A stretch of 64,000 bases of DNA from positions 2,616 through 66,615 of the forward strand of contig CAMYCX010000001.1 of NCBI GenBank assembly GCA_947254705.1, read 5' to 3'. Positions within the stretch are counted from its first letter, which is position 1. Every line of letters starts with the position of its first letter. This DNA comes from an uncultured Veillonellaceae bacterium. Lineage in GTDB: Bacteria; Bacillota; Negativicutes; Veillonellales; Negativicoccaceae. A model generated the notes under the pieces. The model ran no database searches. It saw only the letters and a program-made list of their open reading frames with translations, and was not told where the DNA came from. The position numbers and the translations under genes were made by a program. Shown here piece after piece: positions 1-64,000 of the stretch.

Positions 1-875
1 TCGTCCGGCATCTCGATGCCGTATTCCTGCAAGACCGCCAAGGTCTGCGGGTACATCGTCAAAAGGTCTTGCAGTTTGGTGCTGCCGCCGATGAGTTCTT
101 TCCCTAGTTTATCCGCAAGGTACTCGTTCATCTCGCCGAGCAGTTCAAAGACATCCATGCCGTGTACCTGTGTCGCTTCCCACAACGTTTCGTCATAGGA
201 GACGAAACAGCCGACGCAATGCATGCCGTATTCCATCAGAAGCGGGCCCATCTCCGGATAGACGGTAATAATCTCCATGATATTGTCTTCCGGGCGCACA
301 AAATCACCGTAGTGCAATACGGGCGCTTGCGGCCGCGGCGGTCGTGTATCCGTCGCCATCATCCAATCGATAAATTCATCTGCCGGTGCCGGCGCTACGT
401 TCACCGGAGCCGCCTGTTCCACGCCGAGTACTTCTCTGCGGAAGTTGTCGAGACCGATCCGTTCCACAAATGTCGGTAAGGTTTCAAATTTTTCCTGCCG
501 TGTATAGTAGCTACCCGCCCGTTCAAGAATTTGAACGGCGTCGTCAGCCAGCGTAACGAAGCCGATGAAGACGTGTTCACCGACAAAGATTTCCCATCCG
601 TCTTCCATGCCGACCGCCCGCAACGGCAGCGGCGTTTGGATATCGCAAGTGACGATATCGCGCGGCCACTCCATGTACGGCGATAAGCCGGTCGCGACCA
701 GCATCGGCGCCACTTCGTCAGCGACCGCCCCCGCCAACGTAATATCCCCGTTCGGTTCGCGAATCAATGTCGCACTGTACATCTTCGCCACATCGCCGGC
801 GGTTTTGAGAAATGCCGGTCGTTCTTCCGAGTTGGGTACAAAATGATATACCAATGAATACGTCATGTTGCTCAT
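1..875 (-). CDS. DUF1858-type redox domain protein (two DUF1858-like modules), 3' end beyond window
   Basis: Hand translation of minus strand from ATG at 875-873 (MSNMTYSLVYHF...) is open to position 1. Contains 'MEIITVYPEMGPLLMEYGMHCVGCFVSYDETLWEATQ' and a second 'LLTMYPQTLAVLQEYGI', as in hybrid-cluster-associated DUF1858 domains. Not in ORF track because no stop in window. Confidence 0.5.
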   Translation of the reverse strand, partial: MSNMTYSLVYHFVPNSEERPAFLKTAGDVAKMYSATLIREPNGDITLAGAVADEVAPMLVATGLSPYMEWPRDIVTCDIQTPLPLRAVGMEDGWEIFVGEHVFIGFVTLADDAVQILERAGSYYTRQEKFETLPTFVERIGLDNFRREVLGVEQAAPVNVAPAPADEFIDWMMATDTRPPRPQAPVLHYGDFVRPEDNIMEIITVYPEMGPLLMEYGMHCVGCFVSYDETLWEATQVHGMDVFELLGEMNEYLADKLGKELIGGSTKLQDLLTMYPQTLAVLQEYGIEMPD

Positions 876-906
876 GACACTTTCTACACCCCTTTTATCC
901 TGCGTT

Positions 907-1476
907 TCAGCGGATAATCCCCTCCCGCTGCAATGCCGCTAAATCCAAATGGCAGTAACCGTCGGGATTTTTTTGCAAGTACCGTTGGTGCGATTCTTCC
1001 GCCGGGAAGAAGTTTTGCAACGGTCCCATTTCCGTCCGGATCTGCTTTTCCATGCCCGGTTCGGGCACTTCATTCAAAATCAATGCCGCCTGCGTATCGA
1101 CCGCCGGTCCGCGGCCGCGTTGGCGCATAAAGTTCATATAATGCGTAAGGAACGGTTCGTCTTCTGCATGCGTGTAGTAGATCCCCGTACGGTATTGCGA
1201 GCCGACGTCACTGCCCTGTCGGTTCAGCGTGTACGGATTGATGATGGCGAAAAACACGCCCAACAGTTCCGTCAAGTCGGTCTTTTTCGGATTGTACGTT
1301 ACTTTCACCGCTTCCGCCGCGCCCGTTTCTCCGCTGCATACTTCTTCGTATGTCGGTGCTTCTTTGTCACTGTTGGCATAGCCGACTTGCGTCGCCACTA
1401 CGCCGGGCAACCGTGAGAATACTTCTTCCACGCCCCAAAAGCAACCGCCCGCCAAGTAAATATCTTTCATTGTCAT
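907..1476 (-). CDS. msrA: peptide methionine sulfoxide reductase MsrA
   Basis: 189 aa; N-terminal 'YLAGGCFWGVEEVF' active-site motif typical of MsrA. Confidence 0.9.
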   Translation of the reverse strand: MTMKDIYLAGGCFWGVEEVFSRLPGVVATQVGYANSDKEAPTYEEVCSGETGAAEAVKVTYNPKKTDLTELLGVFFAIINPYTLNRQGSDVGSQYRTGIYYTHAEDEPFLTHYMNFMRQRGRGPAVDTQAALILNEVPEPGMEKQIRTEMGPLQNFFPAEESHQRYLQKNPDGYCHLDLAALQREGIIR

Positions 1477-1542
1477 TCCCTCCCTGCGATTCCTCTATTG
1501 ACTCCTCTGTTAAATATTATACCAGTTTCCGTTCCGTATCGC

Positions 1543-2715
1543 TCAATACCATTCCATATTGTATACCGAGCAGGCCGGATACATCCGCCGCAAGCGTTCC
1601 ACCGCCGCCGGATTGCCGGTGAGCATGCCTGCGCGGGCCAACCCCGCCGCATCCAGTCCGCCCATCAGCAGCGTTCCCAAGGCACCGATACCGACATGAA
1701 TGTCCGCCGCTCGTGTCGTCGCCTCTACATGCGGTCGTTCTCCCGCCGCCGCACGCACCGCCCAATGTGTCGTCTCCCGTTGCCACGGATCGGCCACTGC
1801 GACGACAAGCGTACCGTCCGCCGCCGCGGGCAATTGCTCCCACCAGCGGGCGACATCGGCAATCCGGATCGCCATCCACGGCAAAGTCCGATTGGTAATA
1901 TACGTCCGTTCCGCGCCGTCAGCCCAACCGAAATAGGCGGCATCATCCATGGGCGCATACCAGACGGCCCGTTCCGCTTCCGCGGTATGCCGCGCCAACC
2001 AATGCATCATTGCCGCCTGTCCGCGCGGATCGATGCTCGCCTGTTCGCCGACGGTAAGCGTACGGTCCGTCAGTGTATAGGCCCAGTAGCCGATCGGTAC
2101 GCGTCCGTCAGTCGCCAGAATGACATGTCCTTCCGCCAGTTGCCCGCGCAACCACCGCTGCCAATCGGAGGGCGTGCGCCGCGCATACCCCGATCGTGCG
2201 GCGGTATACGCCGCATACACCGCCGCGAGCGCGTCCATATCCGCCGATTCGTCCAGCCACACCAGGCGAATCCCGTCCGGCGCGGGTGCCGATATGTCGC
2301 TCAGTTGCGCCTCGCGCCGCCACAGATGACACCACAACGCCCAACCGTACGGCCGATACAATGCCATCGATGACGGCATGAGAATATTCGCATACCGTCC
2401 TTGGCGACATCCTTCCGTCAGCGCCGCCGCCAGCAGTGCCTTGGCATGCCCGCGTCCCCGTGCCGCCGGATGCGAAGTCAGCCCGACAATGTAGGTCACA
2501 TCGACCTGCGCTCCGCGTACCGTGAGTGTGTACGGGCGCAAATGCAGTGCCGCCGCCACCCCCGCTTCCGTTTCCGCGACCAGTGTCTCCTCCGCGCGGT
2601 AACAAGTATCGAAATAGAATCGGAAAAACGGCGTCGTCCGTGCTTCAAACGAATAGTCCCACAGTGCTTCCAACGCCGCGCGATCCGTGCTGTTCCCTTG
2701 CCGTACTTGGCGCAT
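1543..2715 (-). CDS. GNAT family N-acetyltransferase, Eis-like
   Basis: About 390 aa with GNAT-like segments. Start ATG at 2715-2713 overlaps the upstream gene's stop as TAATG. Confidence 0.7.
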   Translation of the reverse strand: MRQVRQGNSTDRAALEALWDYSFEARTTPFFRFYFDTCYRAEETLVAETEAGVAAALHLRPYTLTVRGAQVDVTYIVGLTSHPAARGRGHAKALLAAALTEGCRQGRYANILMPSSMALYRPYGWALWCHLWRREAQLSDISAPAPDGIRLVWLDESADMDALAAVYAAYTAARSGYARRTPSDWQRWLRGQLAEGHVILATDGRVPIGYWAYTLTDRTLTVGEQASIDPRGQAAMMHWLARHTAEAERAVWYAPMDDAAYFGWADGAERTYITNRTLPWMAIRIADVARWWEQLPAAADGTLVVAVADPWQRETTHWAVRAAAGERPHVEATTRAADIHVGIGALGTLLMGGLDAAGLARAGMLTGNPAAVERLRRMYPACSVYNMEWY

Positions 2716-3599
2716 TATGCCTCCGTCTCTTCGCAGCCGCAATCGTCTTCCTCGGCCAAACGAATGTCATATTTTTCCGCAAAATGATCCGGATGATAGC
2801 TCATTTTAGCCTGTCGCAGTCCTTCGATTCCCATATCTTCTTCCCGATTGATATAGGTCGTATCCGCCCACGCATGCCGGACAAATTCGTGATTGATCGC
2901 CTGATAGCTGCCCCGCATCGTCGGGTCGGCTTTTTCGATATGAATGACGGCCATCTCGGGATGAATATACTCGCCGACGGAAAACGCGACAATCTTGCCT
3001 TGCCAGCGAATGGCACCGCCTTTCACTCCCAGCGGTTCCCAATAATCAAACAGCAGGCCGATTCCTTCTTGCTCGGCTTCCATGTCCGCCGTCGTCTGAT
3101 GCTCTTCGAGCCACTTCGCCGCCACCTGCAGACATTCTTCTTTGTCCTGCGGCCCGAGCGGTACGTACTCATAACCGATGTAATTACGACGGAACGCGTT
3201 CAAATGATTTTTCTTTTGTCGAAAGGCCTTGCCCGGCAGATTGATCAAATCACTCGTCAAGTAAATGTACTCGAAGTTGTCGCGATCTTTCGTATAGGTA
3301 TAGCACTCGGGGCAGAGTTCATGCATGCGCTCCACCACCCAGGGCGACGCCCCTTTCAGCAAAAAGGGCAATCCCTGCTCGCGAAACCACGCCTCCGCCC
3401 GGCGCAACCCGCCGACAAACGAGTTGTTTTCCCCGGAAAACGGCGGCAATAAAAACTCATGCCCGTATCGGCCGGCGCGGATAAACAGTACGTCATCCTC
3501 GACCGCCCACGCCAGATGAAAGGCATGTTGCCAAATGAACAATGTCCCGAACGCACATTCCGACTGCTCGTAATGATGTTCGCGAAAATACCGATCCAA
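2715..3599 (-). CDS. DUF2156 (MprF C-terminal-like aminoacyl transferase) domain protein
   Basis: 294 aa; 'GTLFIWQHAF' and overall DUF2156-like profile. TTG start with weak RBS, so start is uncertain. Confidence 0.65.
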   Translation of the reverse strand: MDRYFREHHYEQSECAFGTLFIWQHAFHLAWAVEDDVLFIRAGRYGHEFLLPPFSGENNSFVGGLRRAEAWFREQGLPFLLKGASPWVVERMHELCPECYTYTKDRDNFEYIYLTSDLINLPGKAFRQKKNHLNAFRRNYIGYEYVPLGPQDKEECLQVAAKWLEEHQTTADMEAEQEGIGLLFDYWEPLGVKGGAIRWQGKIVAFSVGEYIHPEMAVIHIEKADPTMRGSYQAINHEFVRHAWADTTYINREEDMGIEGLRQAKMSYHPDHFAEKYDIRLAEEDDCGCEETEA

Positions 3600-3801
3600 A
3601 ATCGGTTTGTCTTCAATACGAAACGATGTAAACTGAATCGTTCTCCACTCCTCCGTGATAAATTGAATCTTTTCTATGTATATTGTACCACAGACTGCGC
3701 CGTCATACCTATCCGATTTGCCGACAGATTATCATTTCGACGATCCGCAACCCATGATATAATACCATCAAGCCCCGCATCGCGGGAGAAAAGAGGACAT
3801 C

Positions 3802-4389
3802 ATGGAGTTTATTGCATTTGATTTTGAAACGGCGACCAAAGATCCGTCAAGCGCCTGTTCGCTGGCTGTCGTTCGCTTCGTTGACGGCACGCCCGTCGAT
3901 ACCTGTTACCGATTGTTCCAACCGCCGGCCATGCGGTTTGACGATGACAACATCCGGATTCATCAGATCCGACCGGCCGATGTGGCGCACGAGCCGGACT
4001 TCAGCGGCGTATGGGCGGAGTTTCTTCCCTACTTTACCGATACGCTGGCCGTCGCTCACAACGCGGAGTTCGATTTGGGCGTACTGCGGGCGACACTTGC
4101 GTATTACGATTTGTCGTTACCGCATTTTCACAGCGGCTGTACGCTCCGACTGGCACGACAGGTATGGCCGGATCAGGCCTCTTACGCACTGAATGCGTTA
4201 GGCACTTTTCTCGGCTACCGTTTTCAGCATCATCAGGCGGATGAAGACGCACTGATCTGCGGACGTATTTTACTGGCCGCCCAAAAAGTCGCCCAAGAGC
4301 CGGATCCGCAAGCCCTGTTTGCCCGATATGATCTCGGCCCGCAGGAGTTTCTCGCGGAAGACGGTTGGCAACAGGACGGACTGTTTTGA
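3802..4389 (+). CDS. DnaQ-like 3'-5' exonuclease (DEDDh family)
   Basis: 'IAFDFETAT' Exo I motif and later 'HNAEFD' and 'HQADEDAL' Exo II/III-like motifs. Confidence 0.8.
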   Translation: MEFIAFDFETATKDPSSACSLAVVRFVDGTPVDTCYRLFQPPAMRFDDDNIRIHQIRPADVAHEPDFSGVWAEFLPYFTDTLAVAHNAEFDLGVLRATLAYYDLSLPHFHSGCTLRLARQVWPDQASYALNALGTFLGYRFQHHQADEDALICGRILLAAQKVAQEPDPQALFARYDLGPQEFLAEDGWQQDGLF

Positions 4390-4862
4390 CGCCGGCCCGG
4401 CTCATCGTCGGGCCCGACGGACTGCAGCGACTGATCCTCGATCCCGCGCAACCGGACCGTATACCGACAGTCACCGTCGTCGGTACAACGGCGGCGGAAC
4501 GGGAGCGGGCCGCCGCCATCGGGGCGATCGCCCGGCAAGAGTTCGCCGCCTACTGGCGCGGCGAATGTCGGCAGTGGAGCGTCCCCGCCGCACCGCAAGG
4601 TACCGCCTTTCAACAGGCGGTATGGGCCGCTATCGCCCGTGTGCCTTACGGTACAACCGTCACCTACGGTACGCTCGCCGCCATGATCGGACGTCCGACG
4701 GCGATTCGTGCCGTGGCCAATGCGTGCGGAAAAAATCCGCTCCCGATTCGGATTCCCTGTCATCGTATTGTCGCCCGCCACGGTAGCGGCGGCTATACGG
4801 GCGGGCTGCCGCTCAAATTGCGTCTGTGGGCGCTGGAACGCATCACATGGCCGAACGCATGA
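4365..4862 (+). CDS. ogt: methylated-DNA-protein-cysteine methyltransferase (Ogt/MGMT)
   Basis: 'VPYGTTVTYGTLAAMIGRP.AIRAVANACGKNPLPIRIPCHRIV' contains the PCHR active-site motif. TTG start overlaps the exonuclease 3' end; exact start uncertain. Confidence 0.8.
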   Translation: MATGRTVLTPARLIVGPDGLQRLILDPAQPDRIPTVTVVGTTAAERERAAAIGAIARQEFAAYWRGECRQWSVPAAPQGTAFQQAVWAAIARVPYGTTVTYGTLAAMIGRPTAIRAVANACGKNPLPIRIPCHRIVARHGSGGYTGGLPLKLRLWALERITWPNA

Positions 4863-5035
4863 CGCAGCAATCCGATTATTTCGGATTACCGCTTGCATCT
4901 CGGCGTAAAAGTAGTATGATAGTACGTGCTTGCCGTAACGGATGCGCGTACTTTCAGTGGACCGCACCAATTATAAAATATATCGCGGACACTGCATGAT
5001 ATTCCCGGATTGATTTTCATTTGAAGGAGTGAACT

Positions 5036-5413
5036 ATGCTGTTTTGGTTTCGTGTGGCCGGCCAAATCGTGTTACTGAGTGTGATTGCGCTCATCGGTGA
5101 TGCGATTGCCACACTGACACAACTGCCGATTCCCGGCGCGCTGATCGGGATGGCATTGTTGTACGTGGCGCTTTGGCGTCAATGGGTCCGGCTGGAATGG
5201 TTTTCCGCCGGCGCCGACATCTTAATTCGTGATTTACTGTTATTTTTCATCCCCGCCGCCGTCGGTATCATGCAATATACCGATCTGTTCGGCTCACTGG
5301 GCGCGTTTTTGGTCGCCTCCGTCGTCCTGAGCATTCTCGTCGTACTGTGGGTCATTTCCGCCGCCACCGTACTGATGATGCATCTGCGGCGCAGAAAGTG
5401 GCACCGCCTATGA
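5036..5413 (+). CDS. lrgA: CidA/LrgA family holin-like membrane protein
   Basis: 125-aa four-helix hydrophobic protein. ATGA overlap with following LrgB-like gene. Promoter-like TTGCAT-16-TATGAT upstream. Confidence 0.75.
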   Translation: MLFWFRVAGQIVLLSVIALIGDAIATLTQLPIPGALIGMALLYVALWRQWVRLEWFSAGADILIRDLLLFFIPAAVGIMQYTDLFGSLGAFLVASVVLSILVVLWVISAATVLMMHLRRRKWHRL

Positions 5414-6102
5414 TCATCGCGATCTTATCCGTACTCGGTACATTGGCGGTGTACTACGGCATGAAAGAGATCTATCGCCGGAGCGGATCGCTCTGGTTGA
5501 TGCCGTTAATGATCTGTCCGATTCTCATCGTCGGGTTTCTGATGACGATGCATATCCCCTATGACGAATACCGTTCGGGCGGGCAGTGGCTGCAATGGCT
5601 GCTCTCGCCCGTCACGGTCGCCTTTGCCGTTCCGCTGTATCGTCAGCGTATCCTCGTGCGCAAGTATCTCCCCGAACTCATCACCGTCGGCATGATTGCG
5701 GCCGTCACCGCCATGACGACGACGATGCTGCTCTCCGACTGGTTCGGTGTCGATCACGAGTACGTACTCAGTCTGGCGCCGCGCTCGATCACCACGCCGA
5801 TTGCGATGAATGTGTCGTCCATGCTCGGCGGCAATGCGACCATCACCGCCGTCTTCGTCATTTTGACCGGGATCATCGGCATGCTTCTCACCGTTGCCAC
5901 CGTTCGTATTCTCAATGTCCACAACCCGCTGCTGCGCGGTCTGTTTTACGGCCTCACCGCCCACGGTACGGGAGCGGCGCGGGCGTACGAAGAAAATGAG
6001 CGGACCGGCGTCATTGCCAGTGTCGCGATGATTTTCATGGGCGTACTGACCGCCCTTCTCGCGCCCTTTGTCATTCCCATGCTGATGTGGGTGTTGTTTT
6101 AA
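5410..6102 (+). CDS. lrgB: LrgB/CidB family murein hydrolase modulator membrane protein
   Basis: About 230-aa polytopic membrane protein immediately after lrgA. Start MIIAILSVLG overlaps lrgA stop. Confidence 0.8.
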   Translation: MIIAILSVLGTLAVYYGMKEIYRRSGSLWLMPLMICPILIVGFLMTMHIPYDEYRSGGQWLQWLLSPVTVAFAVPLYRQRILVRKYLPELITVGMIAAVTAMTTTMLLSDWFGVDHEYVLSLAPRSITTPIAMNVSSMLGGNATITAVFVILTGIIGMLLTVATVRILNVHNPLLRGLFYGLTAHGTGAARAYEENERTGVIASVAMIFMGVLTALLAPFVIPMLMWVLF

Positions 6103-6121
6103 TCTGTCCGCCCCCGTTTGA

Positions 6122-6151
6122 TTGACAAAAAAGGACCGATATTGATATGAT
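6122..6151 (+). promoter_or_regulatory. sigma70-like promoter (TTGACA-18-TATGAT) upstream of purB
   Basis: TTGACA at 6122-6127 and TATGAT at 6146-6151. Confidence 0.5.
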
Positions 6152-6172
6152 AGATTAAGGGAAGCAGTTCAT

Positions 6173-6212
6173 GCTCAAAAAAGTTCCCCATGCTTTTTTG
6201 AGCTGTTTTTAT
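6173..6212 (+). promoter_or_regulatory. terminator-like hairpin in purB leader (possible attenuator or lrgB terminator)
   Basis: Perfect 11-bp stem GCTCAAAAAAG / CTTTTTTGAGC, 9-nt loop, followed by TGTTTTTAT. Confidence 0.5.
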
Positions 6213-6277
6213 GAGCAAATTCCGTCGCATGCCGCGACGATCTGCCAGTTGGTCATGGACGCAAAGGAGTGACTCGT

Positions 6278-7588
6278 ATGATTACACGCTATACCAAAGA
6301 AGAAATGGGTCGCATCTGGACGGAAGAAAATGAGTTTCGCCGGATGCTCGATGTCGAAATTTATGCCTGCGAAGCACAGGCAGAGCTCGGCAATATCCCA
6401 AAAGACGCCGTCAAGGTCATTCGTGAAAAAGCCGACTTCGATGTCGACCGGATTCATGAAATCGAAAAGGAAACCAACCACGATATTATTTCCTTCGTCA
6501 CCTCGATTGCCGAATTTGTCGGTGAAGAAGGCAAGTACGTCCACTTGGGGTTGACTTCGACCGACGTCAAAGACACCGCCTTATGTGCCATGCTGGTCGA
6601 AGCCACGGATATTCTGCTGCGCGATTTGGAAGCGTTCGCAGACGTTCTGCGGCGACGGGCGATTGAATTCAAACATACACCGATGATCGGTCGGACCCAC
6701 GGTATTCATGCCGAACCGACGACATTCGGTCTGAAATTGCTGCTGTGGTATGACGAAACGCAGCGCAACCTGCGTCGTTTGCGGGCGGCACGGGAAGATA
6801 TCCGTGTCGGCAAGATTTCCGGCGCGGTCGGTACGTATGCCAACGTCGATCCCTTCGTGGAACAGTACGTCTGCGAGAAGATGGGACTGGTTCCGGCCAA
6901 GATTTCCACGCAGGTACTGCAACGCGACCGCCATGCGGCGTATATCACCACATTGGCCGTCATCGGCAGCTCGATCGACAAGTTCGCCACGGAAATCCGC
7001 AACTTGCAACGCACGGATATCCGTGAAGCGGAAGAATATTTCTCACCGAAACAAAAAGGATCCTCGGCCATGCCGCACAAACGCAATCCGATCACGTGCG
7101 AACGCATGAGCGGAATGGCACGTTTGCTCCGCGGCTATACGATTCCGGCGTTGGAAGACGTGGCACTCTGGCACGAACGGGATATTTCCCACTCCTCCGT
7201 GGAACGTGTCATTTTGGGCGATGCCACGATTGCACTCGATTATATGTTACAGACCTTTACCCGCGTGATGGATCGCTTGCTGGTCTATCCCGATACGATG
7301 CTCGCCAACATGAATAAAACCGGCGGTCTGATTTACAGTCAGCGGATCCTGTTGGCACTTGTCGATCGGGGCGTGATGCGCGACACGGCGTACCGTTGGG
7401 TACAGCGTAATGCGATGAAACGCTGGCTGGAAGGGGAAGACTTCCTGGAAAACCTGCTCCGTGACGAAGATATCCGCACCCATTTGAGTGAAGACGATAT
7501 CCGGGGCTGCTTTGATCCGCATGCCATGCTCAAGCATGTCGATACGATTTTTGCGCGGTTCGATCTCCGCGACGACAAAGGAGAATAA
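6278..7588 (+). CDS. purB: adenylosuccinate lyase
   Basis: Starts MITRYTKEEM, as in Bacillus PurB (MIERYSREEM). Fumarate-lyase signature 'SSAMPHKRNP'. RBS AAAGGAG 8 nt upstream. Confidence 0.95.
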   Translation: MITRYTKEEMGRIWTEENEFRRMLDVEIYACEAQAELGNIPKDAVKVIREKADFDVDRIHEIEKETNHDIISFVTSIAEFVGEEGKYVHLGLTSTDVKDTALCAMLVEATDILLRDLEAFADVLRRRAIEFKHTPMIGRTHGIHAEPTTFGLKLLLWYDETQRNLRRLRAAREDIRVGKISGAVGTYANVDPFVEQYVCEKMGLVPAKISTQVLQRDRHAAYITTLAVIGSSIDKFATEIRNLQRTDIREAEEYFSPKQKGSSAMPHKRNPITCERMSGMARLLRGYTIPALEDVALWHERDISHSSVERVILGDATIALDYMLQTFTRVMDRLLVYPDTMLANMNKTGGLIYSQRILLALVDRGVMRDTAYRWVQRNAMKRWLEGEDFLENLLRDEDIRTHLSEDDIRGCFDPHAMLKHVDTIFARFDLRDDKGE

Positions 7589-7589
7589 T

Positions 7590-8873
7590 ATGACTACAGC
7601 AATGGTAATCGGCACCCAGTGGGGTGACGAAGGCAAAGGAAAAATCGTCGACTATCTCGCCGCCAAGGCGGATGTCGTCGTTCGTTCGCAAGGCGGCAAC
7701 AATGCCGGCCACACGGTGGTCGTCGAGGGCGAAGCGTTTGCCCTGCGGTTGCTCCCCAGCGGCATCATGTACCCGGGCAAAGCCTGTGTCATCGGCACGG
7801 GTGTCGTCATCGACCCCAAGGGACTGATCGCGGAACTTGACAGTTTTATTGCCAAAGGACGCGACGTGTCGGCGCTGGAAATTTCCGATCGCGCGCATGT
7901 CGTCTTCCCGTACCATGTCCGCATCGACGAAGCGGAAGAGCAGTTGAAAGGGGCCAAAAAAATCGGTACCACCAAGAACGGTATCGGGCCTTGCTACGCC
8001 GACAAGATCAATCGTGTCGGTATCCGTATGATCGACCTGATGAATCCGGACGTATTGGCGGAAAAATTGCGTTGGAACGTGGAACGTAAAAACTTACTGC
8101 TGGAAAAGCTCTACAATGTCGAAGGATTTGACTTCGACCAAATGTATCGGGAATACTCCGCCTATGCGGACCGGTTACGTCCGTATGTCACGGATACGAA
8201 CTATTCCGTTCATCGGTACATGGCGGAAGGCAAGAGCGTTCTGTTCGAAGGGGCGCAGGCGACCATGCTCGACCTCGATCACGGGACCTATCCGTTCGTT
8301 ACCAGCTCGCATCCGATTGCGGGCGGGGCATGCATCGGTGCCGGCATCGGTCCGCACAAGATGGAAAATATTTTCGGCGTGGTCAAAGCCTACAGCACCC
8401 GCGTCGGTGCGGGCCCGTTCCCCACGGAATTGCTCGATGAAACGGGCGACCTGCTGCGCAACCGTGCGCATGAATTCGGCACCGTGACAGGACGGCCGCG
8501 TCGTACCGGCTGGTTGGATGCGGTCGGCGTCAAGTATGCCGCCATGCTGAACAGTCTCGACTATTTGGCGATTACCCGTTTGGATATTCTTGACACGTTG
8601 CCGATGATTCGCATCTGCAAGGGGTATCGCTACCAAGGCGAGGAAATCTCGCAATATACGGCCGATTTGCAAGTTCTCGAGCATGTCGAACCGATTTACG
8701 AAGACCTCCCCGGTTGGCAGGAAGATATCAGCGGCATCCGTCAGTATGACGACTTGCCGGAAAATTGCCGCCGCTATCTCGAAACGATTTCCGATCTCGT
8801 CGGTGTACCGCTCGGTATTATTTCCGTCGGCCCGGATCGGGAACAGACCATCGTACTCAAGGAAGTGCTCTGA
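7590..8873 (+). CDS. purA: adenylosuccinate synthetase
   Basis: 'VIGTQWGDEGKGKIVD' P-loop and 'GGNNAGHTV' motifs; 427 aa; RBS overlaps purB stop. Confidence 0.95.
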   Translation: MTTAMVIGTQWGDEGKGKIVDYLAAKADVVVRSQGGNNAGHTVVVEGEAFALRLLPSGIMYPGKACVIGTGVVIDPKGLIAELDSFIAKGRDVSALEISDRAHVVFPYHVRIDEAEEQLKGAKKIGTTKNGIGPCYADKINRVGIRMIDLMNPDVLAEKLRWNVERKNLLLEKLYNVEGFDFDQMYREYSAYADRLRPYVTDTNYSVHRYMAEGKSVLFEGAQATMLDLDHGTYPFVTSSHPIAGGACIGAGIGPHKMENIFGVVKAYSTRVGAGPFPTELLDETGDLLRNRAHEFGTVTGRPRRTGWLDAVGVKYAAMLNSLDYLAITRLDILDTLPMIRICKGYRYQGEEISQYTADLQVLEHVEPIYEDLPGWQEDISGIRQYDDLPENCRRYLETISDLVGVPLGIISVGPDREQTIVLKEVL

Positions 8874-8904
8874 GTCCGTCGCCAATCACGATATGACATC
8901 ACGA

Positions 8905-8938
8905 ACGAGTCGCCTGATAACGGGCGGCTCGTTTTTTG
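8905..8938 (+). terminator. rho-independent terminator after purA
   Basis: ACGAGTCGCC-loop-GGCGGCTCGT stem followed by TTTTTT. Confidence 0.7.
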
Positions 8939-9078
8939 CATACCGAACAATTCGCCGCCAAATTGTATACAACATTCCTATCGTGTATACAGTATTATTC
9001 AGCATATACTATTGTTCCGTTTTCATTCTGCTCGTATAATGTAACTACATGAATGCCACTGCAAAGGAGAGAAAGAAA

Positions 9079-10317
9079 ATGAGACAAATCGGATTATCCG
9101 CCCAAATCGGGATCGGTATGCTGGCGGGGATCGTCGTCGGTTGGGCATTGCAAGGCACGCCGGAAATCGCCACCGCCTGGCTTCAACCGCTGGGGTCACT
9201 GTTTTTACGGCTCATCAAATTAATCATCGTGCCGTTGGTACTGGCTTCACTGGTCACCGGGGTCTGCGGTCTCGGTGATATTCGTCGGTTGGGGTCGATC
9301 GGCGGACGTACATTTATCTATTATTTTCTGACGACGGGTGTGGCGGTCACGCTCGGGATCGTGCTTGCCAATGTATTGGATGTCGGCGCCGGCTATGTGC
9401 TCACGGCCGGTACGGCCGCGGAAGTCACCGTGAAGGAGGCCCCCGGCATTGCCGATGTACTGCTGGGCATGATTCCGACAAATCCGATCCAGTCGCTCAC
9501 GGAAGGCAATATGCTGCAAATCATCGTCTTTGCCATTCTCTTCGGCATGGGGATCCTCGCCGTCGGCGACTCGGCACGTACCGTGGAATTATTCTTCCGC
9601 GGTGTGGCCGATGTTATGTACATGATCACCGCTTGGATTATGAGACTTGCCCCCATCGGGGTCTTCGGCCTGATTGCCCCGGTCATCGCCAACAACGGGC
9701 CGGCCGTTTTGCTGCCGCTGCTCAAACTCATTTTGATCGCGGCACTGGCCAGTGTGCTGCACCTGTTCGGCGTGTACGGCATGATCGTCCGGCTCGTGTC
9801 CCGTATCAGTCCGTTGGACTTTATTCGTAAAGCGTTCCCCGCCATGGCGGTCGCCTTTACCACGTCCAGCTCATCGGGAACACTGCCGGCCAGTATCCGT
9901 GTCGCCCAGGATAATTTCGGCGTGGATAAATCGATCGCCAGTTTCGTTTTGCCGCTCGGGGCCACGATCAATATGGACGGCACGGCCATCTATCAAGGGG
10001 TCTGCAGCATTTTCATCGCCCAAGTATTCGGTATCGATCTGACTGCCGGTCAACAGCTCATGGTCATTCTGACCGCCACTCTCGCCTCCATCGGCACCGC
10101 CGGTGTACCGGGAGCGGGCATGATTATGCTGATGATGGTACTGCAATCCACCGGGTTGCCGCTCGAGGGAATCGCACTCGTTGCCGGTGTTGATCGGATC
10201 CTTGACATGATTCGGACATGCCTGAACGTTACCGGCGATATCAGTTGCGCCGTTGTGATCAACTCGTTGGAAGGCGAAATTCACTTACCCGACAATACCG
10301 AACCTCTGGCCAAATAA
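9079..10317 (+). CDS. dicarboxylate/amino acid:cation symporter (DAACS family)
   Basis: Polytopic; 'ATINMDGTAIYQG' and 'GVPGAGMIMLMMVL' motifs typical of GltP/DctA/SstT family. RBS AAAGGAGAG; upstream TATAAT at 9035-9040. Confidence 0.85.
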   Translation: MRQIGLSAQIGIGMLAGIVVGWALQGTPEIATAWLQPLGSLFLRLIKLIIVPLVLASLVTGVCGLGDIRRLGSIGGRTFIYYFLTTGVAVTLGIVLANVLDVGAGYVLTAGTAAEVTVKEAPGIADVLLGMIPTNPIQSLTEGNMLQIIVFAILFGMGILAVGDSARTVELFFRGVADVMYMITAWIMRLAPIGVFGLIAPVIANNGPAVLLPLLKLILIAALASVLHLFGVYGMIVRLVSRISPLDFIRKAFPAMAVAFTTSSSSGTLPASIRVAQDNFGVDKSIASFVLPLGATINMDGTAIYQGVCSIFIAQVFGIDLTAGQQLMVILTATLASIGTAGVPGAGMIMLMMVLQSTGLPLEGIALVAGVDRILDMIRTCLNVTGDISCAVVINSLEGEIHLPDNTEPLAK

Positions 10318-10328
10318 AGACCACCGCC

Positions 10329-10358
10329 ACGCGCGATCTCCGGATTGCGCGTTTTTTG
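10329..10358 (+). terminator. probable terminator after symporter
   Basis: ACGCGC...GCGCGT stem followed by TTTTTT. Confidence 0.5.
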
Positions 10359-10508
10359 TCCGGTTTTGCCGCCGCTACGCGACACAGTCTTGTCGTAACG
10401 ATGCCCGCGAAGCCCTTATTTTGACAAATATCGAAAAATGTTGTAAAGTAAAAGTGAAGATTCTCGATTCACTGCGACGGCAGTTTGTACAACAAAGAGG
10501 TGTTTATT

Positions 10509-11207
10509 ATGAAAATGAATATGTTACGCGGAGTTCTTATCGGCGCACTGCTCGCACAAGGCGCAGTCGCCGCCGTTGAAGCACACGGCACGGATGCCGC
10601 TCATCGGGCGGAAGTCTATACCCAACAGACGAAAGCCCATATGGCCAAAGCCCATGCAACAAAAGCACATGCACATCCGGCGGTTCCTGCCGAATTGAAA
10701 TCGTACCGTCATCTCGTCAAAGACTTGCGCGGCGGACAAGCCAAGGCACCGATTTGGATCGCCGCCAGCGATGTCAAATCGTACTATCTCGCACTGAATC
10801 AAATCGTTGCGGCCTACCCGCAAGATACCCTGGACCAATACCGTGCGACCGTTCGTGAAGTACCGACATCGTACTATGTACGTGACGTATTGATTCCCGC
10901 TCGTAAAGACGCCGGTCTTTCCGTCGACGGGTATCAGGACTATGCGTACTCGATGACGACCTATCAAATCGAAGTCGTCCGTCAGGCACAACCGCAACCG
11001 CGTAAATCGTCGCAATACGTCAAACACGTACCGACGGAATATCGCGTTGCCAAGATCAGCCAAAAAGACTATACGGCCGATCATCAGCTGCTCGGCGAAC
11101 AAACATGGAACGAATCGTTGGCCGTTGCCGCACCGGGCAGCGATGCCTACATTTTGGCGGCCGGCGTGGACCGTTACACCTATCGGTTCCGCCCGACAGG
11201 ACAATAA
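10509..11207 (+). CDS. secreted hypothetical protein with His-rich N-terminal repeats
   Basis: Signal peptide MKMNMLRGVLIGALLAQGAVAA. Repeated KAH motifs (HGTDAAHRAE...KAHMAKAHATKAHAHP). RBS AAAGAGGTG. A longer antisense ORF on the minus strand looks spurious. Confidence 0.6.
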   Translation: MKMNMLRGVLIGALLAQGAVAAVEAHGTDAAHRAEVYTQQTKAHMAKAHATKAHAHPAVPAELKSYRHLVKDLRGGQAKAPIWIAASDVKSYYLALNQIVAAYPQDTLDQYRATVREVPTSYYVRDVLIPARKDAGLSVDGYQDYAYSMTTYQIEVVRQAQPQPRKSSQYVKHVPTEYRVAKISQKDYTADHQLLGEQTWNESLAVAAPGSDAYILAAGVDRYTYRFRPTGQ

Positions 11208-11225
11208 CAGAAAGGAAGATCCAGA

Positions 11226-11564
11226 TTGAACCCGACGTACCAGACCTATTCTCAACTGTTCAAAGCATTGAGCGATGAAACACGATTGCGTATTATTGAT
11301 ATGCTTTCCTGCAGCGAGTTGTCCGCGTGTGACCTCTTGCAAAGCTTTTCGTTGTCTCAATCGACCTTGAGTTACCATATGAAAATATTGGTCGAACCAG
11401 GTCTTGTCAACGCCAGGCGTGACGGACTGTGGATGCGCTATTCCATCAATAACGAACGATTTGCGGAAATCTTGCAATTCCTGCCGCAACTCTATCAAGT
11501 GAAAGACGAGTGCGTCTGCCGGCAAATCAAGTATTGTCGCGAAGACGACTGCTGCGAAATGTAA
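11226..11564 (+). CDS. ArsR/SmtB family metal-sensing transcriptional regulator
   Basis: 'LSDETRLRIIDML' HTH start, 'ELSACDL' alpha3-type site, 'QSTLSYHMKIL' recognition helix. Cys-rich C-terminus CVCRQIKYCREDDCC. TTG start after AGGAAG. Confidence 0.75.
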   Translation: MNPTYQTYSQLFKALSDETRLRIIDMLSCSELSACDLLQSFSLSQSTLSYHMKILVEPGLVNARRDGLWMRYSINNERFAEILQFLPQLYQVKDECVCRQIKYCREDDCCEM

Positions 11565-11799
11565 TCTCCGCAATCTGCTATACACCCCTGTCATGTCGGA
11601 TCCGGCATGGCGGGGGTGTTTGCATTCCGCCGCGTCGTATGCCGACCGTACGGTATCGACAGGAATATGAAGCGCGTCTCTTGCTAATTATGCAACTGAC
11701 AAATAAACGCAAGACAAGTGATTATTGAATACGATATAATATATACATGTTATATTTGATGGCTACGGCGATCGGTCAACTCGTGAAGGAGTGATGTGT

Positions 11800-13185
11800 A
11801 TGAATTTATTATTGGCGTTACTGGTAACCGTATGGGTGGGGTATTTCATCCTGAAACGGTACAAACCGCAGACCATCTTGTTCATCGGCGGTATGGTGCT
11901 GATGTTGGCCTCGGTGCTGCTCGGATACGGGCATATCTATTCACCGGAAAAAAGTACCGGTTTCTTATTATTTGACGTATTTGAATTTATCCGCGAAACA
12001 TTGTCAAGCCGGGCGGGCAAACTCGGTCTGAACATCATGGCGGTCGCGGGCTTTGCGCGCTACATGGACCATATCGGCGCCAGCCGCGCATTGGTCAACC
12101 TGACCATTCAACCGCTGCTCAAACTGAAATCGCCGTACCTGGTGATGAGTTTCTGTTGGGCCTTGGGGATGCTGCTGGGGCTCGCCATCAACAGCGCCTC
12201 CGGTCTGGCGATGCTGCTGATGGTCACCATGTTCCCGATTTTGGTGGCACTCGGCGTCAGCCGTCTTTCGGCGACCGCCGCTATCGCAACGACACTGTGC
12301 CTCGACTGGAGTCCGAGCGATACGGGTACGATTTTTGCGGCGGAACTTGCCGGCATCGACCCTGTCATCTACTGGCATGATTACCAAGTACCGATTGCGC
12401 TTTGCGTGTTTCCGGTGGTCGGTATTTTACATTATTTCACCCAGAAATACATGGATAAACGGGACGGTCATGTCGTTCGCCCGTTGGACGATCACGACAA
12501 AATCGAAGTCAATACTGAGCATGTGTCCCTCTCCAACACCCAACCGCCGCTCATTTTCTCGATTTTACCTTTAGTTCCCTTGGCGTTGATTTTGATATTC
12601 AGCCCGTTGATGATTGAATCCATTCAGATGGATATCATCAAGGCGATGCTCATCGGTACTTCCGTCGGTATGATTGCGCAATACATCCGTACCCGCAACG
12701 CCAAAGAGGTCTGTGAAGATCTCGGCGTATTCTTTGACGGTATGGGCCGACAAATGGCGCAAGTCGTTACCTTGATTGTCGCCGGTGAAACGTTTGCCAA
12801 AGGGTTGATGGTCAGCGGAACAATTGACCAGCTGATTGCCGGTACCCATTCCGGCGGTTTCGGCGCGATCGGCCTGACGCTGACGATGACATTGATCATC
12901 GGTGTCTGCGCCGTCGTCATGGGATCGGGCAATGCGCCGTTTTTTGCCTTTGCCAATCTCGTTCCCGATATTGCCGCCAAAACCGGTATGGCGGCCGTAC
13001 TCATGGTACTGCCGATGCACTTTATCGCCAGCTCGGCGCGAGCGATTTCGCCGATTACCGCCGTTATCATCGTGTCCAGCGGTATGGCGGGTATCTCCTC
13101 GTTTGACTTGGTCAAACGTACCGCGATTCCGATGATCGGCTCCTGCCTGACCGTCGTCATCATGAACTTTGTATTGTTCCTGTAA
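11800..13185 (+). CDS. dcuC: C4-dicarboxylate transporter, DcuC family
   Basis: Strong resemblance to E. coli DcuC as recalled, including 'GSGNAPFFAFANLVP' and the C-terminal 'FDLVKRTAIPM' region. RBS GAAGGAG. Confidence 0.85.
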   Translation: MNLLLALLVTVWVGYFILKRYKPQTILFIGGMVLMLASVLLGYGHIYSPEKSTGFLLFDVFEFIRETLSSRAGKLGLNIMAVAGFARYMDHIGASRALVNLTIQPLLKLKSPYLVMSFCWALGMLLGLAINSASGLAMLLMVTMFPILVALGVSRLSATAAIATTLCLDWSPSDTGTIFAAELAGIDPVIYWHDYQVPIALCVFPVVGILHYFTQKYMDKRDGHVVRPLDDHDKIEVNTEHVSLSNTQPPLIFSILPLVPLALILIFSPLMIESIQMDIIKAMLIGTSVGMIAQYIRTRNAKEVCEDLGVFFDGMGRQMAQVVTLIVAGETFAKGLMVSGTIDQLIAGTHSGGFGAIGLTLTMTLIIGVCAVVMGSGNAPFFAFANLVPDIAAKTGMAAVLMVLPMHFIASSARAISPITAVIIVSSGMAGISSFDLVKRTAIPMIGSCLTVVIMNFVLFL

Positions 13186-13226
13186 GCGACACGATCCGTT
13201 GCATATTGCCCTAACGGAAACGCGCA

Positions 13227-13266
13227 CAAAAAGAAGCGTATACAATTGCTGTATACGCTTCTTTTA
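13227..13266. terminator. bidirectional rho-independent terminator between dcuC and the MATE gene
   Basis: Perfect 13-bp stem AGAAGCGTATACA / TGTATACGCTTCT flanked by A-run and T-run. Confidence 0.8.
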
Positions 13267-13268
13267 AT

Positions 13269-14618
13269 TCATTGTGCCGACAACTTTTTTTGTAACCATC
13301 TAAGTCGCATGTTATACAAAAATGCTGCAACAAACACACTTCCGATATTTCCAAACCAATATGCATACGGCCCCCAAGGCGTCACATATTCAAGAAAAAT
13401 TCCTCCGCCAATTCCTACGCCCCAATAGGTAATTAGCGCCACCCCCAATACAAACCGAACATCTTTGTAGCCGCGCAAAGCACCTTGAATCGGTACGCCA
13501 AAAGCATCCGCTAAATTAAAGCACATCGCCAACGGGATAAACGTGGAAATCAATGCCGCCAATCTGTCGTCTGATGTATAAATAGAAGCGACCCGGCTCA
13601 TCTCATAATAACACCACACAAAAAGAAATGCCGACACCGCAACCGTAAACAATTGTGCCAACCTTGCATACCGATATGCCTGCTGTATTTGCTTTCCGCC
13701 GAGCGAAAAACTACACAAAATCGTAGCCGCGATTCCCACTGACATCGGCAACGTATAAATTAATTCCGAAAAATTGTACGCTGCCTGATGCGCTGCAATA
13801 ATACTCGTTCCAAATTGTGTAATCAGTAATCCTACCACGGTAAAAGAACTAATTTCCAAAAAATTCGCCAACCCAATCGGTATACCAATCCGCAATTGAT
13901 CTCCACACAAACGCACGTTCACCGGATCCCATCGATGAAAGACTGCATACTCGCTAAACGGTCGTCGAGCGAACAATATACCGCTAAATATTACACAATT
14001 AAATGCATTAGAAACCGAAATTGCCAACCCTGTACCAGCGCCCCCCAGCTCCGGGAATCCGAAACGCCCGTAAATCAAACAATAGTTTAATAAAACATTT
14101 ACAACAAAACCCATGCTCATGACAACTAATGACATTTTCGTTTCACCGTGTGCATCAATAATGTTGCGAAATGTAACTGCCAAAAAAGTAGGAATGATTC
14201 CCCAACCAATGTAAAACAAAAATCTATTGGCAATTTCTTGTACCTGAGCATCCAACCCTAGTGCCTGCACAATAAACGGCAAAAGGAAAAAACAGCCGCC
14301 CATAACCAAAATGCCTATTATCCCTGCCACATATGCCGATTGCCGAATCATTTCAGGGATACCGTCTCGTCGCCCAAACCCCAACTTCTGTCCAATCAAA
14401 GGCGTAATTCCCGCAAATATCCCTGTAGCCGGCAGGAGTATCGGTAGCCATAAATTAACTCCTACCGATACTCCTGCCAAATCATATTCACTATGTTGCC
14501 CTGCCATTGCAGTGGAACAAAAGCTGCCTGCAATCATCATTACTTGTGTTAAAAAAATGGGAAACCAAATATTCCAGAACTGAATCCACATTCCCCATTT
14601 GCTGCTCATATGCCGCAT
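13269..14618 (-). CDS. MATE family efflux transporter
   Basis: 449-aa polytopic protein with NorM/MATE-like 12-TM profile. Last gene of the low-GC island operon. Confidence 0.8.
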   Translation of the reverse strand: MRHMSSKWGMWIQFWNIWFPIFLTQVMMIAGSFCSTAMAGQHSEYDLAGVSVGVNLWLPILLPATGIFAGITPLIGQKLGFGRRDGIPEMIRQSAYVAGIIGILVMGGCFFLLPFIVQALGLDAQVQEIANRFLFYIGWGIIPTFLAVTFRNIIDAHGETKMSLVVMSMGFVVNVLLNYCLIYGRFGFPELGGAGTGLAISVSNAFNCVIFSGILFARRPFSEYAVFHRWDPVNVRLCGDQLRIGIPIGLANFLEISSFTVVGLLITQFGTSIIAAHQAAYNFSELIYTLPMSVGIAATILCSFSLGGKQIQQAYRYARLAQLFTVAVSAFLFVWCYYEMSRVASIYTSDDRLAALISTFIPLAMCFNLADAFGVPIQGALRGYKDVRFVLGVALITYWGVGIGGGIFLEYVTPWGPYAYWFGNIGSVFVAAFLYNMRLRWLQKKLSAQ

Positions 14619-14637
14619 ACCAACCTCATATTCGACC

Positions 14638-15960
14638 TCAATCTATTACATGTCGCCGCAACCGATTTTTATCTACTGTTTTCAAATATAACATATATCC
14701 CAAGAAAAGCAGAAAAAATGCATCAAAAAGCGGTCGCAATCCTGCTGCATACACCGCATAGCAAGAATATAAGATTCCAAGCATCGTAAACACAGTCATT
14801 CTGTGTCTAGCAGACCATCCGACTTGCGCTTTTGCTAAAATTTTATCCAAAGACAAACAACAAATGATATACGGAAGAACATTGGTAATTACCGCTAAAT
14901 CAACAATTCGTTCAAATTGAGCAAACAAATTGGTATCTATTGTCATGAGTGCAAATCCCGATTGTATTGTCAATAAAATGATCATGCCCCAAACCGGTAC
15001 ACCATAGCGATTAAGTTTAGCAAAAACACGCGGATATGCTCCGGATTCACCGCATCCTTTGAACACCTGTGACATCGTAAATTGCCAACACAAAAGCGCT
15101 CCACAACAAGAAACGACCATCATTGTCATGATCACACGACCGATTCTACCATTAAACATCGACGAAAAAGCCAATCCGAACGGTGCATTTGAAGTCAATA
15201 ACTCAGCATTCGGAACAATTCCGGCCATAATATTTGTAGATAGAATATAAATCATAGCCACAAATAAAGTCCCCATAAATGTAGCCCTTGGCACATCTCT
15301 CTGAGGATTTTCAATGGACTCCATATTCGCTGCCGCTGATTCAAATCCCAAAAAGGTCCACAGTGTCAATACAATTGACTCGCTGGCTGCTTCAAAAACC
15401 GGTAACCGATTAGGATTCCATGCTTGGACATACAGATCAAAATCGAACCAGCACCAACCGACAACACTCATAAAAGCAACCGGTAAAATTGCTCCCCATA
15501 CCGTTACGGAACTGATTTTTCCTGTCCATCCGCTTCCAGCAAAATTAGCCATTCCGGCAATCCACAATAACGCGATCGTAGCAAATGCACCTTGCAATGG
15601 CGAAAAATTCCACTGCATCAACGTCTCAATATATCCTACTGCCGAAATAGCGATTGCCACAATACCGACAACTAATGAAATCGAGTAAGAAAAGTTTGTT
15701 AAATAATATCCTGCCAGTCCGAAACGATACGCCGCATATCCTCCCATGCCACCGCGGTGTCTGGAATACATCCCGCACTGCGCAAAAACATGCGCCAAAC
15801 ATAATGCTCCCAGTGCAGTTACCAACCATGACAAAATAGAGATTGTGCCTACTTGCGCCAACTTTGTCGGTAACATAATAATCCCTGCTCCCAACATATT
15901 CGCCGCGGTCAACATCGTTAATTGCCAAACATTCATTTTTTTTGCAGGTTTCCCAGTCAT
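14638..15960 (-). CDS. APC-family basic amino acid/polyamine antiporter (PotE/CadB-like)
   Basis: 440 aa; strong similarity throughout to E. coli PotE as recalled (GAGIIMLPTKLAQVGTISILSWLVTA..., GMGGY, AISAVGY, IVPNAEL). RBS GGGGAGGAAACA. Confidence 0.85.
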   Translation of the reverse strand: MTGKPAKKMNVWQLTMLTAANMLGAGIIMLPTKLAQVGTISILSWLVTALGALCLAHVFAQCGMYSRHRGGMGGYAAYRFGLAGYYLTNFSYSISLVVGIVAIAISAVGYIETLMQWNFSPLQGAFATIALLWIAGMANFAGSGWTGKISSVTVWGAILPVAFMSVVGWCWFDFDLYVQAWNPNRLPVFEAASESIVLTLWTFLGFESAAANMESIENPQRDVPRATFMGTLFVAMIYILSTNIMAGIVPNAELLTSNAPFGLAFSSMFNGRIGRVIMTMMVVSCCGALLCWQFTMSQVFKGCGESGAYPRVFAKLNRYGVPVWGMIILLTIQSGFALMTIDTNLFAQFERIVDLAVITNVLPYIICCLSLDKILAKAQVGWSARHRMTVFTMLGILYSCYAVYAAGLRPLFDAFFLLFLGYMLYLKTVDKNRLRRHVID

Positions 15961-16061
15961 TGTTTCCTCCCCTGTTGAGATAACCCGTTAATTATTGCAG
16001 AAAGGAAAAGAGGGACAAGGCATTTGCCTGTCCCCCACCCCTACTACAGAGAAATGCCCGA

Positions 16062-17456
16062 TCAGTACACGTCGTACTTAACCATATCCTCGTAAGTATC
16101 TTCCTTACGAATCAACTTCACTTCTCCTTCTTTCGTAATCAATACAACTCCCGTCCGAGGACGATTGTTATATACAGTTTGGCTTTCAATCGTATATGCA
16201 CCGGCGTCCAGGAATACCAGAATATCCTTCAGATTTGTTTTTTCCGGAAGCAAATATTCTTCTCCTTTAATGCCATAATGGTAATAATCTCCACCATCAC
16301 AAAGCGGACCTGCCAGTTTGAAATAATGATCATGCGACTGTCCAACCTGCGATGCATTGTAAACATAGAAGAACCAACCGTAATGTTGTGCATCCGACAA
16401 CACATTGTAACCGGCATCAATAAACTTCCAGTCCACATGACGTTCTACATTTCCGTTGACATCATAATTTGTTTTTCTCTTGTCTAAACATACTTCTGTC
16501 AACATCACCGCAGCAGAGCCGACAACTTTACGACCCGGTTCGAGACAAATTTCGATATCTTCACGCCATTTCTTTACTTCGGAAATGATTGCATCCGCAA
16601 AGTCTTGCGCAGTAATTCCCGGATACATATTGTCTTCCAAGGGATTTCCGTTTTCTTCATCATATTTATACGGAGTAGGAATACCGCCGCCGACATTGAT
16701 CAGCTCAAACTTATAATCCAATACTTTTTCCAAACGCATGGATTCTTCTACTAAAACCCGAGTTGCTTTACGGAATGGATCCGATTCCGGCACCTGATCC
16801 CCTACATGCATATGTAAACCTTTTAATTTTACATAAGGCATTTCCAAAATCCGCTTGCAAACACCTTCTGCCTGTTCCAAATCAATCCCTGATTTAGCAT
16901 GATACGCTGTCACCAGACCGGCATGCGTAGCGGAAGGCACGTTCGGTTCCACACGAACACATACGTTCGCGGTCTTTTTCAAGCGGCGCGAAATTTCATC
17001 GATCACGTCCAACTCATGTATACTGTCAACATTAATAAGATACAGCTCGTTGTCAATTGCAAATTCCAAATCTTCTGGTTTTTTAACCACACCGTTGAAA
17101 ACAATTTGATCGCCTTTGAAACCGATTTCCAAGCATTTTCTTACTTCATATAACGAGTTGGCTTCTGCGCATACGCCTGTTTTTTTGATGCTGCGCAAAA
17201 TTTCCATTACCGAACAAGCTTTTGACGCATAGAAAATCTTTGTATTCGGATACGATGCAAATGCATCCTTGATTTCCTGTAAATTCCGGTCAATTTCTTT
17301 TTCCGAATACACATACAGCGGCGTTCCGTATTGACGAGCGATGGCTTCCAAATCCGCTCCGTCAAAAAACAGCTTACCATCTTTTTCGGTAAAACGACGA
17401 TCGTTATTTACCAAATCCTTACGCAATCCGTTAAAACGTTCCAAAATTTGATCCAT
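16062..17456 (-). CDS. fold-III (alanine-racemase-fold) PLP-dependent decarboxylase, Orn/Lys/DAP decarboxylase family; possibly D-ornithine/D-lysine decarboxylase-like
   Basis: 464 aa. 'YASKAC' PLP-Lys motif, 'HMHVGDQV' (HIGSQ-like), '[17 protein letters not shown]', 'CDGGDYY' substrate-loop motif. Confidence 0.85.
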
Positions 17457-17473
17457 TATTCCCGCCTCCTTAA

Positions 17474-18586
17474 TTAGTCTTTTGAAATAAATTTTTTAAC
17501 CACACCGTTAGTCTGACATGCTGCAAGCAATCCGGTATAGTCAAGCTCAAACTCAATGTAATCTCCCAACGCATACGAGTGATCACAATCTTCGATATCT
17601 ACAATGGTGTGATCACTGGTTTGGCCAAGCACACTGATCTGATCATCACAGGGCGTACAGTTTTCAACCGGTACATCTTGACGCCCAAATGCCAATAACG
17701 CACGTTTGCGAGTTCCTCGATCCTCAAACTCTTTCTTTTGCAAAAATGCATCTACTCCCAATTCCCCTACAGGAACTGTCGGTTTGGCATTCAACTCAAT
17801 AATCTCCGCACGTAACACATACAAATCAGAGACTGCCTTATCAATCGGCTTTTTCGAATGATGGTATTGATCCAAATATTTCATATCCACATATTCGATA
17901 CCAAACTCATGCAATCCGCCAATCCGCAAATGATTCAACCCCGGATTCCAGACTCCTTTATCAATCAAATGATAGCTTGTACAGTTACCCGCAGAAAGTC
18001 GACTGATTTTTACGCCGGTTTTTTCCTGTATCCGTTGTGCCAATGCCACAAAATCATCACTATTCTTCACTGTCGGCATAACAGTCCCGTAACAGTTATA
18101 ATTTGTTCCCAAACCATACAACGTCAACGAGGGCGTCCGATCAATCAATGTCACCAAGCGACATATTTCATCTTCTTTTTCAAACCAAACGCCTTCCCGT
18201 AAATCACCCATATCCACCATCAGCAAAATTGCATGTTTTTTGTTTTGATGCGCCGCTTCTTCTGCCAGCGCTAAAATAACCTCCTCTTCTGAGTTCAAGC
18301 TGATGTCTGCATATTTCACTACATCCGGAATTTCACTCAAACAGGGACTGCGTAGTAAACATGTTGTGCAGCCGATGTCCCGAATCTTTTTCAGATTATA
18401 TACCCGAGATTCGGCAATGACCGAAATCCCGCCGTCATACACCGCCTTTGCCGTTTCAACACAACCATCAAAGACTTTATTGACCGCCATCACTTCCACG
18501 CCATGGGAAGCAAGCTCTTGTTTTTCTACTCTTGCATTATCTTCCAACTTACCCAAATCGATCACTAATTGAGGCTTATACATCAT
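17474..18586 (-). CDS. alanine-racemase-fold PLP enzyme, ornithine/lysine racemase-like (Orr/YhfX family)
   Basis: 370 aa. N-terminus '[14 protein letters not shown]...[40 protein letters not shown]' resembles ornithine racemase N-terminus (PLP-Lys in VNKVF). Overlaps upstream permease by 4 nt. Confidence 0.65.
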
Positions 18587-19998
18587 GCTTCTCCTTTCTT
18601 AGATAAAGCATTGCGCTTTTGCGCCCGTTTATATGTGTATTCAGAAATGAACAGCGCCAGGATAATACCGCCGATCATCTGTCCTAAGTACACACCGTAG
18701 TTCCCCAAATCAACTTGCGCCGGTGGAATGAAAACCAAGAACACTGCAAATGCAATTGAAGAAAATCCTAACAACGGCATCAAAATCGGCAATATCGTAC
18801 CCGGAATCTTAAACGAGCGATATACGTCCGGCTTATTCTTACGAAGCACCACATATGCGGCAAACATGAACAGATACGGAACAAAATAATCCAACGTCGT
18901 CAAAGCCGTTAATGTCCAATATGCTGCTGCCACAGATGGAGAAATAAATGTTGACAAACACAATACCGTCACGACAATCGCTTCTATTTTGATAGCATAT
19001 ACCGGAGTTTCATACTTCGGATCCAATGAACTGATTTTTTCTCCCAAAAGATTATCTTCACGGGATGCCTCTTGCAACATATAGATCGGTCCTACCAGCC
19101 ATGAATTTACCTGGCCCAACACCCCTATAAACATGCATGCCGCAATTACGGAAAGCAACCACGGTGCACCTAAGTATTCTCCGGCGGCTCCCATTGCTTG
19201 CATGATTCCGGTTACGATATTCGTTTCTTCTGCCGGATATAACGTATTAATAGCAAAGGTTCCCACCATATAAATCGAAACAATTACAATCGCCGATACT
19301 AACATTGCTCGCGGAAAATCATGTTGCGGATTTTTCGTTTGACCCGCAATCATAGCAGATACTTCCAGACCCGCAAACGCAAACATCATGCTGGACAAAA
19401 ATACTATATTATCCCATTCGGTCAGGTCAGGAATCCAGCTTTCAAAGCGTGAGTAATTCGTACTCATCGGCATTCCTGTTGCTAGCCAAATTCCGGCCAA
19501 CAACACGATGATTCCGGCAGGCAAGAACACACCGAACCAAGCGCTGACATTATTAATAATTTTTGTCCACTTCATCCCTCGCATATTCATAAATGCCAAA
19601 ATCCAGAAAATCACAATCGAAGTAATACCGATAAAACTTTGATTTTCCGACAATTCAGGAGAAATGACGAACGCAATCGCGGAAACCCCGAACTGTAGCA
19701 TTAAAGGGAAAAACAAAACGCACGAAAACAGAAAACAAATAACAATAAACCAACCGACTCGAGGCCCAAAGGCTTCTTTCACCCAAACAAAAATCCCGCC
19801 GTTCTTCGGCCACCCTGTTGCTAACTCACCGCACACCATTGCTAACGGGACAAACAGACACGCCGCCGCCAACACCCACAAAATCATAGATGATGCACCG
19901 TATACCGCAACATTAGGTATTTGGCGTAGACTCAAAATTGCAACGACATTCATTAATACAATGTCACGCAACCCGAGAAAATTTTTATTCGAACTCAT
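18583..19998 (-). CDS. APC-family amino acid antiporter (GadC-like)
   Basis: 471 aa, 12-TM; 'KEAFGPRVGWFIVICFLF' region resembles Glu:GABA antiporter family. First gene of the low-GC operon. Confidence 0.8.
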   Translation of the reverse strand: MSSNKNFLGLRDIVLMNVVAILSLRQIPNVAVYGASSMILWVLAAACLFVPLAMVCGELATGWPKNGGIFVWVKEAFGPRVGWFIVICFLFSCVLFFPLMLQFGVSAIAFVISPELSENQSFIGITSIVIFWILAFMNMRGMKWTKIINNVSAWFGVFLPAGIIVLLAGIWLATGMPMSTNYSRFESWIPDLTEWDNIVFLSSMMFAFAGLEVSAMIAGQTKNPQHDFPRAMLVSAIVIVSIYMVGTFAINTLYPAEETNIVTGIMQAMGAAGEYLGAPWLLSVIAACMFIGVLGQVNSWLVGPIYMLQEASREDNLLGEKISSLDPKYETPVYAIKIEAIVVTVLCLSTFISPSVAAAYWTLTALTTLDYFVPYLFMFAAYVVLRKNKPDVYRSFKIPGTILPILMPLLGFSSIAFAVFLVFIPPAQVDLGNYGVYLGQMIGGIILALFISEYTYKRAQKRNALSKKGEA

Positions 19999-19999
19999 G

Positions 20000-20250
20000 T
20001 CACCAACTTCCTCTCCGTCAAAACTGTAACGATATATTTTCGTTAACTATAATGACTTATACTATTGTTTACTGCCTAGGCTAAAATGATTATACTCCTC
20101 CCCGATATATAATGCAATACTTTTATCAAAAAAATTTATTAAAAAACATTTCACAAGTGATGTTATTACTATTTGTTAACAAAAATTAAAAAACGGTTAT
20201 CAAACTTAATAAAATTTACTTATTCTCATTACAAATATTATTACAATGCG
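20000..20250 (-). promoter_or_regulatory. AT-rich promoter/regulatory region upstream of the low-GC antiporter-racemase-decarboxylase operon
   Basis: About 250 nt of >75% A+T with multiple TTGACA/TATAAT-like hexamers (e.g. TTGTTAACAAAAATTAAAAAA). No ORFs. Confidence 0.5.
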
Positions 20251-20265
20251 CTCATCATCTGTAAA

Positions 20266-20308
20266 CGACAACCCCCCCTTGGCTCGGGTCATCTTTCGAG
20301 CCAAGGGA
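20266..20308. terminator. hairpin (terminator or insulator) between the Cys-Asp/polyK gene and the AT-rich region
   Basis: Perfect 11-bp stem CCCTTGGCTCG / CGAGCCAAGGG, 10-nt loop, followed by TTTTTCTTT on the plus strand. Confidence 0.55.
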
Positions 20309-20324
20309 GTTTTTCTTTACCGCC

Positions 20325-20864
20325 TTATTTTTTCTTCTTTTTCTTGTCTTTTTTTGTTTTCTTCGCTTTTTTCTTTTCTTTCTTTTTATCTTTCTTCTTC
20401 GCGTTCACCATGTCGTGATGATCGATGCAGCAATCGCAGTCGCAATCACAGTCTTCCTCACGTTCGCCATGGTGATCGTCGCAACAGTCGCAGTCGCAAT
20501 CGCAATCTTCCTCGCAGCCTTCGTCCGTTCCGTATTCGTGAAGGAACGTATCGTACGGAAGCTCTTCAATCTCGTCGTCAGCGTCCTCCGTATCTCCGTA
20601 CAATTCATCCTGCAATTCATCATACAACTGAATGATTTCATCGACCCGATCCCCCAGTTCGCGATAGCGTTCCATCCGCATGCGGATCTGTTCTTCCGCA
20701 AAAGAATACGCCCGAACCGTTTCTTCTTGTCCGTCCGTAACGGTTTCTTTTTCCGCCCGCAAATCATCGAGCATGTCCTGCCCGTCCAGAAGCTCAACAC
20801 AAACTTCATGTAACAATTCACTGATCGTCAGGCTGTACGTATCAATCGGTAACGGTTGTTTCAT
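20325..20864 (-). CDS. hypothetical acidic protein with tandem Cys-Asp/His repeats and C-terminal polylysine tail
   Basis: Strong RBS AAGGAGG 5 nt before ATG (MKQPLPID...). Helical acidic N-half, then EEDCDCDCDCCDDHHGER / EEDCDCDCDCCIDHHDMV repeats, ending KKKDKKKEKKKAKKTKKDKKKKKK. The plus-strand antisense ORF is an F/R-rich mirror and lacks an RBS. Confidence 0.5.
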   Translation of the reverse strand: MKQPLPIDTYSLTISELLHEVCVELLDGQDMLDDLRAEKETVTDGQEETVRAYSFAEEQIRMRMERYRELGDRVDEIIQLYDELQDELYGDTEDADDEIEELPYDTFLHEYGTDEGCEEDCDCDCDCCDDHHGEREEDCDCDCDCCIDHHDMVNAKKKDKKKEKKKAKKTKKDKKKKKK

Positions 20865-20934
20865 CATATCCTCCTTTTGCTCACTGCCATACTCTCTACT
20901 TAATAGTATTCTCTCTTGTACGATGATTTCCTTT

Positions 20935-20962
20935 TTTATCCTTGCGGGCAATATGCTATACT
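20935..20962 (+). promoter_or_regulatory. promoter for corC-like gene (extended -10 TGcTATACT)
   Basis: TTTATC-16-TATACT with TGC immediately upstream of the -10. Confidence 0.4.
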
Positions 20963-21003
20963 GTGTGTATTATATACTGATAAAACAAAAGAGGAGTGTG
21001 ACT

Positions 21004-22365
21004 ATGGATAGCGATCACCCCGGGTGGCAACTGATCTTATTATTTGTACTGATTTTGGCGAACGGTGTATTTTCCGCCACGGAAATTGCCGTCGTCAGTG
21101 CCAAAAAACTACGCTTGCAACGGGAAGCGGACAACGGCTCCGCCGCCGCACAGGCCGCATTGGATATTGCGCAAAACCCGAACCGTCTGTTCTCGACCAT
21201 TCAGATCGGCATTACCGCGATCGGTGTCATTACGGGGATGATCGGGGCCTCGACGCTGGCCGAACCGTTGGCCGAGCAAATTGCCCGTATCGACGGACTG
21301 ACGGCATACGCACAGGCACTCAGCTTATTGATTATTATGTCGGGGGTCACGTATTTTACTTTGATTCTCGGTGAGTTGGTACCGAAACGGATTGCCATCA
21401 ATGCGCCGGAAGCGGTAACGATGGCGGTTGCGCGACCGATGTCGCTGTTTGCCAGGATCAATACGCCGATCATCTGGTTCATGTCCGCATCGACGGGGCT
21501 GGTACTGCGGATACTCGGTATTCGGATTGTCGATGAACAGCCGGTCAGTGAAGAAGAAATTCGTTTTCTGCTGCGTCAGGGCGCACAGCTGGGAACATTT
21601 GACGCGAAAGAACCGGAGTTGATCGACCGTATTTTCCGCTTGAATGATATTCCGGCGGAAAATATCATGACCGCGCGTCCGCAACTGCTATGGCTCGACT
21701 TGGCCACGGACGAAACGGAGCTGGAGCAACTCATTATCGAAACACGTCATACCCGATTGCCGGTCGGCTATGAATCATTGGACGATTTCCGCGGTCTGGT
21801 ACGGGTACAGGATTTGCTCGTCGACCGTCTGCGATATCCGCAACGGTCATGGAACGATTTGATTCGCCGTCGCACGCAGACACCGCTCTACATTCCGGAA
21901 ACGCTGACACTGAACAAAGCGCTTGATTTATTCCGCATTCACAGTGCCCACGAAGCCATTATCCTGGATGAGTACGGCGCGCCGGAAGGCTTGATTACAC
22001 TCAACGATATTATGGAAGAAATCATCGGAACGATTCCCGCCAGTGTCCATGAGCGTCTGGCCGAACGCAACCGAATTGTGCGTCGATCCGCCGATTCGTG
22101 GTTAATTGACGGTCTGCTGCCAATTGAAGAATTCAAGCAATGTTTCCAAATTCACACCTTACTGCCGAAAGAAGGCGAGGATTATTACAAAACCCTCGGC
22201 GGGTTTGTCATCTTCCTGTGCGGCTATCTGCCGAAAGAGGCGGATACGATTACCTATGAGGACTTTACCTTTGAAGTGGTCGACACGGACAACTTCCGTA
22301 TCGACAAGGTGCTGGTTACACGAACACCGCCGCCTCCGCAAGAAACGACGGAAGAAGAGGATTGA
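21004..22365 (+). CDS. HlyC/CorC family transporter (CNNM + CBS pair + CorC_HlyC)
   Basis: N-terminal DUF21/CNNM TM domain (GVFSATEIAVVSAKKLRL), CBS region, C-terminal transporter-associated domain. RBS AGAGGAG. The ORF track's longer N-terminal extension is unlikely to be real. Confidence 0.85.
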   Translation: MDSDHPGWQLILLFVLILANGVFSATEIAVVSAKKLRLQREADNGSAAAQAALDIAQNPNRLFSTIQIGITAIGVITGMIGASTLAEPLAEQIARIDGLTAYAQALSLLIIMSGVTYFTLILGELVPKRIAINAPEAVTMAVARPMSLFARINTPIIWFMSASTGLVLRILGIRIVDEQPVSEEEIRFLLRQGAQLGTFDAKEPELIDRIFRLNDIPAENIMTARPQLLWLDLATDETELEQLIIETRHTRLPVGYESLDDFRGLVRVQDLLVDRLRYPQRSWNDLIRRRTQTPLYIPETLTLNKALDLFRIHSAHEAIILDEYGAPEGLITLNDIMEEIIGTIPASVHERLAERNRIVRRSADSWLIDGLLPIEEFKQCFQIHTLLPKEGEDYYKTLGGFVIFLCGYLPKEADTITYEDFTFEVVDTDNFRIDKVLVTRTPPPPQETTEEED

Positions 22366-22510
22366 TTGCCAAATCGATCGTCTTCTTCTATAATGAAAGT
22401 AAGGGTACGATAACGGCCGTTCATATATATGTCATTTCAATTTTCGACGGTGTTGTTAATTGCGGTGATTCATTTTGTGAAACCCTATTCCGGTCGGTAT
22501 CGTATCCGTC

Positions 22511-22545
22511 AAAAAAGACCTCATCATTTGATGAAGTCTTTTTTG
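22511..22545. terminator. bidirectional terminator between corC and the RND pump gene
   Basis: AAGACCTCATCA / TGATGAAGTCTT stem (1 mismatch) flanked by A6 and T6. Confidence 0.75.
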
Positions 22546-22559
22546 CGTTCATTTATGTT

Positions 22560-25500
22560 TCAGTGCGAAGAATCGGGTTCTTCAGCATCATAGACCCACG
22601 CATACAGGGCAGGTAAGAATACCAGCGTCAATGCCGTAGCGACCAATAAGCCGCCGCCCAGCGCAAAGGCCATCGGCGCCCAGAAGTAAGAACGCATCAA
22701 CGGAATCATTGCGAACACCGCCGCCATCGCCGTCAGCATGATCGGACGGAAGCGCAGCAAGGTCGAATCGATCACCGCTTCCCACACCTCTTCACCTGCG
22801 GCACGGTGTTTCTCGATCTGATCCAACAAAATAATCGAATTGCGGATCAGCATGCCGCCGAGCGAAATGATTCCCAACACGGCAACAAACCCGAGCGGAT
22901 AACGTGTTATCTGCAACGCCAGTATCGCCCCGATCAACCCGAGCGGCGCGGTCATGGCCGCCAGTACCATCAAACGCAAATGTTTGAGTTGGAACATGAG
23001 CAGCGCCAAAATCACAAACACCATAATCGGCATGACTTTGGTAATCGACTCCATCGAAAGATGACTCCGCTCCGTCGTACCGTCATAAGCAAGCGCATAT
23101 CCCGGCGGAAGCGACTCACGGAACGCCCGCAACTCATTTTCATACAATCCTTCCGTGACGGAATCTCCCGGCTCTTCACCGATGGTATCCGCCTGCAAGG
23201 TAATGCACGGCTCCAAGTTGCGTCGCCATATCGTCGCATTTTCATTCACGAGCGACAATGTCGCCATCTGTCCGAGCGGGACATACCGTCCGCCGCCGAT
23301 GTGAATGGGCATCTGTTCCAATTCCGACAATCGCTGTGAACCGGTATCCGCCAAGCGAAAAACGATCGGTACCAGACGATCGCCTTCCATCGCCTGCGCC
23401 ACTTCCACGCCGGACAGCTTCGCATAGAGATCCGCCGCCACCGCGTAGTTATCAATACCGAGCCGACGGACGCTGTCCTGTTGGATATCGACCCGTACAC
23501 TCGGCATCTCCTGCGGCCAGTTCATTTCCGCCCGACTGATTTGCGGCGAAGAGCGAATGATCTCCGTTCCTTCTCTCGCCAATTTCGTCAACGTCTTGAT
23601 ATCCGGCCCCGTCAAGCGCATCATCACCGGATACGCCGCCGGCGGTCCGACCTGAATCAAGCGAATATTGGCCCGTAAATCAGGAAATTCTTCTTGTAAA
23701 ATCCGTTCCAAGTCGCGATGGACTTTCACCCGGGTCTCCGCATCCGTTGCCGTAATGACTAATTGGGCATAATTGTCTTTCGGCGGCGACGGCAGCAACG
23801 GTAAAATGAACCGCGGCGAGCTTTGGCCGACATACGAAACGATCGATGTTACCCGCGAGTCTCCGTCAAAATGCGACTCCAAGCGTTTGAGCTCCCGCTC
23901 CGTCGCTCCGATCGATGCCCCGAAAGGAAGCTCCGTTTCCACCACCAACTCCGGCCGTACCGAGGCGGGGAAAAATTCTTTTTTCAACAACGGGAAGCTG
24001 AGTACGGAAAGAATAAACACTCCCACTGTGGCCAATACGACTACGCGTCGATGCCGCAGTGTCCATTCCAACCCGGCCCGAAAACGGCGATATAACTCTT
24101 CTTGAAATGCTTGCCAGCGTCCTCGTTTCGTCGATTCTTCCGGTAAACGGATCAGACTGTATCCCAGTACGGGGCTCACCAGCACGGATACAATCCACGA
24201 CAATACCAACGCAATACAAGTCACGGAAAACAGACTGCTCGTATACTCCGATACCACCCCTGTCGACAACCCGATCGGAATAAATCCCGCCGCCGTGATC
24301 AACGTCCCCGTCAACATCGGAAAGGCGGTTTCCTCATACGCCGCGGTCGCAGCCGCGACCCGCTCATATCCGTCTTCCAGCTTACGCTGCATCATCTCAA
24401 TAACGATAATCGCATCGTCGACCAGCAACCCCAAGGCGATAATCAACGCCCCGAGCGATACGACTTGCAAGTCGATATGCTGCCATTTCATCAGGATAAA
24501 CGTTCCCGCGATCACGACCGGAATGGACAACGCCACTACCGCCCCCGATCGCACGCCGAGCGTCATAAAGCTCACCGCAAGAACGATGATAATCGCTTCA
24601 AACAGCGAACTGGTAAATTCATTAATGGACTTTTTCACCACATGCGGCTGATGGGCCACTTCTCCGATGGCCAAGCCCAACGGCAACTCGGACTGCCAAT
24701 GGGCAATACGTTCATCCAGGGCCTTGCCCAGATGCAATATATTACCCCCCGGACTCATCGATACCGCAATACCGATGGCTTCCTTGCCGTTGAAATACAT
24801 TTGGGGTTCTTTCGGTTCGCGATACCCTTCCCGCACTGTGGCGATCTCTCCCAATCGAAATGACCGCTCTCCCAAATGAACCGTCATGTTTTCTACGGCC
24901 TTGGCACCGTCAAGCAGTCCCGTCACCCGCAGTGAAATGCGATTATTTTCCGTCTGTATCGTCCCTGCCGGCATCAAGGTTCCCTGTTGCTGTAACAATT
25001 GAAACAACATTCGCGGATCAATACCGAGTGCCGCCAACTTCGCTTCATCCATTTCCACATAGACCGTCGGCTGACGGACACCGACGAGGTTTACCTTTTG
25101 TACGTCTTCGATCTGCAACAGATCACGACGAATTTGTTCCGCATAAACACGCTTTTCTTCCTCGGAATAATCATCGCCCGTAATGGCATAAATCGATCCG
25201 AAGACATCATCAAAGCGATCGTTGAAGAAGGGACCGTGTACCCCTTTCGGCAATTCCCGCCAGACGGAACCGACCAAATTTCGTACTTCCGTCCAAGTCG
25301 GTCGAATCCGGTCCTGCGGCAAATCTTCTTTCAACCAAACATAGATGACCGTCCGATCGCCGTGCGTATAGCTCTGAATCATATCGAGCCCCGGCGTGTC
25401 CTGGAGTTTCTCCTCCAATTTATCCGTCACCTGTGCGGTCATTTGATCCGCGGACGCCCCCGGCCACACCGCCGTGACGACCATCTGCCGAATCGTAAAA

Positions 25501-25625
25501 TCGGGGTCCTCCCGACGGCCCAGTTCCATAAAACTGTAAATACCGCCGATGAGTATCGCCACAACGAAGAAGTATACGATGGATCGGTATCCGACCGCCC
25601 ACCGCGCTAAATTAAACCGTTTCAT
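22560..25625 (-). CDS. efflux RND transporter permease subunit (AcrB/AcrD family)
   Basis: 1021 aa with 12-TM and two large periplasmic loops; AcrB-like N-terminus. Confidence 0.9.
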   Translation of the reverse strand: MKRFNLARWAVGYRSIVYFFVVAILIGGIYSFMELGRREDPDFTIRQMVVTAVWPGASADQMTAQVTDKLEEKLQDTPGLDMIQSYTHGDRTVIYVWLKEDLPQDRIRPTWTEVRNLVGSVWRELPKGVHGPFFNDRFDDVFGSIYAITGDDYSEEEKRVYAEQIRRDLLQIEDVQKVNLVGVRQPTVYVEMDEAKLAALGIDPRMLFQLLQQQGTLMPAGTIQTENNRISLRVTGLLDGAKAVENMTVHLGERSFRLGEIATVREGYREPKEPQMYFNGKEAIGIAVSMSPGGNILHLGKALDERIAHWQSELPLGLAIGEVAHQPHVVKKSINEFTSSLFEAIIIVLAVSFMTLGVRSGAVVALSIPVVIAGTFILMKWQHIDLQVVSLGALIIALGLLVDDAIIVIEMMQRKLEDGYERVAAATAAYEETAFPMLTGTLITAAGFIPIGLSTGVVSEYTSSLFSVTCIALVLSWIVSVLVSPVLGYSLIRLPEESTKRGRWQAFQEELYRRFRAGLEWTLRHRRVVVLATVGVFILSVLSFPLLKKEFFPASVRPELVVETELPFGASIGATERELKRLESHFDGDSRVTSIVSYVGQSSPRFILPLLPSPPKDNYAQLVITATDAETRVKVHRDLERILQEEFPDLRANIRLIQVGPPAAYPVMMRLTGPDIKTLTKLAREGTEIIRSSPQISRAEMNWPQEMPSVRVDIQQDSVRRLGIDNYAVAADLYAKLSGVEVAQAMEGDRLVPIVFRLADTGSQRLSELEQMPIHIGGGRYVPLGQMATLSLVNENATIWRRNLEPCITLQADTIGEEPGDSVTEGLYENELRAFRESLPPGYALAYDGTTERSHLSMESITKVMPIMVFVILALLMFQLKHLRLMVLAAMTAPLGLIGAILALQITRYPLGFVAVLGIISLGGMLIRNSIILLDQIEKHRAAGEEVWEAVIDSTLLRFRPIMLTAMAAVFAMIPLMRSYFWAPMAFALGGGLLVATALTLVFLPALYAWVYDAEEPDSSH

Positions 25626-26677
25626 ACCCGTACCTTGGCACCTTCATACAAATGCTGCGTTCCGGCAATGACAATGACATCTCCCTCATGCAAACCGGTA
25701 CGCACCTCTACCCGTTCACCGTGCGTGGCGCCGATCGTGATCGGTACGAGATGAACCGTATCTGCGCGCACCACCCATACGGACGGTGTCTCCGACTGCT
25801 GGGCAAGCGCCGAGATCGGCACCGTCATGACTTCGCCCTCTGCCGTCCGGAACGTCACTTTGGCCGTCATGCCGACCTCACCGTCAAACGGTGTCGCCAA
25901 TCGCAACTTGGCATCATACGTGCCCGTGGATCGGTTCGGCGCGGGCGCAATCTCACGTACCGTTGCCGTCCACGTCTGTCCGGGGCGTGACCACAGCGTA
26001 ACATCTGCCGTCTGACCGACTTCATACCGATGCAAATTCTGCTCCGTCAGTGAAATCCACACTTCCGGTTCGCTCATATCAACCACGACCGCTACCGGTG
26101 TACCCGCACCGACGACCTGCCCCACATCGACCAACGTCGCGCCGACGATACCTGCATGCTCACTTTTAAGCGTCGTCATCGACTCCTGATTCAAGGCCCG
26201 TTCATACGCGGCATTTGCCTGCCGATACTGCGCCGCCGCCAACTCCTTCGTATTGCGTGACTGGTCCAATTGCAACGCACTGATGGCATTGGCACTGTAC
26301 AATTGCGACATCCGTCCGAATGTACTTTCCGCCAAGTTCAACTGTGCCGTGGCCGCTTCCAACTGCCCGCGAGCCGCAATGACTTGCTCCGACGCATCCT
26401 TGTCGTCCAACCGGAACAAGGGCGTACCCGCCTCTACTACATCGCCCGCCTGTACATACCGAGCCACGATTTTGCCGCCGAGCGAAAACGCCAGCGGGGC
26501 TTCACTGCGCCCGTGGATCGTACCCGAAAACGTATCGACCGCATCCTCTGCTGCCCGCCCGACCGTCTCGGTTTTCACTCGCGGTATAATTTTGTCTTTC
26601 GTTTGTGTCGTGCTGCCGCAACCGACGAGTACCGTCAGGCACATCACAACCATCAACCATACTCCGAACTTTTTCAC
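25622..26677 (-). CDS. efflux RND transporter periplasmic adaptor subunit (lipoprotein)
   Basis: Lipoprotein signal MKKFGVWLMVVMCLTVLVGC. HlyD-like coiled-coil/beta-barrel profile. 4-nt overlap with the permease gene. Confidence 0.85.
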   Translation of the reverse strand: MKKFGVWLMVVMCLTVLVGCGSTTQTKDKIIPRVKTETVGRAAEDAVDTFSGTIHGRSEAPLAFSLGGKIVARYVQAGDVVEAGTPLFRLDDKDASEQVIAARGQLEAATAQLNLAESTFGRMSQLYSANAISALQLDQSRNTKELAAAQYRQANAAYERALNQESMTTLKSEHAGIVGATLVDVGQVVGAGTPVAVVVDMSEPEVWISLTEQNLHRYEVGQTADVTLWSRPGQTWTATVREIAPAPNRSTGTYDAKLRLATPFDGEVGMTAKVTFRTAEGEVMTVPISALAQQSETPSVWVVRADTVHLVPITIGATHGERVEVRTGLHEGDVIVIAGTQHLYEGAKVRV

Positions 26678-26782
26678 GGTATCCCTCCCGTCTGATTAGA
26701 CTCATTATACCCTAAAGAAAAGGGAATTGCTATTATTTATAAACATTGTTTTGTTCGTTTTGTGTTTTCTCATTTACACACA

Positions 26783-26820
26783 AAAAAGACACCTTCACAG
26801 GAAGATGTCTTTTTCTGTTT
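26783..26820. terminator. rho-independent terminator after the amino-acid permease gene (minus)
   Basis: AGACACCTTC / GAAGATGTCT stem (1 mismatch) with A6 upstream and T-rich downstream; works in both directions. Confidence 0.7.
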
Positions 26821-26828
26821 TTTCATAA

Positions 26829-28295
26829 TCATTCGTCCAAATGACGATTCAGATCCACTTGTTCCAACGGAATCAATGTCGTATGATGTTTCATCTTATA
26901 CCAGAAGTATACCGCTAAAAACACCGGAATTCCGATATACGCAACACTGGCGCCATACCAGTCGATCGTTTCTCCCGTAAATGCGGAATAGTTCTGTCCG
27001 GCCATGACAAAGAGGCAGACTACCAACGCAAAGAGCGGTCCGAACGGGTACATCGAGGCCCGATACGGCAACTCGGATAAATCATGTCCTTGATACGCAA
27101 AAGCTTTGCGGAACCGATACTGACTGATGGCGATGCCGACCCATGTAATAAATCCGGCCATACCGCTGATATTGACCAGCCAGTTATACGCCACTCCGTC
27201 ACCGATTAAACTCGTGATAAATGCCGCCGCACCGAAAATAACGGTAGCAAACAACGCATTGGCCGGAACACCGCGCTTGTTGACTTTCAAGAACATCTTC
27301 GGCGCTTTACCTTCCGCCGCCAACGCATACAACATACGCGTCGATACATACAGTCCGGAGTTCCCTGCAGACAGTACCGCGGTCAAAATAACCATATTCA
27401 TCACGGTCGCCGCCGACGGCAAACCGAATCGTTCAAAGACCAAGGTAAACGGACTGATCGAGATATTTTCCACGGAACTGTTAAGTAAATTCGGATCCGT
27501 ATACGGAATCAGGAAGCCGATTACCGTAAACGCGCCCAAGTAAAACAGCAAGATCCGCCAAAAAATGGAATGAACCGCTTTCGGTACGCTCTTTTCCGGA
27601 TTTTCCGATTCGCCGGCCGCCACGCCCAGCATTTCCGTTCCTTGGAAAGAGAACCCCGCAATCATAAAGATACCGAGTATCGCACCCCAACCGCCGACAA
27701 ACGGGGCATCACCGACCGTCCAGTTAACCGTTCCCGGCGACTGACCGCCCACGCCCAAAATCAGCATCGTACCGACAAACAAAAACACCAATACCGTGAA
27801 TACCTTGATCCCCGCAAAGATAAATTCACTCTCGCCGTAGGACCGTGTCGATAAAAAGTTGAGTACAAAGATAATCGTCAGAAACAATGCACTCCATAGG
27901 ATGGACGGCGTATCGGGAAACCAGTACTTCATAATCAATGCTCCCGCCACCAACTCCGCCGCCAATGTGATGGCCCAGTTAAACCAATAGTTCCAACCGA
28001 GCGCAAACCCGAATGCGGGATCAACAAATCTGGACGCATACGTACCGAATGAGCCGGATACCGGCATGTACGTTGCCATTTCTCCCAGACCGGTCATCAA
28101 AAAATACACCATGATACCGATAAATGCATACGCCAGTAACGCGCCGCCCGGGCCGGCCTGCGATACGGTTTCACCGCCGGCGACAAACAGTCCCGTACCG
28201 ATCGTACCGCCCAATGCAATCATATTCATATGGCGTGCTTTCAGACTGCGTTTCAACTTCGGCGGTGCCGCCGTCTCCTTTTTGTTATCCTCCAT
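26829..28295 (-). CDS. amino acid permease (APC/AAT family, LysP/AroP-like)
   Basis: 488 aa; 'ARHMNMIALGGTIGTGLFVAGG' and 'FSFQGTEMLGVAAGESENPEKSVPKA' AAT-family motifs. Confidence 0.85.
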   Translation of the reverse strand: MEDNKKETAAPPKLKRSLKARHMNMIALGGTIGTGLFVAGGETVSQAGPGGALLAYAFIGIMVYFLMTGLGEMATYMPVSGSFGTYASRFVDPAFGFALGWNYWFNWAITLAAELVAGALIMKYWFPDTPSILWSALFLTIIFVLNFLSTRSYGESEFIFAGIKVFTVLVFLFVGTMLILGVGGQSPGTVNWTVGDAPFVGGWGAILGIFMIAGFSFQGTEMLGVAAGESENPEKSVPKAVHSIFWRILLFYLGAFTVIGFLIPYTDPNLLNSSVENISISPFTLVFERFGLPSAATVMNMVILTAVLSAGNSGLYVSTRMLYALAAEGKAPKMFLKVNKRGVPANALFATVIFGAAAFITSLIGDGVAYNWLVNISGMAGFITWVGIAISQYRFRKAFAYQGHDLSELPYRASMYPFGPLFALVVCLFVMAGQNYSAFTGETIDWYGASVAYIGIPVFLAVYFWYKMKHHTTLIPLEQVDLNRHLDE

Positions 28296-28331
28296 CGTGC
28301 GTTCACCTTCTTTTGCAATAGTAATAGGTAA

Positions 28332-28359
28332 AGTATAGCACTTCTGATTTATTTTTCAA
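28332..28359 (-). promoter_or_regulatory. sigma70 promoter of permease gene (TTGAAA-16-TATACT)
   Basis: Minus-strand -35 at 28359-28354 and -10 at 28337-28332. Short leader, RBS AAGAAGGTGAA. Confidence 0.55.
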
Positions 28360-28472
28360 CATTGATCAGATAAAAATTGATATTTCTTGTGTTTTTAGGA
28401 AATCATCTTGATTTTATGCGTATTTATCATTGATTTTCTTTTTACTCCGATGATTTTCTTTGATCTCTACAA

Positions 28473-28511
28473 CAAAAAAACTCTCTTGATCGAAATACCG
28501 ATCAAGAGAGT
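28473..28511 (-). terminator. rho-independent terminator of gyrB
   Basis: Perfect 13-bp stem ACTCTCTTGATCG / CGATCAAGAGAGT followed, on the minus strand, by T8. Confidence 0.85.
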
Positions 28512-28528
28512 TGGTCCGTGCTGTGACA

Positions 28529-30484
<1,956 letters not shown>

Positions 30485-30593
30485 TTATACTACAAAATCA
30501 TAAAATTAACAAAATTTGCACTTTATACGCATTTTATATCAACTAATTACTTCCCAGATAACCGCGTTCATTTTTTCGCATTTTTAGGCCTAT

Positions 30594-31457
30594 TTAGTAA
30601 TTTTGCGATTCATCCGTCGGTTTCTTTCTGTTCAATTTGTTAATCAAATTCTCCTTGTGCGCAACGGTCAACTTATCTCCGTCCAGGCGGGTTAGCAATC
30701 GTACCAACAGCCATTGTTCTTCGTCCGTTTCCTGCCGGTGCCAAACCCGGTCCAAGGTCCGATGAATCAAGTAATGCCGAGCTTCTTCGTATTCTTTCTC
30801 GAGTACCGGCAACGTGCGGCGCACTTCGTCATACTCCGCGGCCGGATGCCGAACGAGAAATTGCAATAATTGTCGATGTTGTTCCTGTTGTAAACGGGCC
30901 CGACAACGATCGCAAATCCGGTCTTTACAATCCGTCAGCGCCTGACAATATTCACACGGTTGCCAACCCGCCCCGAGACGGGCTTGGTCCAACTGCAGTT
31001 GCCGTCGACGTAATTGACCGATCGCCGTTCGCAATTCCGGTATGGGAATATCCTCACATTGCGTCGCCACCTCTTCTTCCTGATCGGGTGTCAATGACGG
31101 CAAGGGTTCTTCCTTCTCTATCGACGAGAAACGAACTGCCGACGATACCGGCATTTGTCCAGCCTTGAATTCAATTTCACTGACGACCGTCTCTCCCGCC
31201 ATATCATTCAGCTTTTGAATCAGCTTTCTTTTCTGCATGAACAATTCCTGCATCCAGGCGGAATTTTCCGTATAGATCACCCATTTTCCGTCGTCGCGCA
31301 CGACACCGACAATCGAATGAGAAGACAGTACCGCACCGACGGTATCTCTCCATAACCGTCGTCCGTTTTCCAAGCGACCGCGCGGCGTATCGGACAACTG
31401 TTTCATCAATTCGCCGATAATGTGACCGGTATCTTCCCACTTACTCATGTTCATCAC
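30594..31457 (-). CDS. DUF721/DciA-like protein with C-terminal zinc-ribbon-containing extension
   Basis: N-terminal about 100 aa fit DUF721 (GAVLSSHSIVGVVRDDGKWVIYTENSAWMQELFMQKRKLIQKLN). C-terminal about 180 aa contain CEYCQALTDCKDRICDRCRA. Sits between recF and gyrB like yaaB/remB in Bacillus. Confidence 0.7.
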   Translation of the reverse strand: MMNMSKWEDTGHIIGELMKQLSDTPRGRLENGRRLWRDTVGAVLSSHSIVGVVRDDGKWVIYTENSAWMQELFMQKRKLIQKLNDMAGETVVSEIEFKAGQMPVSSAVRFSSIEKEEPLPSLTPDQEEEVATQCEDIPIPELRTAIGQLRRRQLQLDQARLGAGWQPCEYCQALTDCKDRICDRCRARLQQEQHRQLLQFLVRHPAAEYDEVRRTLPVLEKEYEEARHYLIHRTLDRVWHRQETDEEQWLLVRLLTRLDGDKLTVAHKENLINKLNRKKPTDESQNY

Positions 31458-32514
31458 CGTCCAACTTCATGTATTGCACGTCTCCTGTCAACTCCTGCGG
31501 TATGTCCGTACCTGTCATGATCATCTGTATCCGATGCGTGTGAATCCAATGTAAAAATGCAGTCCGGCGGTCACCGTCCAATTCACTTAATACATCATCA
31601 AGCAATAAAATCGGCGACTCGCCTGTTTGCTCCTGTAAAAAATCAACTTCACACAGTTTCAGCGCCAATATCGCCAAACGCTGTTCCCCTTGCGAACCGT
31701 ATTGTGCAACATCCCATGTTTCCCGCAATATCGACCAATCGCCCCGATGCGGACCGACGGAAGTATATCCGTAACGGCTGTCCCGCTCACGCGTCTGTGC
31801 CAACAAAGTACGGTACAATTCCGCGCTACAGTCGTCATCCTTGGTATACAGACGGGTATAAACCAATTCCAAATTAATATCGGCGGCACTGATCTCACTG
31901 CCGATAGTTCGTAAGCGACGATTCCATTCTTTCATCGAACGGATCCGTTCCGCCGTAATGTATGCCGCCTGCTGTGCCAGTTGCTCATCCCACCCGTAAG
32001 CACTGCTTTCTTCTCCTGTTTTCAAGCAACGGTTTCGTTGTGCCAAAACCCGGTTATACCGTAATAATGCATCATAATATAACGGATTCACCCGAGACAA
32101 CGATAAATCCAAAAATCGCCGGCGCTGCTGCGGACTGCCTTTGACAAGTTGAATGTCATCCGGCCCGAAAAAGACCGTTTGTAATGTTTCAACCAATTCT
32201 TTTTGCCTGACCGGCGTATCATTCAACATCATTTCTTTACGTTGCTGCCGATAGATTTTGATTTTCACTCGTTGTGCCACGTCACGATGCACAAAATCGA
32301 CATTGACCGCCGCACTTTCCTGTGCATGCGAAATCACCACGGTATCCCGATTGGTCCGCGGTGATTTTCCGACCGATGCCATATATAACGCTTCCAAAAC
32401 GGAGGTTTTTCCACCGCCGTTCGGACCGTGAATAAATGTCATCGGACCGTCAAACGTAAATGTTTGCTTTTTATATTTACGAAAATTGACGACATGCAAC
32501 GAATTAATCTTCAT
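31441..32514 (-). CDS. recF: DNA replication and repair protein RecF
   Basis: 'FIHGPNGGGKTSVLEALY' Walker A and C-terminal 'LLLDDVLSELD' Walker B/signature. Confidence 0.9.
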   Translation of the reverse strand: MKINSLHVVNFRKYKKQTFTFDGPMTFIHGPNGGGKTSVLEALYMASVGKSPRTNRDTVVISHAQESAAVNVDFVHRDVAQRVKIKIYRQQRKEMMLNDTPVRQKELVETLQTVFFGPDDIQLVKGSPQQRRRFLDLSLSRVNPLYYDALLRYNRVLAQRNRCLKTGEESSAYGWDEQLAQQAAYITAERIRSMKEWNRRLRTIGSEISAADINLELVYTRLYTKDDDCSAELYRTLLAQTRERDSRYGYTSVGPHRGDWSILRETWDVAQYGSQGEQRLAILALKLCEVDFLQEQTGESPILLLDDVLSELDGDRRTAFLHWIHTHRIQMIMTGTDIPQELTGDVQYMKLDGDEHE

Positions 32515-32731
32515 CAGAGGCCCGGACTAACAATAAACTCCCGACATCGGGAATATCAATCCGATCTCCCGCCGTTAATTTTTTCCGAATAACGGTACAC
32601 GGTGCTCCGTTCACCCATATATCACCGTCCAAAATCAACTGTTTCGCCGCACCGCCGGAGCCGACAATTCCCTCATACTTCAGCAACTGGTCCAGTGCAA
32701 TTGTCGGTGTTGTAATCTCTACGCGTTTCAT
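32504..32731 (-). CDS. yaaA: S4-domain RNA-binding protein YaaA/RlbA
   Basis: 75-aa S4-like protein between dnaN and recF, the canonical Firmicutes position. Confidence 0.8.
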   Translation of the reverse strand: MKRVEITTPTIALDQLLKYEGIVGSGGAAKQLILDGDIWVNGAPCTVIRKKLTAGDRIDIPDVGSLLLVRASDED

Positions 32732-33837
32732 CAGTTTCCTCTCATCGGCGTAACGATATAACGATACAATTCATCCTGTTCTTGTTCTACCAACATCGGC
32801 CCGTTCGACAACATATGCAATGTGACCGTATCCCCGTAGGAATGTTTTAAAATATCGAGTAAATAAAAACAGTTAAATACGATTTCCAGCGTATCTCCTT
32901 CATATTCACACGGAATGGTTTCTTCCATGCTGCCGTATTCCGTACTCATCACACTTGTTTCCAACTGATTGTCGCCCCATTTCAAAGTAACGGTGCGATA
33001 GGTCATATTCCGTGCAATTAACGAGGCCCGTTCCAATGCCGACGTCAATGCCCGCCGATCAATTTTTGCTTTGGCTTGGAATGACGACGGGAAAACCCGC
33101 TGATAATCCGGAAACTCGCCTTCAATCAACGACGCGACAAAGTACACATTGGCAAAGGAAAAAGCCACTTTTGAACGGAACCAATGAATCGTTACCGGAA
33201 TAACATCTTCCGTCGGCAACAACCGAATCAAATCCGACCATACTTTTTCCGGAATAACCAACGAAATCGGTCGGGCAATCTCTTGCGCAAGATCCACTTC
33301 ACGACAAGCCAGACGATGTGTATCCGTTGCCACCATGCGTGCACAACGACCGTCCGCTTCCAATAAAATTCCCGTAAAGATGGCACGTTGATTATCTCCG
33401 CCAACCGCAAAACGAGTCTGATTATACATGTCTTTTAATTGATCACTCGGTAACGTTGCGGTTTGCGTTTGATCCAATGTTTCCAAACGAGGAAATTCCG
33501 AGGCCATACCCATGACCAAATCATTTTCACTTTGTCCGCAAGAAACGGTTACCACTTTTTCTTTGGCAGTATGGATCGTCACCGTATCGGCATTGAATTT
33601 TTTTACCAAATCAATCAGATACGGTGCGCGAATCACGACATCTCCGTTTTCTACTACGGTTGCCGGTACTTCGACATGAATTCCGATCAGATAGTCCGTT
33701 GCTTCAATTTCCAACACTTGATCGTGCGCGGAAAAGAAAATACCTAAATCATCATTATTTGCAATTTTAGATGCGGCGGCACGACTGACTGTATCCAATG
33801 CGCGCTGTAATTGTGCCGTTTCAATTTGAATATGCAT
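32731..33837 (-). CDS. dnaN: DNA polymerase III subunit beta (sliding clamp)
   Basis: 368 aa, three-domain clamp profile, immediately downstream of dnaA. Confidence 0.9.
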   Translation of the reverse strand: MHIQIETAQLQRALDTVSRAAASKIANNDDLGIFFSAHDQVLEIEATDYLIGIHVEVPATVVENGDVVIRAPYLIDLVKKFNADTVTIHTAKEKVVTVSCGQSENDLVMGMASEFPRLETLDQTQTATLPSDQLKDMYNQTRFAVGGDNQRAIFTGILLEADGRCARMVATDTHRLACREVDLAQEIARPISLVIPEKVWSDLIRLLPTEDVIPVTIHWFRSKVAFSFANVYFVASLIEGEFPDYQRVFPSSFQAKAKIDRRALTSALERASLIARNMTYRTVTLKWGDNQLETSVMSTEYGSMEETIPCEYEGDTLEIVFNCFYLLDILKHSYGDTVTLHMLSNGPMLVEQEQDELYRYIVTPMRGN

Positions 33838-34060
33838 ATTGTCCTCCTGTAATTCGACTGAATAAAATGAAAAGCGTTTAAAAGAGCAGTAGTACTAGTA
33901 GGCTCGGTGGATATGTTGAAAACCGTGAAAGGTATTTGCCGGTGGCCGTGTGAATGGCGCGGATAACTTCGTGGATAACCGTCGTGACTTATTCACCTTT
34001 TTCACCGAAAACGGAAAAGATTACGTACAAATCCGTTTATCCACATATTATTCACTGATT
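33838..34060. promoter_or_regulatory. oriC segment between dnaA and dnaN (DnaA-box cluster plus AT-rich tract)
   Basis: Perfect TTATCCACA at 34037-34045, cGTGGATAA at 33970-33978, further 2-mismatch boxes (GGTGGATAT, GCGGATAAC), and an AT-rich stretch next to dnaA's 3' end. Confidence 0.75.
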
Positions 34061-35605
34061 TTATACCTCTTTTTCCACACCGAGCATAGTTAGAATTTGG
34101 TTGATTTCCTGTTTCGTTTGCGGATCGGTATTCATTTTTTTTGTGATTTTTTCATATGCATAGATGATCGTGGTGTGATCTCTGCTGAAAAAAGAACCGA
34201 TTTGTGTAAATGACCAGTCAAGCAATTCCCGACACAGATACATGGCGACTTGTCGAGCCGTTGCAATGTTTTTGGGACGGGATTTGCCGAGAATTTTTCT
34301 ACGGTCCACTTTATAGAAAACGGCAATTTCTCCGATAATCATATTCGGATCCAAGGGTTGCCGTTTATTTTTCGGCAACAAATCCGATAAATATTCTTGG
34401 GCCTGTGCCAATGAAAGCGGTTCATCCGTTGTGTGTCCCGGTTGTTCAATAGCATGATAGGTCAACAGGCGGTTGAAAGCCTTTTCGACATCACGCATAT
34501 TTTGATAAAAATGTTCCGCGACAAATTGAATGATGTCCGGGCTCAATGGCAGATGTTCCGTCAGCGCCATTTGTTGCAGATAAGCCGAGCGGATTTCAAT
34601 ATTCGGCGGTTTGATTTCCACAACGAGTCCAGAACTGAACCGACTGGTCAGTCGGTTTTCGATTTCTTCAATGTCTTCCGGTAAACGGTCGCACGTCATG
34701 ACGATCTGTTTACTGTTATTTAACAGTTCGTTGAAGGTATGGAAAAATTCTTCCTGCGTGCCGTCTTTTTTCCCGAAAAATTGGACATCGTCAATCAATA
34801 AATAGTCTACGTTCCGATACTTTTCCCTGAATTGTTGGTTCAGACTGATATCACGCTTACTCAGCGAAGAAATAAAATCGTTGGTAAATTGTTCACTGGT
34901 TAAAAATAATACTTTCTTTTCCGGCGTGTGGGTACGGACATAGTTACAAATGGCGTGCATCAAGTGTGTTTTGCCTAATCCCGATTTGCCGTAAATAAAA
35001 AAGGGATTTTGTTGTTGTGCGGGAGATTTAGCGACCGCTTGAGCACTGGCAAAGGCCATTCGATTCGGTGTACCGATAATAAAATTATCAAAAGTGTATT
35101 CCGGATTAATCGGAATACCGGTCTGCAACGGCGGCTTGGACACGGAAGGTATCGGAGGTGTATCGATGGTCGGTATGTTTGGCTGTACGGAAGGCTTTTT
35201 TAGGGGAATCGGTTTCGTTGGCACTTCCGGCAGACGCGCCAAATATTTTTTTCGTTCCGCTTCCGTAAAAATCGATGTCGAGGAGACGGATGTTAACGGT
35301 ACGGAAGGGTCTTCCTCCACCGTGTTTGTCGATGTTGATATTGCCGTTTCCGTGTCGGTCGGAGTTAACAGGGTAATGGCCAGCGGTGATCCGTTCATTT
35401 CCCGAACGACGGTTTCAATGTCTTGCAAAAATGTCTGTTCCACCCAGATTTTATGAAAGGGTTTGGCCACCTGCAATGTCAGTGTTGTATCGTTGATATG
35501 CAAGGGGATCACGTTGGTTCGTAACCAATCAACGGATTCGGGGGCGATACGAAGCGCTAATTGGCTCAGTACAATTTTCCAAAAGTCAATCACATTTGGT
35601 AACAT
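34061..35605 (-). CDS. dnaA: chromosomal replication initiator protein DnaA
   Basis: AAA+ 'GKSGLGKTHLMHAI' Walker A, 'LLIDDVQFF' Walker B, C-terminal HTH 'IATARQVAMYLCRELL'. Start MLPNVIDFW by RBS AAGGAG 5 nt upstream. The ORF track's longer N-terminus is unlikely. Confidence 0.9.
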   Translation of the reverse strand: MLPNVIDFWKIVLSQLALRIAPESVDWLRTNVIPLHINDTTLTLQVAKPFHKIWVEQTFLQDIETVVREMNGSPLAITLLTPTDTETAISTSTNTVEEDPSVPLTSVSSTSIFTEAERKKYLARLPEVPTKPIPLKKPSVQPNIPTIDTPPIPSVSKPPLQTGIPINPEYTFDNFIIGTPNRMAFASAQAVAKSPAQQQNPFFIYGKSGLGKTHLMHAICNYVRTHTPEKKVLFLTSEQFTNDFISSLSKRDISLNQQFREKYRNVDYLLIDDVQFFGKKDGTQEEFFHTFNELLNNSKQIVMTCDRLPEDIEEIENRLTSRFSSGLVVEIKPPNIEIRSAYLQQMALTEHLPLSPDIIQFVAEHFYQNMRDVEKAFNRLLTYHAIEQPGHTTDEPLSLAQAQEYLSDLLPKNKRQPLDPNMIIGEIAVFYKVDRRKILGKSRPKNIATARQVAMYLCRELLDWSFTQIGSFFSRDHTTIIYAYEKITKKMNTDPQTKQEINQILTMLGVEKEV

Positions 35606-35790
35606 ATACACTCCTTGCGTATGTGAATAGATAGAATAAATCAAAAAAGTAGGTGTAAATCTTGTATTGGCGTCCTGTGGAGAGCGGGGATAACTATGTG
35701 GATAAGTAGTACAGAAATATTGTAACATACTTATTCAATGAAAGAAAGACAGTCTCTTGACTTGTTTACGGGAAGGGAGTATCGACCAAA
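35606..35790. promoter_or_regulatory. dnaA upstream region with DnaA boxes (second oriC segment / dnaA autoregulatory region)
   Basis: Perfect TGTGGATAA at 35697-35705, plus cGGGGATAA and TGTGGAgAg variants nearby. Confidence 0.7.
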
Positions 35791-35819
35791 GAAAAACCCC
35801 CTTTGTCTGACAAAGGGGG
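35787..35819 (-). terminator. rho-independent terminator of brnQ
   Basis: CCCCCTTTGTC / GACAAAGGGGG perfect stem. On the minus strand it is followed by TTTTTCTTT. Confidence 0.8.
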
Positions 35820-35825
35820 AAAGAA

Positions 35826-37148
35826 TCATTTACGGATCAATTGACAATGCAAAAGGCCGATGACAAAACCGATCACGGCAAAGCTGATCCAGCCGAGACC
35901 GTAGTTAAATAACGGTAAATATGTTACGCCGAAGGTGTTGAGTGCCGCCAAGTCGACGCCGGCCGTACGCAGACCGTCCCATACGGACGGAATTAAAGTG
36001 AAACCGATGGTCCATGCGTATACCGCGCGCCGATGATTAAAGTAAGGCGAGGCAAAGGTCAATACCATCAAGACCATTGTCAGCGGGTAGAGAAACATTA
36101 AAATCGGAATCGCTGCGGAAATAATGGTCGACAACCCGATGATGCCGATACATCCGGAAAAGACGGAGAAAATCGTTACCCAGGTCCGGTACGAAAGAGC
36201 CGGGATTAATTCCGAAAAATACGATCCGCAGGAAGAAATCAGCCCGATGCTTGTGGTTAAACAGGCGAGCAATACGATGAACGCGAGAATGGTTGTTCCC
36301 GGCGCACCGAAATAGTATTGTGTAGACAAGGCCAACACCGGCGCACCGGTTTCTTGTAACCCGATACCGGATACGCTGGTTGCACCGATATTGGCAATAA
36401 AGACATAGACAAACGCCAAACAAAAGGCAGCCACTACACCGGACTTCATTGTCGCGGCGGCGATTTCTTTTTCATGCTGCGCGCCGTATTGTTTGACCGA
36501 CTTCACAATCAAAATACCGAAGACCAACGAGGCCAACGCATCCATTGTGTTGTATCCGTCGAGAAAACCTTGTGCAAAGGCACCCCCTGATGTCGCATAT
36601 AAAGCGGTCGGTGTTTGTGGTAAACCGATCGGATGAATCAATGATTGGATGATCAATATAAATAATAACAATAATAATGTAGGTGTCAGAAACTTACCGA
36701 TCCGTTCCACCAATTTACTCGGCGAAATGGAAAACCACCACGAAATAACGAAAAACACGGCAAGAAACAGTCCCAGTTCGGTCGTGTCGGCTTGTCCGCC
36801 CAAGAAAGGACGAACGGCAATTTCATACGATACGGTACCTGTACGGGGGATGGCAAAGCATGGTCCGATGGTCAAGTAGAGTAACACGGTAAAAAAGATA
36901 CCGTACCAAGGGTGAACCCGCCCGGCCAAATCTTGCAAATCGCGACTGCCCGAGTAGCCGATGGCAATGACACCCAGCAACGGAAGTCCCACGCCGGTAA
37001 TCAGAAATCCGAGTGTGGCAAGCGGGAAATTGGTCCCGGCTTGTTGTCCGAGAGATGCCGGAAAAATAAGGTTGCCCGCTCCGAAGAATAAAGCAAACAA
37101 CATCAGCCCTATGGCAATGTAAGCGGAACGAGAAATTTTAGTGTCCAT
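35826..37148 (-). CDS. brnQ: branched-chain amino acid transport system II carrier protein (LIVCS family)
   Basis: 440 aa; 'GLMLFALFFGAGNLIFP' signature of BrnQ. Start MDTKIS with RBS AGGGGGG. Confidence 0.85.
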   Translation of the reverse strand: MDTKISRSAYIAIGLMLFALFFGAGNLIFPASLGQQAGTNFPLATLGFLITGVGLPLLGVIAIGYSGSRDLQDLAGRVHPWYGIFFTVLLYLTIGPCFAIPRTGTVSYEIAVRPFLGGQADTTELGLFLAVFFVISWWFSISPSKLVERIGKFLTPTLLLLLFILIIQSLIHPIGLPQTPTALYATSGGAFAQGFLDGYNTMDALASLVFGILIVKSVKQYGAQHEKEIAAATMKSGVVAAFCLAFVYVFIANIGATSVSGIGLQETGAPVLALSTQYYFGAPGTTILAFIVLLACLTTSIGLISSCGSYFSELIPALSYRTWVTIFSVFSGCIGIIGLSTIISAAIPILMFLYPLTMVLMVLTFASPYFNHRRAVYAWTIGFTLIPSVWDGLRTAGVDLAALNTFGVTYLPLFNYGLGWISFAVIGFVIGLLHCQLIRK

Positions 37149-37182
37149 AGTAAATACCCCCCTATACAAGTTAGTTCTCACT

Positions 37183-37211
37183 ATTATAGTGGAACGGCAT
37201 TGCGTTTTCAA
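37183..37211 (-). promoter_or_regulatory. brnQ promoter TTGAAA-17-TATAAT
   Basis: Consensus hexamers about 30 nt upstream of the brnQ RBS. No T-box-like leader present. Confidence 0.6.
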
Positions 37212-37339
37212 TAGAAAAGAAAAAATATTTAAAAAAACGGCGCAATTGAAAATGGACAATACCGATTTATACAATTAATACAGCAAGTTGCGCGCGAAAG
37301 CGAATTCGGAACGGAATTTGTCGCAGCGTACGGAAAAGT

Positions 37340-37368
37340 TTGACATGCAGGCCGTTTTTCAATATAAT
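37340..37368 (+). promoter_or_regulatory. rpmH promoter TTGACA-17-TATAAT
   Basis: Perfect consensus -35 and -10 hexamers about 65 nt upstream of rpmH. Confidence 0.7.
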
Positions 37369-37436
37369 AACTTTGTTATGAGTGAATGTCCGATTCTAAC
37401 GGAAAACCCGTTAAATATAGTAAGGAGGTGGGCTAG

Positions 37437-37571
37437 ATGAAACGTACATACCAACCGAACGTATTGTGGCGCAAACGTACGCACGGATTTCGCGAACGTA
37501 TGAAAACCAAAGGCGGCCGCATGGTGCTCAAAAGAAGAAGATTAAAAGGTAGAAAAAAACTGTCCGCCTAA
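37437..37571 (+). CDS. rpmH: 50S ribosomal protein L34
   Basis: [44 protein letters not shown], 44 aa. RBS TAAGGAGGTG. Too short for the ORF track. Confidence 0.9.
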
Positions 37572-37628
37572 ACGAGGCGACGCGAGAACTTGGCCTCGGC
37601 CAAGTTCTTATTGTCTAAGGTGAAAAGT

Positions 37629-37976
37629 ATGAATGATCTCAAAAAAGAGTATCGCATACGCGAAAATCGTGAGTTTCGGTATGTGTATCGCCGCGGCAAA
37701 GTATGTGTGTCGTCGCGGGCGGTGCTGTATGTCCTGCCGCAAGCGGGCCAATCGACACGTATCGGTTTTGTCACCGGCAAAAAAATCGGTTCGGCAGTCA
37801 AACGTAATCGAGCCCGTCGCTTGATGCGCGAGGTATACCGTTTGCATCGCCACCGATTGCAACAGGGGTATTTGTTGGTATTGGTCGGTCGCAGTCCGTT
37901 GACGCGGTCGACGTATGCCGAAGCGGAAAAAGATATTGTCGGCTTGTGGAAACGAGCCCGCGTGATAAAGCGATGA
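37629..37976 (+). CDS. rnpA: ribonuclease P protein component
   Basis: Basic 115-aa protein '[19 protein letters not shown]...[10 protein letters not shown]' directly after rpmH. Start ATG 37629 after AAGGTGA. Confidence 0.85.
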
Positions 37977-38203
37977 AAAAAATATTGCTGGCGTGTATTC
38001 AGGGGTATCGTCACTATCTGTCCCCGCTCAAACCGCCGTGTTGTCGGTTTGTACCGACGTGCAGCGAATATGCGCTGGTGGCGATTGAGCGGTTCGGCGT
38101 CGTATACGGCATGTGGCTGACGATACGGCGCATTGCCAAGTGTCATCCCTTTCATCGTGGCGGATATGATCCTGTTCCGCCCCGTTCACAAACGCGGAGT
38201 TGA
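37973..38203 (+). CDS. yidD: membrane protein insertion efficiency factor YidD
   Basis: '[31 protein letters not shown]' signature. ATGA overlap with rnpA stop. Confidence 0.85.
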
Positions 38204-38214
38204 GGAGGAGTGCA

Positions 38215-38895
38215 GTGAGTATTTTTAGCGATGCGATTGATTTTTTAGCGTCGATTATGCAGGTATTTCTGTCTTTTTGTTATGATTTTACTGTCCAGAT
38301 AGGGTACCCCAGTTACGGTATCGCAATTATTTTAATGACGGTACTGATCAAAGTGGCATTGTTGCCGCTGGCAATCAAACAAATTCGCTCCATGAAGGGG
38401 ATGCAGGAATTGCAGCCTCGGATTCAGGAGTTACAGAAAAAATATAAAGGCGACCCGCAGCGTATGCAGCAGGAAATGGCGAAGATGTACAAGGAGTTGG
38501 GGGTCAATCCGTTATCGGGTTGTCTGCCGATGTTGATTCAGATGCCGTTTCTGATTTCCATTTTTTATGCGTTGCGTGAGTACAGCTATGATCCGGATCA
38601 TATGAGTTTCTTGTGGTTGCCGAGTCTCGGCGCGACCGATCCGATGTATATTTTGCCGGTTCTGTCGGCATTATCGACCTTTATTATGCAAAAGCAGACT
38701 ATGTCGACCGGTACTGCGACCGGTGCAGCGGCACAGCAGCAGAAAGTCATGCTCGTATTTATGCCCTTGTTTATCGGTTATATCAGCTTGCAATTTCCCA
38801 GCGGGCTGGTGATCTATTGGGTAGTATCCAATTTGTTCCAAATGATTCAACAGTTTATTATGTTTCGTGCGGAGCCGAAAGGAGTCAAGTCATGA
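38215..38895 (+). CDS. yidC: membrane protein insertase YidC/OxaA (short Gram-positive type)
   Basis: 'PLAIKQIRSMKGMQELQPRIQELQKKYK' and 'GCLPMLIQMPFLISIFYAL' YidC motifs. GTG start after GAGGAGGAG. Confidence 0.85.
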   Translation: MSIFSDAIDFLASIMQVFLSFCYDFTVQIGYPSYGIAIILMTVLIKVALLPLAIKQIRSMKGMQELQPRIQELQKKYKGDPQRMQQEMAKMYKELGVNPLSGCLPMLIQMPFLISIFYALREYSYDPDHMSFLWLPSLGATDPMYILPVLSALSTFIMQKQTMSTGTATGAAAQQQKVMLVFMPLFIGYISLQFPSGLVIYWVVSNLFQMIQQFIMFRAEPKGVKS

Positions 38896-39788
38896 GAGAG
38901 TGTTTGGAAGTTACGGGAAAAACCGTTGAAGAGGCGGTAAATCAGGCGCTTACTACATGGGGAGTTGCTCGTGAAGAGGTAGAAATTATCGTTATGGAAG
39001 AACCCAGCAAAGGTTTTTTGGGATTCGGCGCGCGAGATGCAATGGTGAAGGTGTTCCGTAAAGAGGAAGATGCTTCCGGAGAGACGGCAACCGCTAAACC
39101 GGTCGAAGAAGTATCACCGGGAGTGGCCATATTCAATGATGTTCCCGCACAACCCGAGTCGGCATCGCCGGAAGTGGTCAGCTTGACGGAAACAAAGCCC
39201 TTGTCTTTGGATCATACGGAATCCGTAACGTCGGCAAAACAGGTAACGAAGGAACCGTCATCCGTACAGACGGATGAATCCGTCGCGACAAATCGTCGTC
39301 GCTCCGGGCGGGACGCTTTCGTTTCCGAAGAAGAACAAGAAGAAGCGGCTCGTCGAGGAAAAGAATTTTTACAGCAAGTCACCGATGCGATGGGTCTGTC
39401 GGTGATGATTGAAAAGATGGTTTCGCCCGATATGATCCGTTTGCATTTGCACGGAGAGGATCTCGGCTTGTTGATCGGTAAACGGGGTACGACACTGGAT
39501 GCGTTGCAATACCTGACCAATTTGGCGGCCAATGTCGATGTACGGGGACGATATTTTATCATGCTGGATGTGGAAAATTATCGTTCGCGGCGGGAGGAAA
39601 CGCTTGTTGCGTTGGCCCGTCGGATGGCGGCAAAGGTGAAAAAAAATCGCCGTAAAGTCGTATTGGAACCGATGAATGCCTATGAGCGCAAAATTATTCA
39701 CACCGCCCTGCAGGATGATCCGCAGGTATATACACTAAGCGAGGGAGAGTATCAGGATCGTCATTTGGTGATTCATTATCAAGAATAA
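38892..39788 (+). CDS. jag: RNA-binding protein Jag/KhpB (Jag_N, KH, R3H)
   Basis: N-terminal Jag_N (GKTVEEAVNQAL), C-terminal KH and R3H 'MNAYERKIIHTAL'. ATGA overlap with yidC stop. Confidence 0.85.
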   Translation: MRECLEVTGKTVEEAVNQALTTWGVAREEVEIIVMEEPSKGFLGFGARDAMVKVFRKEEDASGETATAKPVEEVSPGVAIFNDVPAQPESASPEVVSLTETKPLSLDHTESVTSAKQVTKEPSSVQTDESVATNRRRSGRDAFVSEEEQEEAARRGKEFLQQVTDAMGLSVMIEKMVSPDMIRLHLHGEDLGLLIGKRGTTLDALQYLTNLAANVDVRGRYFIMLDVENYRSRREETLVALARRMAAKVKKNRRKVVLEPMNAYERKIIHTALQDDPQVYTLSEGEYQDRHLVIHYQE

Positions 39789-39830
39789 TCGACCGGGGCA
39801 ACCCGGTCTTATTTTTTAGAGAGGACTGTC

Positions 39831-41207
39831 ATGTATAAAGAGGATACGATTGCAGCCTTAGCCACGCCTGTCGGACAAGGCGGTATCGGTATTATCCGTA
39901 TCAGCGGAAAAGAGGCGTTGTCGGTAGCCGCTCGTGTGTTTCGTCCGCATCGGGGCGAGGTAGACAAGTTGCGCGGGTATCAAGCGGCATACGGACATAT
40001 CATGGAAGACGGAAATATCATTGATGAAGCGATTTTACTGGTGATGCGGGCCCCAAAATCCTATACGGGAGAAGATGTGGCCGAATTACAGCTTCATGGC
40101 GGTATGTTGGCGGTGGAAGCGGCCTTGACGGCGGTGCTGCGTGCCGGTGCCCGAGCGGCGGAGCGCGGTGAGTTTACGGAGCGGGCCTTTTTAAACGGGC
40201 GGTTGGATTTGGCGCAGGCCGAGGCGGTACAGGATATTATCACGGCTCGCAGTACGACCGCGTTGGGCGTTGCCGTCGGACAGTTGGGCGGACGTCTTTC
40301 TCAATGGGTTCGCAATACCGCGGACGATCTGGCCGGACTGATCGCCGCCTTGGAAGTGACACTGGATTATCCCGATGAAGATATTACGGAAGTCGATCGG
40401 GCGGAAGGAATCGCTCGTATCGATGCCGTTGCGGCGGAGTTGGCGGCGATTATTGCCAAATCCCGTGCGGGCAAGGTCTGGCGAGAAGGTGTTAAAACGG
40501 TCATCAGCGGACTTCCGAATGCAGGTAAGTCGAGCTTGTTGAATTATTTATTGGCGGAAGAGCGTGCCATTGTGACCGATATTCCGGGAACGACACGGGA
40601 TACGATCAGTGCATATGCGACATTGGCGGGAATTCCGTTGGAACTCGTCGATACGGCGGGGATTCGTGAGAGTGAAGACGAGGTGGAACGGATCGGTGTC
40701 CGTCGGGCGCAAGCGGCACAGGAAGAGGCGGATGTGGTTTTCGCCGTAGTGGACGGTTCACAGCCGTTGACTGCGGATACTCATGCATGGTTGGCGTCAT
40801 TGCGGGGACGACCGGTTATTGTATTGCTCAACAAATCTGATATTGCACGTCTTGTTACGGCGGATGATGTGCGTCGAATCCTTGGCGAAGTTCCGATTCA
40901 TACGGTCTCCGTTCTCAAAGAAGAAGGAACGGAAGCCATTGGTGAGACGTTGCGTCAATTGGTGGCGACAGAACAAATCCGAGCCGGTGAAGATGTAGTA
41001 TTGACCAATGCTCGTCAGCAACAATGGGCGGAGACGGCGGCGGCATCTCTGCAATCGGCACGGACCGCATTTACACAAGGATTGACGGTCGATTGCGTGA
41101 CGGAAGATTTGCGGGCGGCATGGGATGCGCTCGGTGCTATTATCGGTCGTCGGTTGGAAGAAGATATTGTCAGTGAGATATTCCGTCGCTTTTGTGTCGG
41201 AAAGTAG
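39831..41207 (+). CDS. mnmE: tRNA modification GTPase MnmE
   Basis: 'GLPNAGKSSLLN' G1, 'DTAGIRE' G3, 'NKSD' G4 and C-terminal 'FCVGK'. Confidence 0.95.
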   Translation: MYKEDTIAALATPVGQGGIGIIRISGKEALSVAARVFRPHRGEVDKLRGYQAAYGHIMEDGNIIDEAILLVMRAPKSYTGEDVAELQLHGGMLAVEAALTAVLRAGARAAERGEFTERAFLNGRLDLAQAEAVQDIITARSTTALGVAVGQLGGRLSQWVRNTADDLAGLIAALEVTLDYPDEDITEVDRAEGIARIDAVAAELAAIIAKSRAGKVWREGVKTVISGLPNAGKSSLLNYLLAEERAIVTDIPGTTRDTISAYATLAGIPLELVDTAGIRESEDEVERIGVRRAQAAQEEADVVFAVVDGSQPLTADTHAWLASLRGRPVIVLLNKSDIARLVTADDVRRILGEVPIHTVSVLKEEGTEAIGETLRQLVATEQIRAGEDVVLTNARQQQWAETAAASLQSARTAFTQGLTVDCVTEDLRAAWDALGAIIGRRLEEDIVSEIFRRFCVGK

Positions 41208-41222
41208 AAAGGAAGACCGAAC

Positions 41223-43097
41223 GTGCAAGCGATTGCTACATATGATGTGATTGTGATCGGGGCAGGACATGCCGGCTGTGAAGCGGCGTTGGCGGCGGCC
41301 CGTTTGGGGGCACGCACGTTGGTGGCCACCATCAGTTTGGAAAATATTGCGATGATGCCGTGTAATCCGGCTATCGGCGGCCCGGGGAAAAGTCATTTGG
41401 TGCGTGAGATTGACGCCTTGGGCGGAGAAATGGGGATTGTGGCGGACGAAACAGCCATTCAGATGCGTATGCTGAACCGGGGCAAAGGTCCGGCAGTACA
41501 CTCGCTGCGGGCGCAATCGGATAAGAATGCATATCATCGGCGCATGAAGTCTATTTTGGAAACGCAGGACAACATCTCGATCAAGCAGCTGATGGTGACG
41601 GAGTTGCTCGTGGAAGACGGACGGGTTCGCGGCATTCGTACCGAGTTGGGAGAAACGTATGAGGCGCGTGCGGTCATTTTGGCGACAGGAACGTATTTGT
41701 CGAGTGAAATTCTGATTGGTGACATAAAGTACTACGGAGGACCGAACGGGTATCGGCCGAGCATGCAGTTGGGAGACTCTCTGCGTGCGGCGGGGATTCG
41801 CTTGCAGCGTTTCAAAACCGGCACCCCGACACGGGTCGATCGCCGTACGTTGCATCTGGATGCGATGACGGTACAGGAAGGAGATCCCGACTTTCATACC
41901 TTTTCCTTTTTATCGTCGCGGGAGAATCGTAATGCCGCCTGTTGTTGGTTGACGTATACCAATGAAGCGACACACGAAATCATTCGTCAAAATTTACATT
42001 TAGCACCGCTATATGCCGGGAAAGTAACGGGAGTCGGTGCGCGGTATTGCCCTTCGATTGAAGATAAAGTGGTTCGCTTTGCCGACAAGGAGCGACACCA
42101 GCTCTTTGTAGAGCCGGAAGGTTTGGATACTACGGAAATGTATGTCCAAGGGATGTCGACATCGTTGCCCGTGTCCGTGCAGTATGCTTTTTTGCGGACG
42201 ATCTCCGGATTGGAAGATGTCGAAATTATGCGGCCGGCCTATGCGATCGAGTATGATTGCCTGGATCCGCTGCAGCTGACGGCGGGGTTGATGCATAAAA
42301 CGCTCACCGGTTTGTTTTCCGCGGGTCAAGCCAACGGTACATCGGGTTATGAGGAGGCGGCCGCACAAGGGTTGATCGCGGGCATCAATGCCGCCCGCTG
42401 GCTGGCGGGGCAAGCGCCGTTTACTTTGACGCGCTCGGAATCATATATCGGTACGTTAATAGACGATTTGGTAACCAAGGGAACATCGGAACCGTATCGT
42501 ATGATGACCAGCCGCAGCGAATATCGGCTCTTGCTTCGGCAGGATAATGCGGATTTACGCTTGACACCGAAAGGACGGGAAATCGGACTGGTATCAGATG
42601 AGCGGTGGGAGCGGTATCTGGAAAAACGTCAGGCGATCGATGACGGTCGGCGGGGTTTGGAAGAAACCGTACTGACCCCGACCGAGGAAACCAATCGGCG
42701 GTTGTGTGAGTGGAAGACCGCTCCGCTCAAGACGGGCACCACAGCGGCACAATTGCTGCGACGGCCGGAGATCAATTATACGATGCTTTGCGACTGGTTG
42801 GGCTGGGACGAACCCTCCGTTGATGTACGGGAAGAACTGGAAGTCAGCGTTAAGTATGAAGGATATATTCGCAAACAGGCGGATCGCATTGCCCGACAGC
42901 AACGAATGGAAACGACGGTTTTGCCGGATATTAACTATGCCGAGCTGAAAGGAATTTCACTTGAGGCCCGTCAAAAGCTAGCGGAGCGACGTCCGGAAAC
43001 GCTCGGACAGGCATCACGGATTTCGGGGGTTTCGCCCGCGGATATTTCCGTGCTGATGATTTATTTGGAACAGCGGAGGCAACGTGATGATCAATAG
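41223..43097 (+). CDS. mnmG: tRNA uridine 5-carboxymethylaminomethyl modification enzyme MnmG
   Basis: 'YDVIVIGAGHAGCEAALAAARLG' FAD fold; 624 aa. Confidence 0.95.
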   Translation: MQAIATYDVIVIGAGHAGCEAALAAARLGARTLVATISLENIAMMPCNPAIGGPGKSHLVREIDALGGEMGIVADETAIQMRMLNRGKGPAVHSLRAQSDKNAYHRRMKSILETQDNISIKQLMVTELLVEDGRVRGIRTELGETYEARAVILATGTYLSSEILIGDIKYYGGPNGYRPSMQLGDSLRAAGIRLQRFKTGTPTRVDRRTLHLDAMTVQEGDPDFHTFSFLSSRENRNAACCWLTYTNEATHEIIRQNLHLAPLYAGKVTGVGARYCPSIEDKVVRFADKERHQLFVEPEGLDTTEMYVQGMSTSLPVSVQYAFLRTISGLEDVEIMRPAYAIEYDCLDPLQLTAGLMHKTLTGLFSAGQANGTSGYEEAAAQGLIAGINAARWLAGQAPFTLTRSESYIGTLIDDLVTKGTSEPYRMMTSRSEYRLLLRQDNADLRLTPKGREIGLVSDERWERYLEKRQAIDDGRRGLEETVLTPTEETNRRLCEWKTAPLKTGTTAAQLLRRPEINYTMLCDWLGWDEPSVDVREELEVSVKYEGYIRKQADRIARQQRMETTVLPDINYAELKGISLEARQKLAERRPETLGQASRISGVSPADISVLMIYLEQRRQRDDQ

Positions 43098-43818
43098 TAC
43101 GGAATTGTCGGCAGCGGCAATTGTCGAGGCACTGGCGGCGGCGGATATTACGGTGACGGCCCGACAGGCGGAGCAATTAAGCCGATTTTATACGGCGGTT
43201 ACGGAAAAAAATCAGGTGATGAACCTCACGGCCATTACCGCGCCGGATGAATTTTTGCGCAAGCATTATCTGGACTCGCTGTGGGGAGACGAGTCGGCGC
43301 AGTGGAATCAAATTAATGCCGCACTGGATCTCGGAACGGGCGCCGGATTTCCCGGAATTCCGCTCGCTATCATGCACCCCGATACCTGTTGGACCTTACT
43401 TGACGCAACAGCGAAAAAATTGCGCTTTTTGGAAGAAACGGCAATGATGCTGGGGTTGAAGAATGTCAGTGTGCTGCACGGGCGTGCGGAAGAAGTCGGG
43501 CAAAATGTACAGTATCGGGAGCGATTTGATCGCGTGACCTCGCGTGCGGTGGCCTCGCTGTCCGTATTGGCGGAATGGACGCTGCCCTTGGTCAAGGTCG
43601 GCGGTTCGTTTTGGGCTTACAAGGGACCGAAAGCGGAAGAGGAAATTCGTGCGGCATCACAGGCGATAGAAATATTGGGAGGCACAGTAACGGATATTGA
43701 TACCTCGACTTTGCCGGGCAGTACGGAAATGCGTACCGTCATTCGCGTGACCAAAGTATCGCCGACACCGTCTGCCTATCCCCGCCCGTATGCAAAAACG
43801 AAGAAACGTCCGTTATAG
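43087..43818 (+). CDS. rsmG: 16S rRNA (guanine527-N7)-methyltransferase RsmG
   Basis: 'LDLGTGAGFPGIPLAI' SAM motif. Overlaps mnmG stop. Confidence 0.9.
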   Translation: MINSTELSAAAIVEALAAADITVTARQAEQLSRFYTAVTEKNQVMNLTAITAPDEFLRKHYLDSLWGDESAQWNQINAALDLGTGAGFPGIPLAIMHPDTCWTLLDATAKKLRFLEETAMMLGLKNVSVLHGRAEEVGQNVQYRERFDRVTSRAVASLSVLAEWTLPLVKVGGSFWAYKGPKAEEEIRAASQAIEILGGTVTDIDTSTLPGSTEMRTVIRVTKVSPTPSAYPRPYAKTKKRPL

Positions 43819-43831
43819 AAAGGGTGATGGT

Positions 43832-44722
43832 ATGAACACGGAAGAATATCGGATCAGAAAGTCAAAGAAAGTAAAATTGGATGATTATCCGACCTGCCCG
43901 CCTTCACAAGCAAGTAAAAAAGAATATATCGGAGACACATTTACCCAACGCCTGCAAGAATTGTCGCAATGGCAAGAACGGTTGTATGCGGAGAACAAGT
44001 ACGGCCTGGTGATTGTTTTGCAAGCGCGAGATGCGGCCGGCAAGGACAGTCTCATCAAGAAGGTGTTTGCTCATCTGAACATACAGGGGGTGCATGTCGC
44101 CAACTTCAAGCAACCGACGACGGAAGAAACGGATCACGATTATTTGTGGCGGATCAACAAAGCGCTGCCCGCACGTGGCGAAATCGCCGTTTTTAACCGT
44201 TCGCACTATGAAGATGTACTGGTGACCCGCGTTCATGATTTGTTGGAGAAAAACAATTTCCCGGGCGATCTGATCGAGTCGGATATTTGGCAGGATCGGT
44301 ATCGGCAAATCAATGATTGGGAACGGTATTTGACGGAAAACGGCATTTTCGTACTTAAGTTTTTCCTTCATGTTTCACGTGAAACACAGGCGGAGCGATT
44401 GATTGAACGCATTCGTCGACCGGAGAAAAACTGGAAGTTTTCATATGCGGACATCAGTGAACGAAGGCTGTGGGACGAATATAGTGATATATACGGCGAC
44501 ATGCTTGCTGCCACATCGACCAAAGAAGCACCGTGGTATGTGATCCCCGCTGATAAAAAATGGTACACCCGCTACTTGGTGCTCGATATCGTGACGGCGT
44601 TCATGCGACGATTGTCTCCGGAATACCCGCATCCGGTCGGGAAGGAAAAAGAAGAGTTGACGCGCTGGAAACGGTATTTGGCGGAAGAAAAAGATATTAA
44701 TTTGGCAGATTTGTGGATGTGA
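43832..44722 (+). CDS. polyphosphate kinase 2 family protein (polyphosphate:nucleotide phosphotransferase)
   Basis: 'LVIVLQARDAAGKDSLIKKV' Walker-A-like PPK2 motif and 'RSHYEDVLVTRVH' lid region. RBS AAAGGGTGA. Confidence 0.8.
   Translation: MNTEEYRIRKSKKVKLDDYPTCPPSQASKKEYIGDTFTQRLQELSQWQERLYAENKYGLVIVLQARDAAGKDSLIKKVFAHLNIQGVHVANFKQPTTEETDHDYLWRINKALPARGEIAVFNRSHYEDVLVTRVHDLLEKNNFPGDLIESDIWQDRYRQINDWERYLTENGIFVLKFFLHVSRETQAERLIERIRRPEKNWKFSYADISERRLWDEYSDIYGDMLAATSTKEAPWYVIPADKKWYTRYLVLDIVTAFMRRLSPEYPHPVGKEKEELTRWKRYLAEEKDINLADLWM
44371..44386. other. parS site TGTTTCACGTGAAACA (inside the PPK2-family coding sequence)
   Basis: Perfect 16-bp palindrome matching the Firmicutes parS consensus TGTTNCACGTGAAACA. 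Confidence 0.8.
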
Positions 44723-44734
44723 TTCACACGGACG

Positions 44735-44777
44735 AAAAAAGACGCTCCGACGAGATATCTCGTCGGAGCGTCTTTTG
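44735..44777 (+). terminator. rho-independent terminator after the PPK2-family gene
   Basis: 16-bp perfect palindrome GACGCTCCGACGAGAT/ATCTCGTCGGAGCGTC followed by TTTTGT. Confidence 0.8.
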
Positions 44778-44787
44778 TATGTATGTA

Positions 44788-44803
44788 TGTTTCACGTGAA
44801 ACA
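44788..44803. other. parS site TGTTTCACGTGAAACA upstream of parA
   Basis: Identical perfect palindrome about 80 nt upstream of soj/parA start. Confidence 0.85.
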
Positions 44804-44885
44804 TATTCTGCATTTTCGTCGACGTAACCTGTGTCGGTACGGTCGGATGTGGTATACTAAAAAGGTATATGAAAGGGGTGTCACT

Positions 44886-45650
44886 GTGGGCAAGCGAATT
44901 GCGGTCATGAATCAAAAAGGCGGTGTCGGTAAAACGACCACCGCGGTCAATTTGGCAGCCTGTCTGGCGGAGTCCGGGAAGCGGGTATTACTGGTGGATG
45001 CAGACGCACAGGGAAATGCAACCAGCGGCATCGGCGTGGATAAGGAGCAGGTGAAAGTTTCCGTTTATGACATTTTGATCAACCAAACGCCGACTCGCAA
45101 GGCGATCGTTCCGTCCAAAGTCAAAGGATTGGACGTGATTGCCGCTACGATCTCGTTGGCCGGTGCGGAAGTGGAATTGGTTACGATACCGCAACGGGAA
45201 GAGCGCATGCGTAGTGCGTTGTTGCAGGTGGCGGATCGGTATGATTATATGCTGATTGACTGCCCGCCGTCGCTCGGACTGATGACGGTGAATGTATTGG
45301 TCGCGGCGGACTCGGTGTTGATTCCGATTCAGGCGGAGTACTATGCGCTGGAGGGCGTGGCGCAATTGCTGTCTACGATTCGGTCGGTCGCACAGGAATG
45401 GAATCCGCGCTTGGGTGTGGAAGGCGTCTTGTTGACAATGTATGACGGACGAACGAATCTGGCGTTGCAAGTGGCGGATGAAGTAAAAAAGTATTTTCGG
45501 GATAAAGTATATCGTACGATGATCCCTCGTAATGTGCGCCTCAGTGAGGCGCCGAGTTATGGCGAACCGATCATCATGTATGACCCGCGCTCCAAAGGGG
45601 CGGAAGTATATCGCCGTTTGGCGCAGGAGGTGATTGCTCGTGAAGCGTAA
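44886..45650 (+). CDS. parA: chromosome partitioning ATPase ParA/Soj
   Basis: 'IAVMNQKGGVGKTTTAVNLAACLA' deviant Walker A. GTG start after AAAGGGGTG. Upstream extended -10 TGgTATACT. Confidence 0.9.
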   Translation: MGKRIAVMNQKGGVGKTTTAVNLAACLAESGKRVLLVDADAQGNATSGIGVDKEQVKVSVYDILINQTPTRKAIVPSKVKGLDVIAATISLAGAEVELVTIPQREERMRSALLQVADRYDYMLIDCPPSLGLMTVNVLVAADSVLIPIQAEYYALEGVAQLLSTIRSVAQEWNPRLGVEGVLLTMYDGRTNLALQVADEVKKYFRDKVYRTMIPRNVRLSEAPSYGEPIIMYDPRSKGAEVYRRLAQEVIAREA

Positions 45651-46506
45651 AGCGACAGGATTGGGAAAAGGGTTGGGGGCATTATTGCCGGAGCGGACAA
45701 TATCGTCGGATGCGGTGGAGATGATTGCGCTAGATCGCATCGTGCCGAATGCCTATCAACCGCGCCATGAGTTTGCCGAGAGTGCATTACAGGAGTTGGC
45801 CGCGTCCATCCGGGAATACGGCGTGGTGCAGCCGCTACTGGTATGCCGACATGCCGACGGGTATATGTTGGTGGCCGGTGAACGTCGCTGGCGGGCAGCC
45901 CGACTGGCGGGGCTGCAAGAAGTTCCTGTCATGGTTCGTGAATATGACGATCCGGAACGGGCGGCGATTGCGTTGATTGAAAATATTCAGCGCGAGGATT
46001 TGAATCCGATGGAAGAAGCGCTGGCATATCAACGATTGACGGAAGAATTTTCGTTGACACAGGCGGAGATGGCAGCCAAAGTGGGGCGCAGCCGTCCGTA
46101 TGTGGCAAATATGCTGCGATTATTGCAGCTGTCCGATGATGTCCGCATGCGTGTGGCAAGTCGGGAATTGACGCCCGGTCAGGTACGTCCTCTGGTGGGC
46201 TTGTCGGCGAAAGAACAGAATGCATGGGCGACTAAAATTGCTCATGAAAAATGGTCGGCGAGACAAGTGGAAGCGGCGTTGGCACGAAAAAAAGAAAAAC
46301 CCCGCAACCAAATGGGGAAAAAGCGTGCGGTTAGCCGACCCGTACAGGCGTATTTGACGGATGCGCAGGAACAGCTCAAACTTCACCTGGGTACGCCGGT
46401 ACAAATTGATACGAAGGTAAGTAACGGTCGCGTCAGCGGAACGGTCAAGATTGCATTCGGGGATTTGGATGAATTGGAACGGTTGTTGACATACCTTAAG
46501 GAATAA
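45640..46506 (+). CDS. parB: chromosome partitioning protein ParB/Spo0J
   Basis: 'GLGKGLGALL' N-terminus, 'GERRWRAARLAGL' ParB box, HTH 'QAEMAAKVGRSRPYVANMLRLL'. GTG start after AGGAGGTGA, overlapping parA stop. Confidence 0.9.
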   Translation: MKRKATGLGKGLGALLPERTISSDAVEMIALDRIVPNAYQPRHEFAESALQELAASIREYGVVQPLLVCRHADGYMLVAGERRWRAARLAGLQEVPVMVREYDDPERAAIALIENIQREDLNPMEEALAYQRLTEEFSLTQAEMAAKVGRSRPYVANMLRLLQLSDDVRMRVASRELTPGQVRPLVGLSAKEQNAWATKIAHEKWSARQVEAALARKKEKPRNQMGKKRAVSRPVQAYLTDAQEQLKLHLGTPVQIDTKVSNGRVSGTVKIAFGDLDELERLLTYLKE

Positions 46507-46507
46507 T

Positions 46508-46523
46508 TGTTTCACGTGAAACA
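46508..46523. other. parS site TGTTTCACGTGAAACA immediately after parB
   Basis: Third identical palindrome 2 nt after the parB stop. Confidence 0.85.
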
Positions 46524-46532
46524 GGAGGGTAT

Positions 46533-47063
46533 ATGGCAGGAATAAGCGGTACCGCCGATACCATGATGTTGGGAATATTGATTGCCCTGTTGGTGATTGT
46601 ATTGCTGTATGTCATGTTATTGCGATATAAAATGAATCGTTTGTCGCGAAACTATATGATGTTTATGCGCGGTGCAAACGGACAAACGTTGGAAAACAAA
46701 TTGGGAACGGAAGTTCGGCGTTTGCGGGAAATGACAGAGAAAATTTCGGAAACGGTAGCGGAACAAAAAAACTTGTCCCGTGTGCAAAACAGCGCATTAC
46801 AAAATGTCGGTTTTGTCCAATATCAGGCCTTTCCGGACAGCAGTCAGCGGGAAAGTTTTTCGGTGACGTTGCTGGACGGAAATCGCTCGGGCATTACGTT
46901 GACGGCGTTGAGCGGACGACAGGAGTCGCGGATGTACGCCAAAATAGTGCGTGACGGACAGCATACGGTGCGAGCCAGCGCGGAAGAAGAAGAAAGTTTG
47001 CGCCAAGCGTTATTGCGCCATGCCGGAGATGAACAGGCGGACGATAGCGATGCAATGGCATAA
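46533..47063 (+). CDS. DUF4446 family protein
   Basis: N-terminal TM helix then coiled-coil. The gene directly after parB in many Clostridia. Confidence 0.7.
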   Translation: MAGISGTADTMMLGILIALLVIVLLYVMLLRYKMNRLSRNYMMFMRGANGQTLENKLGTEVRRLREMTEKISETVAEQKNLSRVQNSALQNVGFVQYQAFPDSSQRESFSVTLLDGNRSGITLTALSGRQESRMYAKIVRDGQHTVRASAEEEESLRQALLRHAGDEQADDSDAMA

Positions 47064-47943
47064 AGAAGATGACCGTATCACTCTGTCGATGAAGCGTCGT
47101 CATTTCTACTTGTTGGCGATGGCCGAAGGGGTGCTGTGGTTACTTGCGATCGGTATGATTGTCTGGAGTATATGGCATTATGCGGAAACGGAACGGTTGC
47201 GTGCGGAAAACGAGTTGTATGCGCGACAAGCGGAAATCACCGCGCAGCGTTTGACGGAAATGGAAGCGCGTTTGACGGAGTTGGATGCGTTGGATGCGGA
47301 GATACGGGGTATGATGAACGGTGCATCAAACGGTCGCGGTGATGGCGGAGTCATTGCTGCGGTACCGCAGGATGACATCGGATCGGGAGAGTTGATGTCC
47401 CGTTTGGGGCGAGTGTATGATCGAATGGAAACCAGATGGATTTCATTGGCATTGATTCGTTCCGCACTACGTGACGGCACGGAGGTGGCATGGGCATCGC
47501 CCGTGCAGACCGGAGCGGATAATCAGGACACTCCGTCGATGACTCCGGCCCGAGGAGCGGAAATAACGGATGGTTTCGGGTGGCGTTCCGATCCGTTTAC
47601 CGGGGAGCAGCGCTTTCATGAAGGGGTTGATTTTGCCGCTGCATACGGGACACCGATTATCGCGACGGCAAGAGGAACGGTTACGCGTGCAGAATGGGCG
47701 GAAGGGTACGGCAATTTGGTTGAGATTCGGCATGCGGGCGGCGTGATTACCCGCTACGGTCATAACTCGTTGGTCGTAGTCCGGGTCGGGGATACGGTCA
47801 ATGCCGGGGAAGTCATTGCCTTTATGGGCAATACCGGCCGCAGCACGGGATGCCATGTTCATTATGAAGTCAGAATTAACGGCGTGGCGGTGGATCCGAT
47901 GTTGTTTATTCATTCGCAGGAATCGGTAATGAAGAGAAAATAA
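47053..47943 (+). CDS. M23 family metallopeptidase
   Basis: TM anchor plus coiled coil, then 'HEGVDFAA..GTPIIATARGTV' and 'GNTGRSTGCHVHYEV' LytM/M23 motifs. Start uncertain (ATG 47032, 47053 or 47089). Confidence 0.8.
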   Translation, partial: QWHKEDDRITLSMKRRHFYLLAMAEGVLWLLAIGMIVWSIWHYAETERLRAENELYARQAEITAQRLTEMEARLTELDALDAEIRGMMNGASNGRGDGGVIAAVPQDDIGSGELMSRLGRVYDRMETRWISLALIRSALRDGTEVAWASPVQTGADNQDTPSMTPARGAEITDGFGWRSDPFTGEQRFHEGVDFAAAYGTPIIATARGTVTRAEWAEGYGNLVEIRHAGGVITRYGHNSLVVVRVGDTVNAGEVIAFMGNTGRSTGCHVHYEVRINGVAVDPMLFIHSQESVMKRK

Positions 47944-47986
47944 AGAAAGATGGCGCGGTGGCGTTTCCGCGTGGATAGGGCAATAC

Positions 47987-48022
47987 AAAACCTCTCTCGA
48001 GGATATTCGAGAGAGGTTTTTT
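47987..48022. terminator. bidirectional terminator between M23 peptidase and MFS genes
   Basis: CCTCTCTCGA / TCGAGAGAGG perfect stem with AAAA upstream and TTTTTT downstream. Confidence 0.8.
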
Positions 48023-48042
48023 GGTACCGCCGGTAAAAGTTG

Positions 48043-49236
48043 TTATGCGGCAGTTCGAGCCGGCATGACCTGATACACAAGCACGGCCACGGCAAAGAAC
48101 ATGAGCGCGGTTGACCAGAATACGGCACTCATACCCATCATCACCGCCAATACACCGGAGACAAACGGTCCTGCCACATTGCCCATGAGTGCGGCGGAGG
48201 AGGTTACGCCGAAGGCGATACCGCGTTTGTCGGTGGGAACATGATCGGCGATGATCGTGTTCACGCTGGGCATCAGTCCGCCGATAAAAAAGCCGGTCAA
48301 TGCGCGGAATGTGGCAAATATCCATACATTCGGCGCCATATACTGGAGAATAAAGCAAGTACCGGCCAGAACGGCACCGAACATCAGTACTTGTCGGTGC
48401 GACAACCATTGAACGACGCGATTGACATTAAATGAACTGAGTGCGCTGGCGATGCCGCCGAGAGCGATGATCGTACCGGAGATGGTGGCCAGTGCGGCCT
48501 CGTCGCCGGTCAACCCTTTGAGGTAAAGCGGGATAATCGGGCCGATACCGGTCAAACCGAATTGAACGAGAAACTGGACAATCATCATGGCACGAACTAA
48601 CGGAATGGAAAAGAAGAGTCGCAAATTTTTCCACATGGATTCTTTTTTGCTTTGCGGGTGCGGAGCGGCTTGCGGTTTGACAAAGACCGCGGTACAGAAT
48701 AACGCCGTCAGAGCAAATAACGCAAAGACAAGAAAGGTATTGCGATATCCCAGCATATCCGCCGCCACACCGCCGATGAGCGGACCGAGGGTGCCGCCCA
48801 GAACGATTCCCGTCTGATATACGCCGAGGGAATAGGTGGCTTTTTCACGTGGCGTTTCAACCACGACCATCGCCATGCCCGCGGCGATAAATCCGCCGGC
48901 AAATCCTTGTAAGGCACGCAGTATCAACAAACCGAAGGGGGATTGTACCCATGCCATCGCGGTCATGATCATCGTGAGAGAGCCCAGGATAATCAAGAGT
49001 ACACTTTTATGGCCGTGCCGATCGCCGTAAGATCCCCAGTAAGGATTGGCCACGGCGGCCGTCAAACTGGTGACGGCGGTAACCGCACCGGCCCACATGC
49101 CAGCTTGACCGATATCGTGGATGCCGAGCTCGTGAATAAACAGCGGGACAAAAGAAATCAGTCCGAGAATGGCCGATCCCGCTAAAATTTGAATACCTAC
49201 CAACCAATATAAATTCGTACGCCATCGTTGCGCCAT
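48043..49236 (-). CDS. MFS transporter
   Basis: 12-TM with 'GSYGDRHGHK' MFS motif A. Start MAQRWRT after GGAGAAATCAC. The ORF track's longer 5' extension contains the upstream terminator. Confidence 0.8.
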   Translation of the reverse strand: MAQRWRTNLYWLVGIQILAGSAILGLISFVPLFIHELGIHDIGQAGMWAGAVTAVTSLTAAVANPYWGSYGDRHGHKSVLLIILGSLTMIMTAMAWVQSPFGLLILRALQGFAGGFIAAGMAMVVVETPREKATYSLGVYQTGIVLGGTLGPLIGGVAADMLGYRNTFLVFALFALTALFCTAVFVKPQAAPHPQSKKESMWKNLRLFFSIPLVRAMMIVQFLVQFGLTGIGPIIPLYLKGLTGDEAALATISGTIIALGGIASALSSFNVNRVVQWLSHRQVLMFGAVLAGTCFILQYMAPNVWIFATFRALTGFFIGGLMPSVNTIIADHVPTDKRGIAFGVTSSAALMGNVAGPFVSGVLAVMMGMSAVFWSTALMFFAVAVLVYQVMPARTAA

Positions 49237-49253
49237 GTGATTTCTCCGTTTCT

Positions 49254-49285
49254 GCAATAAAAGCAGCGGCCGCGTGAGCCGCTGT
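49254..49285 (-). terminator. terminator of the GltD-like oxidoreductase gene
   Basis: CAGCGGC / GCCGCTG stem followed on the minus strand by TTTTATT. Confidence 0.55.
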
Positions 49286-49380
49286 GAATCAGTCATTTGT
49301 CATTTCGTATGATTCGTATTATATAAAACCTGACGGATATTACGAGCCGTCGCAGTACGAACGTGGCTGTGTAACGAGCA

Positions 49381-50739
49381 CTACTTGTCGGCTTGTCGTT
49401 CCGTTTGTTTTTGGATATATGCCATCATACCTTGTGCCGTTTTTTTCGCTTCCCGCATGGCCAGCACGACGGTAGCCGGGCGATGAACGACATCTCCCGC
49501 GGAAAAAACACCTTCCTGCGTTGTCATGCCGTAGTACGGTTCTGTTGCGATACGGATATAGCCCGAATCATCCCGCTTGATATCCGGCAATACGGAACGC
49601 ATCCATGTACCCGGGACATGACCGACCGCAATAATGACACGATTGACGGCGATCGTTCCCTCGTTGCCTGTCGGCGTCATTTCACCGACGTCGTTGAGTG
49701 CTTGTTCGGCGTAACGAAATCCTTCTACTTGTTGTGTGCCGAGTACGGCCATGGGGGCGGATTGAAATTGAAAACGAACGCCTTCCTGTTTGGCGGCCTC
49801 GTACTCCGAGGGCAGGCAGGACATAAACTCCGCCGTGCGACGATAGACGACGGTTACTTGGGCGGCACCGAGGCGCAAGGCGGTGCGGGCGGCATCGATA
49901 GCGACATTGCCCGCGCCGATGACGGCGACGCGATCGCCGGCCTTGACGGGCAATTCTTCGGCGGTGACGGCACCGTCGGCATATCGGCGGACTTCGTGCA
50001 GGAAATCCATCGCTTGCATAACACCGGTCAATTCATCTCCGATGAGCGGCAAGTCACGCGGCTGATCCGTGCCGATACCGAGGAAGATGGCGGCATAACC
50101 GTCCGCCGTGAGGTCAGCAGTGCCAAAATCTTTCCCCAACGTTCGGTTGGTCAGAAAGCGCACGCCCATGGCCCGCAATCGTTCCACCTCAAAGCGAACG
50201 ACCGACTTGTGCAGACGAAAATCGGGAATCCCGTATAACAGTACTCCGCCCGGTTCCGCTTCGGACTCATAGACATCAACGGCATATCCCGTCATGCGCA
50301 GATCGTTGGCGACGGTGAGTCCTGCCGGTCCCGAGCCGATGACGGCGACTTTTTCTTTTTTTCGCGGCAGACGCTTCGGTGTGGTCAGTCCCAAGGCATG
50401 GGCGGCATCGCCGATCAAACTTTCAATCACTCCGATCTTGACCGGCTGCCCGCGCCGATTCAAAATGCAATGTCCTTCACATTGTGTTTCATGCGGACAA
50501 ACTCGTCCGCACACGGAAGGCAGATTGCTTCGCTGATTGATGATGTCGATCGCCGCACCGATGTTTCCCGCCGCCAGCTCCCGAATAAATGCGGGAATTT
50601 CATTGCCGACGGGGCAGCCCGTGCGACATGTCGGACGCGGGCATTGCATACAACGTTTCGCCTCCGTCATCGCCCGCTGCAAATCTTCCATCGTCACTTG
50701 CACACGATCCGTGATCGGTGCCTGTCTCATTCGTTCCAT
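49381..50739 (-). CDS. NAD(P)H-dependent FAD oxidoreductase, glutamate synthase small-subunit (GltD/NfnB/SudA) family, orphan
   Basis: N-terminal 2x[4Fe-4S]-type Cys clusters (CMQCPRPTCRTGCP; CGRVCPHETQCEGHC). Two Rossmann motifs VAVIGSGPAGLT and VAVIGAGNVAIDAA. No partner large/alpha subunit nearby. Confidence 0.75.
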   Translation of the reverse strand: MERMRQAPITDRVQVTMEDLQRAMTEAKRCMQCPRPTCRTGCPVGNEIPAFIRELAAGNIGAAIDIINQRSNLPSVCGRVCPHETQCEGHCILNRRGQPVKIGVIESLIGDAAHALGLTTPKRLPRKKEKVAVIGSGPAGLTVANDLRMTGYAVDVYESEAEPGGVLLYGIPDFRLHKSVVRFEVERLRAMGVRFLTNRTLGKDFGTADLTADGYAAIFLGIGTDQPRDLPLIGDELTGVMQAMDFLHEVRRYADGAVTAEELPVKAGDRVAVIGAGNVAIDAARTALRLGAAQVTVVYRRTAEFMSCLPSEYEAAKQEGVRFQFQSAPMAVLGTQQVEGFRYAEQALNDVGEMTPTGNEGTIAVNRVIIAVGHVPGTWMRSVLPDIKRDDSGYIRIATEPYYGMTTQEGVFSAGDVVHRPATVVLAMREAKKTAQGMMAYIQKQTERQADK

Positions 50740-50916
50740 GTTCCACCCCAACCCCTCGTTGAGGGTCTATTTGTTGACCCGGCCTGTCCTTTGTTCTTAT
50801 TTTAGCATAATTGGCGGTGCAGTTGCATCTTTTTCATCGTTTGAGAATGTCGTTGCGGAGATCGGGGAAATGTACACCGGATTGACGTTGATGCGGTTGA
50901 GTATAGCGACGACACA

Positions 50917-50944
50917 TAAAAAACGCTTCGCCTAGGCGAAGCGT
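50917..50944 (-). terminator. terminator following tRNA-Arg
   Basis: ACGCTTCGCC / GGCGAAGCGT perfect stem followed on the minus strand by T6. Confidence 0.7.
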
Positions 50945-50955
50945 TGTCATATTTG

Positions 50956-51031
50956 TGGTGCGCCCAAGATGATTCGAACATCCGACACGCGGTTTAGGAA
51001 ACCGCTGCTCTATCCCCTGAGCTATGGGCGC
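50956..51031 (-). tRNA. tRNA-Arg (anticodon CCT), CCA encoded
   Basis: Minus strand GCGCCCATAGCTCAGGGGATAGAGCAGCGGTTTCCTAAACCGCGTGTCGGATGTTCGAATCATCTTGGGCGCACCA folds as a cloverleaf: 7-bp acceptor, D-arm GCTC/GAGC, anticodon loop TTCCTAA, T-loop TTCGAAT. Confidence 0.85.
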
Positions 51032-51077
51032 ATGATTCCGCCTGATTGTCGACAGGCGGTTGATATGGAGGCGATAT

Positions 51078-52184
51078 TTAGACGTTAAAACGGAAATACG
51101 TCACATCGCCGTCCTGCATCACATAGTCTTTACCTTCCAAGCGCAGTAATCCCATTTCCCGTGCTTTGGCCATGGATCCCGCCCGCATGAGATCGTCGTA
51201 GGACACGATTTCCGCACGGATAAAGCCGCGCTCAATATCACTGTGAATTTTCCCGGCGGCTTGCGGGGCCTTCGTGCCGCGAACAATCGTCCAGGCACGT
51301 GTTTCCATCTCACCGGCGGTGAAGAAGTTAATCAGACCGAGCAGCGAGTACGCCGCTTTAATCAGGCGATTGAGTCCCGGTTCGTCTTCCCCCAGATCGG
51401 CTAAAAATGCCGCCGCCTCTTCCGGTTCGAGTTCGGCGATTTCCGCCTCGATGGCGGCGGACACGGGGACCCAACCGGCGCCTTCCTCTTCGGCCAGCTT
51501 AGCAACGGCCTGTACATGCGGATTGGCGAGCGGATCGGCAATCTCATCTTCGCCGACATTGGCCACATACAGTACGGGTTTTCGCGTCAGCAAGTTTAAT
51601 TCCGCCAGCAAGGCCTCTTCTTCTTCGGAAAGGTCGAGCAGACGAGCGGGCCTGGCTTCTTCGAGCAGCGGCTGAACTTTGTCCAGTATCGCCAGTTCCG
51701 CTTTGGCATCCGCATTGCCGCTTTTGGCGATTTTTTCGATACGTTTGCGCCGTTTGTCGACGGCATCCAAATCGGCCAGACAGAGTTCCGTCATGATGAT
51801 TTCAATATCCCGCAAAGGATCAACGGACCCTGCAACATGGGTGACGTTTTCGTCTTCAAAACAGCGTACGACCTGTGCGATGGCATCGGTTTCCCGAATA
51901 TGAGCGAGAAATTGATTGCCGAGTCCTTCGCCTTTGGATGCGCCCGCCACCAGCCCCGCAATATCGACGAAGCGAATGACGGCGGACAGTTGCTGCTTGG
52001 GGTGAAACATTTCCGTCAAGCGATCCAGACGTTCGTCGGGAACAAGTGCGACACCGACATTCGGTTCAATGGTGCAAAAGGGATAGTTGGCCGCCTCGGC
52101 ACCGGCCTTGGTGATCGCATTAAATAGTGTGCTCTTGCCGACATTCGGGAGCCCGACGATGCCGACTTGTAAATTCGTACTCAT
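51078..52184 (-). CDS. ychF: redox-regulated ribosome-binding ATPase YchF
   Basis: 'GIVGLPNVGKSTLFNAIT' P-loop, TGS domain C-terminus. 368 aa. Confidence 0.95.
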   Translation of the reverse strand: MSTNLQVGIVGLPNVGKSTLFNAITKAGAEAANYPFCTIEPNVGVALVPDERLDRLTEMFHPKQQLSAVIRFVDIAGLVAGASKGEGLGNQFLAHIRETDAIAQVVRCFEDENVTHVAGSVDPLRDIEIIMTELCLADLDAVDKRRKRIEKIAKSGNADAKAELAILDKVQPLLEEARPARLLDLSEEEEALLAELNLLTRKPVLYVANVGEDEIADPLANPHVQAVAKLAEEEGAGWVPVSAAIEAEIAELEPEEAAAFLADLGEDEPGLNRLIKAAYSLLGLINFFTAGEMETRAWTIVRGTKAPQAAGKIHSDIERGFIRAEIVSYDDLMRAGSMAKAREMGLLRLEGKDYVMQDGDVTYFRFNV

Positions 52185-52186
52185 GG

Positions 52187-53251
52187 TTATTCTCCTTTAT
52201 TATGACGCATGGCGCCCGTCAGATCAATCCGTACCCACGTTTCGCCGGCAGGGCCGAATACGGCGCCGTCTTGCCATGTGGCGACAGGAACGGCAGCGAC
52301 AATGGCGTCGGCCGTTCGGCGGTCTGTCCAGATGACGGGGACTTCGCCGCCGCCCCAATAGGGGCGATCAAGTGCGTCGGCCACGGCACAGGCGTCACGG
52401 GTGACGGCACGTACGGCGGTGATCGCCTGTCGCCATTCCGCTTCACCGCGCGGACTGTAACGGGCGACGATGCCGGCGGCCGACAACGGTGACAATTCCG
52501 GTTCAACGAGGTAACGGGTCAATACATCGGCCAACGGGACATCCCGCTTCGTACCGAGATCACCCTGCCATGTCGCCGGAATGATGCTGTAATACGCTCC
52601 CGCCAGACCGCAAGCGGCCATGGATACCGTTTCCAGTACACATGCCGCGGCACCCGTCGTAGCCAACAGTGTCGGTGCGGTTGTCGTCAAAAACATACCG
52701 GCGGTGGCGTCGTGGATGACGGTCATTCCGGTCTGCTGGGCATATCGCACCCATTGTAGCTGCTCTCGCGGTGTCATGACGACCCCCGTTACGCTTTGTG
52801 CGGCGGCAATTTGTGCCAAACCCGGCTCATGCATCGGGAGCGGTATACGGAAATCCAATTCGTCAAAACTGCTTAAATATTCCACGCCGCGGTAGAATCC
52901 CCGGTCCCAATCCGATCCGCGCCCGTCACCGATATGTACGGACAATTCGGACAGGCCGCCCGGATCCATTAAGGCGACGACCGTATCCGCGGTGGCCGCT
53001 GCGATGAGGCGGGAGGCATCGATGCCGAGTCGTACTTCGGCCGGGGAGATCGACACTCCGTAGCGGGCATACGCCGCGGCAATCGTTTCGCGCACGGTAT
53101 CTGCCGTCGGTGCCGGTGCACCGGCCGATACCTCGGTGATCGCATCACGCATGGCCGGCAAGAGCGGGCACTGCCATTGCGGACGAAGGGTCATGGCGTG
53201 ATCGACAATTCGTCGCAAGGTTAGTTTCGTATTCACTGCGTCACTCCTCAT
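52187..53251 (-). CDS. hypothetical protein, possibly a degenerate class I/II aminotransferase-fold protein
   Basis: 354 aa, Ala-rich, 2 nt upstream of ychF. Weak by-eye similarity to aminotransferase core, but no S-x-x-K PLP-lysine motif found. Low-confidence functional call. Confidence 0.35.
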   Translation of the reverse strand: MRSDAVNTKLTLRRIVDHAMTLRPQWQCPLLPAMRDAITEVSAGAPAPTADTVRETIAAAYARYGVSISPAEVRLGIDASRLIAAATADTVVALMDPGGLSELSVHIGDGRGSDWDRGFYRGVEYLSSFDELDFRIPLPMHEPGLAQIAAAQSVTGVVMTPREQLQWVRYAQQTGMTVIHDATAGMFLTTTAPTLLATTGAAACVLETVSMAACGLAGAYYSIIPATWQGDLGTKRDVPLADVLTRYLVEPELSPLSAAGIVARYSPRGEAEWRQAITAVRAVTRDACAVADALDRPYWGGGEVPVIWTDRRTADAIVAAVPVATWQDGAVFGPAGETWVRIDLTGAMRHNKGE

Positions 53252-53398
53252 TGATTATTCATATTTATTTATTATAGCATGCTTTTATTACTTTCCGCAG
53301 ATCGCGACGGTAATATAATTTTGTGCTGTTTTATCAAAAATATAAATATTTTTCCTTAAATATGCTATGATAAAAAGGAATAGCGGGGAGGAATACCC

Positions 53399-54373
53399 AT
53401 GAATGAATTGATTCACATTCTGTTTTTTAATATGTTTCCGCTGATCGGTCTGGCGGTGGCGGGTTATTGGTTGGATTCCCGATTTAAAATTGATATCAAA
53501 ACATTGACGACGATTGTCTTTTATGTCGTTCTGCCGGGGCTGATTTTTCTGAACGTGTATGAGATGCCTTTCGAGATGGGCAGTCTCGCCATCTTGGCGG
53601 CGGGGATTGTTCTGCTCGGTTTGCACGCGTTGCTTGCTCAACTGATCGCGCATTGGCGCGGCTACGAACCGGGGCAGCGGGAGAGTTTTCGCGTGATGAC
53701 GATGTTTACCAACTGCGGCAATATCGGGCTTTCCATGATTACGTTGATTTACAGTCAGCCACCGTTTATCAACGGGTATGAAAAACCGTACTATACGACG
53801 GCCATGGCGGCGATTACCATTTTGCTGATCATGACCAACGTGCTGCTTAACACGGTCGGTCTCTACCTGTCCGGCAGAGGGCGACTGACACCGCGGGATA
53901 CGTTGAAAATGATTCGGCACATGCCGACGGTCTATGTGGTGATTTTGGCGGTGGCGGTCAAATATTTTGCCGTGCCGGTGCATACATGGTTCGTGTGGCA
54001 GATTGTGGAGCGTGTCGCCGTGACGTTACCGTTGTTTGCGATGTTAATATTGGGCATTCAGTTGCACCGCACTACGATTTACTGGTTTAATCCCGACGTC
54101 TGGCTCGCCGTTCTGACACGGTTGGTCATCGGCCCGATATTGGCACTTGGCGTGATTCTGGCATATGGCGGATTTTCGCCGATTGCCTCGCAAGTGCTGC
54201 TGATCTTTTCGGCGGTTCCCTGCGCGGTCAATTCGGTGCTTTTTGCGGTTGAATTTAAAAACTATCCCGGATATACGACACAGACGGTTATGTCCAGTTT
54301 TATTGTCGGTTCCGTCACGCTTACCGCGGTTATTTACCTGGCACGGATACTGTTTCCCGTACCGATGTGGTAG
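53399..54373 (+). CDS. AEC family transporter (auxin efflux carrier-like)
   Basis: 324 aa, 10-TM, two-repeat AEC topology. RBS GGGGAGGAA. Confidence 0.8.
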   Translation: MNELIHILFFNMFPLIGLAVAGYWLDSRFKIDIKTLTTIVFYVVLPGLIFLNVYEMPFEMGSLAILAAGIVLLGLHALLAQLIAHWRGYEPGQRESFRVMTMFTNCGNIGLSMITLIYSQPPFINGYEKPYYTTAMAAITILLIMTNVLLNTVGLYLSGRGRLTPRDTLKMIRHMPTVYVVILAVAVKYFAVPVHTWFVWQIVERVAVTLPLFAMLILGIQLHRTTIYWFNPDVWLAVLTRLVIGPILALGVILAYGGFSPIASQVLLIFSAVPCAVNSVLFAVEFKNYPGYTTQTVMSSFIVGSVTLTAVIYLARILFPVPMW

Positions 54374-54472
54374 CGGCGGCGGGGTTTTCCGTCGCGCCAC
54401 CGCGAGCGCATAACCGAGGGAGGCGCGTACGAAAAACGGATACGCGCGGGTATACGAACAGGAGGAAATCAC

Positions 54473-55273
54473 ATGATCGGTGCCATCATCGGCGATATTG
54501 TCGGTTCTCGTTTTGAGTGGGACAATCATCGTTCGAAAACATTTACGTTCTTATCGGAACGCTGTTTTTTCACCGATGACAGCGTGATGAGTCTGGCTGT
54601 TTGTGAAGCCTTGCTGCTGGTACGGGAACAAGGCGGCGATTTGGCACGGGCGACGGTGGCGGCAATGCAACGTATCGGACGACCGTATCCCGATTGCGGT
54701 TATGGCGGTATGTTCGGGCAATGGATGTACACGGATCATCCCGCGCCGTACGGCAGTTACGGCAACGGTGCCGCGATGCGTGTCAGCGGTGTGGCTTATG
54801 CGGCGACGACGCCGGCACAAGTTCGCACGCTTTCACATGCGGTGACGGCGGTTACGCATAATCACCCCGAAGGGATAAAGGGAGCGGAAGCGGCGGCGAT
54901 GGTGACGTTCCTTGCTCGTACGGGGATGCCGTTGACGGACGTCGAAGCATATATTCATCGGCAGTACTACGATATGGATTTCACTCTTGACGAGATTCGC
55001 GCGGATTATGTTTTCAACGCAACATGTCAAGGTACGGTGCCGCAAGCGCTGAAGGCGGCCTTTGTTGCGACGGACTTTGAAGATGCGATTCGTAATGCGG
55101 TCTCCATCGGGGGTGACAGCGATACGATTGCCGCTATTGCCGGCGGGGTGGCGGAAGCCGCTTTCGGTGTGCCGTCCGCGATCCGCATGCGCGCCATGAC
55201 ATTTCTTGATGCACGGTTGCAGGATATTCTCGCACGTTTTGAACGGGTGTATCCCGGCAAGGCGGCGAAATAA
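54473..55273 (+). CDS. ADP-ribosylglycohydrolase family protein
   Basis: 'GAIIGDIVGSRFEW', 'FTDDSVMSLAV', 'GNGAAMRVSGVAY' and 'SIGGDSDTIAAIAGGV' motifs of the DraG/ARH fold. Confidence 0.8.
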   Translation: MIGAIIGDIVGSRFEWDNHRSKTFTFLSERCFFTDDSVMSLAVCEALLLVREQGGDLARATVAAMQRIGRPYPDCGYGGMFGQWMYTDHPAPYGSYGNGAAMRVSGVAYAATTPAQVRTLSHAVTAVTHNHPEGIKGAEAAAMVTFLARTGMPLTDVEAYIHRQYYDMDFTLDEIRADYVFNATCQGTVPQALKAAFVATDFEDAIRNAVSIGGDSDTIAAIAGGVAEAAFGVPSAIRMRAMTFLDARLQDILARFERVYPGKAAK

Positions 55274-55327
55274 GCGGAGCAACAAAATTCATACAGGAAC
55301 TCTCATCGGTGTACGGTGCGGTATCAA

Positions 55328-55360
55328 CGGCTTTCCTTGGCGGCAAGGAAGGCCGTTTGT
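55328..55360 (+). terminator. rho-independent terminator after the ADP-ribosylglycohydrolase gene
   Basis: CGGCTTTCCTTG / CAAGGAAGGCCG stem (1 mismatch) followed by TTTGT. Confidence 0.6.
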
Positions 55361-55496
55361 GTAGGGAGTAATCAAGGCATGCGGCGTGGCGTATTGTTAT
55401 AATCTTGTTATAATAGTAATAAGAATGAAACAAGAATGAAGCAAAATCGACAGGGTCGACGGTATTGACGACGGATAATCAGGCAGAGGAGCAGGT

Positions 55497-58400
55497 ATGG
55501 CAGAGCGAATCGATGTAGTATACGGACGGGCGGGCAGCGGGAAGTCGCGTCTGTGTTATGAGGAGATCGGCGCATGGCGATCGCAGTGTACGGCACCGGC
55601 GGTATTGTTGGTGCCGGACGGAATTTCACATACGGCGGAGCGTGAATTGGCGGACGCCTTAGGTGGCGGTTTTGCGGATGTCGATGTGGTGGGCATGGCA
55701 CGCTTGGGGTATCGGGTGTTGACCGAGGTCGGTGCGGTTCGCGGTGCGGGCGTATCGGTGTTGGGGCAGCAATTGATTATGCGCAAGTTGCTGTTGACCG
55801 AGGCGGATGAGTTGGCGGTGCTCGGACGGGCGGCACGACAGCCGCACTTTGCGGAAGAAGCGGTGCGGGTCGTGCATGAGCTTATGTTGTATCGGATTAC
55901 ACCGGAGCAGTTATTGGCGGTACGACCGCAGGCATCGGAGCGACTCGGGGCGAAGCTGGCCGATATGGGACGGTTGTACGGTGCGTATGAAACGTATGTC
56001 CGGACACATTTTCCTGACGGGGCGGATCGGCATGAGAAGTTGTTGGCTGCCATCGGCGCATCGGAACGACTGGCATCGGCGGCGGTATGGATTGACGGGT
56101 TTTCCGTGTTTGCCCCGCGAGACTGGGAGATTGTTACCGCATTGATGCGACGGGCCGCACGGGTGACATTGACAATCACGCTGGATCCCGATCATCCGGA
56201 ACGGGCGCAGGCGGAAACGGATGTATTCCATCGGGGGTATGAGATTCGCCGCCGATTGGAACGTGACGGATTTGTCGTGACGGAGCGGCCGCTGACGGGA
56301 GCTCCTCGTTTTCGTGTGCCGTCATTGGCACGATTGGAGCGACAGGCGTTCGGGTATGATACCGTCGAGGCGCCGGCGGAAGGTATTTGCGTGACGGCGG
56401 CGCAGAATCGGTCGGAAGAGGTCGATGCCATCATGCGGGAGATGACGCGACTGGTGCGTGAAGAGGGGTATCGCTGGTCGGATATAACGGTGTTGCTGCG
56501 GGATCATACGGCGTATACGGATGAGCTGGTCCGGGCGTGCGAGCATTATGAAATCCCGTATTTTACGGATTGGCAGCGGACGATGCGCCATGAGGCACCG
56601 GTGCGACTGATGGCGTCGGTGCTGGCGGTGGCGGCCTACGGCTGGCAAACGGAATCGGTGCTCGGCGCATTGAAGACGGGCTTGCTCGGAATAGACGGAG
56701 CGGATCGCCTGGAGGCATTGTGTCGGGAATATCGTGTTACGGCACGGGATTGGAAACGGACATCACGTTGGGAGTTTCGCTCGCGGCGGTCATTGGTGGC
56801 GGAAGAGATACCGACGGCGGAGCAGGAAACCGAGTGGGAGGAGATTGACGCGATCCGCAAGGCGGCACAGGCGGCCATCGGGGAATTGGTTACGGCGCTC
56901 GGGGCCGCACAGACGGTGCGGGAACAGGCAACGGCCATATATACATGGTGGACGGCACGGGGGATTTTTACCCGCTGGCTGACGGCGGACGTGCAAGAAG
57001 AAGTCAAGCGTTCGCGGCGGCAAGTGGTAGAGCGGTTGATACAGATTTTGGAAGAATGGGTGGATGTGGCCGGTGCGGATGCGTGGTCGCCGGAGGATAC
57101 GTATCGGTTATGGTGCGACAGTATGTCGGGACTCAGTTATCGGTTGATTCCGCCGACGCTTGATCATGTGACGATATCGACAATGGAGTCGGGCGATGTG
57201 ACCACGCAAAAAATCGTTTTCGTACCGGGCCAAAATGAAGGTGTGTTCCCTGCACGGCCGCAGAGCGGCGGGGTATGGACCGATGCGGATCGGGCGGAGT
57301 TGGAGCGATTGTCGCTTGATGTGGGCCCGGATGTATCACGGCGCACATTCCGTGAGCGGGCACACCTGTATACGGCATGGACGCGGGCATCGGAGCGTTT
57401 GTATCTGTCTTATGCCGCAGGAGATGCCGAAGGCGGAGCGCTCGAGATATCGTTTGCGCTGCGACGGCTGATTGATCGCGGACTGGTACCATCGCCTGTG
57501 GCGGCGACGCCGGCGGACGTAACCGCAGTTTGGGTACGGCCGCGACAGGCACTTTCGTTGTTGCCGCAGGCGTTGCGGGAACCGGATGTATCGGCGGTCT
57601 GGTACGGCTTGTATGATTGGGCGCTCCAAACGACATATGCATCGGCGGCGTTGGCATGGACACGCAGTCTGTTTTATACCAATCGGGCGATTCGTTTACG
57701 GACGGCAACGGCACATGATTTATATGCACCGAAGGGAGCATTTCACGGGTCGGTGACCGCATTTGAGAATTACGTGTCCTGTCCGTTTCGATTTTTTGCC
57801 GAATACGGGTTGCGCTTGCGACCGTCGTCGGAGGATATATTGACATCGGCGGACTACGGGCAGTATTTGCATGCGGGTTTGCAGGTGTTCGGTGAGCGCT
57901 TGTTGGCGGACGGTCGCCAATGGCGGGACTTGACTGCGCAAGAGCGGGATACGGTCGGACGCGAGATTACCGACATGATCGCTCCGCGCGTAGGACAGGA
58001 CGTATTCGGATCGGATCCGTTTTACGGATATGTGCGAACGGTGCTGGATCGGGTGCTGACGGATACGGTGGCGCGTTTGAGCACATGGTCGGCGCACGGA
58101 CGATTTGACACCGTGGCATTGGAAAAGGCGTTCCGTTTGCATGCGGGACGGGTCGGAGATACGGATTTTTTCTTACGCGGCGTGATTGACCGCTTGGATC
58201 GGTATCGGGATCCCGAGACGGGACGGGAATATTACTTGGTGATCGATTATAAAACGGGATCACCGAAAACGGATCTCGCGGATTTGTACTACGGATTGCA
58301 GCTGCAGTTGGCGACATATTTGTATGCGACGTTGACGGCGGAGCCGGATGCGCTGCCGGCGGGTATTATGTACGTATATGTGCATGATGAGCGGGCGGAT

Positions 58401-58847
58401 TTTTCGGCGACGCCGCAAAGCGAAGAAGAGGTGCGCAAAGAAATCCTCAAGAGTTTGCGCTCGCGGGGGCTGTTTTTGGCGGATCGCGAGATTTTGCAGC
58501 AGGTGGATGACCGCTTGGGAACGGAGTGGTCGATGCTGGCGTTGCAGGTGAATCAGGACGGATCGTTCCGTAAGGGCAATCCGGTGGTGACACCGGCGAC
58601 ACTCAAGATGATTGTGAGCTATGTGGCGCAGTTGTTGCCGAATATTGTGGAACGGATTTTGGCGGGAGAAGTGGACATCGCTCCGGTGCGGCACAAAGGG
58701 CAGGATACGGCATGCAAGTATTGTCCGTATCGTCGTTTGTGCGGGTTTGACGTGCGAATGGGAAATACCTACCGTGATGTCGAGAAGATGGATGAGGACG
58801 AGGCCTTGGAAAAAATCAGAGCGGCAACGGAAGGAGCGGAAAAATGA
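55497..58847 (+). CDS. addB: ATP-dependent helicase/deoxyribonuclease subunit B
   Basis: 'YGRAGSGKS' Walker A, 1116 aa. C-terminal RecB-type nuclease with Fe-S Cys (CPFRF...CKYCPYRRLCGF). Followed by addA with 4-nt overlap. Confidence 0.9.
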   Translation: MAERIDVVYGRAGSGKSRLCYEEIGAWRSQCTAPAVLLVPDGISHTAERELADALGGGFADVDVVGMARLGYRVLTEVGAVRGAGVSVLGQQLIMRKLLLTEADELAVLGRAARQPHFAEEAVRVVHELMLYRITPEQLLAVRPQASERLGAKLADMGRLYGAYETYVRTHFPDGADRHEKLLAAIGASERLASAAVWIDGFSVFAPRDWEIVTALMRRAARVTLTITLDPDHPERAQAETDVFHRGYEIRRRLERDGFVVTERPLTGAPRFRVPSLARLERQAFGYDTVEAPAEGICVTAAQNRSEEVDAIMREMTRLVREEGYRWSDITVLLRDHTAYTDELVRACEHYEIPYFTDWQRTMRHEAPVRLMASVLAVAAYGWQTESVLGALKTGLLGIDGADRLEALCREYRVTARDWKRTSRWEFRSRRSLVAEEIPTAEQETEWEEIDAIRKAAQAAIGELVTALGAAQTVREQATAIYTWWTARGIFTRWLTADVQEEVKRSRRQVVERLIQILEEWVDVAGADAWSPEDTYRLWCDSMSGLSYRLIPPTLDHVTISTMESGDVTTQKIVFVPGQNEGVFPARPQSGGVWTDADRAELERLSLDVGPDVSRRTFRERAHLYTAWTRASERLYLSYAAGDAEGGALEISFALRRLIDRGLVPSPVAATPADVTAVWVRPRQALSLLPQALREPDVSAVWYGLYDWALQTTYASAALAWTRSLFYTNRAIRLRTATAHDLYAPKGAFHGSVTAFENYVSCPFRFFAEYGLRLRPSSEDILTSADYGQYLHAGLQVFGERLLADGRQWRDLTAQERDTVGREITDMIAPRVGQDVFGSDPFYGYVRTVLDRVLTDTVARLSTWSAHGRFDTVALEKAFRLHAGRVGDTDFFLRGVIDRLDRYRDPETGREYYLVIDYKTGSPKTDLADLYYGLQLQLATYLYATLTAEPDALPAGIMYVYVHDERADFSATPQSEEEVRKEILKSLRSRGLFLADREILQQVDDRLGTEWSMLALQVNQDGSFRKGNPVVTPATLKMIVSYVAQLLPNIVERILAGEVDIAPVRHKGQDTACKYCPYRRLCGFDVRMGNTYRDVEKMDEDEALEKIRAATEGAEK

Positions 58848-61800
58848 GTTGGACGGCGGCACAAACAGAGGCGATTCAGGCCCGCGGAGGTAACTTGTTG
58901 CTGGCAGCGGCGGCGGGATCGGGTAAGACCGCGGTGCTGGTCGAGCGCATGATCCGTCGCATATTGGATCCGCAGGAACCGGTCGCGATTACGGATATTT
59001 TGGTGATGACGTTTACGCGGGCGGCCGCACAGGAAATGCGACTGCGGATCGGTACGGCATTGGCGGCGGCACAAGCGGAGAATCCGTCTCCGTATCTGGA
59101 GCGGCAACTGGCATTGCTCGGGTCGGCGCAGATTTCGACGATTCACTCGTTTTGTCAGACGGTCATTCGACAATATTTTTATCGGGTGGATGTCGATGCG
59201 GGGTATCGACAGGGAACGGACAGCGAACTGGCACTGGGACGCTTGGAGGTGCTCGATGCGACACTGGCGGACGCTTACGCAACGGCAACGCCGTCATTTG
59301 TGGCATTGGCGGAATCGATGCGACGCAAGCAGAGTGACAAGGCGCTGCGCCAAGCGATTTTGGCGTTGTATGAATACAGCCGTTCCTTACCGTTCCCGCA
59401 GGACTGGCTCGAAACGTTGCCGGCGGCGTATACGGACGATGCCGCGCGTTTGCAGACGTTGACGGTACCGTTGTGGCGGTCATGGCAGGATTCGTTGGCT
59501 GGTGCGGCGCAGCGGCTGATGCAGGCGGCGCAGCGGCTGGATGACCCGGCGTTGACACCGTGGCGCGAGGTGCTGATCGCCGATGCGGAGGTGCTGGAAG
59601 AGATCATGGCGGCGCCGGACTGGAATGCGGCCTACGCGGCGGTAGGCACAATGACATTTGTCCGCTGGCCGGGCAAGAAACTGAAAGACGGGATCTTGCA
59701 CGAGCGAAAAGAAGAAGGCAAAAAAATACGCGATGCCGTCAAGAAAAAAGTCATCGCGTCGGTGACGGAGATGTTCGGCGGTCATCCTGATACATGGGGG
59801 GCGGAGCTGGCGGCGACGCGCCCGCAGATGGAGTCGCTGGTCGCGTTGACAACGGACTTTGCGACACGATTTGCCGCGTATAAAAAGAAAGAACGAATCA
59901 TCGACTTTTCCGATTTGGAGCATTTGTGTTTATCCTTGCTGCTGGCGCCGGACAGTACGCCCGACAAGCCGCGGCCTTCGGTGATTGCGCGCGAGATCGC
60001 CGCACAATATGCGGAAGTAATGGTGGACGAGTACCAGGATACCAATGCGGTACAGGAATTGATCGCATCGTTGGTGTCACGGGAGAATAATCGTTTTATG
60101 GTCGGTGATGTCAAGCAGAGTATTTATCGGTTTCGCTTGGCGGATCCGGGGATTTTTCTGGCTAAGTACGGATCCTATCGTGACGAGGCGGATGCACCGT
60201 GCCGTCGCATTTTACTGAACCGTAACTTTCGCAGTGACGGACGGATTTTAACGGCGGTCAATGATGTGTTTCGGACGGTGATGCAGCGGCCGCTCGCCGA
60301 GCTCGATTACGGAGATGAGGAAGCGCTGTATCCGGGACGGGTGACGGAAGCGCCGCCCGTCTCATGGGTGGCGGGGCCCGTTGCGGTGCGGGTGGTCACG
60401 GGCGAGTCCGACGAGACGCAAGAGGCCGCGGCGGCACAGGCGGAGGCCATCGCCCAAGAAATCCTGACCTTGCGCCGACGAGGCGTCACGGTGGCCCAAA
60501 AAGACGGTACGCAGATGCCGCTGCGCTGGCGGGATATTGTCATCCTGTTACGCTCGGTACAGACACGGGCGGAATGTTATGTCGATGCATTGCGCGCGGC
60601 GGGTATTCCCGTGTTTTCCGAACAGGCGGGCGGGTATTTTGCGGCGACGGAAGTGGCATTACTCTTGTCGTTGTTGACGGTGATCGATAATCCGTATTGT
60701 CCGACGGAAGTCATGGCGGTGCTGCGTTCACCGTTGGGCGGCTGGAATGAAGATGAATTGGCCGCGTTGGCGATCGCCTGTCGGGAGATGACGACCGCTT
60801 CGGCGGATGTGGTGCTGCGGTGCCGATTATCGCAAATGACGGCATTGCGATCGGAGACGGTGCAGCGGACGCAACGACTGCTGGCGCAGTTTGACGTGTG
60901 GCGGGAGTCGGCACGGACGGGCGGAGTGGCACCGCTCATTCGGCGGATTTATGAAGATACGGGCTATGCATTTTACGTCGGCGGACTGCCGGAGGGAGAT
61001 GTTCGTCGGGCCAATTTGGAAGCGTTGTATCGCCGTGCCGCCGAGTTTGATGACAGTGCGGGCGGCGGGTTGACACGCTTTGTCCGCTACTTGCAACGCT
61101 TGCAGCATGAAGAGCAAGATCTTTCCATACCGTCGGTGATCGGCGAGGGGGAAGATGCGGTGCGGATTATGACGATTCACAAGAGCAAGGGATTGGAATT
61201 TCCCGTGGTCTTTGTGGCGGAAATGCAACGTGAATTCAATCGGAATGATTGGCAGGGTCCCGTGTTGCTGCATCGGGATCTCGGAGCCGGGATTGTATAT
61301 TATGATCCCGCCCGGCGATTGACGTATCCGACGGTATTGTACCGAGCGGTCAAGGCACGGCTCGCGCAGGAGAGTCTCGCCGAAGAGCAACGGTTGTTGT
61401 ATGTCGCGATGACGCGTGCCCGCGACCGATTGTATTTGTACCGATATGCACCGACGGGAACGGATCCGATGGAGCAGACGCCGCCGGCACAGGCGACCTG
61501 CTATTGGGATTGGTTGGCGGCGGCGTTGGCCCGATACGGGGATCATCGCGATATATGGGAGATGCAGCTCGTGCCGGCGGCAGCGTCTGATATGGCAGCA
61601 CCATCGATGCCGGATGAACGGATGGACGCCGTTCGTCGCGGCGAGCCGACGGGAACCGTGCTTGCCACCGCACCGACGGTGCGTCTTGCATGGACGTATC
61701 CGGATCCGGAAGCGACGGGCCTACCCGCCAAAATGACGGTCACCGAGTTGCAACGACAAATCGCGCAGGGGGCGGATATGCCGCCGCTGCTGTATCCGTT

Positions 61801-62482
61801 GCAGGCGCGGCAAACGACGGTGGCGGAAGAAGGAGATACATCGGGGGCGGTACGTTTACTCGCAACGGCACCGACACTGACAGGGAGTCCGACGGAGGCG
61901 GCGGAAGAATGGGCGGCCGAATGGCGTGTGCCCGCCTTTCTCACCGAAACGCCGGAGGTCTTGCCGACCGGCGGCACGGATTACGGGACATTGGTACATC
62001 GCATCATGGAACGAATCGGACGGGAACGGGTGACGACGGACAATTTCTGCGCACGATTGGACGCATGGGTGGCCGCCGGCATCTTGACACCGGAGGAGCG
62101 GCAAACCCTGTCCGTGAAATCGTTTGAACGGTGGTTGCAAAGTCCGCTCTATGCGCGGATACGCGCTGCCGCATGGGCGCAGTTCGAATGTCCTTTCGGC
62201 CGGCTCGTGCCGGCATGCGAGCTGTTGCCCGGCACGGCGGCACGGGAACGGATTTTTCTGCAAGGGGTCATTGACTGCATTTTTGCCGAAGGAGATGAAT
62301 TGGTCATCGTCGATTATAAGACGGACCGGGTGGATCACGTTGACGTATTGCGGGAAAAATATCGTGAGCAGTTGGAGTTGTATCGGACGGCGGCGGAGCA
62401 TATTTGGCAGCGCCGCGTGAAATCCTGCGTGCTGTACTCGTACCGGTTGGGTGAAACGGTAGCGTGGCAGCCCGCACGATAA
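58844..62482 (+). CDS. addA: ATP-dependent helicase/nuclease subunit A (UvrD-like helicase + RecB nuclease)
   Basis: 'LLLAAAAGSGKTAVLVERMI' Walker A, 'VMVDEYQDTNAVQ' Walker B, C-terminal 'GVIDCIF...VIVDYKTD' nuclease motif. 1212 aa. Confidence 0.9.
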   Translation: MSWTAAQTEAIQARGGNLLLAAAAGSGKTAVLVERMIRRILDPQEPVAITDILVMTFTRAAAQEMRLRIGTALAAAQAENPSPYLERQLALLGSAQISTIHSFCQTVIRQYFYRVDVDAGYRQGTDSELALGRLEVLDATLADAYATATPSFVALAESMRRKQSDKALRQAILALYEYSRSLPFPQDWLETLPAAYTDDAARLQTLTVPLWRSWQDSLAGAAQRLMQAAQRLDDPALTPWREVLIADAEVLEEIMAAPDWNAAYAAVGTMTFVRWPGKKLKDGILHERKEEGKKIRDAVKKKVIASVTEMFGGHPDTWGAELAATRPQMESLVALTTDFATRFAAYKKKERIIDFSDLEHLCLSLLLAPDSTPDKPRPSVIAREIAAQYAEVMVDEYQDTNAVQELIASLVSRENNRFMVGDVKQSIYRFRLADPGIFLAKYGSYRDEADAPCRRILLNRNFRSDGRILTAVNDVFRTVMQRPLAELDYGDEEALYPGRVTEAPPVSWVAGPVAVRVVTGESDETQEAAAAQAEAIAQEILTLRRRGVTVAQKDGTQMPLRWRDIVILLRSVQTRAECYVDALRAAGIPVFSEQAGGYFAATEVALLLSLLTVIDNPYCPTEVMAVLRSPLGGWNEDELAALAIACREMTTASADVVLRCRLSQMTALRSETVQRTQRLLAQFDVWRESARTGGVAPLIRRIYEDTGYAFYVGGLPEGDVRRANLEALYRRAAEFDDSAGGGLTRFVRYLQRLQHEEQDLSIPSVIGEGEDAVRIMTIHKSKGLEFPVVFVAEMQREFNRNDWQGPVLLHRDLGAGIVYYDPARRLTYPTVLYRAVKARLAQESLAEEQRLLYVAMTRARDRLYLYRYAPTGTDPMEQTPPAQATCYWDWLAAALARYGDHRDIWEMQLVPAAASDMAAPSMPDERMDAVRRGEPTGTVLATAPTVRLAWTYPDPEATGLPAKMTVTELQRQIAQGADMPPLLYPLQARQTTVAEEGDTSGAVRLLATAPTLTGSPTEAAEEWAAEWRVPAFLTETPEVLPTGGTDYGTLVHRIMERIGRERVTTDNFCARLDAWVAAGILTPEERQTLSVKSFERWLQSPLYARIRAAAWAQFECPFGRLVPACELLPGTAARERIFLQGVIDCIFAEGDELVIVDYKTDRVDHVDVLREKYREQLELYRTAAEHIWQRRVKSCVLYSYRLGETVAWQPAR

Positions 62483-62629
62483 GAAGGGAAATCACGGAAA
62501 GGAGCGTGGCGGCGGGCAATGCCGTACCGGGGGTCTGACGGGGTGTGACCCGTTGCTGACGAAACGGTATTTTGTCCGAACGGCACGATACGAAGAAACG
62601 GAATGAATGTATTTTGTATGGATCGGGTC

Positions 62630-63361
62630 GGCTACGTCTATCGGCGTGGCGGCACCGCGCTGAAGGCACTTGACAAAGTGACGGGAACGATTGCGGCGGG
62701 AGAATTTGTTGCGCTTGTCGGCCCGTCCGGGTGCGGTAAGTCGACGTTATTGCGGTTGGCGGCGGGGTTATTGGCGCCGACGACAGGGCGGTTGTGGTGG
62801 CGCGGAGAGATAACGGCGCCGCGGACCGCGATGGTGTTTCAAGACGCCGGGCTTTTTCCGTGGCTGACGGTGCGGGACAATGTCGCGCTGGCATTGGAAC
62901 GGAGCGAGGACACACCCGCCGCCCGCAACGCGCGTGTTGACGAGAGGTTGTTACAGACGGGACTCATGCCGATGGCGCAGGCCTTGCCGGGAGAACTCTC
63001 GGGCGGGCAACGACAGCGGGTCGGAATCGCACGGGCCTTGGTGACCGCGCCCGATCTGCTGTTGCTTGATGAGCCGTTTTCCGCACTTGATGCCCAGACA
63101 CGCCGCTTGTTGGAAGAAGAATTGGTGCGGTATTGGGCGACATTGCGTCCCGCGACACTCTATGTGACGCATAACCTGACGGAAGCGGTACGTCTGGCGG
63201 ACCGGGTGTGGGTGATGACGGGCACGCCGGGACATATATTGGCCGAGCATCGTATCGGGATTCCCCGCGAGCAGCGGTATACCGCGGCGGCGGGGCCGAT
63301 GATTGCGGCGTTGACGGAAGAAATTTGGGCGCAAATTCGAGCGGCCGGGCCGGTGCGATGA
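62630..63361 (+). CDS. ABC transporter ATP-binding protein (NitT/TauT-type)
   Basis: 'GPSGCGKSTLLR' Walker A, 'LSGGQRQRVGIARAL' signature, 'LLLLDEPFSALD' Walker B. Confidence 0.85.
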   Translation, partial: GYVYRRGGTALKALDKVTGTIAAGEFVALVGPSGCGKSTLLRLAAGLLAPTTGRLWWRGEITAPRTAMVFQDAGLFPWLTVRDNVALALERSEDTPAARNARVDERLLQTGLMPMAQALPGELSGGQRQRVGIARALVTAPDLLLLDEPFSALDAQTRRLLEEELVRYWATLRPATLYVTHNLTEAVRLADRVWVMTGTPGHILAEHRIGIPREQRYTAAAGPMIAALTEEIWAQIRAAGPVR

Positions 63362-63402
63362 TGGCAGGGCGATCGGATCATGAGCACGGAAAGGAAGAAC
63401 GG

Positions 63403-64000
63403 ATGACATCGATAAAGGAAATCAATGTCCGTGTACATCTTCCGCTCACGGCGGCGACACCGTCGCAACGACAGACGGCGATCGGGATTGGTGTCGTGTT
63501 GTTGTGCTGGGAATGGATCGTGCGTGCGGGGTGGGTCGCGGCGGCGGTTTGTCCCGCGCCGTCGATGATTTTGACGGAGTTGGCGGCACTCGGGCACAGC
63601 GGCATATTGGGACCGGCACTACTGGCCAGCGGCATACGTTGGCTGACGGGGATGACGGCAGGGAGTATTGTCGGCATACTGGCGGCGGTGGCGGCGGGAC
63701 GTCGCACGGCGATCGGCGGGATCATCGTGCCGTGGGTGCATTTACTCTATCCCGTGCCGAAAATTGCCCTGTTGCCGCTCTTTATTTTATGGTTCGGTAT
63801 CGGTGAGTGGCCGAAAAGCATTATCATCGGATTAGGGGCGTTTTTCCCCGTATTCATTAATGTCTGGAACGGGATCCGCCGCCTGCCCCGCAGCTATGAC
63901 GAAGTGATCGCCGTCTATCCGGTCGGCACAGGGTATTATTTGCGACGGATCTTGTTGCCGGCACTGCTTCCCGCCGTGTTTGTCGGGTTGAAACTGGCGG
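63403..64000 (+). CDS. ABC transporter permease (NitT/TauT family), 3' end beyond window
   Basis: Hand-translated from ATG 63403 (MTSIKEINVRV...). Open to window end; hydrophobic with start of EAA-like region. Not in ORF track because no stop. Confidence 0.7.
   Translation, partial: MTSIKEINVRVHLPLTAATPSQRQTAIGIGVVLLCWEWIVRAGWVAAAVCPAPSMILTELAALGHSGILGPALLASGIRWLTGMTAGSIVGILAAVAAGRRTAIGGIIVPWVHLLYPVPKIALLPLFILWFGIGEWPKSIIIGLGAFFPVFINVWNGIRRLPRSYDEVIAVYPVGTGYYLRRILLPALLPAVFVGLKLA

Follow-up and report, generated by a model that had tools for sequence, protein, structure and literature searches.

How did a compact group of five minus-strand genes with a low G+C content come to lie on the chromosome of an uncultured Veillonellaceae bacterium, and what could these genes do together? 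The window analysed here is a stretch of 64,000 nucleotides from this organism, in which the block at 13269-19998 has a G+C content of 42.7% as against 52% for the window as a whole. In 1-kb steps the values are 0.41-0.44 from about 13.5 to 21 kb and 0.50-0.60 on both sides, the next-lowest 6.7-kb segment being the replication origin (0.458). GC3 is 0.38-0.46 for the five genes and 0.58-0.69 for neighbouring genes, and the GC-normalised tetranucleotide signature of the block shows a weaker correlation (r = 0.50) with the remainder of the window than that of any other segment (0.57-0.85). In G+C and in tetranucleotides the block is the lowest or least host-like part of the window, and the low-GC island first noticed is real; the flanks, however, expected at 55-66% in a high-GC chromosome, were computed at 51-60%, values of a mid-GC genome.

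The strand and the rough identities first given for the five genes agree with the profile matches (Table 1). DokD aligns over its full length with the crystallised Salmonella DOKDC (PDB 6n2h; 807 bits) and is ~72-73% identical to Salmonella DokD by tblastn. In OrnR, the catalytic Lys-36 and Cys-164, whose roles are taken from PMC13397332, are invariant with respect to the Salmonella diarizonae orthologue. PotE scores below the cut-off of the stricter model TIGR04299 (528 bits against 560). The APC transporter, distantly GadC-like, falls under every NCBIfam equivalog cut-off; it shares 66-69% identity with the transporter of Enterobacterales, Gilliamella and Sutterella operons, in which the matching gene sits between dokD and orr, and 52-61% with its counterparts in Photobacterium, Syntrophomonas and Clostridium.

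Table 1. Features of the five-gene block and its borders, with positions in the window
Feature	Position	Strand	Basis
Perfect 16-bp-stem hairpin flanked by an A-run and, opposite, a T-run; separates convergent dcuC (+) and MATE gene (-)	13229..13265	.	Inverted repeat, 100% complementary
MATE-family efflux transporter, 449 aa, last block gene	13269..14618	-	TIGR00797 243 bits (cut-off 147); PF01554; GC3 0.42
PotE-type putrescine-ornithine antiporter, 440 aa	14638..15960	-	NF007938/PRK10655 587 bits (cut-off 409); GC3 0.38
G+C-rich hairpin followed by U-rich tail, in 101-nt dokD-potE spacer	16010..16036	-	dG -29.3 kcal/mol, z -3.5
DokD, PLP fold-III D-ornithine/D-lysine decarboxylase, 464 aa	16062..17456	-	NF052544 850 bits (cut-off 700); GC3 0.40
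OrnR-type ornithine racemase (orr), 369-370 aa	17474..18586	-	72% identity to Salmonella diarizonae orthologue; GC3 0.41
APC-superfamily transporter, STM2359 type, 471 aa, first block gene	18583..19998	-	PF13520; GC3 0.46
Candidate promoter and short leader	19999..20117	-	Sequence and elements conserved with L014; inference only
8-bp palindrome GCCTAGGC	20074-20081	-	At ~+1 of candidate promoter
Candidate -10 TATAAT	20094 to 20089	-	Conserved with L014 leader
Candidate -35 TTGCAT	20117 to 20112	-	17-nt spacer to -10
Very AT-rich region upstream of candidate promoter	20118..20275	-	Holds alternative promoter-like site
13-bp-stem hairpin directly after stop codon of small gene 20325-20864	20276..20307	-	dG -29.7 kcal/mol, z -3.9

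When 185,579 species-representative genomes were scanned, 68 loci were returned, a single one of which is from Veillonellales, the trio of DokD, OrnR and transporter being otherwise almost absent from Negativicutes. In this locus (L014), from a genome labelled as a Veillonellaceae MAG, all five genes recur in an unchanged order and are likewise linked to dcuC; wherever the exact DcuC occurs on a contig, the block is there too. The host is a Negativicoccus-related member of Veillonellales: the CNNM gene flanking the block shares 67% identity with its counterpart in Negativicoccus succinicivorans, which possesses the syntenic CNNM-RND-permease-gyrB side and lacks the block there. Absence from close relatives is seen at the N. 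succinicivorans locus but not in L014, and relatives offered no clean empty site, the locus and the promoter-side junction being rearranged in them. Neither an integrase, tRNA or flanking repeats marking an insertion nor plasmid copies of the block were found. The closest relative of the trio, in the same permuted order (transporter, orr, dokD), lies on a contig of 32% G+C (L013), with a GC3 of 0.19-0.21.

Might the cluster nevertheless be native, its low G+C reflecting local heterogeneity or selection through expression level or a position near the origin? The block does lie ~15-20 kb from oriC, and the GC3 of native core genes near the origin overlaps with its own (dnaN 0.43, dnaA 0.46, jag 0.47, recF 0.49), so that GC3 alone is not diagnostic of foreign origin; the origin segment is also the second most atypical in tetranucleotides (r = 0.57). 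A likelihood test on synonymous codon usage was weak (p = 0.06). A native cluster would also fit the lack of mobility signatures and the stability of the block in two lineages under purifying selection: between the window and L014, dN/dS is 0.02-0.07 for the four genes with measurable dS (APC transporter 0.023, DokD 0.028, PotE 0.055 and MATE 0.069, the last with 79% amino acid identity), and orr, at which dS is saturated, has a dN of 0.058 and 92% amino acid identity. We still regard a native origin as improbable, because DokD occurs in only one other Veillonellales genome of the whole scan and is missing at the N. succinicivorans locus, because the closest relative is on the 32%-GC contig, because stand-alone PotE relatives in related genomes have a normal, high GC3, and because the same genes adopt the GC3 of their host elsewhere. 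In 17 other hosts, whose values span 0.17 to 0.88, the GC3 of the trio tracks that of the host within ~0.1; by contrast, it falls short of the host value by 0.17 in the window and by at least 0.18 (about 0.2) in L014. Horizontal acquisition, as originally predicted, is thus supported by a composition out of equilibrium with the host, by the near-absence of the trio from Negativicutes, by the N. succinicivorans site and by the 32%-GC relative.

The best named DokD matches are from Pantoea, Gilliamella, Edwardsiella and Vibrio (71-75%), and the Gilliamella loci have 34-39% G+C, which would agree with a recent move of the whole operon out of an enterobacterium or a gammaproteobacterium of low G+C, for instance Gilliamella. 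Such a move is largely refuted, and we give it very little credence: in a neighbour-joining tree (23 taxa), the window groups with L014 and L013 in 200 of 200 bootstraps, this clade lying outside the proteobacterial one, with no grouping with Gilliamella in any of the 200, although the placement relative to Clostridia could be due to long-branch attraction. The order is transporter-orr-dokD here and dokD-transporter-orr there, the proteins diverge by ~25-33% from any proteobacterial copy, and those loci contain neither MATE nor PotE, which has a Veillonellales affinity. Gammaproteobacteria are thus not indicated as the donor. The transfer is also old rather than recent, since the block is common to the window and L014 and synonymous sites are saturated between them as in the flanks (dS of at least 1.2 in the block and 1.0-3.7 in flanking host genes). 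A rough two-state model of GC3 drift fits a starting GC3 of ~0.20-0.25. Counting against this account, a GC3 deficit of ~0.2 at saturated dS is somewhat above the expectation under simple neutral amelioration, except for a donor with very high A+T.

The nearest relatives of PotE are stand-alone genes (64-69% identity; GC3 0.60-0.70) in genomes bearing TonB receptors, followed by those of Veillonellaceae/Veillonella. Judged by these affinities, which differ between the trio and PotE, the block is a mosaic; a complete module of one origin, as first suggested, does not fit with this difference or with the hairpin retained between the two parts. The reading that we favour, and hold to be probable, is that of a rearranged, transporter-augmented variant of the DokD/OrnR operon, obtained by old transfer from a lower-G+C organism and serving an ornithine-to-putrescine exchange cycle. 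The donor would have resembled the organism of the 32%-GC contig, and the transfer would have occurred no later than the divergence of the window and L014 lineages, followed by vertical inheritance beside dcuC and a partial drift toward host G+C. As PotE is of Veillonellales type yet shares the low G+C, assembly of the five genes probably preceded the transfer and took place in the low-GC donor, possibly itself a Negativicute. The transfer is, then, genuine and old, but of a rather ordinary kind.

The hairpin between dcuC and the MATE gene (dG -21.8 kcal/mol with z -4.8 against shuffled sequences on one strand, -21.5 kcal/mol with z -4.7 on the other) is predicted to be a bidirectional intrinsic terminator and likely forms the 3' end of the block transcript. 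At the opposite border, a small minus-strand gene at 20325-20864, called in L001, L003 and L005, had been overlooked. The hairpin that lies just downstream of this gene and upstream of the block promoter is for this reason probably the neighbour's, ending its transcript and shielding the block from read-through, a boundary feature outside the block transcript. Both of the terminators proposed for the ends therefore correspond to hairpins that beat shuffled controls, but only one of them is likely to be the block's own. Similarly, the five genes share a strand but a single operon is not assured, because a strong hairpin separates dokD from potE; kept in L014 with a modified stem, it is a candidate for a partial terminator or attenuator, or for a relic of the original 3' end of the trio.

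Expression would probably start from a housekeeping-type (sigma-70/sigma-A-like) promoter with a conserved palindrome, TATAAT and GCCTAGGC being the elements best conserved when the leaders of the window and L014 are compared; the palindrome may be an operator. Downstream of this candidate promoter comes a leader of ~84 nt predicted to be unstructured (z +0.09), and then a GGAG ribosome-binding site. The alternative promoter-like site further upstream (TTTACA, 17 nt, tgAATAAT; 20265 to 20237) has no obvious counterpart in L014. A 241-nt version of the leader has no significant fold (z +1.57), and the AT-rich 5' region has no Rfam match. Self-contained regulation, as first proposed, does not hold for the block, which contains no regulator gene, no sigma-54 promoter motif in its leader and no sigma-54 activator of the Salmonella type, such as is present at the L041, L088-L090 and L127 dokD loci.

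The function is likely the conversion of L-ornithine to D-ornithine and putrescine, coupled to ornithine/putrescine exchange. L-ornithine would enter the cell and be converted by OrnR; DokD would decarboxylate D-ornithine with the consumption of one proton, and PotE would swap the exported putrescine for further ornithine, a cycle that would alkalinise the cytoplasm and/or build a proton-motive force, besides supplying putrescine. With the same genes and the same transfer, the role could instead be biosynthetic, for the cell's own putrescine, or one of scavenging or disposal of exogenous D-ornithine or D-lysine, the transporters being uncoupled importers or exporters. The physiological role of the pathway is described as unknown in PMC13397332, which favours biosynthesis and notes no evidence of acid induction in Salmonella; moreover, DokD accepts D-lysine as well as D-ornithine, according to the family name and PDB entries, and a MATE efflux pump suits the disposal of a cationic product. 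We find such roles unlikely, however, as a biosynthetic pathway requires no uptake of substrate and no export of product, whereas the operon always has one or two APC-superfamily permeases; as the racemase, which acts on ornithine and not on lysine (PMC13397332), makes the imported L-isomer the likely feedstock; and as a PotE-type exchanger has joined dokD-orr twice independently, the second case being a PotE equivalog (601 bits) in the metagenome locus L127. In Sutterella, a MATE gene has been independently recruited after dokD-APC-orr-permease.

Among known systems, the STM2360-STM2356 operon of Salmonella Typhimurium encodes DOKDC/DokD, the STM2359 transporter, OrnR (STM2358), the STM2357 permease and UbiX, and its activator is the sigma-54 enhancer-binding protein STM2361 (PMC3844500, PMC4987338). 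The window block has orthologues of DokD (~72-73%), of the APC transporter (67%) and of OrnR (72%, with both catalytic residues, Lys and Cys, kept), and likewise combines two PLP fold-III enzymes with two APC-superfamily permeases (PMC13397332). By contrast, its genes are permuted, starting with the transporter and placing dokD third, its second permease is a PotE-type antiporter and not a PF00324 permease, a MATE gene takes the place of ubiX, the sigma-54 motif and activator give way to a sigma-70-like -10 box and a conserved palindrome, and the host is a Negativicute instead of a proteobacterium. The racemase is of the same enzyme class, with the same catalytic cysteine, as the catabolic Orr of clostridial oraSE/ord fermentation (PMC13397332) and matches the NCBIfam Orr model; it differs in scoring below the model cut-off (357 against 480 bits), a shortfall expected for its DokD-linked clade, and no genes for D-ornithine aminomutase, dehydrogenase or thiolase are adjacent to it.

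As in SpeF-PotE, a gene for an ornithine-to-putrescine decarboxylase adjoins one for a PotE-family putrescine-ornithine exchanger. In the class formed by CadBA, AdiAC, GadBC and SpeF-PotE, a proton is used and a more positively charged product is exported, which constitutes an acid-resistance or proton-motive-force cycle, and the same net chemistry is predicted for the block. SpeF is, however, a fold-I L-ornithine decarboxylase, while the fold-III DokD acts on the D-isomer, so that a racemase step is needed, and the block has a further APC transporter as well as a MATE pump. Acid induction is reported as not evident for the Salmonella operon (PMC13397332). The dokD loci of Sutterella (S. wadsworthensis, L052) hold the same five functional classes (dokD, APC transporter, orr, permease, MATE), and L127 holds dokD, orr and a PotE equivalog, both in an order different from that of the window; L127, unlike the window, keeps a sigma-54 activator. 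Since the Sutterella MATE is 27-30% and the L127 PotE 44% identical to the window counterparts, both look independently recruited. The DokD/OrnR operon itself is known; the block is a new, rearranged form of it, joined to a PotE antiporter and a MATE pump.

Five minus-strand open reading frames follow one another in the low-GC block of the window (13269-19998), in the order APC transporter, OrnR, DokD, PotE and MATE from 5' to 3', and our analysis indicates that this block is foreign to its host, the product of an old transfer and mosaic in its make-up; it encodes no regulator of its own. The first three genes (hereafter the trio) recall the DokD/OrnR operon of Salmonella, STM2360-2356. The APC transporter, which adjoins the ornithine racemase gene orr, is 66-69% identical to its counterpart in enterobacterial, Gilliamella and Sutterella loci, and Lys-36 and Cys-164 of OrnR, the roles of which have been described (PMC13397332), are invariant across a nine-sequence alignment that includes the Salmonella diarizonae enzyme (72% identity). 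Racemase and D-specific decarboxylase activities are predicted from about 72% identity to characterised enzymes. The second permease, encoded directly downstream of dokD, is of the PotE type (PF13520) and not of the PF00324 family. Within the MATE coding sequence lies a perfect inverted repeat of 17 bp around a 14-nt loop (14431-14478).

Genes of the block and neighbouring hairpins, with window coordinates
Feature	Position	Strand or location	Remarks
APC-superfamily transporter, STM2359 type	18583-19998	-	distantly GadC-like; under every NCBIfam equivalog cut-off
ornithine racemase OrnR	17474-18586	-	72% identity to Salmonella enzyme; catalytic Lys-36 and Cys-164 kept
D-ornithine/D-lysine decarboxylase DokD	16062-17456	-	NF052544 850 bits (cut-off 700); Salmonella structure PDB 6n2h 807 bits, full length
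PotE-type putrescine-ornithine antiporter	14638-15960	-	PRK10655 587 bits (cut-off 409); TIGR04299 528 bits, below cut-off 560
MATE pump	13269-14618	-	TIGR00797 243 bits (cut-off 147)
perfect 16-bp hairpin with A- and T-runs	13229-13265	between convergent dcuC and MATE	dG about -22 kcal/mol
strong hairpin with U-rich tail	16010-16036	between dokD and potE	dG -29.3 kcal/mol; kept in L014
third hairpin	20276-20307	directly after stop codon of small minus-strand gene	dG -29.7 kcal/mol

The original prediction of a low-GC island at this position was borne out by 1-kb G+C profiles, per-gene GC3 and a tetranucleotide comparison of 6.7-kb segments. Between about 13.5 and 21 kb the G+C drops to 0.41-0.44, against 0.50-0.60 on either side; the block as a whole (0.427) has the lowest value of all 6.7-kb segments of the window (next lowest, 0.458), and its GC-normalised tetranucleotide z-scores correlate least with the remainder of the window (r = 0.50, against 0.57-0.85 for the other segments). 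The surrounding DNA had been described as a high-GC chromosome with flanks of 55-66% G+C, which is overstated, as the window has 52% G+C overall and the flanks 51-60%. The expected difference in codon usage was found in part: GC3 of the five genes is 0.38-0.46 versus 0.58-0.69 in the genes alongside, but a likelihood test of synonymous usage against pooled native codons, which is confounded by amino-acid composition, was marginal (p = 0.06), and the GC3 and tetranucleotide tests were used in its place. The block therefore has the composition of a genomic island, though its GC3 overlaps that of native dnaA and dnaN.

The window also encodes dnaA, dnaN, recF, a DciA-domain gene and gyrB, and the cumulative GC skew reaches its minimum near 33.5-34 kb, which places the block on the leading strand, some 15-20 kb away from oriC. 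Native genes close to oriC have low GC3 (dnaN 0.43, dnaA 0.46, jag 0.47, recF 0.49, gyrB 0.53), so that GC3 alone cannot set the block apart from host genes. The origin region (28529-39788) comprises gyrB, the DciA-domain gene (30594-31457), recF, dnaN, dnaA (34061-35728), a branched-chain amino-acid transporter gene and jag; GC3 of its core genes (0.43-0.54) is unusually low for the host genome, and by tetranucleotides the origin segment is the second least typical of the window (r = 0.57). The GC3 of the trio tracks that of the host within about 0.1 in 17 other hosts, over a span from 0.17 (Clostridium) to 0.88 (a Sutterella), and the deficits of about 0.17 in the window and at least 0.18 in L014, a related Veillonellaceae metagenome-assembled genome with the block, are the two largest seen.

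A pattern scan of one genome per species (185,579 species) recovered 68 dokD loci, mostly from Gilliamella and Enterobacterales, with others in Sutterella, Aquitalea, Syntrophomonas, Clostridium and Desulfobacterium. The Veillonellales contribute one of the 68, L014, the DokD of which is 94% identical to that of the window. The closest relative of the trio is a 4-kb contig, L013 (ENA ERZ14212814), with 82-88% protein and 74% nucleotide identity, the gene order of the window, 32% G+C and a GC3 of about 0.20; a search of metagenomes for longer low-GC contigs of this kind gave nothing above 75% identity. In Negativicoccus succinicivorans, to which the flanking CNNM protein is 67% identical (about 49% to Dialister proteins), the CNNM, RND pump, amino-acid permease and gyrB series is syntenic and the block is absent. 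The distribution of the block is patchy, and its gene tree is at odds with the species tree, the clade of the block taking in the 32%-GC contig and standing apart from the other Bacillota and from the Proteobacteria. Composition, the single Veillonellales locus, the block-free N. succinicivorans and the kinship with L013 all support the horizontal acquisition that had been proposed, and these lines agree that the block is foreign.

In N. succinicivorans the block is missing beside CNNM, but the dcuC side is not syntenic there; L014 has the block and the same-species contigs all carry it. It sits at the same locus in metagenome contigs that encode an identical DokD or DcuC and come from seven or more sequencing runs or assemblies. 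No clean empty site was found among the relatives examined; a search with the exact DcuC protein returned no block-free strain, and contigs with 89%-identical CNNM homologues were too short or had a rearranged junction. Traces of the insertion itself were likewise sought. The window ORFs include no integrase or transposase, the sole tRNA of the window lies at 50959-51031, and direct or inverted repeats flanking the block are short and AT-rich or at chance level; one inverted repeat, I10, was rejected as an insertion scar, its core being 11 nt long with about eight such pairs expected by chance in 8 kb. As for plasmid carriage, the sole matches were three Salmonella 'plasmid' records of about 500 kb from single-cell assemblies, predicted to be non-mobilizable.

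The age of the transfer can be judged from L014, in which the five genes stand in identical order, also beside dcuC. Between the window and L014 the proteins of the block share 94, 92, 94, 85 and 79% identity and DcuC shares 96%, and dS is saturated (at least 1.2 in the block, 1.0-3.7 in flanking host genes). dN/dS ranges from 0.02 to 0.07 in the four block genes in which dS could be measured; orr, with a saturated dS, has a dN of 0.058 and 92% amino-acid identity. The shared locus, the saturated dS and the low dN/dS indicate that the block is old and functional and has been vertically inherited since at least the common ancestor of the window and L014. A two-state amelioration model gave a rough fit with a starting GC3 of about 0.20-0.25, a value with a large uncertainty due to the saturated dS.

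The promoter-side junction of the block is rearranged in both L014 and contig L008 and is hence not conserved, whereas the linkage to dcuC is. More broadly, relatives differ by rearrangements near the origin (window 20.3 kb and 48-55 kb; L008:1-254; L014:1-7100). In L008 the small gene and the CNNM gene are bordered by the homologue of window gene 53399-54373, and in L014 the promoter side of the block adjoins homologues of window 48077-54018 and, in inverted orientation, of the ADP-ribosylglycohydrolase gene at window 54473-55273. L014 also carries, between MATE and dcuC (L014:14260-16967), a two-gene OpuA-type glycine-betaine ABC transporter with a host-like GC3 of 0.75-0.80, which is absent from the window and indicates an insertion or deletion at the 3' boundary of the block. 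Upstream of dcuC (window 10485-11564; L002, L091, L092) there is variation between strains: a protein that matches no family is called at 232, 254 or 259 aa, and some same-species contigs, but not all, have a called ArsR/HTH_5 regulator of 112 aa (11226-11564 in the window).

The donor was probably a low-GC organism. Best matches in another clade had been anticipated, and the best named ones are indeed gammaproteobacterial (71-75%), but when the trio is concatenated and analysed by neighbour joining, the window, L014 and L013 form a clade of their own (200/200 bootstraps), which is excluded from the proteobacterial clade and falls on the same side of the main split as the Clostridia (188/200). 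The order transporter-orr-dokD also differs from dokD-transporter-orr, the arrangement of all those proteobacterial, Syntrophomonas and Clostridium loci in which the three genes occur together. Tree and gene order therefore do not indicate the Gammaproteobacteria as donor, and best named BLAST matches can mislead in this respect.

The complete module originally proposed is not of a single origin, since the block is a mosaic: PotE and MATE are outside the canonical dokD operon and the kin of PotE differ. The nearest relatives of PotE (64-69% identity) stand alone next to TerC and TonB-receptor genes, and GCA_900155405.1 (L084) has one of them; next come those of a Veillonellaceae metagenome-assembled genome (L086, 63%) and Veillonella, ahead of the Enterobacterales (about 52%). 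These stand-alone copies have a host-like GC3 of 0.60-0.70 versus 0.38 for PotE of the block, which is thus not a recent copy of a native gene and, like the trio, has resided for some time in a genome of low G+C. Most simply, the five genes would have come together in a donor of low G+C, possibly itself a Negativicute, and have been transferred as a set; the hairpin retained between dokD and potE would then mark the former 3' end of the trio.

This hairpin also bears on expression. A single operon had initially been proposed, but with a strong hairpin inside it the five genes may not be expressed evenly as one unit. Strong terminators had been placed at both ends: the hairpin between dcuC and MATE is probably a bidirectional terminator, but the one at 20276-20307 lies upstream of the promoter of the block and consequently bounds the small neighbouring gene and not the block. 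In the AT-rich 5' region, no Rfam family matched at gathering score (matches at E up to 5 were at chance level) and the leader fold was no more stable than shuffled controls (z = +0.09 for 89 nt and +1.57 for 241 nt), and a riboswitch or structured leader was rejected on these grounds. Of the upstream elements, those best conserved in L014 are a perfect TATAAT (minus strand, 20094 to 20089), which likely belongs to the promoter, and 7 nt later the 8-bp palindrome GCCTAGGC (20074-20081), a possible operator. Transcription is predicted to start near 20082 or, alternatively, near 20230.

In Salmonella, STM2360-2356 is sigma-54-dependent, is paired with the enhancer-binding protein STM2361 and responded with 100-fold induction to a promiscuous activator (PMC3844500, PMC4987338). 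The S. diarizonae locus (L041) has a divergently oriented PAS/sigma-54 activator gene, and activator genes also occur in L088-L090 and in the metagenome locus L127. A promoter of this type was rejected here, because the -24/-12 motif TGGCA-N6-TTGC is absent from 19999-20330 even with one mismatch. Nor is there an activator gene in or adjoining the block. The idea of self-contained regulation thus finds no support, and control of the block must come from a factor encoded elsewhere.

The small gene on the promoter side (20325-20864, minus strand), absent from the initial gene list, encodes a Cys/Asp-rich protein of 179 aa with a Lys-rich tail. It matches no Pfam family and has an acidic N-terminal part and two repeated CDCDC(D)CC...DHH motifs (DNA repeat 20416-20513); its length varies by strain (161-179 aa in contigs L001, L003 and L005). 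It is divergent from the CNNM/CBS/CorC gene (21004-22365), the start of which we corrected from 20680 to 21004. The pairing recurs in L007 and L008 (80-81% amino-acid identity), and N. succinicivorans (L010-L012) has at the same position a longer protein with no strong family match. The best NCBIfam model for the CNNM protein is the polyamine exporter PaeA (319 bits, below the cut-off of 500), and the small protein may be a metal- or polyamine-binding partner of the CNNM exporter. That a PaeA-like CNNM lies near a putrescine-producing block may be fortuitous, since they do not adjoin in L014.

The pathway has been characterised biochemically in Salmonella, where OrnR racemises ornithine and not lysine and putrescine is the end product; its physiological role was stated as unknown (PMC13397332). 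In the block, L-ornithine would be taken up and turned into D-ornithine by OrnR, DokD would decarboxylate this to putrescine at the cost of one proton, and PotE would export putrescine in exchange for ornithine; in a relative of the asaccharolytic Negativicoccus such a cycle would make the cytoplasm less acidic and/or yield proton-motive force. We tentatively suggest that the OrnR and DokD route may serve as a substrate/product-exchange decarboxylation cycle via PotE, giving proton-motive force or acid protection to an asaccharolytic Negativicute. Against this, a biosynthetic role was favoured in the work that characterised the pathway, which also reported acid induction as not evident in Salmonella (PMC13397332); we consider such a role unlikely as the purpose here. 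At least one APC-superfamily permease is encoded in every dokD-orr locus with enough surrounding sequence. In the unrelated L127, a PotE equivalog (601 bits) that shares only 44% identity with the PotE of the window comes after dokD-orr, and the Sutterella loci (S. wadsworthensis, L052, among those compared) encode dokD, APC transporter, orr, permease and a MATE only 27-30% identical to ours. The independent recruitment of the same transporter classes indicates a functional link, and if the exchange cycle is real, repeated recruitment of PotE and MATE to dokD-orr in unrelated lineages would be its comparative-genomic sign. These associations provide a testable idea for the role of the D-ornithine pathway.

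The block belongs to the DokD/OrnR enzyme pair family and shares with STM2360-2356 a DokD orthologue, an OrnR-clade racemase and an STM2359-type transporter. It departs from the Salmonella type in gene order (transporter, orr, dokD, PotE, MATE, as opposed to dokD, transporter, orr, PF00324 permease), in its second permease and in lacking both the sigma-54 promoter and the STM2361-type activator. The pathway is thereby shown outside Proteobacteria and Clostridia with different wiring, free of sigma-54 control and physically linked to a bona fide putrescine-ornithine antiporter. In what is otherwise an ordinary transfer of metabolic genes, it provides a clean case of an old event in which composition still lags behind the host in two sister lineages. 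With SpeF-PotE, the block shares a cognate antiporter encoded beside the decarboxylase (PotE passes PRK10655 and is below TIGR04299). A SpeF-PotE-type decarboxylase is inducible by acid or substrate and acts directly on the imported L-amino acid, whereas that of the block, as predicted from its sequence, is D-specific and would need OrnR. The block would thus work like the SpeF-PotE class without being a member of it, as a racemase-dependent, fold-III functional analogue.

Follow-up and report, generated by a model that had tools for sequence, protein, structure and literature searches.

Five co-oriented minus-strand genes at 13269-19998, encoding a permease, a racemase, a decarboxylase, a PotE-like protein and a MATE pump, lie in the window, that is, the whole 64,000-nucleotide stretch of DNA that was analysed. 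For the statement as a whole we lean slightly towards a horizontally acquired, rearranged DokD/OrnR operon whose products would exchange ornithine for putrescine. The identity of the two enzymes, DokD and OrnR, is very nearly certain from sequence comparison, and the proton-consuming exchange physiology is proposed more tentatively. Since the core is orthologous to the published Salmonella DokD/OrnR operon, the locus is best seen as a variation of a system already described, not as a novel one.

Layout and origin of the island

An earlier note on this DNA had described part of the unit, which exceeds the coordinates given there, as the MATE gene lies just outside them. Its observation on genes and motifs was confirmed, and all five open reading frames were found on the minus strand at the following positions.

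13229..13265, no strand: bidirectional terminator hairpin between the MATE gene (minus) and dcuC (plus), predicted by terminator scan and folding
13266..20324, no strand: low-GC island, exactly the five genes plus the AT-rich upstream region, delimited by GC contrast
13269..14618, minus: MATE-family efflux transporter, NorM-like, 449 aa, last gene
14638..15960, minus: PotE-family transporter, 440 aa
16010..16036, minus: GC-rich, conserved stem-loop with T-rich tract in the intergenic stretch that follows dokD
16062..17456, minus: DokD, fold-III PLP D-ornithine/D-lysine decarboxylase, 464 aa
17474..18586, minus: OrnR, fold-III PLP ornithine racemase, 370-aa open reading frame
18583..19998, minus: permA, APC-superfamily permease, GadC/TyrP-like, 471 aa, first gene of the unit
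20089..20117, minus: candidate housekeeping-sigma promoter, read from the sequence, its use being presumed

The ornR start overlaps the permA stop in an ATGA. The second Met, at 18583, is the likely start and gives a 369-aa protein; permA stop and ornR start codons overlap or are immediately adjacent. Seventeen nucleotides separate ornR from dokD, which has a strong ribosome-binding site, AAGGAGG, and the PotE-like and MATE genes lie 19 nt apart, while a longer gap of 101 nt separates dokD from the PotE-like gene.

The five genes have a GC content of 41-44% (43.6% for the MATE gene, similar to the remainder of the island), compared with 52-58% in the flanks (dcuC, CNNM, RND, purA and others); the island averages ~42% in a genome of roughly 55% GC. 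The same contrast (44-47% vs 57-61%) is found at the sister-species locus, L007. GyrB identifies the host as a Negativicoccus-related Veillonellaceae. In both the DokD and OrnR trees the clade of the window sequences falls together with Proteobacteria, to the exclusion of the Clostridia and Syntrophomonas versions, at 98-100% bootstrap. Composition, trees and host assignment together indicate that the island was horizontally acquired. Its downstream edge coincides with the hairpin at 13229-13265, a perfect 16-bp palindrome between A and T runs (-21.1 kcal/mol, z = -5.3), which by its sequence is a bidirectional terminator.

Identity of the decarboxylase and the racemase

The decarboxylase matches the DokD equivalog of NCBIfam, a curated model (NF052544), at 850 bits (cut-off 700, E 2.9e-256), far above the competing lysA (302 bits), speA (48 bits) and nspC (36 bits) models; the profile comparison that the earlier note had proposed thus came out in favour of DokD. 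It contains the Pfam Orn_Arg_deC_N domain (E 1.4e-38) and can be aligned over its full length with PDB 6N2H (E 2.6e-242). Among PDB matches, Salmonella DOKDC scores 808 bits, the best diaminopimelate (DAP) decarboxylase 189 and ornithine decarboxylases ~32, and identity to the S. enterica diarizonae DokD is ~73%. The four fold-III motifs that the earlier note had listed, YASKAC (with K79), HMHVGDQ (215-221), EPGRK (306-310) and CDGGD (386-390), are all present in the translation, and their columns are invariant among the 17 family members aligned. The PLP lysine K79, C386 and Y429 are likewise invariant in the DokD family alignment; in the Salmonella enzyme, C387A leaves ~1% activity. On these sequence grounds we assign the decarboxylase as a DokD orthologue and not as LysA, ODC or NspC.

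The neighbouring protein has an Ala_racemase_N domain (Pfam, E 1.6e-19) and scores 357 bits (E 1e-106) against the Orr model NF040742. The cut-off of 480 is not reached, and the characterised Salmonella-type OrnR obtains 353.5 bits with the same model. Its similarity to ornithine racemase, also pointed out earlier, was borne out by 72% identity to Salmonella OrnR (STM2358). The catalytic Lys36 and Cys164 of OrnR (PMC13397332) are conserved, being K37 and C165 in the 370-aa reading frame. The protein can thus be classified by sequence as an OrnR-type ornithine racemase and not as an alanine racemase. It shares with C. sticklandii Orr, of oxidative ornithine fermentation, the racemase family, the catalytic cysteine and an end-to-end match to NF040742. 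OrnR identity to the clostridial Orr clade is ~40% (PMC13397332), and Orr neighbours encode D-ornithine aminomutase, a dehydrogenase and a thiolase, whereas a decarboxylase and transporters are found here.

Many automatic annotations would instead read the pair as a housekeeping LysA and alanine racemase. Many database relatives are indeed named 'diaminopimelate decarboxylase', the lysA model TIGR01048 slightly exceeds its cut-off (302 vs 298 bits), and the decarboxylase resembles LysA in fold III, PLP-Lys, the HxH, EPGR and CxGGD motifs and a Tyr equivalent to Y429. E. coli LysA (1KNW), however, reaches only 102 bits. As the earlier note had stated, the window protein is longer; its 464 aa compare with 420 in E. 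coli LysA, the difference lying in an extended N-terminus and two insertions within the chain, and it has Asp355 in place of the distal Arg307 that in LysA binds the second carboxylate of DAP. With the alr model the racemase obtains 27 bits (cut-off 168), it carries the OrnR-specific catalytic Cys, and the genes reside in a transporter-rich, horizontally acquired island rather than in a LysA-like context. The sequence tests refute this annotation, to which we assign a negligible probability.

Transporters, gene order and promoter

The transporters that bracket the enzymes belong, as the earlier note had described, one to the GadC and the other to the PotE family. permA contains AA_permease_2 (Pfam, E 3e-64), and among NCBIfam models it scores highest with GadC (309 and 293 bits, ~1e-90) and TyrP (220 bits), in each case well under the cut-off (650 for GadC, 630 for TyrP). 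permA shares 67-69% identity with its counterpart from Gilliamella, Salmonella, Sutterella and others, where the gene lies between dokD and ornR; most lineages that possess both enzymes have this transporter as well. Its sequence places it in the family of glutamate:GABA antiporters (GadC/TyrP-like), which are precursor/product exchangers.

The PotE-like protein shows 50% identity with E. coli PotE and matches the putrescine-ornithine antiporter model NF007938 at 587 bits (cut-off 409, E 2.4e-176), while falling under the cut-off of the stricter TIGR04299 (528 vs 560 bits). It retains W201, E207, W292, Y425 and C62 of PotE; we take three glutamates to be essential in the E. coli protein, and two of them are replaced here, E77 by Ala and E433 by Arg. 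Its nearest relatives are stand-alone Veillonellaceae PotE genes (56-69% identity) with no decarboxylase linkage, and it adjoins dokD only in this Veillonellaceae lineage. The MATE pump matches Pfam MatE (E 3.1e-54) and TIGR00797 (243 bits, cut-off 147), and its gene occupies the same place in L007 and in every cluster-bearing metagenome contig reaching past the PotE-like gene.

The 101-nt gap upstream of these two genes holds a promoter-like site and a terminator-like stem-loop (-29.3 kcal/mol, z = -4.8; none of 200 shuffles folds as well), which recurs in L007 with both stem arms longer in a compensatory manner. We interpret it as a candidate partial terminator or processing site separating the two added genes from the core; lying behind it, they may have weaker or separately tuned expression. 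The PotE-like and MATE genes could even be an independent two-gene passenger, for example for diamine uptake and drug or cation efflux, that does not partner the DokD module. The content of the gap, the lack of both genes at all non-Veillonellaceae DokD loci and their identity to the L007 counterparts, which at 85% and 79% is lower than that of the core genes (92-94%), agree with this idea, which is compatible with either exchange or diamine supply. We nonetheless consider it rather unlikely: strand and low GC content are the same as in the core, the 15 metagenome contigs and the sister species invariably have the two genes together with it, and the PotE family suits what the enzymes consume and produce; the Sutterella DokD operon, moreover, has independently a MATE gene.

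An operon of dokD, permease, ornR and permease has been published for Salmonella and 494 cluster-1 OrnR sequences (PMC13397332). We found this core again in over 50 species-representative genomes, and dokD, permA and ornR are direct neighbours in Gamma- and Betaproteobacteria, Clostridia and Syntrophomonadaceae. The earlier description of DokD as a fold-III enzyme encoded beside a racemase and a transporter therefore stands, as does the DokD assignment to which it led. The claim that the combination is not a described system is overstated: DokD/OrnR operons that include two transporters are already in the literature and occur widely. What has not been described is the PotE-type partner, the MATE pump, the permutation of the genes and the lost sigma-54 control, all of them variations on a known theme.

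In Salmonella enterica, STM2360-STM2356 comprise dokD, a GadC-like permease, ornR, an amino-acid permease and ubiX, with a divergent sigma-54 activator, STM2361; equivalent operons are present in Gilliamella, Hafnia, Edwardsiella, Sutterella and others. The Salmonella locus and the one here have an orthologous core (DokD 73%, OrnR 72% and permease 67% identical) with the same catalytic residues, tight gene linkage and a second amino-acid/amine transporter. The order is permA-ornR-dokD here, as opposed to dokD-permA-ornR, the STM2357-type AAT-family permease and ubiX are replaced by the PotE-family transporter and the MATE pump, and the genes sit in a low-GC island of a diderm Firmicute; the locus has neither a sigma-54 promoter nor an activator gene.

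The motif TGGCAY-N5-TTGCW occurs ~80-90 nt upstream of dokD in 45 of the 68 species-representative loci, and roughly 48 loci, one metagenome contig among them, have an adjacent sigma-54 activator. Neither feature is found in the window or in L007, which instead have a TATAAT block in common, and no sigma-54 -24/-12 motif was detected upstream in the window. The promoter candidate at 20089-20117 (TTGCAT-17 nt-TATAAT) lies ~90 nt upstream of permA; its -10 box and the following GCCTAGGC block form the sole upstream stretch well conserved with L007. A second candidate, TTTACA-17-AATAAT, is present at 20237-20265. Expression here would proceed from an ordinary -35/-10 promoter, in contrast to the sigma-54 promoter and dedicated enhancer-binding activator of Proteobacteria.

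Proposed physiology and its alternatives

By orthology to the characterised enzymes, OrnR would interconvert L- and D-ornithine through a Lys/Cys acid-base pair, and DokD would convert D-ornithine to putrescine, or D-lysine to cadaverine if D-lysine is supplied, each decarboxylation using up one proton. permA, which belongs to an exchanger family and travels with both enzymes, most likely imports ornithine against putrescine, and the PotE-type and MATE additions of this Veillonellaceae lineage might provide further ornithine/putrescine exchange or diamine export. The earlier interpretation is thus partly supported. Its lysine branch, in which L-Lys is racemised, fell away, because the characterised OrnR orthologue has no detectable lysine activity (PMC13397332), so the racemase would not supply D-Lys from L-Lys here. 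The acid-tolerance role put forward there is likewise overstated, since the laboratory behind both enzymes reports no evidence of acid induction (PMC13397332).

The ornithine-to-putrescine chemistry beside a PotE-family transporter recalls E. coli speF-potE, but SpeF is a fold-I, L-specific enzyme, whereas the fold-III, D-specific enzyme here needs a racemase; no SpeFL-type leader peptide is present. GadB/GadC, TyrDC/TyrP and AdiA/AdiC likewise pair a decarboxylase with a GadC/TyrP-type APC transporter and consume a proton; the island differs from them in its extra racemisation step, the putative nature of permA exchange and the lack of an acid-response regulator, none of the CadC, AdiY or GadE type being found near it. 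Several points count against exchange: besides the missing acid-response regulator and the biosynthetic role preferred by the laboratory that characterised the enzymes, the PotE-like protein lacks E77 and E433 and falls short of the stricter PotE model, two exchangers and a MATE pump seem redundant for a simple cycle, and a racemase with a D-specific decarboxylase is an unexplained detour for mere L-ornithine decarboxylation.

Alternatively, external D-lysine and D-ornithine from the walls or peptides of other bacteria may be scavenged, with permA importing the D-forms, DokD turning them into diamines and OrnR working mainly from D to L in ornithine salvage. Phillips et al. reportedly found in 2017 that DokD is strictly D-specific and prefers D-Lys over D-Orn; as OrnR makes no D-Lys, the best DokD substrate would have to be external. 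OrnR kinetics in the D-to-L direction are, in addition, cooperative (PMC13397332). We regard scavenging as improbable, since the tight conservation of OrnR beside DokD argues that D-ornithine is made in situ, and the known substrates of PotE-family proteins are L-ornithine and putrescine.

A less remote alternative, although still unlikely in our estimate, is that the island makes putrescine (and cadaverine) intracellularly from imported ornithine (or D-lysine) for the cell wall, with the PotE-type protein acting mainly as a diamine importer, as its stand-alone Veillonellaceae homologues, unlinked to any decarboxylase, may do. In Negativicutes, to which the Negativicoccus-related host points, putrescine or cadaverine is covalently attached to the peptidoglycan D-glutamate, and the outer-membrane tether OmpM binds the polyaminated wall. 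The peptidoglycan of Veillonella and Selenomonas contains cadaverine or putrescine and is required for tethering the outer membrane, and V. parvula is cultured with added putrescine (PMC10628300, PMC3035260). The laboratory that characterised both enzymes likewise favours a biosynthetic role, with no evidence of acid induction (PMC13397332). An ornithine importer and the enzymes would, however, suffice for this purpose, yet permA comes from a family of exchangers and is joined by a MATE exporter; Proteobacteria, whose wall is not polyaminated, run the core under a substrate-type sigma-54 activator like a catabolic operon.

Under the exchange that we tentatively prefer, ornithine would enter and putrescine and CO2 leave, with one cytoplasmic proton consumed per turnover, which could bring alkalinisation and/or a proton-motive gain to a strictly anaerobic host. 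Proton-consuming ornithine/putrescine exchange and the provision of diamines for a polyaminated cell wall are the candidate roles of the island.

Layout and surroundings of the low-GC island

Five co-oriented minus-strand genes with operon-like spacing occupy the low-GC stretch 13266-20324, hereafter the island. The genes and the signals around them are as follows (L007 denotes the DokD locus of a sister species).

20089-20117, minus strand: candidate promoter TTGCAT-17-TATAAT, read from the sequence and its conservation in L007
18583-19998, minus strand: permA, APC permease of 471 aa (ORF call)
17474-18586, minus strand: ornR, fold-III racemase of 370 aa (369 aa if the second Met is the start)
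16062-17456, minus strand: dokD, fold-III decarboxylase of 464 aa (ORF call)
16010-16036, minus strand: GC-rich hairpin with a T-rich tail, between dokD and the PotE-like gene (terminator scan and fold)
14638-15960, minus strand: PotE-like APC transporter of 440 aa (ORF call)
13269-14618, minus strand: MATE transporter of 449 aa (ORF call)
13229-13265: perfect palindromic terminator common to the island and the convergent dcuC (terminator scan and fold)

The permA stop and ornR start codons overlap in ATGA, and a 17-nt gap carrying an AAGGAGG ribosome-binding site separates ornR from dokD. Further gaps of 101 nt and 19 nt lie between dokD and the PotE-like gene and between the latter and the MATE gene. 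An earlier note on this DNA had proposed a racemase–decarboxylase–antiporter module at 14638-19998. Its genes are present as stated and the motifs it quoted occur in the dokD translation, at positions that do not vary across the aligned family, but the unit is one gene (MATE) longer than those coordinates. The GC content of exactly these five genes is 41-44% versus 52-58% in the flanking genes, a contrast that recurs in L007 (44-47% versus flanks of 57-61%), and the five-gene arrangement was found in at least 15 metagenome contigs. No mobile-element signatures were seen at the island borders, where terminators and an AT-rich spacer were all that was present.

A 181-aa ORF (20325-20870, minus strand; terminator at 20276-20307) adjoins the island on its upstream side; its product combines an acidic N-terminal region with a pair of (DC)n-CC-DHH repeats and a poly-lysine tail. 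Neither Pfam nor NCBIfam gave a match to it. The ORF ranges from 161 to 181 aa among metagenome contigs, is missing beside the island in L007 and may encode a metal-binding protein. A CNNM/CorC-type membrane protein gene (21004-22365, plus strand) diverges from the island; its GC content is host-like (53%), and among NCBIfam models it matches the polyamine exporter PaeA best (319 bits, cut-off 500). We rejected it as a part of the system on the basis of its host-like GC, its sub-cut-off PaeA score and its absence beside the island in L007, and its position next to a predicted putrescine-producing operon is probably coincidental. Farther out, a 1021-aa RND efflux permease and a 351-aa periplasmic adaptor are encoded at 22560-26677 (minus strand), with no adjacent outer-membrane factor gene, a pair that fits a diderm Firmicute host. 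The replication-origin neighbourhood spans 28529-43097, with gyrB, a DciA-domain gene, recF, dnaN and dnaA on the minus strand and mnmE and mnmG on the plus strand. Cumulative GC skew reaches its minimum near 34 kb, and the distance from the island to the origin is only some 15-20 kb.

Identity of the decarboxylase and the racemase

Sequence comparisons identify the two enzymes as DokD and OrnR with very high confidence. The decarboxylase scores 850.3 bits against the NCBIfam equivalog NF052544 (DokD; cut-off 700) over model positions 2-461 of 461, the other NCBIfam scores being 302 (lysA), 48 (speA) and 36 bits (nspC). It aligns without gaps to the Salmonella structure 6N2H (E 2.6e-242, residues 2-464 on 3-465); in the same PDB search, scores drop to 189 bits for the best DAP decarboxylase and to about 32 for ornithine decarboxylases. 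The HMM comparison proposed in the earlier note and the PDB search thus both returned DokD, with no firm clustering with LysA or NspC.

The protein shares 73% identity with the DokD of S. enterica diarizonae, and K79 (the PLP lysine), C386 and Y429 are invariant across 17 family members, Cys386 and Tyr429 being the equivalents of Salmonella Cys387 and Tyr430. Arg307 of E. coli LysA binds the distal carboxylate of DAP; the corresponding column holds D355 in the window DokD and Asp in all seven other aligned DokD-family sequences, down to 52% identity. The roles given to the active-site Asp and Tyr reportedly come from the 2019 and 2022 work of Phillips et al. The C387A variant of Salmonella DokD (STM2360) keeps about 1% activity (PMC13294871), and the enzyme acts on D-Orn and D-Lys, with D-Arg at about 1% (PMC13397332, PMC13294871). 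A housekeeping LysA/Alr pair is ruled out by the HMM scores, the PDB matches and the active-site residues.

Most public relatives are named 'diaminopimelate decarboxylase' yet score as DokD. We attribute this systematic misannotation to the lysA model TIGR01048, whose cut-off the window DokD narrowly passes, by about 4 bits.

The racemase carries an Ala_racemase_N domain (E 1.6e-19) and matches the Orr model NF040742 end to end (E 1e-106) at 357 bits, below its cut-off of 480. Since the characterised Salmonella-type OrnR is also sub-threshold on this model (353.5 bits), the cut-off marks the clostridial clade and not the activity. The protein is 72% identical to Salmonella OrnR (STM2358) and 70-73% identical to enterobacterial, Gilliamella and Sutterella sequences; an AlphaFold3 and mutagenesis study has been published for the 72%-identical orthologue. 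Lys36 and Cys164, which form the acid–base pair and of which the latter is shown to be required by C164A mutagenesis (PMC13397332), are kept in 10 of 10 aligned OrnR sequences, and the NCYGT motif is present. Together with a score of 27 bits on the alanine racemase model (cut-off 168), these residues rule out alanine racemase and bear out the ornithine-racemase reading first made from the sequence; the OrnR family is without the alanine-racemase catalytic tyrosine (PMC13397332). The lysine branch proposed alongside it is not supported, as the orthologous OrnR is most active on ornithine, weak on arginine and inactive on lysine (PMC13397332).

Members of OrnR cluster 1, the STM2358 clade, share >75% identity with one another and about 40% with the catabolic clade, and lie in small operons that also encode a DOKDC orthologue and homologues of amino-acid transporters (PMC13397332). 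The window ornR likewise adjoins dokD, 17 nt away, with a conserved permease upstream. Its product, at 70-73%, falls just short of the published identity band, stands far above the 40% level and, judged from these alignments, is best placed as a lineage sister to cluster 1.

Operon architecture, regulation and origin

The earlier note identified the DokD/OrnR module correctly and took the operon to be 'not a described system'. The module itself is already described in Salmonella (STM2360-2356). By scanning species-representative genomes we retrieved 68 DokD loci. The recurrent architecture, found in about 48 loci (one extra metagenome contig counted in), comprises a divergent sigma-54 activator gene followed by dokD, a GadC-like permease gene, ornR and an AAT-family permease gene, and neighbour-ORF clustering over 28 genera returned only these five as conserved families. 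In 45 of the 68 loci, dokD is preceded at a distance of 80-90 nt by a strict -24/-12 motif, and ubiX is appended to the operon in Salmonella, Citrobacter, Kluyvera and Yokenella. Transcription of the Salmonella STM2360-2356 operon depends on sigma-54; its activator is STM2361 and its promoter TGGCATGCCTTTTGCTTT (PMC3844500, PMC4987338).

As side observations from the comparison, orphan DokD-like genes (51-63% identity) occur in Desulfobacter-type, Aquitalea and Oxalobacteraceae genomes (loci L053, L055, L056, L059-L066 and L072) with no ornR or conserved permease within 7 kb; those checked carry the Asp355 signature. One DokD operon has an arginase-family gene immediately upstream (L083, 6553-7218, minus strand), and in Salmonella argT, for a Lys/Arg/Orn-binding protein, lies just downstream of the operon (L034, 16364-17146, plus strand), which hints at a link to arginine or ornithine supply.

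The window departs from the canonical arrangement in three respects. First, the Salmonella order is dokD-permA-ornR followed by the AAT permease, whereas the window reads permA-ornR-dokD-PotE-like-MATE; the permuted core permA-ornR-dokD is common to the window, L007 and the metagenome contig L082. Second, a PotE-family transporter and a MATE pump take the place of the AAT permease and ubiX. The window encodes a single AAT permease, a LysP-like protein whose gene lies 7 kb from the island (26829-28295, minus strand; NF008094 707 bits, cut-off 735), and we rejected it as the STM2357 equivalent, given 36% identity to STM2357-type permeases and host-like GC. Third, the canonical operon has a sigma-54 promoter and an adjacent activator, whereas the island has neither: the motif TGGCAY-N5-TTGCW was not found upstream of permA or dokD, and the window holds no sigma-54 enhancer-binding activator gene. 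Salmonella-like sigma-54 control was rejected on these grounds.

The upstream region of the island diverges between the window and L007 except for the -10 box of the candidate promoter and the adjacent GCCTAGGC block; transcription is predicted to start at about 20080-20083. Over 13000-21200 no Rfam riboswitch or leader RNA matched at E <= 1, no convincing leader ORF was seen by eye at the island, and no acid-response regulator gene lies near it. The hairpin at 16010-16036 folds strongly (-29 kcal/mol, z = -4.8) and is kept in L007 with both stem arms lengthened, which suggests partial termination or processing between the ancestral core and the two genes added to it.

The host assignment rests on a related MAG and on GyrB. 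The nearest genome, a MAG labelled uncultured Veillonellaceae, has a 94% identical DokD, the same five-gene order and a 96% identical neighbouring DcuC, and the window GyrB is 94-95% identical to that MAG group, whereas its identity is 79-80% with Negativicoccus and 74% with Megasphaera. Bootstrapped neighbour-joining (distance) trees, built for DokD and for OrnR, unite the sequences from the window, L007 and L082 at 99-100% bootstrap, and this clade joins proteobacterial sequences to the exclusion of the Syntrophomonadaceae and Clostridium versions (98-100%). The trees and the compositional island indicate that the island was acquired horizontally, probably through a low-GC intermediate; the trees were rooted arbitrarily on the most divergent sequence, so that the direction of transfer is suggestive only. 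L082 (a contig of ENA ERZ14212814; 4 kb, 32% GC), which carries permA-ornR-dokD at 79-88% identity, may represent the donor lineage. In L007 the MATE gene is separated from dcuC by a two-gene OpuA-type glycine-betaine ABC transporter (14260-16967, minus strand; host GC of 61%), and the upstream flank is unlike that of the window; the island borders have thus been remodelled since acquisition.

Transporters and candidate functions

The permA product is the transporter conserved with both enzymes and appears to belong to the GadC/TyrP exchanger family. The PotE-like protein scores 587 bits on NF007938 (cut-off 409) and 528 bits on TIGR04299 (cut-off 560) and is 50% identical to E. coli PotE, of which it keeps E207, W201, W292, Y425, C62, Y78 and Y92 and replaces E77 with Ala, E433 with Arg, Y90 with Phe and W422 with Tyr. 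Residues E77, E207, E433, W201, W292, Y425 and C62 are said to be needed for putrescine recognition or transport in E. coli PotE, according to the 1997 and 2000 work of Kashiwagi et al. The Ala at E77 is common to the window protein and its closest Veillonellaceae relatives. These nearest relatives are stand-alone Veillonellaceae PotE genes (56-69% identity, one in a Negativicoccus-type genome) with host-like GC and no decarboxylase linkage. As for the MATE gene, two Sutterella DokD operons (L045, ~15600-16840; L048, ~6200-7400) also carry one, after the AAT permease and 27-30% identical to that of the window, an apparently independent second association of MATE with the DokD pathway. To our knowledge, diamines are not an established substrate class of bacterial MATE pumps.

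By orthology, OrnR would racemise L-ornithine to D-ornithine, which DokD would convert to putrescine and CO2 with the consumption of one proton. The permA product would supply ornithine and probably remove putrescine, and the PotE-type transporter and MATE pump would add exchange or export capacity. An exchange-based, proton-consuming physiology of this kind is a serious possibility, though we stop short of calling it probable. Those who characterised the Salmonella enzymes leave the physiological role of the pathway undecided, regard a biosynthetic one as probable and report nothing that would indicate induction by acid (PMC13397332).

The main rival, which we consider somewhat unlikely, is that the island supplies diamines for the polyaminated peptidoglycan that Negativicutes need in outer-membrane tethering, in which case the PotE-like protein may import diamines. 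It draws on the finding that the outer membrane of Negativicutes is anchored to peptidoglycan carrying putrescine or cadaverine (PMC10628300, PMC3035260). Scavenging of D-amino acids would agree with OrnR being incapable of making D-lysine and with DokD reportedly preferring that substrate; we rate it as improbable.

New, as far as can be read from the sequence, is the Veillonellaceae variant of the module, with its permuted core, a candidate housekeeping-type promoter instead of sigma-54 control, and PotE-type and MATE accessories. That the DokD/OrnR core was rewired in this lineage into a diamine island free of sigma-54 control, expressed constitutively or under some other regulation and equipped with a MATE pump and a PotE transporter of the lineage's own type, is an unlikely reading by our own estimate. 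If true, it would be the first decarboxylation-exchange energy or pH system to run through a D-amino-acid intermediate, or else a diamine-making route, a horizontally acquired putrescine/cadaverine synthesis for the outer-membrane tether of a diderm Firmicute; the MATE protein would then be a dedicated diamine exporter.

The locus also attests to the spread of the DokD/OrnR module between phyla and shows that many database 'diaminopimelate decarboxylase' entries are DokD. The question behind it is why bacteria racemise ornithine merely to decarboxylate the D-form. The exchange of a generic permease for a PotE-type transporter and the loss of sigma-54 control point to ornithine-to-putrescine flux as the selected function. 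The variant offers a simpler operon for expression and testing, a differently wired instance of the D-ornithine detour, and its presence in a Negativicute with a diamine-modified peptidoglycan tether makes a link between the pathway and envelope polyamination testable there.
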